A stretch of 39,753 nt of DNA from Bacteroidales bacterium (GTDB lineage: Bacteria; Bacteroidota; Bacteroidia; Bacteroidales; PUMT01). The notes under the pieces were generated by a model. It did no database searches. It was given only the letters and a program-made list of their open reading frames with translations, and had not been told where the DNA came from. Numbering within the stretch: the stretch's first letter is position 1; every line of letters starts with the position of its first letter. Made by a program: the position numbers and the translations under genes. This document shows positions 1-39,753 of the stretch, in pieces. Location of the stretch: the NCBI GenBank assembly GCA_007131165.1, contig SLRB01000262.1, forward strand, positions 1 to 39,753, in the 5' to 3' direction.

Positions 1-465
1 ATTCCCCGATGCTGTTTCAATGTTCGATCCGGTTATAACAGGCCTGCTGCCGGAACCATAAGCGCCGATCATAATATTGTCGGCAGTAGTTATCCTGTTC
101 CTGGCAAGGTTGTGCTCTGTACCTCTCTTAATTAAATAGGCGGTATTGGTCTCGAAGGTGGCGTCTGCCAGAGATTTTAATGGATTTTCGATGGTTCCGG
201 AGGATGTTTCGCCCTGATATTCCGGATCTATATATACCCTGTTAGCGTAATCTTCTTCATTGTTGAATTGTTCTGAATAATGATCATGCACCTGTTGGTT
301 GTAAATATCCTCCCATGTAATATTCCTGAAAGGCACAGGGTAGGTACCTGAACGGTCTGGCAAATTTCCGGCCGGATCATCCTCCTCGTACTTGTTGCAT
401 GAAGAAATAATGGCAAAACCCCCAAGGCTCAGCTTTTTTATAAAAGACCGTCTTGTAGTTGTCAT
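1..465 (-). CDS. Exported lipoprotein, probable right-handed beta-helix (pectate-lyase fold) glycan-active enzyme; N-terminal 155 aa only, gene runs off the window
   Basis: I checked the frame by hand: it is open from position 1 to the ATG at 465..463. It is missing from the ORF track because it has no stop in the window; track ORF 228..425 is a different frame. The N-terminus MTTTRRSFIKKLSLGGFAIISSC has a twin-Arg-like signal plus a lipobox Cys. GTIENPLKSLADA...YLIKRGT...IGAYGSGSRPVITG resembles the N-terminal cap of beta-helix proteins. Confidence 0.6.
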   Translation of the reverse strand, partial: MTTTRRSFIKKLSLGGFAIISSCNKYEEDDPAGNLPDRSGTYPVPFRNITWEDIYNQQVHDHYSEQFNNEEDYANRVYIDPEYQGETSSGTIENPLKSLADATFETNTAYLIKRGTEHNLARNRITTADNIMIGAYGSGSRPVITGSNIETASGN

Positions 466-636
466 ATAACAGATTTTAAGTTATTTATGCTGATTGCCGG
501 CGAATAACACAAAACCGTAAATAAGTATATGATAACGTTCCATCACCTGGTATTATTTTGAACAAACTGCCTGTGAGGCATTAACATACCCAGAAACCAG
601 GTATATTCAACGATGCGGGGCTATCAGGGAAAATAT

Positions 637-1728
637 CTATTCCGGACGAGAAGGAATTAATGATTCTACAGCCCAATTATGCCAACGTTTACGGGATCTG
701 TCCCACGCTCCCATACCAGATGCAAAGTCCCAGTAGGCCCATGAGAAATCATTACTCTCTGCAGCATTGCGTACATATGAGGTCCACAAGCTCCGGGATT
801 CCGCCGGCGCGGTTTGATGAGTGCCAAAACCTCCGCAATTAACAACCCGGTTGTTTTCAGCACCCCAGTTCCGGGCCATCTTAAAATGCTCATCGATTGC
901 TTCCATCTCTTCCTGTGTTCCATGCCAGTGGACACTACCACCAGGTATCCTGCTATCCATGCCCTGGTGGGTAAAATCGTATGGCCAGAAGTAATGAAAA
1001 GTTGCAATTAATTGATCGTCCCGGGGCAAAACAAGGTTAAGCAACTGTCTTACACTGCCATATTCAGCGGAACATACCGTAACAACTCTCCGTGGATTTG
1101 ATTTTCTGATTGTTATAAGGGCTTCTGTAAGCATTTCGTTCCAGACCGGGGGTGTCAGGTTGCAACAAGGCTCATCCAAAATGTCAAAAAGGAGCATCTC
1201 AGGATAACTTTTATAATGTTCGGCAATTTGATCCCAAATGGCAATAAATCTTTCCTTTTCACTATGAGGTGATTGCCTCATGCTGTTATAATGATGGATG
1301 TTAATTTTCGCCCTCAGTCCCCGCTTCAATATCCATCCAACAATCTCATCAATCCTGCGGAAGATTGCCGGATGAATTTGAAAAGGCTCTCCCCTGTCAG
1401 CATATGCATCCCATCTGACAGGTATAAGGACAATATCAAAACCCGCATCTTTTATCACATCGATGTGCCACTCAAGATTTACAACCCCCCAGGCACCTTC
1501 ACAAATAACCGGTTTGCCGAAAAAAAAGTCAGGGCACGGGGCCTCGAGAGACCCACCGAGCCAAATACCTTTAGAGATATGCTTCAGCATACTGCCGGCG
1601 CTTAAAAAGCCTGACTGGTCAGTGACGGGGACTATAACATCTGATTCGGCCTTGCACCTCGTTGCATTTAGGATTGCAATGCTTCCTAAACCTGCTGCTC
1701 TTAAAAATGACCTTCTTGTATATGCCAT
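637..1728 (-). CDS. Glycoside hydrolase family 5 (cellulase-like endoglycanase), Tat-type signal
   Basis: 363 aa with an ATG start. The N-terminus is MAYTRRSFLRAAGLGS. GH5-like motifs are IPVRWD, INIHHY and FDILDEP (an NEP-type acid/base Glu context). Confidence 0.75.
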   Translation of the reverse strand: MAYTRRSFLRAAGLGSIAILNATRCKAESDVIVPVTDQSGFLSAGSMLKHISKGIWLGGSLEAPCPDFFFGKPVICEGAWGVVNLEWHIDVIKDAGFDIVLIPVRWDAYADRGEPFQIHPAIFRRIDEIVGWILKRGLRAKINIHHYNSMRQSPHSEKERFIAIWDQIAEHYKSYPEMLLFDILDEPCCNLTPPVWNEMLTEALITIRKSNPRRVVTVCSAEYGSVRQLLNLVLPRDDQLIATFHYFWPYDFTHQGMDSRIPGGSVHWHGTQEEMEAIDEHFKMARNWGAENNRVVNCGGFGTHQTAPAESRSLWTSYVRNAAESNDFSWAYWDFASGMGAWDRSRKRWHNWAVESLIPSRPE

Positions 1729-1790
1729 AACAGATTTATAAAAGACAGGAATAATGAACCTGCAATTAAGTAGCCGGTGATATTACAATA

Positions 1791-2582
1791 TCATCTTTCG
1801 GGGGGTATCTCTTCTGCCTGAACATGAGTTGCCGGCACTCCAACTCCAAGAAACCTTATTTTGAAAAGGTTAATAAAGAAAATAAAGTTACCAGGGATAT
1901 ATCTTTTCCACATCCTTGAAGGTTCGATATATAGCCTGTAGAGCCATTCCATGCCAACCTTCCGTAACCAAAGCGGGGCTCTTTTTATGCGCCCCGATAA
2001 AAAATCGAGAATAGCTCCCCCGGCAATTATTATTTTTACCTTCTTTAACAATTGTTTGTTCCTGACTGCCCACAGCTCCTGCCGGGGCACCCCCATCCCT
2101 ATAATAAGAAGCTCTGCCCCGGATTCTTCTATTTTGTCAATAAGGTCTTTTTCGTCATCAGTTCCAAAAAACCCTGTATGAGACCCTGCTATATCCAGAC
2201 CGGGCAAAGACCGCTTCACATTGACCGAGGCTTTTTCTGCGACCCCATCCAAACCACCAAGAAAATATACTCTTTTATTTTTTTTTGCTGCCAGTTTCAG
2301 TATCTCCGGAATCAGATCAGTGCCGTTTAAATTTTCCCTTAGGGATAAACCTGAAAGTAAAGATGCAATTTTTATCCCTACACCGTCATTAAGAAGTAAA
2401 TCGGAGCTATTTATAGCATCCCTGTACTCACGGTTTTTCTGAGCTGTATTAAAACAATGTGCATTCAGGAAGAAAATTGTCTGAGCCCTTTCAGACTTAA
2501 AAAAATCAGAACATCTGGCAAGTACTCCCTGCAAGTCAGTTATATCAAGATTTATATTGTAAAAAACACACTTTCTGTCCAT
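1791..2582 (-). CDS. WecG/TagA/CpsF family (GT26) glycosyltransferase
   Basis: 263 aa. LLNDGVGI and MGVPRQELW motifs are typical of GT26. It sits in a polysaccharide locus. Confidence 0.8.
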   Translation of the reverse strand: MDRKCVFYNINLDITDLQGVLARCSDFFKSERAQTIFFLNAHCFNTAQKNREYRDAINSSDLLLNDGVGIKIASLLSGLSLRENLNGTDLIPEILKLAAKKNKRVYFLGGLDGVAEKASVNVKRSLPGLDIAGSHTGFFGTDDEKDLIDKIEESGAELLIIGMGVPRQELWAVRNKQLLKKVKIIIAGGAILDFLSGRIKRAPLWLRKVGMEWLYRLYIEPSRMWKRYIPGNFIFFINLFKIRFLGVGVPATHVQAEEIPPER

Positions 2583-2658
2583 AACCGTTTAACAATGCCC
2601 CACAGCAATAATTACCCGGTCTCAATAAATTTCTTTACAAGACCATGCATCATAAAAC

Positions 2659-5100
2659 TTAAAAAACTGCAATTTTCTTTCTCCAGTATTCGATCTTTTT
2701 CATCAGGGGGCCTTTTGTTTTCTTTTTTTCGGCATACGCATACCTGCCGTATCTTAGCTTATCTTCATAACTGTCGTTAATCAGAAGGTAGAGGTCATCG
2801 ATATTTTTACCCTCAATATCCTCCATACTTGCGGCAAGTGCTTTTTTCTTTGTGTAACCTATTCTCGAAACATAGATTTTTATATCGGCAATATTCATTA
2901 GTAAAAATGCATCCGTAACCAAGCCGTAAGGAGGTGTGTCAATTATTATAAAATCATATTCCTTTTTAAGCCTTTTAAATAATTCATGAGTTCTTGTATT
3001 GGATATCAACTCTATGGGATTCGGTGGCACCGGGCCTGCCTGTATTATTTCAAGGTTTGGAACTTCAGTTGGAACGATAATCTCTTCATACGTTGCTTTA
3101 TTTATAAGGAAACTGCTTATCCCGACAAGTTCGTTAGCATTGAACGCCTGATCAACAAACCTGTTGGGATTTCGGAGGTCAAACTCAACAAGCACGGTCT
3201 TGCTGTTTGCCAGGGCAAAACTTGTAGCCAGGTTTATTGCAGAAAATGATTTGCCTTCTCCCTGTGCAGTGGAAGTAACGAGAATTGTCCTGTTACTCTC
3301 CCCCTGTAAATAATAAACCAAATTTGTACGTAACATATGAAATGCCTCGGCTATAGGTGAACGGGGATAATCCTTCACAACGTTCTGTTCGGAATACTGG
3401 CTCACAGGTATAGACCCCATTACAGGCAGTTTTGTGATGAGTTTTATATCATCCTTATTGCTAATACGATTGGTTATAAGCCTGATCCCCATTATCGCCC
3501 CTGAAGGTAACAGCATACCGGCAAACAGGGCAAGAAACAATACAATTACCCTGTTTGGGCTTGCAACTCCCATATGCCTTGGCGGTTCAATGATTTTCGC
3601 ATCCGGGAGCTTTGAGGCTTTGATTATTTGTGCCTGGATTCTCCTTTCTAAAAGAGAGGTATAGATAGCATCACTCAGGTTAAACCTCCTCTCAATTCCG
3701 AGCAATTGTCTCTGTGTGCCGGGAAGACTTGCAAATTCCTCGTTTAGATGGGCTATTTTAGTTTCAAGATCATTGAGTTCACTTTGTGTATTGCTTTTAG
3801 TGAAGCGTATATTGTCGGAAATGGCGGTTTTCAGGTTTTCGATACTTATATCAATTGTCTGGAGGCGGGGATTTCTTGTCTGATCCTGATGAATTATTCT
3901 TTGTTTTTCTGAATTGAGGTTTACAAGTTCCTGTATCAGGTTATTAAGCAGCGGATTAGGTATCCCGAGAGCTGAAGGCGCCAGTATCCGGGAAGAATCC
4001 TTATACTCTTCAAAATACTCAGACAATTGTTCAAGATGGTTCAGCCTCCGCCTTGTATCATCATACAATCTTCGCGAATTCTCAAGCTGTAAATAGATGT
4101 TTTGCGCCTTCTCTTCTATATTAAGGACACTGTGACTGCTTCTGAGATTTTGCAATTGCTCCTCAGAACGCGTCAGATCCTGGGATACATCTACCAATTG
4201 CCTGTCGATATGCTCGATTGTCTGGCTTGCAAGGAAGTTAGCCTCTTCAAGATTGGCATCAATATATGACTGTATAAGAGCGTTAAGAAATTCAAGTCCG
4301 AGTCCGCTGTTTTCAGCTCTGACTGATATTTCGACAAGTGTCGACTCGAGACTCTTGTTGGAAATACTAAGAGAATTCTTAAATGATGATGCAAGCCAGT
4401 TGAGATTATTGAACTTGAAAAACAGGTTTTTATTAATATACCTGTCCGGGTCAAAGTTTGAATTGAGCAATACTGTAAACGAAGCAAGCTCATTTGATAT
4501 AAGAGACCCGAAATTATAGGTGCCCTCAATTTCAAAGGCTGCTGAGTTGCTGACCACCCGTTCTTCATCAAAGTTCATAATTACAGCCTCATCGCTTGAA
4601 GCCGTTATTTCAAATTTCTCCTCGTCTATTATATTGATATGAAAATAAACATTGACAGGCTGAAGGTGGTTCTCTGTGGGAATTACCATAAATGGGGAAT
4701 CCCTGTATATATTCTCATAACTGAATTTGAAACGCCTGGGTATCAATCCATTCTGTGTATAGTAGTAAGTCCGGATATCCAGGTCTCCCACAACATCCCG
4801 TATCAGCGGAAGGGATTGCATGAAATGAATTTCATTCTGCAGGGTTTTGTCCTGGAGGATAAAATCAAAGGCACTCAGTATCTCGGCAGCTCCCCCTCCC
4901 CTGCCTGCAAAGTTATTGTTATTCTCAAGCCTTAATAATACAGAGCTGCTTACCCGGTATGTTTTGGCAGAATACTGAAGATAAAGAATGGCAAAAAGAA
5001 AACTTAATGCAAGTGATATCGCCACAATATGCCAGTACCTCATTAAATCTTTCAGCAGTTGTAAAAGATTGTTTGCCGTTACATCATCACTTCTCTTCAT
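2659..5100 (-). CDS. Polysaccharide co-polymerase / tyrosine autokinase (Wzc/GumC-like chain-length determinant)
   Basis: 813 aa. It has an N-terminal TM, a long coiled-coil periplasmic region and a second TM. The C-terminal P-loop is VTSTAQGEGKS, the Walker B is DFIIIDTPP, and the tail is Tyr-rich (YEDKLRYGRYAYAE). Confidence 0.85.
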   Translation of the reverse strand: MKRSDDVTANNLLQLLKDLMRYWHIVAISLALSFLFAILYLQYSAKTYRVSSSVLLRLENNNNFAGRGGGAAEILSAFDFILQDKTLQNEIHFMQSLPLIRDVVGDLDIRTYYYTQNGLIPRRFKFSYENIYRDSPFMVIPTENHLQPVNVYFHINIIDEEKFEITASSDEAVIMNFDEERVVSNSAAFEIEGTYNFGSLISNELASFTVLLNSNFDPDRYINKNLFFKFNNLNWLASSFKNSLSISNKSLESTLVEISVRAENSGLGLEFLNALIQSYIDANLEEANFLASQTIEHIDRQLVDVSQDLTRSEEQLQNLRSSHSVLNIEEKAQNIYLQLENSRRLYDDTRRRLNHLEQLSEYFEEYKDSSRILAPSALGIPNPLLNNLIQELVNLNSEKQRIIHQDQTRNPRLQTIDISIENLKTAISDNIRFTKSNTQSELNDLETKIAHLNEEFASLPGTQRQLLGIERRFNLSDAIYTSLLERRIQAQIIKASKLPDAKIIEPPRHMGVASPNRVIVLFLALFAGMLLPSGAIMGIRLITNRISNKDDIKLITKLPVMGSIPVSQYSEQNVVKDYPRSPIAEAFHMLRTNLVYYLQGESNRTILVTSTAQGEGKSFSAINLATSFALANSKTVLVEFDLRNPNRFVDQAFNANELVGISSFLINKATYEEIIVPTEVPNLEIIQAGPVPPNPIELISNTRTHELFKRLKKEYDFIIIDTPPYGLVTDAFLLMNIADIKIYVSRIGYTKKKALAASMEDIEGKNIDDLYLLINDSYEDKLRYGRYAYAEKKKTKGPLMKKIEYWRKKIAVF

Positions 5101-5179
5101 GGCCTGTGTTTTTATATTTCAACGCGTTGATTTCAAAATACCTCTTCAAGTTACGTCCTGTTTTTCAGAAAAGCAATAT

Positions 5180-5947
5180 CTAATTGGTCTGCACAAAAGT
5201 TATTAAAACTATTGCAGTAGTTATTGCCGAAATTATAAGATTGTATGGCACGGTTGCCAGATCGAATTTTTTTCTGCGCAGAGGTTCAACATAGATAATG
5301 TCGTCCGATTTGACAATATACCACTCAGATTCGAACAGGTCATCAGTGGTCAGGTCAACATATGTTTTGGTTCTCCTCACACCGTCCTCCCTTATAATAA
5401 GAACATTCCGGCGATTGCCGAATTCAGTAATGTCATTTGCATATCCAATTGCCTGGAAAATATTTATGTTTTTATAGTTAAACATATAAACACCCGGACT
5501 GTTCACTTCTCCCAGAACAGTCACTTTGGTATTTACGAACCTGATATATGCCGCAGGCATAAACAGGAATTCATTCAGGGCCAATTCTATTTTGTCAGAG
5601 GCTTCCTCCAGTGTAAGGTCAGCAAGTAATATCCTGCCGATATAAGGCAACTTGATTGTCCCGTCATCACTTACAGTATAACTCAATAATGTCGGGTCAT
5701 ATATCCCTCTTGGCTGGTCAAGCGGTATTATGTTTGTTCCAACCTCGTCGGCACTTGTAATTCTTACATAGAGCTCGTCCCCGGGCCGGATAATATTGTC
5801 AATTTGCTGTCCGGTATACTGCATGTCCAAAGGATCTGTATCAGGTTCGGACTGAACATAGGCAAGTCTGGTTAAAGGAATACAGGAAGATGAAAAAATG
5901 GCCATAAGCAGCGCGAAAAATAATAACCTGGAAACTGAATATTTCAT
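5180..5947 (-). CDS. Outer-membrane polysaccharide export protein (Wza/Poly_export + SLBB)
   Basis: 255 aa with a signal/lipobox (FSSSC). It carries the IRPGDELYVRI Poly_export motif and lies directly upstream of the Wzc-like gene. Confidence 0.8.
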   Translation of the reverse strand: MKYSVSRLLFFALLMAIFSSSCIPLTRLAYVQSEPDTDPLDMQYTGQQIDNIIRPGDELYVRITSADEVGTNIIPLDQPRGIYDPTLLSYTVSDDGTIKLPYIGRILLADLTLEEASDKIELALNEFLFMPAAYIRFVNTKVTVLGEVNSPGVYMFNYKNINIFQAIGYANDITEFGNRRNVLIIREDGVRRTKTYVDLTTDDLFESEWYIVKSDDIIYVEPLRRKKFDLATVPYNLIISAITTAIVLITFVQTN

Positions 5948-6103
5948 TTAATCTTAAAATTTATATGTGTTAAAAAGCAAATCAGGTGATAGAGTCATCC
6001 ATACCTGAAGAAATTATCTGGAAATTGATTATCGAAATTTAACCGGTTCATTACAAACACATAAACCCTAACCAACAAGGGGTCATTCCGGGGTCAATAC
6101 GAC

Positions 6104-7642
6104 CTATCGACCCTGGGCGAGGAATAACGTTGCAACTGTTTTGACAAAAAGCCTTGCATCCATGCTAAGAGACCAGTTATCAATATAGTTAAGATCCATA
6201 TTCATCCAATCATTAAATTTAATATCATTTCTACGGGGCATTATCTGCCACGAGCAGGTGATACCGGGTTTAACCGACAATCGCCTCAGCTGCCATCTCT
6301 CATATAGGCTTACTTCCTTCTCCAGCGGCGGGCGGGGACCTATGAGCGACATTTCCCCTTTGATAACATTAATAAGTTGCGGGAGTTCATCCAGGCCGGT
6401 TTTTCTTAAAAATCTGCCAATCCGTGTGATCCTGGGATCATCTTTCATCTTAAACGTCGGTCCGTCCATTTCGTTATTCTCCCTGAGTTTCTCAAGCAGC
6501 TCCTCAGCGTTTGCAACCATCGTCCGGAATTTGTACAATCTGAACTTTCTTCCCCTCAGCCCTATCCTTTCCTGGCTGAAAAACACGGGGCCCTTAGAAT
6601 CGATCTTTATAAGCAAAGAAACCAGCAGGAACAGGGGGGACAAAAGAACAACCGCAATAATTGACAAATAACTGTCTGTAATGGTTTTAACCTCAAATGG
6701 CAATCTCAGAGAAGGTATATCTACCAGTGGCAGCTTACCCTTATTATTTATTGTTTTAAGGCTTATCTGCACCGGATCAAGGTCATTTCTGCAGGATTGA
6801 ACCCTGAAAACCACACCAATCTCATCACATATTTTTGCTATTGACCGTATCTCATCCCTTTCTGCACCGCTCCTGCAGAGGAAAACTTCATCAATAACGT
6901 TATTTTCAAGCAGGCTTGCTATATCTGATCCTGTGGGAAGTATCCTGGAATCATTTCCGTATTTCATCTTAACAAGCTCTGAATCTGTAAGTATAGAATG
7001 AATTTTATACCCCCATTCCTTTTGATCGAGAAGCTTGTCTATAATCCCTGTGTACTGGTCGTCGGCAATAACCAGGATATGACGCATATCATAGCCTTTT
7101 GCCCTGTAGATCCTGATGGCATTTATGGAAATAAGCCTTATGACAAGGGTTGCCAGCATGCTTAAAAGAACATAGGTGATTATAAATATAACAGGGATTG
7201 AAGAAAGGAAGAATATAAATTTGAATGCTATCAAAATAAGAAAGATCCATAAATTTCCCCTTAAAAAAGAGAACACAACAGTCATCGTGCTGTTGTTTCG
7301 GGGTAACCTGGCAATACTGGTCAGATAGGAAAGAACAAACCATGAAACAACTATCATACCCGAAAACAGGATAAAGTGAACAATATCAAATTGCCAGGAG
7401 TAATTGAAATAGTTTAAATACCTGAAAAGGATTAATTTAAACTCCATCTCATGGAAAGGAATATATATATTGTTTATAATATAGCCTGACAGGATATATG
7501 CCAATGGTATACAAATCAATACAGCAAGTAATTCGAGGGAGTTGAGAACATACCTTAATTCCGTCGCTGAGGGACTTAAAGCCCTGCCGGCCATTTTATT
7601 TCCTACTGTGCTGCTTTCAGCCATAACGCTCCTTGTTATCAT
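6104..7642 (-). CDS. Initiating polyprenyl-phosphate sugar-phosphate transferase (WbaP/WcaJ-like bacterial sugar transferase)
   Basis: 512 aa with a multi-TM N-terminal half. The C-terminal domain has SLIGPRPP and KPGITCSWQI motifs. The exact start is uncertain (M1, M7 or M17). Confidence 0.85.
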   Translation of the reverse strand: MITRSVMAESSTVGNKMAGRALSPSATELRYVLNSLELLAVLICIPLAYILSGYIINNIYIPFHEMEFKLILFRYLNYFNYSWQFDIVHFILFSGMIVVSWFVLSYLTSIARLPRNNSTMTVVFSFLRGNLWIFLILIAFKFIFFLSSIPVIFIITYVLLSMLATLVIRLISINAIRIYRAKGYDMRHILVIADDQYTGIIDKLLDQKEWGYKIHSILTDSELVKMKYGNDSRILPTGSDIASLLENNVIDEVFLCRSGAERDEIRSIAKICDEIGVVFRVQSCRNDLDPVQISLKTINNKGKLPLVDIPSLRLPFEVKTITDSYLSIIAVVLLSPLFLLVSLLIKIDSKGPVFFSQERIGLRGRKFRLYKFRTMVANAEELLEKLRENNEMDGPTFKMKDDPRITRIGRFLRKTGLDELPQLINVIKGEMSLIGPRPPLEKEVSLYERWQLRRLSVKPGITCSWQIMPRRNDIKFNDWMNMDLNYIDNWSLSMDARLFVKTVATLFLAQGR

Positions 7643-8269
7643 ATTCCTTTTTATAACATCAAAAAGAGCACTTTGTTCGAATTTAAATATACACCCCTTT
7701 AAAAAGCTAAATTACTACAATACTGATGATGATCAATAAACGCAAATGCACATTTTTACCAACCCTCTAATTATGGTGATAAATGGATGTATTTTGTAGA
7801 TCAAACTTCTTAATGCTGTCTTTCAGCGTTTTAACTCATCGTGCCGCGATTCCCCCCAATTCAGGAGGCCTGGTCAGTATCAGCGCCCGGCTTAATCACA
7901 GCCTTGCAACTATTACCTCTTTTGTTAACAAATTAACATTATTTTAAAAAGTCCCCGCAAAACGAGTCGAAACCCCCGATAATTATGGTATTTCGCAAAT
8001 TATATAAGCTTTATGCGGAAAATCATAAGAACAAATTAGATTAATCAATCCAATAATCAGTGAATTATATGTTGAATACAATAGGCATTCAGTGCCCTGA
8101 ATACAAAGAACCCGCATGTTTTGTCCATGTTAATCTGTCTGACGCAGCCTGATGGGGGCATCTTGATTATCAGAACGGCATAAACTGAAATACAACGTTT
8201 CTGACAATTCAACACTAAAAAGTTGACAAGTTTATGCGGGTTATCGGGAATTATATTTCGAAAGAGCCA

Positions 8270-8277
8270 TATATTTG
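8270..8277 (+). promoter_or_regulatory. Bacteroidota-type -7 promoter box TATATTTG (TAnnTTTG) for gmd-fcl
   Basis: Exact match to TAnnTTTG, ending 29 nt upstream of the gmd ATG at 8307. Confidence 0.5.
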
Positions 8278-8306
8278 CATTAAAAGATATCAAAAACGAT
8301 AAAAAA

Positions 8307-9386
8307 ATGCAGAATAAAAAAGCTTTGATTTCAGGTATTACCGGCCAGGACGGATCTTATCTTACCGAACTGCTGCTGGAAAAAGGATATGAAGTGCATG
8401 GAATAATAAGGCGCGCAAGTTCTTTCAACACTTTCAGGATCGACCATCTTTACAATGACCCCGAACTACTCAACAAAAGATTTTTCCTTCATCACGGCGA
8501 CCTTACCGATTCCAGCAACCTCAACCGGCTTGTAGAGAAGATCAGGCCCGATGAGATATACAATCTTGGGGCACAGAGCCATGTCCTGGTCTCATTTGAA
8601 GTCCCCGAATATACTGCAGAGGTTGACGGTGTCGGCACCTTAAGATTCCTTGACGCCATAAAAGAAACCGGGATCAGGACACGCTTCTATCAGGCTTCTA
8701 CCTCTGAGTTATACGGACTTGTGCAGGAGGTTCCACAGAATGAAAACACACCCTTTTACCCCAGAAGCCCTTATGCTGCAGCAAAGCTCTATGCTTACTG
8801 GATCGTTGTCAATTACCGGGAGGCCTATAACCTATTCGCGTGTAACGGCATATTGTTCAACCACGAAAGCGAAAGGAGGGGGAAAACTTTTGTTACAAGG
8901 AAAATCAGCGTAGCCGTGGCAAAGATCATGACAGGGCAGCAGGACAAACTCCTGCTCGGCAACCTCGAAGCGAAGAGGGACTGGGGTTATGCCCCGGAAT
9001 ATGCTGAGGGTATGTGGCGTATGCTGCAGGCAGAAACCCCGGAGGACTATGTCCTGGCCACTAATGAAACTCACAGGATCCGGGACTTTGTCGAGGAAGC
9101 ATTCAGGGTGCTCGGCGAAGAAATTGTCTGGAAGGGAAGCGGGGTCAATGAAAAAGGGTTCCTTAAATCCTCGGGGAAAGAAGTTGTTGCGATTGACCCC
9201 AGGTATTTCCGCCCCACCGAAGTTGACCTGTTGATTGGCGATTACTCCAAAGCAAAGGAGAAACTGGGATGGGAACCAAAAACCACCTTCAAAGATCTTG
9301 TCAGGATAATGGTCCTGGCAGATTTTGAAAAAGCACGCACCAGAGCCGGAAACAATACAGGGGCTGATACCGAACCTCCGGCATAA
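8307..9386 (+). CDS. gmd: GDP-mannose 4,6-dehydratase
   Basis: [42 protein letters not shown] is a classic Gmd N-terminus. The track ORF starts at 8223 with a non-ATG codon; the ATG at 8307 fits the family length (about 359 aa). Confidence 0.93.
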
Positions 9387-9413
9387 ACACAATAACCACC
9401 CACAAGCAAAATC

Positions 9414-10508
9414 ATGAACAAAAACAGCAAAATATTCATCGCAGGCCATAGAGGAATGGTCGGTTCGGCCATTCACCGGAAATTACTGGCCACAGGTTTC
9501 AGGAACCTGCTGGTAAAACCCCGCCAGGAACTTAATCTTGCCAACCAGCAGGATGTTGAAGCCTATTTCTCAGCTTCGAAACCCGAATATGTAATACTGG
9601 CTGCTGCAAAGGTTGGAGGGATACTTGCCAATAATACCTACAGGGCTGAGTTCATCTATGAAAACCTGATGATCCAGAACAATGTTATCCACGCCGCGTG
9701 GAAAAACAATGTCAAAAAGTTGCTGTTCCTGGGCAGTTCATGTATATATCCAAAAGCCGCCCCCCAGCCGATAAAGGAGGGCTATCTCCTCGAGGGCCCG
9801 CTGGAAAGCACGAATGAACCCTATGCAATTGCCAAAATTGCAGGAATAAAAATGTGCGAGAACTATTTCAGGCAATACGGGTGCAATTTTATTTCGGTAA
9901 TGCCTACCAATCTGTACGGGCCTAATGACAATTATGATCTTGAGAAGTCCCATGTTCTGCCTGCCATCATCAGGAAAATGCATCTTGCCGGATGTATTGA
10001 ACAGGATAACTGGGACGCCGTGAGAACCGACCTGGAGAGGTTTCCGGTTGGTAATATAACCGGGAAAAGCCCTATGAATGAAATCATTGACATGCTTGCA
10101 TCACACGGAATATCATCCAGGCCGGGAAATTCATCAGCAAGGCCAGGCACTGTTACAGTGACACTCTGGGGTACGGGTAACGTTTACAGGGAGTTCCTTC
10201 ATGTTGACGATATGGCTTCAGCCTGTGTCCACATTATGCAGAACATTAATGCTCAAGAACTATATAACAGCTTTATGAACTCACACATCAACATAGGAAC
10301 AGGAGCTGACCTAACCATTAAAGAACTTGCGTATATAGTAAAAAGTGTAACCGGTTTTGGCGGTGTGGTTAGCTGGGATGCCTCAAAACCCGACGGAACC
10401 CCGAGAAAGCAACTTGATGTAGAGCTGCTGCACAAACTCGGCTGGAAACATGAAATTGAGCTTGAAGCCGGGATCAGATCAGTATACGAATCATATAAAT
10501 CGGCTTAG
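9414..10508 (+). CDS. fcl: GDP-L-fucose synthase (GDP-4-keto-6-deoxymannose 3,5-epimerase/4-reductase)
   Basis: KIFIAGHRGMVGSAI Rossmann motif, YAIAK catalytic YxxxK, and DASKPDGTPRK. It lies 27 nt downstream of gmd. Confidence 0.92.
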   Translation: MNKNSKIFIAGHRGMVGSAIHRKLLATGFRNLLVKPRQELNLANQQDVEAYFSASKPEYVILAAAKVGGILANNTYRAEFIYENLMIQNNVIHAAWKNNVKKLLFLGSSCIYPKAAPQPIKEGYLLEGPLESTNEPYAIAKIAGIKMCENYFRQYGCNFISVMPTNLYGPNDNYDLEKSHVLPAIIRKMHLAGCIEQDNWDAVRTDLERFPVGNITGKSPMNEIIDMLASHGISSRPGNSSARPGTVTVTLWGTGNVYREFLHVDDMASACVHIMQNINAQELYNSFMNSHINIGTGADLTIKELAYIVKSVTGFGGVVSWDASKPDGTPRKQLDVELLHKLGWKHEIELEAGIRSVYESYKSA

Positions 10509-10862
10509 GAAGCATAGCACCCCCACTTAACTGTACAGACAGCAGATCTTTGGTTGGTCAGAGCAGCAATACCAGAATAATTACAACAATGATTACCAGC
10601 ACGGTAATCAACCCACAACCACGGGGGTTCGGATAATCATCCTGTATGACATCGCCACTCTTCAAAGCTTATCCTTATCAGACTTTCAATTAAGTGATAT
10701 ACTAATAAACGGCTATATTTTAATTACGGTATTACTTTATAAAAGTTTCACACTTTTTAAATTAACCATACAATCCATCCGGGTAAAGTCCCCATCAGGA
10801 CATAAACACAGACCCGGGGACGTGGGTTTTGGAATTTAAAAAACCCTGGTATGTCATTGATA

Positions 10863-10870
10863 TAATTTTG
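10863..10870 (+). promoter_or_regulatory. -7 promoter box TAATTTTG (TAnnTTTG) for the K+ channel gene
   Basis: Exact TAnnTTTG match 45 nt upstream of the ATG at 10916. Confidence 0.4.
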
Positions 10871-10915
10871 TACTTTAGCAGCTTCATTTCACCTTTGCGG
10901 CCATACTATATAAAT

Positions 10916-11764
10916 ATGAAGAGTAAAAACGGCACAAACCCGAAAAATAGCGGAAAAAACCTGAAACCCTGGCAAAAGAAAATGCACGAGGTGATTTTCG
11001 AAGCCGATACTTTTTATGGTAAGCTTTTCGACGAGGTACTGCTCGGGATGATACTTTTAAGTATATTGGTAGTAATGCTCGAAAGCATAGCCGAAATCAG
11101 GGCCATGTACGGCGGAGCGATCAACGCAGCAGAATGGTTCTTCACCCTTGCTTTTTCGGTCGAATATGCCATGCGGATAGCCTGCTCTCCCAACCCGAGA
11201 AAATATATATTAAGTTTCCTTGGAATAATCGACCTTCTTGCCATAATACCCACATATATTGCAGTCACCCTGCCTGAGGCGCAGCCCTTCATTGTTATAA
11301 GAGGCATAAGGCTGCTCAGGATCTACCGCATTCTTAAATTATACAGGTTCATTCGGGAAGGCCAGCTGTTACTGCTGGCGCTTCGCAACAGCTTTCGCAA
11401 GATCCTGATCTTTATGATGTTTATACTTATCCTGGTCGTAATGCTGGGCAGTATCATGTATGTAGTCGAAGATGCCGATAACGGCTTCTACAGCATACCC
11501 CTGAGCATATACTGGGCGGTAATCACCCTTACCACAGTAGGTTACGGCGACATAGTGCCGGTAACCGACGTGGGAAAGTTTCTAGCAACCTTTATCATGT
11601 TGCTGGGTTACAGCATCATTGCCATTCCAACAGGCATTGTGTCTGTTGAGATCTCCCGCTCCGTTGGCGACCGCTACCAGAAAAGAAAGACATGCAAGTA
11701 TTGCGAAGAGCCCAACCATGAGCCCGGAGCAAATTTCTGCAAGATTTGCGGTGCAAGGATATAA
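10916..11764 (+). CDS. Voltage-sensor-containing K+ channel (Kv/KvAP-like, 6TM) with C-terminal CxxC-x11-CxxC zinc ribbon
   Basis: The S4 helix RGIRLLRIYRILKLYRFIR has a basic residue at every third position. The selectivity filter is TLTTVGYGD. The tail is CKYCEEPNHEPGANFCKICG. The track start at 10829 is a non-ATG codon, so the ATG at 10916 (MKSKNG) is preferred. Confidence 0.85.
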   Translation: MKSKNGTNPKNSGKNLKPWQKKMHEVIFEADTFYGKLFDEVLLGMILLSILVVMLESIAEIRAMYGGAINAAEWFFTLAFSVEYAMRIACSPNPRKYILSFLGIIDLLAIIPTYIAVTLPEAQPFIVIRGIRLLRIYRILKLYRFIREGQLLLLALRNSFRKILIFMMFILILVVMLGSIMYVVEDADNGFYSIPLSIYWAVITLTTVGYGDIVPVTDVGKFLATFIMLLGYSIIAIPTGIVSVEISRSVGDRYQKRKTCKYCEEPNHEPGANFCKICGARI

Positions 11765-11817
11765 AAGTCACCAATACCACCTGCATTGGATCTGGAACGC
11801 AAATCCGGGTAAACCCT

Positions 11818-12924
11818 TTACAGGTCCAGCAAACGTCCGATATGCTTCCAGAACCTGCGGTGAAAATCCTCTCCCAGGCCTCCGGGATAGAGATCCAGGA
11901 ATGAATATTCAGCATCTTCGCCCGGCCTGAAGGTTATTTTGCTATCTTCATCATAAAGGCTGCTAACTTCGGGGTGAAACTGTATCCCTATAACGTTTGG
12001 ATACCTGTTATGCTCAATAGCCTCAACCACCTGACCGTCCATGCACCAGGCAGTCACCCGGTAATCCTTGCCGATATTATCCAGAGCCTGGTGATGGGAG
12101 CTGAGGACAAACGGGAAAACCTCATTTCCGGTGTTTACGGCTTCCATATGGCTGCCTTGTTCAACCCTGATCCTGTGGAATGTACGTGCAGCAACATCAG
12201 GATCGGTGCGGTAAGCCGCATAATAGTTCCTGTGCTGCAAATCGGCGTCCATCGCCAGCACCTGCTCTACAGTGGTCTTCCCGTATATTTCAAAAGGGAT
12301 ATCCTGTATCATGGTTCCGCCCGCAGCTACATTCATGGTCTGCATTCCCAGGCATATACCAAGGATTGGCAATCCGGGATTCTCTTCCAGCAGCGGTTTA
12401 AAACCCTCATCCTGGTATCCTCCCAGCAAATGAAACAGGAAGGAAAGCTCAAGATAGTGCCTGTGCGGATCGGTCACCACCGTAAGCAGGTTCATCTCAT
12501 GGCCATAGGTTGCAGGCGGAATATCCGGGCCGCCAAAAAATACAATCCCTCCTGCCATATTGAATATCTTCCTGAATAAACCGCTGTTAACATTTTCTGC
12601 AAACAGGAACTGAGCATCAAAAGGCGCTTCAATTTCAAACAGCCGGATATGATCAAGCCCTTCTTCCCTTAAGAAATTTTCTGTCACAGAGTAATTATAA
12701 GCCCCCTGGCCACTGTACACGCCAAGGACAGGTGTCGCGGGGTCTACCGGCAGGATACCTTCAGTTGTCAGGTATTGCCATGTTCTGACATTTGCAACTG
12801 TAGGGTGCATAATCACAATGTGCTTTTCTGAAGTTATTTCCGCTTTCGCAGATGATTCCGCGCCGGCGGCAGAAACGACAAAGACTGCCGGCAGCAACAG
12901 CAATAAAACAAACCTCATTCTCAT
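11818..12924 (-). CDS. Exported class-I glutamine amidotransferase-like / peptidase C26 (gamma-glutamyl hydrolase, PuuD-like)
   Basis: 368 aa with signal peptide MRMRFVLLLLLPAVFVVSAAGA. The nucleophile elbow is GICLGMQ and the His motif is GIQFHPE. Confidence 0.75.
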   Translation of the reverse strand: MRMRFVLLLLLPAVFVVSAAGAESSAKAEITSEKHIVIMHPTVANVRTWQYLTTEGILPVDPATPVLGVYSGQGAYNYSVTENFLREEGLDHIRLFEIEAPFDAQFLFAENVNSGLFRKIFNMAGGIVFFGGPDIPPATYGHEMNLLTVVTDPHRHYLELSFLFHLLGGYQDEGFKPLLEENPGLPILGICLGMQTMNVAAGGTMIQDIPFEIYGKTTVEQVLAMDADLQHRNYYAAYRTDPDVAARTFHRIRVEQGSHMEAVNTGNEVFPFVLSSHHQALDNIGKDYRVTAWCMDGQVVEAIEHNRYPNVIGIQFHPEVSSLYDEDSKITFRPGEDAEYSFLDLYPGGLGEDFHRRFWKHIGRLLDL

Positions 12925-13119
12925 ACTGATCAGATAAATAGTTATTAAAGTTGAAATATTTGCTTAACAGAAACTGCCAGAATAATAATCCGATATTCGC
13001 CGGATGCTTCCCACACCTGGCAATATTGCAATATAAAGATAATATATTATCTGCTCCCTTGCAGGAGCGAAGCAAAACTAAAAAAATGAATCCGGGGTAC
13101 AAAAAAAGGATCTGAAGAT

Positions 13120-13437
13120 CTACAGGCAATCAAGACTTTCAAACAGAATTCTGCCTCTCCGCCGGGAAACAGGAATCCTGTAGTCATGAACACAGGCAAA
13201 CAGCTGGGTTCCGTAATACCTCAGGGCAGAAACAGCTTCATTATTTACCAGGTAGCTCCGGTGAACCCTGCTGAACTTGTCATCCGGCAGGATACCTTCA
13301 ATCCTGTTCAGCGGAAGATCAACAACCTTCTGTTGCCGGTTCTTCATCACCATGAGCGAATAGCCGTTATCGCTCTCGAAGTAGAGGATGCGCCGGAGTA
13401 CTGCCGGGCACAGGAACCATTCCTTTTTGTTATCCAT
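13120..13437 (-). CDS. Stand-alone LytTR DNA-binding domain protein
   Basis: 105 aa. RVHRSYLVN and RIPVSRRR are LytTR hallmarks. There is no receiver or sensor domain. Confidence 0.75.
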   Translation of the reverse strand: MDNKKEWFLCPAVLRRILYFESDNGYSLMVMKNRQQKVVDLPLNRIEGILPDDKFSRVHRSYLVNNEAVSALRYYGTQLFACVHDYRIPVSRRRGRILFESLDCL

Positions 13438-13685
13438 TCTGAAGGTGTTTTTTCAATATACTATCCGCACTCCGCCATTTCAGGCCATTCAAACCTGATT
13501 TTCAGGTGTTGATAAGATCAGTAATGCCTTAGGCGAACCAACCCTGCTAATATTAAATTTAAGGAATTTTCCGGAATACCAGGCATCCCGTTGTTGAAAA
13601 AAAGATGAACGGTCATATTCGCTACCCGAACGGTAAGATCAGGCCGGTTTATACAGCAGGCCATGAGTTAACAGCTCACAGCCGG

Positions 13686-14090
13686 CTATGCAGATAGTTC
13701 AGCATCATCCTCCACCCGGCAGAGAATGTCCATAAGCACCCCCCTCCTGCGTCTGGAAACCGGAATGCGGTTTTTTCCGGAGATTGATATATAGTCGGCG
13801 CCGGAACGGTATCTGCCTGCAGCATCAAGGTTTACAAGGTAATTCCTGTGGCAACGGAAAAACTTCTTCTTACAAAGTTTTTGTTCAATTTTTTTGAGCG
13901 ACACCTGTACACAGGTTTGATGTCCTCCAGAGAAGACGATCCGGGTGATATCATTGTTGTGATGGCAAAACAATATCTCATCCTGGTCAATCTTCACGGC
14001 ACCGGTGGCATCTGTGAGCCAGAGCCCGGGTAATGATGACCTGGGCGCTGACCGGCGCCTTGGATGTGACAGGAACCTTTTATTTGTCAT
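13686..14090 (-). CDS. Stand-alone LytTR DNA-binding domain protein with Arg-rich N-terminal tail
   Basis: FFRCHRNYLVN and RIPVSRRRR motifs. The ATG at 14090 (MTNKRF) is preferred over the track start at 14222. Length is 134 aa. Confidence 0.7.
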   Translation of the reverse strand: MTNKRFLSHPRRRSAPRSSLPGLWLTDATGAVKIDQDEILFCHHNNDITRIVFSGGHQTCVQVSLKKIEQKLCKKKFFRCHRNYLVNLDAAGRYRSGADYISISGKNRIPVSRRRRGVLMDILCRVEDDAELSA

Positions 14091-14621
14091 GATCTCCGGT
14101 AAATTAACAAGAAAAAGCGTTATCACAATTGACTGAAAAAACAAATAACAATTCCGGAAACCTGTGAACCATGATGCACTGTTGTTACCGGCCAACCCCC
14201 GTAAGACACTCAAAAGACACACAGGCTCCTGTTATGAGGTGCGCCAAATCCTGATTTGTGACACAGGTTTTCTGTTAATAACCGGCAAAATTTATACTAA
14301 CAAAAACTCTCTGCAAAATTTTATTTCGCTGTATTTCTGCAAATTAATATTAATGCCGGCTGTTACTAACCCGTTGAAATAATGTTGAAAAAATGTGAGG
14401 CCAGGTGCAGAAAAACACCCCGGGTTTTCCGGCCTGCATTTATGTGTGCTTACCCGCAAGATCTCGTGCAGCGGGGCTGAAACCCTAAAGCACATACCAA
14501 AAAACAAAAAATATGTATCTTGGTGCCCTGTAAAAATATGATCACTTAACCACCAAAACACTGCAATATGATTTTGCGTAATACCTGCGTTACTAAAGCC
14601 TTAAAACACCCTGCAGCGATA

Positions 14622-16166
14622 ATGAAGTTCCTCCTGGTCTGCCTGGCATGCCAGGCAACAGTGGTAGCGCAGGATATTACGGACTTTGGGGGATTTGACG
14701 AGTTTATAGAAACCGGGATGGAGGACTGGGGTATACCAGGCCTTGCTATTTCGGTGGTAAAAAACGGTGAAATTATTCTTGCCAAAGGATACGGGATGAG
14801 GAAATTGGGTGAAGTTGAAAAGGTTGATGAAAACACCGTTTTCGGGGTGGCCTCAACCACCAAGGCAATGACGGCTACTTCACTGGGAATGCTTGTGGAT
14901 GAAGGAAATTTACACTGGGACGACAGGGTAAGGGACCACCTCCCCTGGTTCGAACTTTCAGATCCCTGGGCATCCGACGTGATTACTGTAAGGGACCTCC
15001 TTACGCACCGCACGGGGATTGGACGAATGACCGGCAACAGGCTGGTATTTATGCCTGGCCGCGACAGGCGCACCATTCTTGAACACATCAGCCACCAGCC
15101 CTTTGAGATACCCTTCAGGTCGGGTTATGTATACAGCAACATGATGTACATGGTTGCAGGGATGGTGATAGAAGGAGTAACAGGAACAAGCTGGGATGAA
15201 TTCCTTCCTGAAAGGCTTTTCAAACCGCTCAGGATGAACTCTGCTTCGGTTTCAATAACCGAAATAAGTGATGGCGACAATGCAGCCTGGCCTCACCAGG
15301 AGATCGATGGAATAGTACAGCCGATACCAAGGCGTAATTTCGACAATGTGGGACCTGCAGCATCTGTAAATGCCTCAGCTACCGACATGGCACAATGGAT
15401 GCTCCTGAACCTTGGCGAACCAGGCAAATACCATAATGACAGGCTGGTGAGCAAAGAGGTGATGAACGACATTTTCCAGCCCCAATACACATTTCCTGCA
15501 AGAGACCCCATGAGGGACAATTTTGCGGCTTACACCCTTGGCTGGAGGATCTCTTATTACGAGGGTTACAGGATGTTTCAGCACGGCGGGGCAACTGACG
15601 GGATAAACTCGATCATTGTACTGGTACCTGAACTTGATATGGGAATATTCGTGGCCGGCAACCTGTTCTGCGGATTCAGGCCGGCAATCGTGAGATGGAT
15701 CATTGACAGGACATTAGATATTGAAAGAGATCATGACTGGCACCGGACTTACCTGAGGCAACACCTGGCTGAGAAGGAATCGGCACTCGAAGCAAGAAAA
15801 AAAATTGAGGATGCAAGGGTCACCGGAACAGTACCCACACTTCCAAATGAATCATATACCGGCATCTACCGCCACCTGGTGTATGATGATGTTGAAGTAA
15901 GGATGGGCAGCAATGGCACACTGGAGTTATGCTTTTGGGGAGATCCTGAAATGGTGGCATACCTTGAGCACTGGCATTACGATACATTCCGGGCTTCCTG
16001 GCGAAATCCCGCCATGAGGGAGAAATTTGTAACATTTGATATAGACCATGAAGGTAATGCAACCCGGTTAAACGTAAATTTCACCCTGAGACCAATAATG
16101 ATAGAAGCCGGTTTATACCCGGCCGATTATAAACGAACAGTTGAATACAAAAGGATAAGCTACTAA
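14622..16166 (+). CDS. Exported serine hydrolase of the beta-lactamase/PBP4 (class C-like) family with C-terminal lipocalin-like extension
   Basis: Signal MKFLLVCLACQATVVAQ, SxxK motif ASTTKAM, and YSN motif YVYSNMMY. The extra ~130 aa C-terminal domain resembles the one seen in DUF3471-containing esterases. Confidence 0.8.
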   Translation: MKFLLVCLACQATVVAQDITDFGGFDEFIETGMEDWGIPGLAISVVKNGEIILAKGYGMRKLGEVEKVDENTVFGVASTTKAMTATSLGMLVDEGNLHWDDRVRDHLPWFELSDPWASDVITVRDLLTHRTGIGRMTGNRLVFMPGRDRRTILEHISHQPFEIPFRSGYVYSNMMYMVAGMVIEGVTGTSWDEFLPERLFKPLRMNSASVSITEISDGDNAAWPHQEIDGIVQPIPRRNFDNVGPAASVNASATDMAQWMLLNLGEPGKYHNDRLVSKEVMNDIFQPQYTFPARDPMRDNFAAYTLGWRISYYEGYRMFQHGGATDGINSIIVLVPELDMGIFVAGNLFCGFRPAIVRWIIDRTLDIERDHDWHRTYLRQHLAEKESALEARKKIEDARVTGTVPTLPNESYTGIYRHLVYDDVEVRMGSNGTLELCFWGDPEMVAYLEHWHYDTFRASWRNPAMREKFVTFDIDHEGNATRLNVNFTLRPIMIEAGLYPADYKRTVEYKRISY

Positions 16167-16242
16167 AAACGTTGTAATCATACAAATTTTGGTTCCATGC
16201 TTTAGCTAAATTTTGTCAGGTTAAAAAACACTGTTGAACCAG

Positions 16243-17718
16243 ATGAGCAATCAACCCAGAAACCCTTCATTGATCCAGGCAATAATACCTGTCTTATTCT
16301 TAATAGCCTTTCTTACCCTGAACGTCTACTTCTTTGGCGATGACACACTCTCGGGAGCAAATCAGATTGCCCTGCTTCTGGCTGCTGCAATAGGTGGTAT
16401 TATCGCTGTTTACCTTGGCCACAACTGGTACGATGTGAGGAAAAAGATCGTTCAGAGCATAGGCTCGGCAATGCCTTCAATAATGATACTCCTCCTTATC
16501 GGGTCACTGGCGGGAACATGGCTTCTCAGCGGAGTAGTGCCTGCCATGATATATTACGGATTGCAAATTTTAAACCCCTCGATATTCCTGCTGGCCTGCG
16601 TTGTAGTGTCGGCTTTGGTTTCAGTTGCAACAGGCAGTTCCTGGTCGACAGTAGCAACGATTGGTATCGCTTTGCTGGGAATAGGCAACGCGATGGGATT
16701 CAACGAAGGTATGGTTGCAGGGGCAATCATATCGGGGGCCTATTTCGGCGACAAGATGTCGCCGCTGTCAGATACCACAAACCTGGCTCCCGCGATGGCA
16801 GGAACCGACCTGTTTACCCATATCAGGTATATGGCCCTGACAACCGGGCCATCCATATTCATAACCCTGATCATATTTATGGTTATCGGTTTCTTTTTCA
16901 GACCGGAAGGTGATGCCGCTATCGTACAGGCCACACTTAAAGCAATAGATAGCAGTTTCAACATCACCCCGTTGCTTTTCATCGTTCCTGTGGCACTGGT
17001 AACTATAATTATTAATAAAGTGCCTCCCCTGCCATCACTGCTGGCAGGGACTCTCCTGGGGGCTGTTTTTGCCCTTATATTCCAGCCCCAGATAATTGAA
17101 CAGGTTTCAGGCATAACCGATAACTACCTTAACGCATCATATATAGCAGTCATGAAAAGCATGTACGGCAGGATATCCATAGTTACAGCCGATCCCCAGG
17201 TTAACGACCTGCTCAGTACAGGGGGAATGGCGGGTATGCTTAACACCATATGGCTGATAATGACTGCGATGATTTTCGGTGGAGTCATGGAAGCAGCAGG
17301 CATGCTTGTGAAAATCACCAACAGCCTTATGCGGTTTGCAAGAACGACAGGGTCGCTGGTAGCAACAACCGTAAGCACCTGCCTGTTTTTCAATATAACG
17401 GCATCAGACCAGTACATATCAATAGTGGTGCCGGGCAGGATGTTTGCAAAGACATTCAGGGAGCGCGGACTAAAGCCGGAGGTACTCAGCCGCACACTGG
17501 AGGACTCGGGCACTGTAACTTCTGTCCTTATACCGTGGAACACATGCGGGGCAACACAGTCAGCTGTATTGGGAGTACCCACAATCGCCTATCTTCCCTG
17601 GGCATTTTTCAATATAATCAGTCCATTTATGACAATATTCATGGCAGCCTTCAACATAAAGATAAGGCGACTGACTGATGAAGGTGAAGGGAGACGCATT
17701 GAGATGGACGAAGAGTAA
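16243..17718 (+). CDS. nhaC: Na+/H+ antiporter, NhaC family
   Basis: About 491 aa, polytopic (more than 10 hydrophobic segments), with overall resemblance to NhaC-family antiporters. The ATG at 16243 is preferred over the TTG at 16234. Confidence 0.7.
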   Translation: MSNQPRNPSLIQAIIPVLFLIAFLTLNVYFFGDDTLSGANQIALLLAAAIGGIIAVYLGHNWYDVRKKIVQSIGSAMPSIMILLLIGSLAGTWLLSGVVPAMIYYGLQILNPSIFLLACVVVSALVSVATGSSWSTVATIGIALLGIGNAMGFNEGMVAGAIISGAYFGDKMSPLSDTTNLAPAMAGTDLFTHIRYMALTTGPSIFITLIIFMVIGFFFRPEGDAAIVQATLKAIDSSFNITPLLFIVPVALVTIIINKVPPLPSLLAGTLLGAVFALIFQPQIIEQVSGITDNYLNASYIAVMKSMYGRISIVTADPQVNDLLSTGGMAGMLNTIWLIMTAMIFGGVMEAAGMLVKITNSLMRFARTTGSLVATTVSTCLFFNITASDQYISIVVPGRMFAKTFRERGLKPEVLSRTLEDSGTVTSVLIPWNTCGATQSAVLGVPTIAYLPWAFFNIISPFMTIFMAAFNIKIRRLTDEGEGRRIEMDEE

Positions 17719-17784
17719 AAGCTGACCCTGTCGTCTCGCTTACCGGTATTACACATTTGCAACTTCCCGGATACCGGTGGCACT

Positions 17785-20217
17785 TCAGGACAACTCAGGG
17801 TATACGGACGGATCTGACCGGTGCATTATACCGTATGCCAGTTCAAACAGGTCTTCAGCACTGGGATTTGAAAAGTAGTCACCGTCAGTTGTATATGCAG
17901 TCCTGTGATCCCTGCCCGTAAGTGTCCGGGGTTCCGAATCAAGCCAGTAAAAACCACCCCTTTCTTCAATGACCTGTTGCATCATGTATGCGGTGCCCCC
18001 GCCCGGCACATCTTCGTCAAAAAAGATTATCCTGCCGGTTTTTTGAAGCGACTTTATTATCAGGTTTGGTTTATCAAAAGGCAACAACGTCTGGACATCA
18101 ATAAGTTCGGCCGAAATACCAAATTCAGCAAGTTGCTCAGCCGCCTCCAGAGCAATTCTAACGCATGACCCGTAGGTTACAACCGTAACATCATCCCCCT
18201 CCCTTAGTACTTCGGGTATACCGAGAGGTACAGAGTATTCACCGGTATTTTCCGGCTTTCTTTCTTTCAGCCGGTAACCATTAAGCGGTTCAATAACAAT
18301 AGCCGGGTCCTCCCCCTTAAGCAGCGTATTATAGAAACCGGCAGCCTGTGTCATATTTCTCGGCACACAAACATATACACCTCTTATTGAATTAATGATC
18401 ATGCTAACGGGCGATCCGGCGTGCCATATACCCTCAAGCCTGTGGCCCCTGGTCACTACTATCACCGGAGCTGACTGACCACCCCTGGTGCGATAGTGTG
18501 TTGTGGCGAGGTCATCACTGAATGTCTGCAATGCATATAAAAGATAATCGAGATATTGTATTTCAGCCACCGGCCTGAGTCCCCTGAGCGCCATCCCTAT
18601 TCCCTGGCCAAGGATAGTAGTTTCTCTTATTCCTGTGTCGGCAACGCGCAGCTCACCATATTTCTGCTGAAGTCCTTCGTATGATTGATTCACACCACCT
18701 ATATTCCCGGTATCTTCACCAAAAATAAATACCCTGGGATCCCTCCCCAGTGCAGCATCCCAAAACTCCCGCAAAATCTCCCGTCCCGGTACCAGGGGAG
18801 AGTGATCGTCATAGACAGCAGGTATACCCTGAACATTGAGTGCCGAAAATTCAGATTCGTTATATAAGTGAGTGTTGTACCTTTCAGCATTGTCTTCGCG
18901 GTTCCGCTGCAGCCAGACGGAAAGATCGCGCTGAAGCTCCTCCCTTATTTCACAATCGGCACATACATGCCGGAGTATCTTCCTTGCTGAGCTGATATTA
19001 TCTTTCCGAATAGGCGATACAATTTTTTTCAGCTCCCCGGTAACAGCACCAACTTTGTCAATTCCCTCCCTTTTGCAGATGCAGCTCCGGTTGTCAATGA
19101 TCTTCACCAGGGCATCCCTCTCAACCAGCACCGGCCTGGTATACAATCTCCATGCCTCTTTCCTTGCCTCCCTGGTTTCATCAAGCGCTTCCTTCTCCGC
19201 AGCGTCAAGATCTGAATCACCGGCAAGCCCTGATGAAATTATCCACTGACGCATTTTCACAAGCGGGTCATGATCCTTCTCCCACTGCAGGCGCCCGGGC
19301 GATTTATACCGTTCATGAGAGCCCGATGTCGAATGGCCGAGAGGCTGGGTCATCTCATCAACATGAAATACCACGGGAACATGCTCACGCCTGCAGACAT
19401 CGACACCTTCGGCAAACATCCTGCAAAGACCGGGATAATCCCATCCCCTGCCTTTCATGACAACTATTCCCGGATTGCCGTCTGTGCGCTCGAAACCCTT
19501 AAGAGCTTCCGAAATACTGTCTTTGGCAGTCTGGTACTTCCTGGGTACGGAAATTCCGTATCCATCATCCCAAATTGCCAAAGCCATTGGAACCTGAAGT
19601 ACGGCAGCCGCATTTATAGTTTCCCAGAAATGGCCTTCCGAAGTGCTTGCATCGCCAATGGTGCCGAACGCTACCTCATGGCCTTTGTTTGTAAAATTTG
19701 TAAAATGATGAAGTTCGGAGACATTCCGGAAAAGAGATGATGCACAAGCCAGTCCCAGCAGCCTGGGCATCTGACCGGCAGTGGGTGATATATCGGCCGA
19801 TGAGTTCTTCTGCTTCATAAGGTTGCGCCAGGTACCGTCGTCATTGAGGCTTTTAGTAGCAAAGTGGTTATTGAATGACCGTCCGGCGTTGGATGGATTA
19901 AGCTCAGGATCGGTCTCTCCATAAAGCTGTGAAAAAAACTCCCTGGCACTTAAAAGTCCGGCAGCCATCATAAAAGTCTGATCCCTGTAATATCCCGATC
20001 GCCAGTCACCGTTCCTGAACTGTTTCGCAAAAGCTATCTGTGCAATCTCCTTGCCATCACCAAATATCCCGAATTTGGCCTTTCCCGAAAGCACTTCCCT
20101 GCGGCCTGTTATACTCAGGTTACGGCTTAAATGTGCCAGCTTGTAATCATTGAGAACCTCTTTTTTGAAATCCTCATATGACAAGCCGGAATTGTTATCT
20201 GCCAGCCTACTTTCCAT
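17785..20217 (-). CDS. Fused alpha/beta E1 component of a thiamine-diphosphate-dependent 2-oxoacid (branched-chain-type) dehydrogenase
   Basis: 810 aa. The N-terminal half has a TPP-binding GDASTSEGHFWETINAA motif. The C-terminal half is a transketolase-like pyrimidine-binding and C-terminal domain (FGEDTG..GGV, VTYGS). Confidence 0.8.
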   Translation of the reverse strand: MESRLADNNSGLSYEDFKKEVLNDYKLAHLSRNLSITGRREVLSGKAKFGIFGDGKEIAQIAFAKQFRNGDWRSGYYRDQTFMMAAGLLSAREFFSQLYGETDPELNPSNAGRSFNNHFATKSLNDDGTWRNLMKQKNSSADISPTAGQMPRLLGLACASSLFRNVSELHHFTNFTNKGHEVAFGTIGDASTSEGHFWETINAAAVLQVPMALAIWDDGYGISVPRKYQTAKDSISEALKGFERTDGNPGIVVMKGRGWDYPGLCRMFAEGVDVCRREHVPVVFHVDEMTQPLGHSTSGSHERYKSPGRLQWEKDHDPLVKMRQWIISSGLAGDSDLDAAEKEALDETREARKEAWRLYTRPVLVERDALVKIIDNRSCICKREGIDKVGAVTGELKKIVSPIRKDNISSARKILRHVCADCEIREELQRDLSVWLQRNREDNAERYNTHLYNESEFSALNVQGIPAVYDDHSPLVPGREILREFWDAALGRDPRVFIFGEDTGNIGGVNQSYEGLQQKYGELRVADTGIRETTILGQGIGMALRGLRPVAEIQYLDYLLYALQTFSDDLATTHYRTRGGQSAPVIVVTRGHRLEGIWHAGSPVSMIINSIRGVYVCVPRNMTQAAGFYNTLLKGEDPAIVIEPLNGYRLKERKPENTGEYSVPLGIPEVLREGDDVTVVTYGSCVRIALEAAEQLAEFGISAELIDVQTLLPFDKPNLIIKSLQKTGRIIFFDEDVPGGGTAYMMQQVIEERGGFYWLDSEPRTLTGRDHRTAYTTDGDYFSNPSAEDLFELAYGIMHRSDPSVYPELS

Positions 20218-20254
20218 TGTTATCTGTTTTTCGTGATTTTATTGATAGCACCTA

Positions 20255-20262
20255 CAAATTTA
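20255..20262 (-). promoter_or_regulatory. -7 promoter box TAAATTTG (TAnnTTTG) for the E1 gene
   Basis: The plus strand reads CAAATTTA. The box is 38 nt upstream of the ATG at 20217. Confidence 0.4.
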
Positions 20263-20352
20263 ATAAGAATAATTCCAATGGTTTGTTCAAAACCCTCTGA
20301 TTAATCCTGTAATAAAACCCGCCTGCATTTTTGACTTGGCAAAGATTAGCGT

Positions 20353-20360
20353 TAAATTTG
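20353..20360 (+). promoter_or_regulatory. -7 promoter box TAAATTTG (TAnnTTTG) for the micro-protein/AI-2E permease pair
   Basis: Exact match ending 22 nt upstream of the ATG at 20383. Confidence 0.5.
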
Positions 20361-20382
20361 CAACAAGTATACCTCATGGACA

Positions 20383-20601
20383 ATGAAAGAGTATCTTCTC
20401 ATCCTGGCAACAGCCATTGTACTGATGGCATTGATATTACTGGGATTGTCGGTCAGCATGCTTCTGAAAAAGAACGGCAGGTTCCCGGTCACCTCCATTG
20501 GAAGAAACAAGGAGATGCGAAAACGCGGCATTACCTGTGTAAAACATGATGAGATGCTTTGTGAAGGTAAAGGGAAAGCCGGTGGTTCATGCTGTACCTG
20601 A
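20383..20601 (+). CDS. 72-aa single-TM, 4-Cys micro-protein; divergent paralog of the NqrM-like ORF at 21927
   Basis: It has an ATG start with its own TAnnTTTG box. An N-terminal TM is followed by LLKKNGRF. It aligns without gaps to ORF 21927..22109 over about 59 residues (shared LSV, G.F, GI.C, E..C). Cys are at positions 52, 60, 70 and 71. Confidence 0.6.
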   Translation: MKEYLLILATAIVLMALILLGLSVSMLLKKNGRFPVTSIGRNKEMRKRGITCVKHDEMLCEGKGKAGGSCCT

Positions 20602-20661
20602 AAATCCCGGCAGATCAACCGGAGGGATAAAGCCGGTTATTTACCTAAGTACAAACCCGGT

Positions 20662-21759
20662 ATGACAAATGGAAAGAAAATACTTCTGTACCCCGCTCTC
20701 ACCCTGATTGCCGTATATTTTTTATTTACCGGGCTTGTTAAGGCCGAATCTTTCCTTGTTCCGCTTATTACCGCCATGGTTCTTGCATTTCTAATGTTCC
20801 CCATAGCAAACAGACTGGAAAAATGGGGAATACCCAGGGTTCTGGCTACAATTGCATCACTTTTGATACTGATTATTGTAATCGGGACCTACGTGACAAT
20901 AATATTTTCCCAGATCAAGGGTTTTGCTGACGACTGGGAGGAAATTCAGGTCAGGCTGGAGGAAACAATTGATGAAATATCAGAATATCTTATTGAAAAT
21001 ACACCCCTTGAAAAGGAGCACTTAAATATTTATACCCGCGATGATGATAAAAACAGGCAGGATGATGGAATTCCTCAAAATCCCGGCAATCATCGCCGGC
21101 AAGCATTAACCATGATGGGTGCCCTGTTTGGCTTTCTGACCCAGACGCTGATCATTATTGTATATATATTTCTGATTATTCATTTCAGACACAGGTTCAG
21201 GGAGTTTATCCTTAGATTCTTCCCTCAAAAAAAGCGGGAAGAAGTAGCCGGTATAATTTCAACATCATCTTCAGTGAGCAGAAGGTATCTGGCAGGCAAA
21301 TTATTGCTGATGGTTTTTCTTACCATTTTGTATTTTACGGGCCTTATAATTTCCGGGCTGGAAAACGCCTTGCTAATCAGCTTATTAGCTGCTGCACTAT
21401 CTATTATACCTGTTGTAGGCAATTTTATAGGGTATTGTCTTGCCCTCGCAGTGAGCCTGGTTACCACCGGGGGTATGGGAGCACTTATAGGGATTACCCT
21501 GACCTTTGCCATTGCACAGATTATCGACACCTATATTCTCCAGCCAATTGTACTTGGGCCCAAATTGGATGTTCACCCCTTCTTTATAATTCTTTCAGTC
21601 ATACTCGGATATGAAATATGGGGGATTATGGGAATGGTGCTTTCTATTCCGGTATTCGCGATGATCACGGTTGTTTGCCGCCATGTTCCGGCACTACACC
21701 CTTTCGGGTACCTTTTTAGCAAGGGTAGTGTTGACAGCCCCCGGGATAAACAGGAATAG
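20662..21759 (+). CDS. AI-2E family transporter (PerM/YdiK/TqsA, UPF0118) permease
   Basis: 365 aa with about 8 TM segments and a long polar loop after TM3, which is the typical AI-2E family layout. The C-terminal core has IPVVG and IxQPIVLG-like motifs. Confidence 0.75.
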   Translation: MTNGKKILLYPALTLIAVYFLFTGLVKAESFLVPLITAMVLAFLMFPIANRLEKWGIPRVLATIASLLILIIVIGTYVTIIFSQIKGFADDWEEIQVRLEETIDEISEYLIENTPLEKEHLNIYTRDDDKNRQDDGIPQNPGNHRRQALTMMGALFGFLTQTLIIIVYIFLIIHFRHRFREFILRFFPQKKREEVAGIISTSSSVSRRYLAGKLLLMVFLTILYFTGLIISGLENALLISLLAAALSIIPVVGNFIGYCLALAVSLVTTGGMGALIGITLTFAIAQIIDTYILQPIVLGPKLDVHPFFIILSVILGYEIWGIMGMVLSIPVFAMITVVCRHVPALHPFGYLFSKGSVDSPRDKQE

Positions 21760-21926
21760 CAATTCGCCATAGCTGGATCCACAGAAACTGATACCTGACG
21801 AATATCAGGGAATATTCAAACAATTGTTCACGACAAGTGTTATATAAATTAAAAGGGTTGGCTTTTAGCTGTCATGATAAAGCCGCTTCCAGCATATGAT
21901 GATCAATAACCCCGGTAATAAATAAT

Positions 21927-22109
21927 ATGGAAATACTAAACCTCATACTCATAACACTTGTTTTGGTGATGATTGCCGTTGGAGCACTCTCGGTGAGGCT
22001 TTTGTTTGTCAGAGACGGGAAATTTTCAGGAGGTTCATGCAGAAGCACCCCCGGCCTTGACCAAAAAGGTATAAAATGCGGATGTGGGAGAGAGGAGCCG
22101 TGCGACTAA
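21927..22109 (+). CDS. nqrM: (Na+)-NQR maturation factor NqrM (DUF539-like): single TM helix plus four Cys
   Basis: 60 aa. The TM helix is followed by GGSC...KCGCGREEPCD, with Cys at 38, 51, 53 and 59. This matches the published NqrM description (one TM, four conserved Cys). It lies next to apbE and the nqr operon. Confidence 0.7.
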   Translation: MEILNLILITLVLVMIAVGALSVRLLFVRDGKFSGGSCRSTPGLDQKGIKCGCGREEPCD

Positions 22110-22113
22110 ACGG

Positions 22114-23118
22114 TTACCTCCTGATCATATCTTTTATCCCATCGGTATGGGCAACAGCCGACATCCCGTTAATATCATAGATAAAGTAGGCCTCTATATC
22201 CGGATGGGATGATGCAAATTCCATACTCTCCTCAAGGCCCATTACCATAAACGCTGTTGCAAAAGCGTCGGCATCCATGGCTGTCGTGGTAACAACCGTG
22301 GCACTCAAAAGATTATGCCTTACGGGGTAGCCGGTGGAAGGGTCAATGGTATGGGCAAACCGCTGGCCGTCTTCAATGTAAAACCTCCGGTAATTGCCTG
22401 ATGTTGCGAGTGACGCGCCAGTTAAGTGAAGCACCTCCTGGAGCTCCCTGGACATGGCTGCCGGGTCGTCAACAGGCTTGTCTATTCCAATACGCCAGAG
22501 CTGGTCGTTCCGGTTGGTCCCTTTTACGCGTATCTCTCCCCCGACCTCTATCATATAATCGTTTATTCCCCTGGAATCAAAAAACCGGGCAACGACATCA
22601 ACCGTGTATCCTTTTGCAATGGCATTCATATCGAGCATTATCCTCTCATCATCTTTCACGATTAGCCCATCTTCAAGGCGCACTTTATGCCAGCCCGTGA
22701 AACCAAGAATACTGTCAACAAGCTCCGGCGTAATGTTTTCCCTTTCTGTAAACCCAAAGCCCCAGGCATTGACAAGAGGACCTACGGTTATATCAAAAGC
22801 ACCGCCGGTCTTTTCGGATATCTCCATTGCCCTTTCGAAAACGGCAACAAAATAATCATCGGGTCTGATCCCGGGTTCGCTGCGGTTTACTGCCGATATG
22901 ACCGAGCCGGGATTATAGATTGACATGGAATTGTCTATATACGCGAACAATTCCTTTATATCTTCATGATAATCAATCGAGTCGGGGGAATTATAGGCAA
23001 TATAATAGCTCGTCCCCTGGGTAAAGCCGTCGAGATACAGAAATGCCCTTTCACCTCCGTTATGGCAGGAGCTGAGAAAAACAACCGCAATAAAAACAAA
23101 TGAAATCCTATTTATCAT
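22114..23118 (-). CDS. apbE: FAD:protein FMN transferase (flavin transferase) ApbE, lipoprotein
   Basis: Lipobox FLSSC. Motifs are [14 protein letters not shown] and ATSGNYRRF...[10 protein letters not shown]. Its start overlaps the nqrF stop (ATGA). Confidence 0.9.
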
Positions 23119-24371
23119 CCTCCAAAATCATCAAATTCAACCATTTCATCAGGCACACCCAGATCATAAAGCATCTTCATGACAGCATCATTCATCATAG
23201 GTGGTCCGCACAGGTAATATTCAATATCATCAGGATCTTCGTGCCTGCTCAGATAATTATCGTAAACCACCTGGTGGATAAAGCCCGTGTAACCATCCCA
23301 GTTATCCTCGGGCTTGGGCTCGGACAGAGCAATGTTAAAAGAGAAGTTCGGGAACTCCTTTTCAATTTTCCTGAAATCTTCTTCATAAAACACCTCCCTC
23401 AGCGAGCGGGCACCGTACCAGTATGACACCTTCCTGCCGGTTTTCATGGTATGGAACAGATGGAATATGTGCGATCTCAGGGGTGCCATACCGGCTCCGC
23501 CACCAATATATACCATCTCATTATCCGTATCCTTTATAAAGAACTCTCCATAGGGACCCGATATTGTAACCTTGTCACCCGGCTTCCTCGAAAAAATATA
23601 GGACGAACATATTCCCGGATTTACATCCATGAAAGCACCTTTTGCCCTGTCCCAGGGTGGGGTCGCGATCCGTATATTCAGCATTATGATGTTACCCTCC
23701 GCAGGATGGTTGGCCATTGAGTAGGCCCGGTAGGTAGGTTCGGAGTTTTTCATCTTCAGGTCCCACATGTTGAACTGGTCCCATTCGTCACGAAAATTTT
23801 CCTCCACATCAATATCTTTAAAATCAACCTCAACTTTGGGAACATCAATCTGAATATAACCGCCCGACCTGAAATCAAGATCCTCGCCTTCTGGAAGCTT
23901 AACTACAAACTCCTTTATAAATGTAGCAACGTTTTTGTTACTGACAACCTCACACTCCCACTTTCTTATCCCCATAACTTCTTCAGGAACCTTGATCTTC
24001 ATATCCTCCCTGATCTTCACCTGGCAACCCAGCCTCCACTTCTCCATCTGTTCCCGTCTGGTAAAAAAGTCCTTTTCGGTCGGCAGTATAGACCCGCCTC
24101 CTTCAACAACCTGGCACTTGCACATACCACATGTTCCTCCGCCGGCACATGCAGAAGGCAGGTAGATACTGTTATCTGAAAGCGTTGAGAGAACAGTTGA
24201 TCCCGGGTTGACTGTCAGTTCTTTCTCTTCATTGATAGTAAGCTTTACTTCTCCTGAAGGAGTCAGTTTGGATTTTGCGTAGAGCAGAACCGATACAAAG
24301 GTCAGTATAACCAGATAGAAGACGGCAATGCTGATTATTATAACTAATCCCGGTGATGCTGATAATATCAT
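23115..24371 (-). CDS. nqrF: Na+-translocating NADH:quinone oxidoreductase subunit F
   Basis: N-terminal TM, 2Fe-2S motif [15 protein letters not shown] motif RAYSMAN, and an NADH-binding domain GGGAGMAP. Confidence 0.95.
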
Positions 24372-24405
24372 TTTTGTTTTCTTTAATTTTGTGTTAACGC
24401 CTGTA

Positions 24406-25023
24406 TTACAAACTTATCCCCATAAAGCTCATAAATGCTATACCCATAAGCCCGGTAACAATAAAAGTAATCCCCAGTCCGCGCAACGGCCCCGGCACAT
24501 TTGAGTACCTGATCTTTTCACGTATTGCCGCGATACCGACAATGGCAAGATAAAACCCTGCACCCGAACCCAGTCCGAATGACGCAGCCTCGGCAATATT
24601 GGCATACTCTCTTTCCTGCATAAACAGAGATCCGCCCAGTATTGCACAGTTAACAGCAATAAGCGGCAGGAATATACCAAGCGAGGAGTAGAGGGCGGGA
24701 GCAAATTTTTCAACCGTCATCTCCACGAGCTGCACCATAGATGCAATAACCGCTATAAACATGATAAAACTGAGAAAGCTCAGGTCGACTGTTTCAAACC
24801 CGGAGCCAATCCAGGCCATTGCTCCGGCACTCAGAAAGTAGTTTTCAATGAGATAGTTAACCGGGACGGTTATCCCCAAAACAAAAACCACCGCAATTCC
24901 CAGTCCGTTAGCGGTACTCACGGTTTTAGACACTGCCAGGTATGAGCACATGCCCAGAAAATAGGCAAACACCATGTTGTCTATGAACACCGACCTTACG
25001 AATATATTTATCAATCCTTCCAT
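24406..25023 (-). CDS. nqrE: Na+-NQR subunit E
   Basis: 205 aa with 6 TM. The conserved Cys contexts GMCSYLAV and AVNCAILGG are present. Confidence 0.93.
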
Positions 25024-25035
25024 ACTTCCGGTAAT

Positions 25036-25689
25036 TTATTTAGATTCAATAAGTTTCCTGTTCCGGGATCTTTGCACCCATATGATGACCCCGACCGTTA
25101 TCAGGGCCATAGGGGGCAATATCATAAACCCGTTGTTCTCATAACCGATATTGAACAGCCCGAGCTTCTCCATTACAGGGTAATCCCACAAGGTTCCCGA
25201 ACCAAGAAGCTCCCTGAAAAAAGCAACAACGATAAGTATCCAGCCATATCCTGCTGCATTGCCTATCCCGTCAAGGAAAGACGGCCACACCCTGTTTCCC
25301 AGTGCAAATGCCTCAAGTCTTCCCATAATGATACAGTTGGTTATTATCAGCCCAACGAATACAGAAAGCTGCCTGCTCACGTCATAAAGGAATGCCTTTA
25401 AAACCTGGTCAACCAGGATAACGAGCGAAGCTATCACCACAAGCTGTACAATGATCCTTATTCTGGATGGAATAGTTTTCCGGAGCAGCGATATTATAAC
25501 GTTCGCCGCACCCATAACCGCAACCACGGCAACAGCCAGCACAACAGCCGGCTCAAGCTTCACGGTAACTGCCAGTGCCGAACATATCCCGAGAACCTGA
25601 ACGGTTATAGGATTCTCGTCGTTCAGGGGTGTACTTAAGAGTTTTATGTTCTTTGCCGAAAACATCGGCTCCTTTTCCGTTTTACTCAT
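25036..25689 (-). CDS. nqrD: Na+-NQR subunit D
   Basis: 217 aa. The conserved Cys contexts GICSALAV and TNCIIMGR are present. Confidence 0.93.
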   Translation of the reverse strand: MSKTEKEPMFSAKNIKLLSTPLNDENPITVQVLGICSALAVTVKLEPAVVLAVAVVAVMGAANVIISLLRKTIPSRIRIIVQLVVIASLVILVDQVLKAFLYDVSRQLSVFVGLIITNCIIMGRLEAFALGNRVWPSFLDGIGNAAGYGWILIVVAFFRELLGSGTLWDYPVMEKLGLFNIGYENNGFMILPPMALITVGVIIWVQRSRNRKLIESK

Positions 25690-25691
25690 CG

Positions 25692-26417
25692 CTAAATATT
25701 TTTCCGGTTTTCTAAATATCTTTTGTAACTGCCCAGTACATCATACAGCATCTCCTCAACGCCCTTGCTGGTAATGGTCCCGCCCGAAATACCGTCTACG
25801 TTATGGTCGCCGGGGGGAACAGTACCTGGCTTTGTTATTCTGACAGACACGAATTCACCCTCGTCGTCAAACAGTTTTTTCCCCCTGAACCGCTCTTCAA
25901 AGAAGGGTGCGCTGATCTCTGCTCCCAATCCGGGAGTCTCACTCTCGTGGTCTAAAATAACGCCGAAAATCGTATTAAAGTCATCCTCGAGCGCAACATA
26001 CCCGAAAAGCGGCCCCCATAAGCCTCTTCCGTGGACAGGGAAAATATAATTCTCGCGGCCGTCGTCATCTCTTGCGACAAATACAGGCAGGTTGCGCTCC
26101 TCAAGCGGTTTGCGCATCTCGTCCCTCATATTTACGGCAAACGCATCAACATCCTCCTGTCTTTCACCAAGATAATCTATAACGTAACTATCTACTATGT
26201 ATCTTTCATATTCCTCTTCCACATAAGCATTCCGGTCGCGCACTTCTGATACCTGTTCGGCTTTATCTACGCTTCTCAAAATATCAAGCTTTTTGGCTAT
26301 CTCAATATTCAGCTCCTGGTAGGGCCTCAGGACCGTTGCAACCACCGAAAGCACGGCCGCTACAATGACAACCATTGCCGAGGAGTAAAGGAAAATATAG
26401 GTGTTACTCTGCTTCAT
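25692..26417 (-). CDS. nqrC: Na+-NQR subunit C (covalent FMN)
   Basis: 241 aa with an N-terminal TM and the flavinylation motif DGISGGT. Confidence 0.92.
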   Translation of the reverse strand: MKQSNTYIFLYSSAMVVIVAAVLSVVATVLRPYQELNIEIAKKLDILRSVDKAEQVSEVRDRNAYVEEEYERYIVDSYVIDYLGERQEDVDAFAVNMRDEMRKPLEERNLPVFVARDDDGRENYIFPVHGRGLWGPLFGYVALEDDFNTIFGVILDHESETPGLGAEISAPFFEERFRGKKLFDDEGEFVSVRITKPGTVPPGDHNVDGISGGTITSKGVEEMLYDVLGSYKRYLENRKNI

Positions 26418-26430
26418 TGCTCGTTATGTT

Positions 26431-27597
26431 TTATTTATTTGTACCTGCTGCGGCCCTCTTAAGCCTTCGTCTTATATTTGCCTGCATCACGTTATGGTCT
26501 ATCAGGGGTGCAAACACATTCATAAACAGGATGGCCAGCATCATCCCTTCAGGGTAGGCAGGATTGAGGACCCTGATGAGAATAGCCAGGAAGCCAACAA
26601 GGAACCCGTAAATGTACTTACCCCGCTCTGTTTGTGAAGCAGTTACAGGGTCGGTTGCCATATAAACCGCACCAAAGGCAAATCCACCCATGATCAGGTG
26701 CTCCCAGGCCGGGATCTCCATAAACGGATTAACAGCAAAAATATTAAGGATAAATCCCATAACCAGTCCACCGGCAAATACCGACGCCATGATCTTCATG
26801 CTCCCCACACCTGTAACCCACAATATGAGTCCTCCTATAAGTATTGCCAGGGCAGAGGTTTCGCCTATCGAACCGGGTATAGTACCGAGGAACATAGACA
26901 TTGATGAGGGGATAGCCTCAACATTCCCAAGAGAAGCACTGGCAAGCGGCGTAGCCCCGGAAAAACCGTCAACTATTCCCTCGCCCCGCAGAAGTCCGCT
27001 AATCCAGACATAATCGCCCGACATATAGGTGGGATATGCAAAAAACAAAAAAGCCCGTGCCGTGAGTGCAGGGTTCAGTATGTTCATGCCGGTGCCGCCG
27101 AAAACTTCCTTGCCTATAATTACGGCAAAGACTGTGGCAACCGAAACCATCCATAGGGGAATATCCACCGGAACGATCAGCGGTATAAGCATGCCGGTAA
27201 CAAGAAATCCCTCATTGACCTCATGCCCCCTTATCTGTGCAAAGATGAACTCAACGGCAAGACCGCTCACATAGGAAACAACAACAATCGGCAGAACCTT
27301 TACCAGTCCGTGCAGAAATTCCTGCCAGAACCCCGCATCAACTCCCGTAGCTACAAAATGCTGGTATCCAACGTTCCACATCCCGAACAGAAGTGTTGGG
27401 ATCATTGCAACCACAACAATAATCATGGTTCTTTTCATATCGATGCTGTCACGTATATGAGCCCCCCTTGATGTGACCCTGTCGGGTACGAACAGAAAGG
27501 TCTCAAATGCATCAAATGTTGAGTGCAGCATCTCAAATCGGCCGCCCTTCTGAAAGTGTGGCTTTATTTTATCAATCTGTTTTCTGATTAACTTCAC
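26431..27597 (-). CDS. nqrB: Na+-NQR subunit B (covalent FMN)
   Basis: 388 aa with flavinylation motif DGFSGAT. The only in-frame start after the upstream stop that keeps the conserved N-terminus is the GTG at 27597. Confidence 0.92.
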   Translation of the reverse strand: MKLIRKQIDKIKPHFQKGGRFEMLHSTFDAFETFLFVPDRVTSRGAHIRDSIDMKRTMIIVVVAMIPTLLFGMWNVGYQHFVATGVDAGFWQEFLHGLVKVLPIVVVSYVSGLAVEFIFAQIRGHEVNEGFLVTGMLIPLIVPVDIPLWMVSVATVFAVIIGKEVFGGTGMNILNPALTARAFLFFAYPTYMSGDYVWISGLLRGEGIVDGFSGATPLASASLGNVEAIPSSMSMFLGTIPGSIGETSALAILIGGLILWVTGVGSMKIMASVFAGGLVMGFILNIFAVNPFMEIPAWEHLIMGGFAFGAVYMATDPVTASQTERGKYIYGFLVGFLAILIRVLNPAYPEGMMLAILFMNVFAPLIDHNVMQANIRRRLKRAAAGTNK

Positions 27598-27650
27598 TTG
27601 TTATTTGGTTTGTTTTGTCAATATCGTTTTAAAGTTCCCGTACAAACTTG

Positions 27651-29003
27651 TTAACTCGTCTCCTTTATCATAAGCTCGATACCGCTCCGGAGTATTGTCT
27701 GGACCTCGGTCTTGGAAGTACAGACATATTCACAGAGGGCCATGTCCTCCTCAACCACTTCATATATCCCCAGGTTTTCCATCTTGTCAATATCTTCAAC
27801 CATAATGGCCTTCACCAGCTGTTGCGGGATAAGATCCATAGGCAAAACTTTCTCATACTCACCGGTTATGACAAAAGCCCTTTCTCCGCCGTTGTAGTTG
27901 GTATCATGCCTGTACTCCTTTCCGGGCATAAGCCATGAAAAGAATGTGCGTGACGCACTGAACCTGTTAAGCCCGGGGGATGCCCATCCCATGAAACGGT
28001 GATGATCCCCCTCTGGTATCACTGTTACCTGCGAGTCGTAAAAACCGATGAAACCGTCTGATGGAATTTTGGAGCCCGTCAGGACATTTCCGCTGATAAA
28101 CCTGTTTTTGCCTTCAACAATATTATCCTTTACAAGGTTTTCGACCGATGCCCCCATCACTGTGCGATAATAGCGGGGGTTGACAACCTCTGATCCGGTA
28201 AGCGCAACAATTCGTGAAAAATCGACAATGCCGTTGAGGAACAGGCGGCCGAAAACAAGAATATCCTGGGGATTAATGTACCAAACAGTGCCGTTTTTAT
28301 GAACAGGATCAAGATGGTGAATATGCACGCCGACATTACCAGCCGGGTGCGGCCCGGAAAAATAGTTGACCTCAACTCCGTTTACCCCTGTGAATACATC
28401 AGATGGGGGATAGTCGCCGTTAAGGTTAAGGTAAACTTTACCACCGGTGAGTTTCCTTAGTACATCGATCCCTGCCCTGAATTCGTTTCCGCTGTCCTGC
28501 ATCAGAAAATCATAGTCAGGCGCCAGGGGTGCAGTATCGAACCCGGAAATAAAAATCGACCGCGGCGTATCATCCGGCCTGGGAATAATACCATAGGGGC
28601 GCTGGCGGAGCAGGGGCCACAGGCCGCTTTTCAGGAGGCGTTCTACAATGGCTTCACGTTCCATGGAGCCGGGTTCTGCCTTGCCAAAATTCTCGTAATC
28701 GATACGGTCGTCCCGTTTGATAACAACTTCCATGATCTTTCGGCGTTCACCGCGGTTAACTGCGACAACCCGGCCGCTTACCGGCGAGGTAAACATAACA
28801 TCGGGATTGTACTTGTCAAAAAACAGGGGAGTTCCTGCTTTTACAGCATCATCGGGGCGAACCAGCATTTTTGGCCTTATGCCGTGAAAATCTAATGGTT
28901 TTAACGCGAACTTACCGGGCAGACCGGGATTTACCAGCACTTTTTCAGCTTTGCCCTTCAACGGGATGTTAAGACCTTTTTTAAGCTTAATTACCTTCGA
29001 CAT
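27651..29003 (-). CDS. nqrA: Na+-NQR subunit A
   Basis: 450 aa. The N-terminus MSKVIKLKKGLNIPLKGKAE is typical of NqrA. It is the first gene of the nqrABCDEF-apbE operon. Confidence 0.93.
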   Translation of the reverse strand: MSKVIKLKKGLNIPLKGKAEKVLVNPGLPGKFALKPLDFHGIRPKMLVRPDDAVKAGTPLFFDKYNPDVMFTSPVSGRVVAVNRGERRKIMEVVIKRDDRIDYENFGKAEPGSMEREAIVERLLKSGLWPLLRQRPYGIIPRPDDTPRSIFISGFDTAPLAPDYDFLMQDSGNEFRAGIDVLRKLTGGKVYLNLNGDYPPSDVFTGVNGVEVNYFSGPHPAGNVGVHIHHLDPVHKNGTVWYINPQDILVFGRLFLNGIVDFSRIVALTGSEVVNPRYYRTVMGASVENLVKDNIVEGKNRFISGNVLTGSKIPSDGFIGFYDSQVTVIPEGDHHRFMGWASPGLNRFSASRTFFSWLMPGKEYRHDTNYNGGERAFVITGEYEKVLPMDLIPQQLVKAIMVEDIDKMENLGIYEVVEEDMALCEYVCTSKTEVQTILRSGIELMIKETS

Positions 29004-29034
29004 CTTATTATGTTGATAGTTCCTTAAAATGCAA

Positions 29035-29042
29035 CAAATTTA
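29035..29042 (-). promoter_or_regulatory. -7 promoter box TAAATTTG (TAnnTTTG) for the nqr operon
   Basis: The plus strand reads CAAATTTA. The box ends 31 nt upstream of the nqrA ATG at 29003. Confidence 0.5.
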
Positions 29043-29250
29043 GTTATTTTGTAAAAACCATTGTCCGATAAAAGTTATTAATTGACAAATATATTGTTCA
29101 CAACTGACCTGGGACACATTTCGCAATCACACTATATGCGGGATCACCCGGAGAAATTATCAGGGGGGTATATTTTTCACCACTGTTGTTAATAACTTAA
29201 CAATTAACATGCGTAAAAATCGTTAACAAGTTATAAAATAACAATAACCG

Positions 29251-30543
29251 ATGAAAAATGTTCAGCTTTGCCCTCCGGTATTAAAACTCCTCATTGCCGT
29301 GCTGCTGTTGTCTGCCAGACCGGAGGCAAAAGTATCGGGAAACTGGTTTTATGAGGATTATGTCTACACCGACAACATAAAGACAGTCCGTATGCACGTC
29401 AAAGGGTGGGAAATGTCTTACCCGGTAATTGAGCTCGGAAGCGGCGAAAGGCTGCATTTCAGCTTCGACGATCTCGACGGCGATGTAAAGAATTACCAGT
29501 ACCAGATCATCCATTGCAACGCCGACTGGACGCCCTCATCCCTTTTCCCTTCAGACTATATCGAAGGCTTTTATGAAAACAACCTTAGCAATTACAGGTT
29601 TTCTTTCAATACCTTTGTTCAATACACCCACTATTCACTTGAGATACCGAACCATGATGTCAGCCTGAAAATACCCGGCAACTATATCATCAAAGTATAC
29701 GAAGATTTTGATGCCGATAATACGGTGCTTACCAGGAGATTCATGGTGAGCCAGCCAGGTGTAAATATTGTGGCCAGGGTACACAGACCACAACTTACCC
29801 GTTATTATGACACACACCAGCAGCTGACATTCAGCATCAGGCATCCTGAACTTAACATTACCGACCCCATATCAGAGCTGTATGTAACAGTCATGCAGAA
29901 CGGGCGGGCAGACAATGTCGCAGGTCCGCTCAGGCCAATGTACATAAGGGACAGGGAAATTGTATACGAGCACGAAGAGGAGCTGGTATTCCCGGCCGGA
30001 AATGAATTCCGCAACTTTGACACCAAGAGCATGCGGTATATTACCGAGTTCATAAAGAGCATTGAATTCTCAGGCGGGATAAACCATGTTGAGCTGCATC
30101 CTTCACAGCCCAGGCAGTTTAGCAGATATTTCTCTCATCATGACATAAACGGGCGGTTCCTTATCAGGAACGAAGAGGGGCGCAACCCGTCATATGACGC
30201 CGACTATGTGATGGTTTGGTTCACACTTCCCTGGGATACCCCTTTCGACAACGGCAATGTATATGTACTGGGTGCTCTGAGCGACTGGAACTTTTACCAT
30301 TGGAACACAATGGTATATAATTTTGAAAGCAGGTCTTACGAACTCGGCATGCTCCTCAAGCAAGGTTACTATAACTACCAGTTCGTTTTCAGGGAAGACG
30401 GCGCAACAACAGCCGACCACACCCTTTTTGAGGGCAACTTCTTTGAGGCCGGGAACGACTACCTGATTATGGTCTACCACCGTCCGCCAGGCAGCCGTTA
30501 CGACCGGCTGGTAGGTACGCGGCAGGTGAGTGCTCACAACTGA
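29251..30543 (+). CDS. DUF5103-like protein (family annotated as type IX secretion system plug protein, N-terminal domain)
   Basis: 430 aa with a signal peptide. DNIKTVRMH..GWEMSYPVIELGSGERLHFSFDDL....KNYQYQIIHCNADW matches my memory of the DUF5103 N-terminal consensus. This is a recalled family assignment, not a search result. Confidence 0.5.
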   Translation: MKNVQLCPPVLKLLIAVLLLSARPEAKVSGNWFYEDYVYTDNIKTVRMHVKGWEMSYPVIELGSGERLHFSFDDLDGDVKNYQYQIIHCNADWTPSSLFPSDYIEGFYENNLSNYRFSFNTFVQYTHYSLEIPNHDVSLKIPGNYIIKVYEDFDADNTVLTRRFMVSQPGVNIVARVHRPQLTRYYDTHQQLTFSIRHPELNITDPISELYVTVMQNGRADNVAGPLRPMYIRDREIVYEHEEELVFPAGNEFRNFDTKSMRYITEFIKSIEFSGGINHVELHPSQPRQFSRYFSHHDINGRFLIRNEEGRNPSYDADYVMVWFTLPWDTPFDNGNVYVLGALSDWNFYHWNTMVYNFESRSYELGMLLKQGYYNYQFVFREDGATTADHTLFEGNFFEAGNDYLIMVYHRPPGSRYDRLVGTRQVSAHN

Positions 30544-30592
30544 CCGGCCCCTTTACAATTTCGGCGGAATGAAGTGGTGTTCAGAATACCTG

Positions 30593-30609
30593 CCCGGCAG
30601 TGTGCCGGG
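30593..30609. terminator. Perfect 7-bp hairpin (CCCGGCA-GTG-TGCCGGG) between convergent genes; possible bidirectional terminator
   Basis: It lies in the 99-nt gap between the DUF5103 stop (30543) and the HD-gene stop (30643). There is no U-tract on either strand. Confidence 0.3.
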
Positions 30610-30642
30610 GGGTTACAACTCCCTCTGAATACCTTTCAGTCC

Positions 30643-31203
30643 CTACAACCCTATTTCATCGCTTATCTCCTTCATGGCATTTACCGAAATCTCAGCAAAT
30701 TCCGGAAGAGGTATACCAATCTTTTCGCATTCCCTGATATGGTCGCGGTTTACCGAAGCTGCAAAGGCTTTTTCCTTCATGCGTTTTACAACCGACTTTG
30801 GTTTTACCGATGCTATTTTTTTATCAGGATAAACAAGGGTGGTTGCATAGATCAAACCGGTTATAGTCTCCCCTGCCGCCAGGGCATGCTGGAAAACTGT
30901 TGTTCTCTCTTTTTTTGATGCCATTTCATTATGCATGGTAATTGCATCGATTATCTCAGGGTCGAGATCATAATCATTAAGCATTTCAGGGGCTTTAAGT
31001 CCGTGCTTTTCGGGATCGGCGTTTGTAACCTCCACATCAATATCATGAAGCAGTCCCGCAAGACCCCATTTCTTCTCATCCTCACCCAGGCGCCTGGCAA
31101 TTGCCTTCATCACAGCTTCCGATGACAGGCAGTGAATCCGCATCTTCTCATCCTTAACATACTCTTTAAGTAATTCGAGCGCTTTATCTCTTTCCATGAT
31201 CAT
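30643..31203 (-). CDS. HD-superfamily metal-dependent phosphohydrolase (small COG2316-like type)
   Basis: 186 aa. H...HD motif: IHCLSSEAVMKAIARRLGEDEKKWGLAGLLHDIDVE. It is the last gene of the Mo/W cofactor gene string. Confidence 0.7.
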   Translation of the reverse strand: MIMERDKALELLKEYVKDEKMRIHCLSSEAVMKAIARRLGEDEKKWGLAGLLHDIDVEVTNADPEKHGLKAPEMLNDYDLDPEIIDAITMHNEMASKKERTTVFQHALAAGETITGLIYATTLVYPDKKIASVKPKSVVKRMKEKAFAASVNRDHIRECEKIGIPLPEFAEISVNAMKEISDEIGL

Positions 31204-31271
31204 GTTTTATTAGGTTAAACCAAAATTTATCAGACAAACCGGGGCATTAGCGGCCGCATCACACACTATTA

Positions 31272-32210
31272 CTAATGTGCATCTATACCGTGGTACATGT
31301 AGAGCAGGTGGTCCATGGTTTTCACTATCTCTGTCATGTACTCGTTAACCGCCTTAACGCTCCCCGGAAGGGTGTAGATAAAGGCAGAACCCATAAGTCC
31401 CGCCACCCCCCTGCTGAGAAGAGCATTAGGTTTCCCGGAGCCGTATTTCATCCTGATCATCTCCATGATACCCGGTATTTCCTTATCAAGCATCGGTTTA
31501 ACGGTATCCGGGCATATATCCCTAACTCCCACGCCGGTGCCTCCTGTGGTTATAATAAAGTCATACTGCCCCCTGCAGGATTCATCAAGCAGGTCATGCA
31601 ACCTGACCCTGTCATCGGCCATGATAACAGTATCAGTATACACCCCTCTTTTGAGCGGCTCAAAATGGCCGGCCAGAAACCTGATGATCGCGGGACCGCT
31701 CTTGTCTTCATACTGACCGCTGCTGGCCCTGTCACTCAGGGTGATCACCAAAAACCGGTAAGGGCGGGGTATGTATTCCATCATATCGCCGGATTTCAGC
31801 CGGCCACCCTTTATAACCCTTGCAAAAACACCTTCCTTTGGCATCACGCAATTGCCGGTCTCGTTATATATATTGCATCCTGAACCATGGCATTTCTTGC
31901 CAATCTGGGTTATTTCCAGCCCGGCATTTTCTGTCACGATCCTGTCCAAAGGCAGGATATCTTTAAGCTCCAGTCCCCGTGTAGTAATGTTTTCAGCAAA
32001 CTCACCAGGCCCCGGCACCCTCCCCAGCTCCTTTCCAAATCTCTTTATGCTCTCCTCGGCCAGAAGGCTCACCTGCCTGTGCCACGGCCCTGCATGGGCG
32101 TCGCCTTCTACTCCCGCCTCATTGAGGCAGATAAAAGGAGCGGGTTTTTTGATGGTACCCTTTTCTTCTGATATATTAACAGAAACTACTGTCAGTGTTT
32201 TTTTCTCCAT
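31272..32210 (-). CDS. MOSC domain fused to MogA/MoaB-type molybdopterin adenylyltransferase domain
   Basis: The N-terminal ~150 aa form a small MOSC-like beta-barrel (GDAHAG..HRQVSLL). The C-terminal domain has TTGGTGVGVRD and LPGS motifs of MogA/MoaB. Confidence 0.75.
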   Translation of the reverse strand: MEKKTLTVVSVNISEEKGTIKKPAPFICLNEAGVEGDAHAGPWHRQVSLLAEESIKRFGKELGRVPGPGEFAENITTRGLELKDILPLDRIVTENAGLEITQIGKKCHGSGCNIYNETGNCVMPKEGVFARVIKGGRLKSGDMMEYIPRPYRFLVITLSDRASSGQYEDKSGPAIIRFLAGHFEPLKRGVYTDTVIMADDRVRLHDLLDESCRGQYDFIITTGGTGVGVRDICPDTVKPMLDKEIPGIMEMIRMKYGSGKPNALLSRGVAGLMGSAFIYTLPGSVKAVNEYMTEIVKTMDHLLYMYHGIDAH

Positions 32211-32223
32211 AATAGTTATAAAT

Positions 32224-32871
32224 TCACAACCTCCTTACTTCCCATTTCTTTATCTCTTTCATTGCAACATCGCCGTCACCCATGGCACGCAGCCTTTTGG
32301 ACCCGGAGCCTCTGTATGAAACGAACCATTTCACCAGGATATCCATCAGGTCAGGATAATCATCAAAAAGGTCTTCGTAGGAACCAGCCTGTATTACACG
32401 CTGACTTTCCCGTGCAGGCACGGCTATCACCACCGGATCGGTAAGGTTGCTCCGGGTAACATTATCATCGTCAAAATAAAGTACCAGCAAGGGCACTACC
32501 TCCATAACTGTTCCTGTTGGGACACTTTCACAGATAATCATAACAGCCACAGGCTGTCCTTCTCCGCCCAAAACCGGATCTGTAAATGTACCCGGCACAA
32601 AACCGTAATTTGCAGGAAATGGCAAAAAATCAACAAGTTTATCTTCATTATCCTCCTGTTCTGCAACAAACATCCGGCTTTCAGCATCCCAGTTAATTAT
32701 GCGGTTCGTTCCGGCAGGTATCTCAATCACGGCATTTGTGTATCCACGAGAAAAGGCCGGATACTTGCTGAAATCATACATCTCCCTTCTGCCGCAAAAA
32801 CAAAGTACCCATAGCAGGGCAGCAGAAAAAAGTATTATACGGATAGATCCCGGAGTAAAGGTTTTCTCCAT
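32224..32871 (-). CDS. Family-I inorganic pyrophosphatase-fold protein with N-terminal signal/anchor and degenerate active-site motif
   Basis: AVIEIPAGTN....NYGFVPGT resembles the PPase core (VIEIP.G...KYE...NYGFIP.T). The canonical DxDPxD is replaced by GEGQPVA. The N-terminus has a hydrophobic stretch IRIILFSAALLWVLCFC. The start overlaps the moaC stop by 1 nt (TAATG). Confidence 0.55.
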   Translation of the reverse strand: MEKTFTPGSIRIILFSAALLWVLCFCGRREMYDFSKYPAFSRGYTNAVIEIPAGTNRIINWDAESRMFVAEQEDNEDKLVDFLPFPANYGFVPGTFTDPVLGGEGQPVAVMIICESVPTGTVMEVVPLLVLYFDDDNVTRSNLTDPVVIAVPARESQRVIQAGSYEDLFDDYPDLMDILVKWFVSYRGSGSKRLRAMGDGDVAMKEIKKWEVRRL

Positions 32872-33338
32872 TATTGAACGTTATTTTTGGTTTTACCGGT
32901 AAGCTCTACTCTCTCAATCACCATCGTCTTGTCAGCAGACTTGCACATGTCGTATATGGTAAGCAAAGCCACAGCAGCGGCTGTAAGCGCTTCCATCTCT
33001 ACACCCGTCCTGCCCGTACACCGGCATTCGGTTATAACCTCAATACCTTCATTCGTTATTGAAGCAGCAACATCCACCTGCGATAATGCAAGGGAATGGC
33101 ACAGGGGTATCAGTGACGGGGTCTGTTTGGCAGCCTGAATCCCGGCAATTTCAGCTACCTTAAGAACATCCCCCTTTTTCAGACTGTTTCTCCGCACAAG
33201 CTCAACCGTCGGCCGCTGCATCCTTATAAACCCGCGTGCCGTTGCAACACGCAATTGCTCGGTTTTATGCCCAACATCAACCATCGTGGCCTTGCCCTTA
33301 CTGTCGGTATGTGTCAGTTTCTTATCCATCTTGATCAT
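32871..33338 (-). CDS. moaC: Cyclic pyranopterin monophosphate synthase MoaC
   Basis: MVDVGHK and KGDVLKVAEIAGIQAAKQTPSLIPLCH motifs. ATGA overlap with the moaA stop. Confidence 0.92.
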   Translation of the reverse strand: MIKMDKKLTHTDSKGKATMVDVGHKTEQLRVATARGFIRMQRPTVELVRRNSLKKGDVLKVAEIAGIQAAKQTPSLIPLCHSLALSQVDVAASITNEGIEVITECRCTGRTGVEMEALTAAAVALLTIYDMCKSADKTMVIERVELTGKTKNNVQ

Positions 33339-34135
33339 CCTCCGATATTATAAAAATGATCTGTACTGCATGCAGTTCCATGCTCAGGCTTGTTCATAAG
33401 CGCAGCATGCAAGGCATCCCTTGCTCCAAGAGCACGAACATCAAAAGCTATATCGCTAAAAAGGCAGGGCTTGAGTTTGCCGCTGGCAGTAAGCCTCAAC
33501 CGGTTGCACAGGGGGCAGTCACCTCCTTCTCCTCCTTCGACGACAGAAAATTCGCCACCATCAAGGTCCATCTGGCGGATGAGCCTGATCTGAAGACCGT
33601 TGGCATCAGCAAATTGCCTTACAGATTTTACATCGTTGGTATCGGCCGGGCCATTCACCACACAATTGATCTTTACCGGGCCAAGTCCTGCCGATACGGC
33701 CGCCTCAATTCCCCTGATCACATCGTCAATACATCCCCCCGAGGTCAGTTCGCTGAATCTTGCCCGGTCCATTGTGTCAAGGCTTACATTCACCCTCATC
33801 AGTCCAGCCTGGCGAAGCGGTCCGGCAAATCTTTCAAGCAAAACCCCGTTAGTAGTCATGGCAAGATCATTTATACCATCTACAGAAGCCAACATTCCCG
33901 TAAGCTTAACTATATCTCTCCTTACCAGGGGTTCACCACCGGTTATCCGTACCTTGTCAATTCCCATGGCAACTCCTTCCCGCACCACATCAACTATCTC
34001 ATTGAACCTTAATATATCTTCATGCCTGAGCATCACAAAATCGCCGCAGGGCATGCAATACCGGCACCTTAAATTGCACCTGTCGGTTACTGAAACACGC
34101 AGGTAATTGATTCTCCTGTTATATCTGTCTAACAT
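33335..34135 (-). CDS. moaA: GTP 3',8-cyclase MoaA (radical SAM), unusually compact
   Basis: YLRVSVTDRCNLRCRYCMP (CxxxCxxC), a C-terminal cluster CPLCNRLRLTASGKLKPC (CxxCx13C), and the terminal GG. The ATG at 34135 is preferred over the TTG at 34138. The start overlaps the moeA end by 17 nt. Confidence 0.88.
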   Translation of the reverse strand: MLDRYNRRINYLRVSVTDRCNLRCRYCMPCGDFVMLRHEDILRFNEIVDVVREGVAMGIDKVRITGGEPLVRRDIVKLTGMLASVDGINDLAMTTNGVLLERFAGPLRQAGLMRVNVSLDTMDRARFSELTSGGCIDDVIRGIEAAVSAGLGPVKINCVVNGPADTNDVKSVRQFADANGLQIRLIRQMDLDGGEFSVVEGGEGGDCPLCNRLRLTASGKLKPCLFSDIAFDVRALGARDALHAALMNKPEHGTACSTDHFYNIGG

Positions 34136-35294
34136 CAACCAAATCTCCTTTTTTGTATAAAAAAACCCCCGCCGGCACCACCATCAGTCCCCAGGCATGT
34201 GTCAAAGCATGTATGTGGGCCGAACCATGATACTCCACAGGCATCACCTCGCCTCTCTCATTTACAATAACAGGCAGCAAAGCCACCCTGTCAGCCTTCT
34301 TTCTTTGGTACTCAATTGCTACTGGAAACCGCAATGCCGGGATACTGTAATCATGACCGCTCATCCGGTAAAGCAGGGGCTTTACCATAAGCTCAAATAT
34401 GGTAAATGACGAAACGGGGTTCCCCGGCAGTCCGAAAACAAAAACGTTGCCTCTGCGCCCGAATACCGTCGGGCGCCCCGGCTTTACCGCCACCTTTTCG
34501 AAGAAAAGTTCAAACCCGGCCTCCAGGAGCACACGGGGCACAAAGTCAAAATCGCCCATCGACACACCACCGGTAATAAGCAATACATCATTTTTTTCGG
34601 TGGCGGATGAAACAGCCGTCATTGTTTCGTCAATGCTGTCGCCCGCGATGCCCCTGTAATCGCCGATGCAGCCTGCAGCAGCTACCTGGGCCATCAACTG
34701 GCTCCCGTTACTGTTACGTATGCAGGTGCCTTCCGGTTTTCTGTCAGGCTCAACAATCTCATCACCCGTTGTCAGAACCGCAACGCGGGGTTGCCTGGAT
34801 ACAACAGGGCTGGTACAGCCCGCTGCGGCAAGCACAGCTATATGCTGGGGCCTGAGAAGAGTGCCTTTTTGGAGAGCCACACTACCCTCTTTAAGGTCCT
34901 CTCCTTTAAAAGCAATGTTCACGGCAGTTTTGGCTCCGGTAAATCTTATATGGCCTTCTCCGTCATCGCTGGTATGCTCAACCATAATTACACAATCAGC
35001 CCCATCGGGTACACGGGCACCAGTCATTATCCGCGCGCACTGGCCCGGTCCGGTCTGCCCCTGCGGCATATCACCTGCCTTTATTGTTTCGGTAATCCTG
35101 AGCCTGGAGCCAAGGTCTTCCTGCCGGCAGGCAAAACCATCCATTGCCGATTTGTTAAACGGCGGCATGTCAGTATCTGCTCTGACATCCTCTGCCAGAA
35201 CCCTTCCCGCAGCTTTTTCAAGAGCAACCTTTTCATCCCCCACTCTTACAGAGTTTCCTTCTACTATTCTGAGGGCTTCACCTATCGATATCAT
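34119..35294 (-). CDS. moeA: Molybdopterin molybdenum/tungsten-transferase MoeA
   Basis: PPFNKSAMDGFA, TGGVSMGDFDFV and LPGNPVS motifs. The ATG at 35294 (MISIGEAL) is preferred because a TAnnTTTG box lies 27 nt upstream. Confidence 0.9.
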   Translation of the reverse strand: MISIGEALRIVEGNSVRVGDEKVALEKAAGRVLAEDVRADTDMPPFNKSAMDGFACRQEDLGSRLRITETIKAGDMPQGQTGPGQCARIMTGARVPDGADCVIMVEHTSDDGEGHIRFTGAKTAVNIAFKGEDLKEGSVALQKGTLLRPQHIAVLAAAGCTSPVVSRQPRVAVLTTGDEIVEPDRKPEGTCIRNSNGSQLMAQVAAAGCIGDYRGIAGDSIDETMTAVSSATEKNDVLLITGGVSMGDFDFVPRVLLEAGFELFFEKVAVKPGRPTVFGRRGNVFVFGLPGNPVSSFTIFELMVKPLLYRMSGHDYSIPALRFPVAIEYQRKKADRVALLPVIVNERGEVMPVEYHGSAHIHALTHAWGLMVVPAGVFLYKKGDLVDVRQI

Positions 35295-35321
35295 GTAAAT
35301 ACATTTATTTCCAATACAACA

Positions 35322-35329
35322 CAAAAATA
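35322..35329 (-). promoter_or_regulatory. -7 promoter box TATTTTTG (TAnnTTTG) for moeA-moaA-moaC and downstream genes
   Basis: The plus strand reads CAAAAATA. The box is 27 nt upstream of the ATG at 35294, inside the only sizeable gap of the gene string. Confidence 0.45.
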
Positions 35330-35411
35330 AGCAATTATCCACTTTTTACCTTGCAGCTCCAACAGGGCAACACCACCTTTGACAAATCAACCGCCGGCGG
35401 TGGTTAAGCAG

Positions 35412-35993
35412 TTACTCTCTCCATACCTTGAAGTTCCTGCTGGCAAAGCCGGGTAAAAGATACCACCCCCCTTTCTCCAGCCCGATCCTTTCGGGGGGCG
35501 GGTTAAAAGTGCTGCCATCTGAGTTTACCATCACATCCACCAGGTGGATAAGATCTGCAACACTTTTCATTGTGACATCATCACCCTGCCTCCTTACCAT
35601 TATGAAAAGGCCGGGGCGTATTATCTTTCTCAGCCTGGCTGATTCAGCTATTATAAAGGCATCCCGGCCGGCAATTGTAAAAAAATGGTCCAGTGCTTCT
35701 TCCAGGAACTCATCTCTGGTCCTGAGGTAAAACGACCTTAAAGCCCCGGCTACCAACATCTTCGAACTGTCCTTCACACCGTCACGGCAGGTCTCCTCAA
35801 TTAGCCGGAATTTTTCGGGTGGAGGGGAATGCCGGCCATGATGCAGGTCATTACCGGGTTTTATACCGGATATTTTCAGGGCAATTATCTTCCTGTCGCC
35901 CGAAAGTCGACTAATCAGGCGGCACAGGTATTCTGTTTTCCCGGTATTGCGGCCTGTACCCCCTGCAATAAGCATATTCTTCAAAACTCTCAT
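35412..35993 (-). CDS. SIMIBI-class P-loop NTPase, MobB-like (uncharacterised)
   Basis: The start at 35993 forms an ATGA overlap with the ABC ATPase stop. The P-loop GTGRNTGKT has BioD/MobB-type spacing. KDSSKMLVAGA resembles the MobB KDS..(R/K).AGA motif. Length is 193 aa. Confidence 0.5.
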   Translation of the reverse strand: MRVLKNMLIAGGTGRNTGKTEYLCRLISRLSGDRKIIALKISGIKPGNDLHHGRHSPPPEKFRLIEETCRDGVKDSSKMLVAGALRSFYLRTRDEFLEEALDHFFTIAGRDAFIIAESARLRKIIRPGLFIMVRRQGDDVTMKSVADLIHLVDVMVNSDGSTFNPPPERIGLEKGGWYLLPGFASRNFKVWRE

Positions 35994-37048
35994 CCCCGTA
36001 TGTATTTTATAGCCGATGCCTTGAAACTGATCCACACCCTTTTCCCGGGTCTGAGCCTTAGCGATGCCACCGATTCTTCCGAAACCAGTGCACCCATCTC
36101 CCGGCCTATATCTACAATCACCTCGGTTCCGACCCGTGCCGGGCGGACAGATTTTATGGTGGCCGGGAAATTATTAACCGCCGAAGATGATGTTTTCGAG
36201 GCAGATATTATAATATCTTCAGCCCTGACCACAACAAACCCCTCTCCCGGTGGCTCATCACTCAGCAAGGTAAAACTGATCCCCCCGGCAATAAAATTTT
36301 TAAGCGTTCCGGTACTCTGAACGAGTGTACCCTCTATAAAATTTCTTATTCCTACAAAACGGGCAACAAATTCTGAGCGTGGATCACTGAACACCTCAGC
36401 CGCAGTCCCTGTCTGCACCACCGTGCCTTTCTCCATCACTCCTATCTGCCCTGCCAGCATAGCAGCCTCCTCATAATCATGGGTTACATGCACTATTGAC
36501 TGTCCCCGGCCGTTAATCTCCCTTAGCAGCATCCGGAGATCGGATCTGAGTTGTACATCGAGTGAAGAGAGCGGTTCATCAAGAAGAAGCACTTCAGGTC
36601 CGGGGGCAAGGGCCCTTGCAAGGGCAACCCGCTGCTGTTCGCCTCCTGAAAGGTAACGGGGCGAACGTTCAAGCAGGTGATCTACCCATGTTATCCCGGC
36701 AAGCTGTAATACTCGCCGGCGTAGCCCGGAGCGCCCAATTCTTCGCGACAACAGCGGGTATGCAATATTATCGTAAACACTCATATGAGGGAAAAGTGCA
36801 GAATCCTGAAAAACCAGTCCCACCCCCCGCTTCTGTACCTTTTCCCGGGTTATATCCCTTCCGCCAAGTATCACACGTCCACCATCAGGCCGTATTAGTC
36901 CCCCCAAAACCTGCAGCAACACGCTCTTCCCGGCCCCCGACATTCCAAGCAGCACCAGGTAACCACCCTGTCCGGCTGTAAAACTAACGTCACGAAGGCT
37001 AAAGCTGCCGAGCCTGACAGATATGTTTTCAACTTTCAGCATTGTCAT
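35990..37048 (-). CDS. Molybdate/tungstate ABC transporter ATP-binding protein (ModC/WtpC-like) with C-terminal TOBE/Mop domain
   Basis: Walker A GMSGAGKS, signature LSGGEQQRVALARAL, Walker B LLLDEPLSSLD. The C-terminal ~110 aa form a TOBE-like beta domain. The ATG at 37048 (MTMLKVENI) is preferred over the track start at 37156. Confidence 0.85.
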   Translation of the reverse strand: MTMLKVENISVRLGSFSLRDVSFTAGQGGYLVLLGMSGAGKSVLLQVLGGLIRPDGGRVILGGRDITREKVQKRGVGLVFQDSALFPHMSVYDNIAYPLLSRRIGRSGLRRRVLQLAGITWVDHLLERSPRYLSGGEQQRVALARALAPGPEVLLLDEPLSSLDVQLRSDLRMLLREINGRGQSIVHVTHDYEEAAMLAGQIGVMEKGTVVQTGTAAEVFSDPRSEFVARFVGIRNFIEGTLVQSTGTLKNFIAGGISFTLLSDEPPGEGFVVVRAEDIIISASKTSSSAVNNFPATIKSVRPARVGTEVIVDIGREMGALVSEESVASLRLRPGKRVWISFKASAIKYIRG

Positions 37049-37844
37049 ATTTGGATGATAGCATGCGAAGCAGCACAAAAAAAGCCAGGCAGACACAGAT
37101 AAAAACAACCGCAACGGGCCGTGCATATGCAAGTCCGAATGACCCGAAACGTTCATAAATAAGTACCGGCGTAATCATCGGGTGGTACGCAACAATCACA
37201 ACAGCCCCGAATTCACTCATACCACGGGCCCACATCATAATCATACCCGAAACAATTGAACGCCACGCGAGCGGAAGGCTTATAGTAAAAAAGACACGGG
37301 CCGGTGAGGCCCCAAGCACCAGTGCAGCTTTTTCCAGCTTTTCAGGAACCGCCGCAAAGCCATCCCGTGCAGCGTTAACCAAAAACGGGATACTCACGAA
37401 GGCCATCGCCAGTATGATGCCAGGCGCACTGCCCACGAAGTTCAGTCCCACACTTTCACCCAATCTGCCAACCACGGTATCTCTCGACACGAAACCCAGT
37501 ATTGCTATACCTGCTGCAGAGTGGGGAATCACAACAGGAACATCGATAATGGCAGAAACCAGTTTCTTCAGGGGAAAGTTCTTCCTGGCAAGGATCCAGG
37601 CGAACGGTATGGCGGCAATCCCGAATATAATAGTGGCAAGCATTGATGTCCACAATGTCAGCCCTATGCTTTCGGCCACCTCCCGGTCGACCGCTGTCTC
37701 AAAAAATTCTGCAGGCGAGGTGGCAATAAACATACCGGCCAGTGGTGCAATTATGAACAGCAGCACCAATCCCCCAAGGAGAATAAACACAAGCCTCATC
37801 GCATCCAAGTCTCTCATAATTACCTGAATCATATTTCGCGGCAT
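37029..37844 (-). CDS. Molybdate/tungstate ABC transporter permease (ModB/WtpB-like)
   Basis: 271 aa with 5-6 TM and an EAA loop LEKAALVLGASPARVFFTISLP. Confidence 0.85.
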   Translation of the reverse strand: MPRNMIQVIMRDLDAMRLVFILLGGLVLLFIIAPLAGMFIATSPAEFFETAVDREVAESIGLTLWTSMLATIIFGIAAIPFAWILARKNFPLKKLVSAIIDVPVVIPHSAAGIAILGFVSRDTVVGRLGESVGLNFVGSAPGIILAMAFVSIPFLVNAARDGFAAVPEKLEKAALVLGASPARVFFTISLPLAWRSIVSGMIMMWARGMSEFGAVVIVAYHPMITPVLIYERFGSFGLAYARPVAVVFICVCLAFFVLLRMLSSKYDNAES

Positions 37845-37887
37845 TCGCGGCCGAAATCCATGCTGTTCATATTCAAAAAAATCCTGT

Positions 37888-38844
37888 TCACTCCGCCTTC
37901 ACGAACTGCCTGAGACCCTCCGGTACCATCCCGTATGTTGCAGATACTGCCGGCACAATACTGTTCTGACCGTTACGCTCCATGATGGCTTGTCCGTCCT
38001 CTGAGAGAAAAAACCCGATAAACTCCTCTGCCAGGAACCTGTTTCCGGTTTTATGGGGCATCGTGATGCCGTATATCATCGCCTCACCTGTTTCAATGAT
38101 CGTCTCTCCCGGACGGGTTCCCCTGACTTCGATGCTCGCATTGCTGTACCAATCATTCAATGCGGGATTCTTCAGGTTCAGCTCGTCGGGAAGAACCACG
38201 AACTGCAGTCCGTGCTGCTCAGCCACAGAACGGTACAGGAAGATATAGTCGAGTGCATTTTTTTCAAGCAAAGCCAGCAAATCGGTCTCCTTGGGCCTTA
38301 TCATATTGCGGTGACGGGAAAGAAGCTTTTCTGAAAGGCCCGGCTCTTCATAATACAATTCAGCAAGCTGGGTAACTAATACCGACCTCACACCGCAGGG
38401 ATCCGAATCTGGATCCGACCGGCCATAGACAACATCATCCCTCAGCAGCAGCCGGTACCAGTTGCCGGCATCAATCCTGTCACTGTAGCGCGATCCATGG
38501 TTGTAGACGATCGCCATCTCATTCCCTGCAAAGGTAATGTTCCATGAAGCATGGTCAGGTATCAGGAATACATCTATTACATTGTAATCGGCTGATATAT
38601 AAACATCACAGGGAACATCCAGGTCGCTTATCCTCCTTGCTCCTGCCTTGCTGCCCCAGGCTTCGGTAAGGACCCTCACACCAGGGTTACGTGCTTCGAA
38701 AGAATCGGCTGCTTCGCTAACTGGCACCGAGAGGCTGCCGGCATGGATGATCCTGAGTGTTTCCGTGTGCCCTTTACAGGAAAAGAGTCCACCGGCCAGG
38801 CAGAATAAAAACAATACAAGATTATTTAAAGCAAACCTTAACAT
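37888..38844 (-). CDS. Periplasmic oxyanion-binding lipoprotein, WtpA/ModA-like (tungstate/molybdate)
   Basis: Lipobox LAGGLFSC. LRIIHAGSLSVP resembles the anion-binding N-terminal motif of the WtpA/ModA class. The ATG at 38844 is preferred over the TTG at 38850. Confidence 0.7.
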   Translation of the reverse strand: MLRFALNNLVLFLFCLAGGLFSCKGHTETLRIIHAGSLSVPVSEAADSFEARNPGVRVLTEAWGSKAGARRISDLDVPCDVYISADYNVIDVFLIPDHASWNITFAGNEMAIVYNHGSRYSDRIDAGNWYRLLLRDDVVYGRSDPDSDPCGVRSVLVTQLAELYYEEPGLSEKLLSRHRNMIRPKETDLLALLEKNALDYIFLYRSVAEQHGLQFVVLPDELNLKNPALNDWYSNASIEVRGTRPGETIIETGEAMIYGITMPHKTGNRFLAEEFIGFFLSEDGQAIMERNGQNSIVPAVSATYGMVPEGLRQFVKAE

Positions 38845-38854
38845 CTGCAATTAT

Positions 38855-38891
38855 TATAAAAAAAGCCCGGAAGGAACCCCTGCCAGGCTTC
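38855..38891 (-). terminator. Rho-independent terminator/attenuator between the AOR gene and the transporter genes
   Basis: The minus-strand RNA is AAGCCUGG-CAGGGGUUCCUU-CCGGGCUU followed by UUUUUAUAAUAAUU. The stem is 8 bp including one G-U pair. It begins about 20 nt after the AOR stop. Confidence 0.6.
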
Positions 38892-38911
38892 TCATTTTAA
38901 AAAAAGTTTTA

Positions 38912-39753
38912 TCAGTCCTCCTGATGGTCCTTAACGAGCTCTATAAGCTCGGGCAGATCCATACCCAGTTTTTTCAGATGCTCGATCTTCGGCACCCCGT
39001 TACGTGTCCACCCCCTTCTAAGATATACAGCATCAAGAAGCTGCTCATAGCGCTCTTCACGGTATTTGCGGTGTATCGCTATCTTCTCTTCGGTTGACTT
39101 ACCCTCCGGATCTATGTTCATCAGTTCCTTGAGTTGCTTATCGTAGCGCTCCTGCCTCGATTCATACTCCTCTGCCGTTACCGGTCCGGCAGCCCTGTAT
39201 GGCTGGGCATCATACTTTCTGGTGCCAAACCCGCGGCGCAGGTTAAAGACCCGCTGGTAGTTATATACCCTTTCCGTTTGTCTCATCAGCTCATCCTTGT
39301 CAAATGGCTGCCCGGTAACTGCCTTATATATGGTAACGTAGTTATCGACATGCTCCGGCACCTTTGCAGGCTCATCGGTCTCCGCATTACCTTCGGGCTC
39401 AACGTCATTCCATGGCAGTTTACACAATCCCACCAATCCAAACCATGTACGGAACATAGGGAAGTAGTGCAGCGCCTCTGCCTTGTCTTCAAAAGTGGGT
39501 ATCTGGTTATTGACCATATCCATGAATATAAGCCACGCCTCATCGTGCTGAGGGCCCTTGTTGGTCATAGCGTACCCACCTTGCTGGGCAAGAGATTCCT
39601 TCGACATATACTGGGAGTATTCAAGTCCTTTGTTCTCCATGGCAATATCCTGAAGGAGGGCAGCATCGCCCCACCCCTTCTCAATGAACATCTCCTTCAT
39701 CTTACGCACTCCAAGCCCTGCAATCTTGCCAAAACCTTCGCCTCTCGCAAGCA
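38912..39753 (-). CDS. Aldehyde:ferredoxin oxidoreductase family (tungstopterin enzyme), C-terminal ~280 aa; gene continues beyond window
   Basis: The frame stays open upstream of the track's GTG to the window edge (..LARGEGFGKIAGLGVRKMKE..). AFOR C-terminal domain features are ERVYNYQRVFNLRRGFG and LLDAVYLRRGWTRNGVPKIEHLKKLGM. Confidence 0.8.
   Translation of the reverse strand, partial: LARGEGFGKIAGLGVRKMKEMFIEKGWGDAALLQDIAMENKGLEYSQYMSKESLAQQGGYAMTNKGPQHDEAWLIFMDMVNNQIPTFEDKAEALHYFPMFRTWFGLVGLCKLPWNDVEPEGNAETDEPAKVPEHVDNYVTIYKAVTGQPFDKDELMRQTERVYNYQRVFNLRRGFGTRKYDAQPYRAAGPVTAEEYESRQERYDKQLKELMNIDPEGKSTEEKIAIHRKYREERYEQLLDAVYLRRGWTRNGVPKIEHLKKLGMDLPELIELVKDHQED

Follow-up and report, generated by a model that had tools for sequence, protein, structure and literature searches.

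The stretch of DNA analysed here, referred to as the window, consists of 39,753 nucleotides of contig SLRB01000262.1 from a Bacteroidales bacterium (assembly GCA_007131165.1, lineage PUMT01). Two small open reading frames, termed p72 and p60, are found in the window with a gene for an AI-2E/PerM-family permease between them (Table 1). Lengths, coordinates and the intervening permease all agree with the preliminary description of this DNA. The stop codons of p60 and apbE are 4 nt apart, and the nqr operon follows apbE on the same strand. The window nqrB is 52–60% identical to annotated NqrB regions of Bacteroides finegoldii, Parabacteroides and Prevotella nigrescens. The Cys motifs reported earlier for NqrD (GICSALAV and NCIIMGR) and for NqrE are present in the translations. 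The N-terminus of the window ApbE displays a lipoprotein-type signal peptide (...FLSSC).

Table 1. Features in and around the p72-p60 segment of the window.
Feature	Positions	Strand	Remarks
NhaC-type Na+/H+ antiporter	16234-17718	+	PF03553, 182 bits
Fused E1 alpha/beta 2-oxoacid dehydrogenase-like gene	17785-20217	-	E1_dh, Transket_pyr, Transketolase_C; divergent from p72
TAnnTTTG motif, second copy	20255-20262	-	serves the divergent E1-like gene
TAnnTTTG motif TAAATTTG	20353-20360	+	Bacteroidota-type -7 promoter; 22 nt before the start codon (ATG) of p72
p72	20383-20601	+	72 aa single-pass membrane micro-protein
AI-2E/PerM-family permease	20662-21759	+	PF01594, 182.4 bits vs cutoff 34.3
p60	21927-22109	+	60 aa NqrM-like micro-protein
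apbE (FAD:protein FMN transferase)	22114-23118	-	PF02424 full-length, 289.4 bits vs cutoff 25.6; convergent with p60
nqrFEDCBA operon (Na+-NQR)	23115-29003	-	ORF translations; nqrB identity; NqrD/NqrE Cys motifs
nqrF	23115-24371	-	
nqrE	24406-25023	-	
nqrD	25036-25689	-	
nqrC	25692-26417	-	
nqrB	26431-27597	-	
nqrA	27651-29003	-	

The TAnnTTTG motif ahead of p72 and the 60-nt gap between p72 and the permease, both noted previously, are found as described. The motif is the sole plus-strand copy in positions 20200-22300, and none precedes the permease or p60. However, TAnnTTTG shows no enrichment across the window (23 copies found vs 31.6 expected), thus the promoter evidence is weak. A scan for sigma-70 promoters and terminators gives hits at background level, and an Rfam scan of positions 19900-22400 shows no credible match.

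Two paralogous Cys-rich micro-proteins

Both open reading frames show the pattern of coding sequence, with dN/dS values of 0.10–0.26 for p72 and 0.11–0.26 for p60, which confirms coding. Close homologues number 56 for p72 and 24 for p60, and more than 100 intact orthologues are found overall. A p72 relative is carried by 383 GTDB species genomes, and the 72 aa reading frame is conserved as such in relatives. Sources name these homologues "hypothetical protein".

BLASTP aligns p72 with p60 over 59 residues without gaps and with 16 identities (27%, E-value = 5e-6), close to the hand count of about 17 given earlier. A comparison of the p72-family and p60-family profiles by hhalign yields a probability of 98.3% (E-value = 2e-14). 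The hhalign score of 78.4 compares with 41.5 +/- 4.2 for controls in which permutation was confined to the tail columns; none of 100 such controls reaches the observed value. Proteins of the p72 type are also among those that the p60-family profile recovers in an exhaustive search. Judged by these comparisons, p72 and p60 are genuine, conserved, paralogous single-TM Cys-rich micro-proteins, and they belong to a large Bacteroidota superfamily without a Pfam or NCBIfam model. A 12-mer shared by the two genes, GGxGGTTCATGC (GGSC), was considered as evidence of gene conversion and rejected, as a match of this kind is about at chance level in 1.9 kb.

AF2 models predict a transmembrane helix at residues 2–28 of p72 and 2–29 of p60, with pLDDT values of 90–95 in both. 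Basic residues directly follow the helix in the two proteins. The tails are modelled at pLDDT 36–65, which is expected of metal-dependent folds. In p60, the helix is followed by GKFSGGSC-x12-C-x-C-x5-CD, and all four Cys (C38, C51, C53 and C59) are invariant among the 24 homologues.

The p72 family displays a conserved core, GRFPxT(S/H)(I/V)GxNKEMRKRGIxC, and residues F34, P35, N42, E44, K47, G49, I50 and C52 are invariant in the 56 homologues. The p72 Cys residues are C52, C60, C70 and C71. C52 is the only invariant Cys of the family, C60 is nearly invariant, and homologues in Bacteroides, Parabacteroides and Phocaeicola keep C52 as a single Cys. The Cys rearrangement pointed out in the preliminary description is correct: C52 and C60 align with C51 and C59 of p60, equivalents of C38 and C53 are absent, and C70 and C71 are situated in the GGSCC tail. 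The p72 sequence thus does not display the four-Cys layout of NqrM (GSC...C-x(1-2)-C...C), as it has no Cys at the GSC position or at the second position of C-x-C and carries its additional Cys at the C-terminus. The 72 aa type is the widespread member and is ancestral-looking, and the NqrM-like p60 is patchy in its distribution.

Similarity to NqrM

NqrM (DUF539, PF04400) is the Na+-NQR maturation factor of Proteobacteria. Like p60 and p72, it has a length of 60–80 aa and one N-terminal transmembrane helix, after which come a few basic juxtamembrane residues and a tail rich in Cys; the genes of all three adjoin apbE and nqr. Annotated nqrM genes in RefSeq/GenBank records of Ruegeria and Klebsiella are found at the equivalent position adjoining apbE/nqr; the Vibrio campbellii record shows no usable nqrM open reading frame. 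In p60 the ligand layout is also that of NqrM, i.e. G-S-C, 11–12 residues, C-x-C, 3–5 residues and (P)C-D.

There are differences as well. Identity is approximately 20–25% and is concentrated in the transmembrane helix, and the GSCGG of NqrM contrasts with GGSC(R/Q)S in p60. The proteobacterial nqrM gene is co-directional with apbE-nqr and lies downstream of it, whereas the p60 and p72 genes are convergent. Furthermore, p60 has a paralogue that retains only two of the four Cys of NqrM and adds a C-terminal CC or CxxC, and this paralogue, not the NqrM-like p60, is the widespread form here.

The preliminary description had assigned p60 to NqrM (Pfam NqrM/DUF539). The architecture, the position beside apbE-nqr and the Cys spacing are in keeping with this, but the Pfam model is not. 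PF04400 gives no match at E<=10 for p60, p72 or 24 and 36 members of their respective families, and none at E<=0.01 among 146 remote relatives. In a positive control, PF04400 is found in 119 of the 120 relatives listed for Ruegeria NqrM, the exception being P0305. An NCBIfam scan of p72 and p60 shows no relevant match, including to any "(Na+)-NQR maturation NqrM" model, and the 60 family members and 146 remote relatives likewise have no NCBIfam match. Because the PF04400 match fails for both peptides and all relatives tested, p60 is plausibly a remote homologue of NqrM and is not placed in the family itself.

More sensitive comparisons point to such a relationship. A 35-sequence p60-type profile aligned by hhalign with NqrM of gamma- and beta-proteobacteria gives a probability of 94% (E-value = 1.3e-7), although the probability varies from 33% to 94% with profile depth. 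GSC, C-x-C and PCD are in register, and all four p60 Cys align with those of Klebsiella, Aeromonas and Neisseria NqrM. When an unfiltered HMM of true NqrMs is run against 11,488 open reading frames, those of the p60/p72 family rank directly after the true NqrMs, and the window p60 is the best non-NqrM match (18.4 bits, E-value = 9e-4). In the reciprocal search, the p60 HMM matches Aeromonas NqrM at 20.9 bits.

Permutation of the tail restricts how these scores can be read. Against NqrM, one set of tail-permuted controls gives a null of 34.8 +/- 3.4 for an observed score of 41.1, which is reached in 2 of 40 permutations; a second test gives 32.7 +/- 2.5 for an observed 38.9, reached in 3 of 100. 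Most of the NqrM profile-profile score comes from the transmembrane and juxtamembrane segment, and the hhalign probabilities of 91–94% were therefore not accepted at face value. A claim of NqrM homology based on the tail was also dropped, as tail-only NqrM HMMs are silent for p60 and p72. Statistical support for NqrM homology beyond the transmembrane helix is marginal, with p about 0.05.

Gene neighbourhood and a proposed role in NQR assembly

A convergent apbE gene directly follows the micro-protein gene or genes in 46 of the 73 species-level loci with enough flanking sequence, and these loci represent several deep subfamilies. The nqrF gene and the rest of the operon are also present beyond apbE in 40/68 loci. 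With p72 sequences clustered at 55% identity, apbE adjacency is found in 10 of 17 clusters while the upstream neighbour varies. The latter is the E1-like gene in 18/74 genome loci and 16/19 metagenome loci, an NhaC-type gene in 21/74 genome loci, or another gene. Every genome locus that has the p72-p60 pair and enough flank shows apbE (12/12); among metagenome pairs with enough flank, 8 of 11 show no apbE downstream. Relatives without an interposed permease either have p72 and p60 spaced 63–236 bp apart or carry p72 alone, directly against apbE. What is conserved is thus either a p72-p60 tandem or a solitary p72, situated tail-to-tail with apbE-nqrFEDCBA. In Bacteroides, Parabacteroides and Phocaeicola, the nqr genes have neither apbE nor a micro-protein downstream.

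The reading favoured here, to which a probability of roughly 0.55 is given, is that p72 and p60 are paralogous membrane-anchored Cys-rich micro-proteins acting as Na+-NQR assembly factors like the proteobacterial NqrM. They would plausibly be its unannotated counterparts. The C-terminal tails are predicted to be cytoplasmic from the basic residues that follow the helix (positive-inside rule). The thiolate-rich tails at the membrane surface could bind Fe or an Fe-S unit and pass it to the intramembrane Cys4 site of NqrD and NqrE, while ApbE would attach FMN to NqrB and NqrC. For this, p60 appears to retain the NqrM ligand pattern (GSC...C-x-C...C), and p72 may use the universal C52 and C60 with other thiols supplied by the variable C-terminal cluster (CC or CxxC). 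The two may form a hetero-oligomer where both occur; a lone p72 would have to suffice elsewhere.

A broader version of this proposal can be put forward only tentatively. The Bacteroidota superfamily, with its transmembrane helix, K-x-G-x-F and Cys-rich tail, might represent the ancestral NqrM stock. In Bacteroidales, the intramembrane [2Fe-2S] centre of NqrD/E, and perhaps that of RnfA/E, would then be matured by a two-component, permuted-ligand Fe or Fe-S donor, a p72-p60 hetero-oligomer in which p72 gives the universal Cys plus CC/CxxC and p60 the classical NqrM set.

The assembly-factor reading has to be weighed against a generic role, which is considered unlikely. The peptides could be membrane-anchored Cys-rich micro-proteins with nothing specific to NQR, functioning in Zn or Fe binding, in thiol-redox chemistry or as a small subunit elsewhere, with the apbE-nqr adjacency representing synteny inherited in part of the Bacteroidales. 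Other contexts do occur. In 27 of 73 genome loci (27 species), prs and der flank the p72-type gene and neither apbE nor nqr occurs within 10 kb, one remote "GTC" type member follows pfk-gapA, and E1-linked p72-p60 pairs exist without apbE/nqr. A generic role would also suit a large superfamily in which no member is labelled NqrM, the marginal NqrM similarity past the helix, and the single Cys of Bacteroides-type members. However, apbE adjacency outlasts change of the upstream neighbour, presence or absence of p60, insertion of the permease and separation from nqr, and it recurs in Bacteroides, where a 33% identical homologue in B. finegoldii (L121) is again found near a convergent apbE. Pure synteny seldom survives so much rearrangement, and the 4/4 alignment of the p60 Cys with NqrM also argues for a specific role.

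The same adjacency could be taken to mean that the micro-proteins are partners of ApbE in flavinylation and not Fe donors, e.g. that they tether or regulate the flavin supply of periplasmic ApbE. The immediate convergent neighbour is always apbE, with nqr beyond it, and p72 is found near apbE without adjacent nqr in B. finegoldii and in five loci of the order p72-(p60-like)-apbE (L014, L015, L021, L044 and L080). Nevertheless this explanation is improbable. ApbE acts in the periplasm, and the window ApbE carries the signal peptide mentioned above, whereas a cytoplasmic location is predicted for the Cys tails. The peptides show nothing resembling a flavin-binding motif, and in Proteobacteria apbE and nqrM are adjacent too, yet have distinct functions.

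Two other known systems resemble p60 and p72 in part. The FeoB-associated Cys-rich membrane protein (PF12669) is likewise very small, with a single transmembrane segment and Cys residues clustered at the C-terminus. Such peptides occur in Bacteroidota and Firmicutes and are presumed to be iron-related. However, only 2 of 24 p60 relatives show matches to PF12669, below threshold (E-value = 0.16), no feoB is found nearby and the conserved motifs differ. CcoS/FixS-type factors for the assembly of respiratory complexes (PF03597) are similar in concept: they too are single-TM micro-proteins whose genes adjoin a respiratory operon. They are needed for cofactor insertion, and their target is the cbb3 oxidase. 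The target enzyme is thus a different one, and there is no meaningful sequence similarity to p60 (1/24 members, E-value = 3.8).

Bacteroidota are thought to be the phylum of origin of NQR; in the literature searched, NqrM is described and annotated only for Proteobacteria (PMC12174285). Assembly of the unusual NQR intramembrane Fe-S centre in Bacteroidota, which include abundant organisms of gut, rumen and sediment, is not addressed in that literature. The p72-p60 pair, under purifying selection beside apbE-nqr, offers concrete and testable candidates. For annotation pipelines, p72 and p60 represent two unrecognised families, at present left as hypothetical or uncalled. As a permuted-ligand paralogue, p72 could reveal which thiols are important for metal hand-over.

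The permease between p72 and p60

The PF01594 match of the permease spans residues 13–341 of 365. The NCBIfam equivalogs YtvI and CxpE are far below their cutoffs, therefore no specific substrate is assignable. The preliminary description had tied the micro-proteins to the AI-2E permease as well as to apbE-nqr; the latter association stands in relatives, the former does not. Of the 79 species-level loci, only 6 have the permease between p72 and p60 (L001, L004 and L007-L010), and these belong to a single clade; one metagenome contig (L091) shows the permease there as well. It is absent from this position in every other metagenome locus retrieved with p60. In close relatives with p72 68–76% identical (L002, L003, L005, L006 and L011), the gap between p72 and p60 is only 123–236 bp.

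A cotranscribed metal-handling unit of p72 and the permease, as proposed earlier, is highly improbable and is largely refuted by this distribution: the short gap, the single TAnnTTTG upstream of p72 and the retention of the arrangement in several related species despite permease identities of 52–87% would suit it, but the permease is missing in 73/79 loci and no other p72 subfamily displays one. Thus no new transporter-linked module is revealed. Direct repeats that flank the permease (13 nt, 12/13 identical) were considered as evidence of insertion and rejected, as an estimated 1–4 such pairs per 1.9 kb are found by chance. The spacer and that of permease-less relatives are too diverged to fix the insertion breakpoints. 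By comparison of these loci, the AI-2E permease is a recent, clade-restricted insertion into the p72-p60 spacer and not a part of the unit.

Gene content around p72 and p60

The two Cys-rich open reading frames with a single transmembrane (TM) helix, p72 (72 aa) and p60 (60 aa), are real genes and true paralogues. Identical copies of both proteins are found on a 45.8-kb public contig, and the nearest species-level genome, a Bacteroidales MAG of the 'CSSed' series, shows identities of 90% (p72) and 85% (p60). The preliminary description raised dN/dS as a check on coding; pairwise values against relatives are 0.10–0.26 for p72 and p60 alike, and both peptides are under purifying selection. Its Cys assignment is correct in both open reading frames, and its gap-free alignment of about 59 residues is reproduced by BLASTP (59 residues, 27% identity, E-value = 5e-6). 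When the profiles of the two families are compared, the probability is 98.3% (E-value = 2e-14, 65 columns). The score of 78.4 falls to 41.5 ± 4.2 when permutation is confined to the tail columns of one family and is reached in 0 of 100 permutations, thus the homology extends past the hydrophobic helix. AlphaFold2 places a helix at residues 2–28/29 of both peptides (pLDDT 90–95), with low-confidence tails. Basic residues after the helix suggest, by the positive-inside rule, that the tails are cytoplasmic.

Features of the window around p72 and p60
Feature	Position	Strand	Remarks
LytTR-like ORF	13120-13437	-	assigned by eye, from translation only
LytTR-like ORF	13686-14222	-	PF04397, 58.7 bits
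NhaC-type Na+/H+ antiporter	16234-17718		upstream of p72
Fused E1 alpha/beta dehydrogenase-like gene	17785-20217	-	upstream of p72 and divergent from it
TAnnTTTG element	20353-20360	+	TAAATTTG
p72	20383-20601	+
GGSC 12-mer of p72	20581-20592	+	GGTGGTTCATGC, C-terminal
Direct repeat, copy 1	20626-20638		just 5′ of permease start
AI-2E permease	20662-21759	+	PF01594, 182 bits
Direct repeat, copy 2	21876-21888		just 5′ of p60 start
p60	21927-22109	+
GGSC 12-mer of p60	22029-22040	+	GGAGGTTCATGC, membrane-proximal
Inverted repeat	22019-22034 and 22116-22131		16 nt, imperfect
apbE	22114-23118	-	PF02424, 289 bits
nqrFEDCBA	23115-29003	-
Type IX secretion 'plug' protein gene	29251-30543	+	PF17116; divergent from nqrA

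Among 56 p72 homologues (identity 38–100%), F34, P35, N42, E44, K47, G49, I50, and C52 never vary, and C60 almost never does. Most p72-type proteins have at least four Cys: C52 is joined by a C-terminal group (CC, CxxC or larger) that shifts in position and, as a rule, by C60. The 24 close homologues of p60 all keep the FSGGSC block and C38, C51, C53, and C59. The 12-mers encoding the GGSC of p72 and of p60 are near-identical, a likeness that alone is not statistically significant.

The preliminary description gave p72 a TAnnTTTG promoter of its own; the only plus-strand TAnnTTTG of the region lies 22 nt before the p72 ATG, and the gaps preceding the permease (60 nt) and p60 (167 nt) hold none. 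Only 4 nt separate the p60 and apbE stop codons, and no terminator-like hairpin is found between them (22107–22116), thus the convergent transcripts would overlap. An imperfect inverted repeat straddles this junction. The 'plug' gene is also divergent from nqrA in Parabacteroides distasonis (L083:5230-6498, annotated DUF5103), so that in these two cases the nqr operon has a second neighbour that is conserved. Two adjacent open reading frames resemble LytTR-type DNA-binding proteins that show no obvious receiver domain.

Comparison with NqrM

The identification of p60 as NqrM, for which a Pfam search had been proposed, is not borne out. With PF04400, neither family yields a hit at a threshold as loose as E ≤ 10, and the 146 remote relatives yield none at E ≤ 0.01; the exhaustive profile search for remote relatives yields 245 proteins at E ≤ 1e-3. 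No relevant NCBIfam model matches p72 or p60. The PF04400 label works where expected, since 119 of 120 Ruegeria NqrM relatives among the matches listed carry it. Bona fide NqrMs were represented by the annotated nqrM of Ruegeria TM1040 and Klebsiella pneumoniae and by GSCGG open reading frames of Neisseria and Aeromonas. Three PLSDB 'plasmid' records that here supply true nqrM genes, CP125156.1 (L085, Klebsiella), NZ_CP119142.1 (L086, Neisseria), and NZ_AP026896.1 (L087, Aeromonas), are 2–5 Mb chromosomes, a labelling problem.

With hhalign, a narrow p60 profile matches NqrM at 33% probability and the p72 profile at 38%, in the TM region only. A superfamily profile of 146 sequences gives 91%, and a 35-sequence p60-type profile against gamma/beta NqrMs gives 94% (E-value = 1.3e-7) with GSC, C-x-C, and PCD all in register. 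Searched with filters off against 11,488 open reading frames, the NqrM HMM finds p60/p72-family frames right after true NqrMs, the p60 of the window being the best (18.4 bits, E-value = 9e-4); the p60 HMM matches the Aeromonas NqrM at 20.9 bits. Permuting the NqrM tail lowers the score from 41.1 to only 34.8 ± 3.4 (observed score reached in 2 of 40), and in another comparison from 38.9 to 32.7 ± 2.5 (3 of 100). Tail-only NqrM HMMs give no signal. NqrM/DUF539 is the closest known system; the p60 type shares its layout and position yet is not recognised by the family model, and p72 lacks two of the four ligand positions. Thus p60 resembles NqrM in architecture, position, and the spacing of ligands, and remote homology between them is plausible, though p60 is not a demonstrated member.

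In the literature covered, NqrM is described for proteobacteria only, and the origin of NQR is placed in Bacteroidota (PMC12174285). Neither NqrM nor ApbE appears in a modelling paper on Prevotella NQR (PMC10739449), and our literature search for NqrM in Bacteroidota found only incidental co-mentions. The p72/p60 finding should be of use to specialists in NQR, RNF, and small proteins and is not a new kind of system.

Linkage to apbE and nqr

When one genome per GTDB species was scanned by pattern, 383 genomes proved to carry a p72 relative. Among the best 80 loci, a convergent apbE directly follows the micro-protein gene(s) in 46 of 73 with at least 1.5 kb downstream, continuing into nqrFEDCBA in 40 of 68 with at least 4 kb. 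This linkage, which the preliminary description suggested checking for nqr, is strong and resistant to rearrangement: it holds in 10 of 17 p72 clusters (55% identity) despite changes of the gene upstream (E1, NhaC, others). Most linked lineages (Rikenellaceae-like and others) carry p72 alone, tight against apbE with gaps down to 19 bp, thus of the two paralogues it is the 'permuted' one that is widespread. NqrD and NqrE have the target Cys motifs. The peptides may be NQR maturation factors (probability about 0.55) that would offer Fe or an Fe-S unit on the cytoplasmic side of the membrane, to be built into the NqrD/E site, perhaps acting as a p72-p60 hetero-oligomer where both are present.

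Other contexts limit the NQR interpretation. In 27 species (Cryptobacteroides and allies, among the best 80 loci) a p72-type gene lies between prs and der, and neither apbE nor nqr occurs within 10 kb at these 27 loci. One clade keeps an E1-p72-p60 arrangement with variable downstream genes, and a remote 'GTC…CGCG' member follows pfk-gapA. Homologues in Bacteroides, Parabacteroides, and Phocaeicola have the universal Cys only, and neither apbE nor a micro-protein gene follows nqr in Bacteroides, Parabacteroides, or Prevotella nigrescens. The chief rival, at perhaps one chance in four, is that these are generic metal- or thiol-related micro-proteins whose synteny is inherited.

The prs-der setting (ribose-phosphate pyrophosphokinase and a GTPase), found in Cryptobacteroides and in further Bacteroidales of the gut or rumen, is a housekeeping one, and the proteins there (e.g. 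L019, L020, L022, L031, L074, near position 10000) show a five-Cys tail, C…C-x4-5-C-x2-C-x3-5-C. At one locus, L051, rnfA/E-like genes lie 8 kb from the p72-type gene. The one-Cys 'hypothetical proteins' are L121:4998-5231 (Bacteroides finegoldii), L122:4998-5216 (P. distasonis), and L126, about 4995-5210 (Phocaeicola massiliensis); an OmpH gene follows in both annotated records (B. finegoldii, P. distasonis), and in B. finegoldii the next genes are a convergent apbE and mntP.

In five Tenuifilaceae-like loci p72 and apbE are retained without an adjacent nqr, and the B. finegoldii homologue (33% identity) is two genes from a convergent apbE. A role as partner of ApbE or in flavinylation is unlikely. 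At least three of the five loci have a weak p60-like gene between p72 and apbE (L014:10298-10489, L021:10291-10491, L044:10292-10489), a third and very divergent 4-Cys micro-protein (TM…KKK…C-x10-11-CGCG-x3-C) not found by tblastn and scoring just 19–22 bits with the p60 HMM.

The permease between p72 and p60

Six genome loci (L001, L004, L007-L010) and one metagenome contig (L091) are the only ones with the permease in the p72-p60 spacer. In relatives that are just as close (L002, L003, L005, L006, L011), 123–236 bp separate p72 from p60. Scanning metagenomes with the p60 motif as seed gives 30 loci (p60 identity 42–85%); in 24 of them a p72-type gene is 63–236 bp upstream of p60, the remainder being mostly incomplete contigs. 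Thus the pair is old and the permease a late insertion in one clade. The module of p72 and permease, the most striking element of the initial claim, does not hold, and metal handling by such a module is very improbable.

A 13-nt direct repeat, GATAAAGCCG(G/C)TT (12 of 13 identical), brackets the permease gene and could be a footprint of its insertion, at a frequency about that of chance in 1.9 kb. In L118 a second, shortened p60-type copy (9974-10213) with only three Cys and an altered C-terminus is situated 5.5 kb downstream of an intact p72-p60 pair, past a 1658-aa open reading frame, and is probably a pseudogene from rearrangement.
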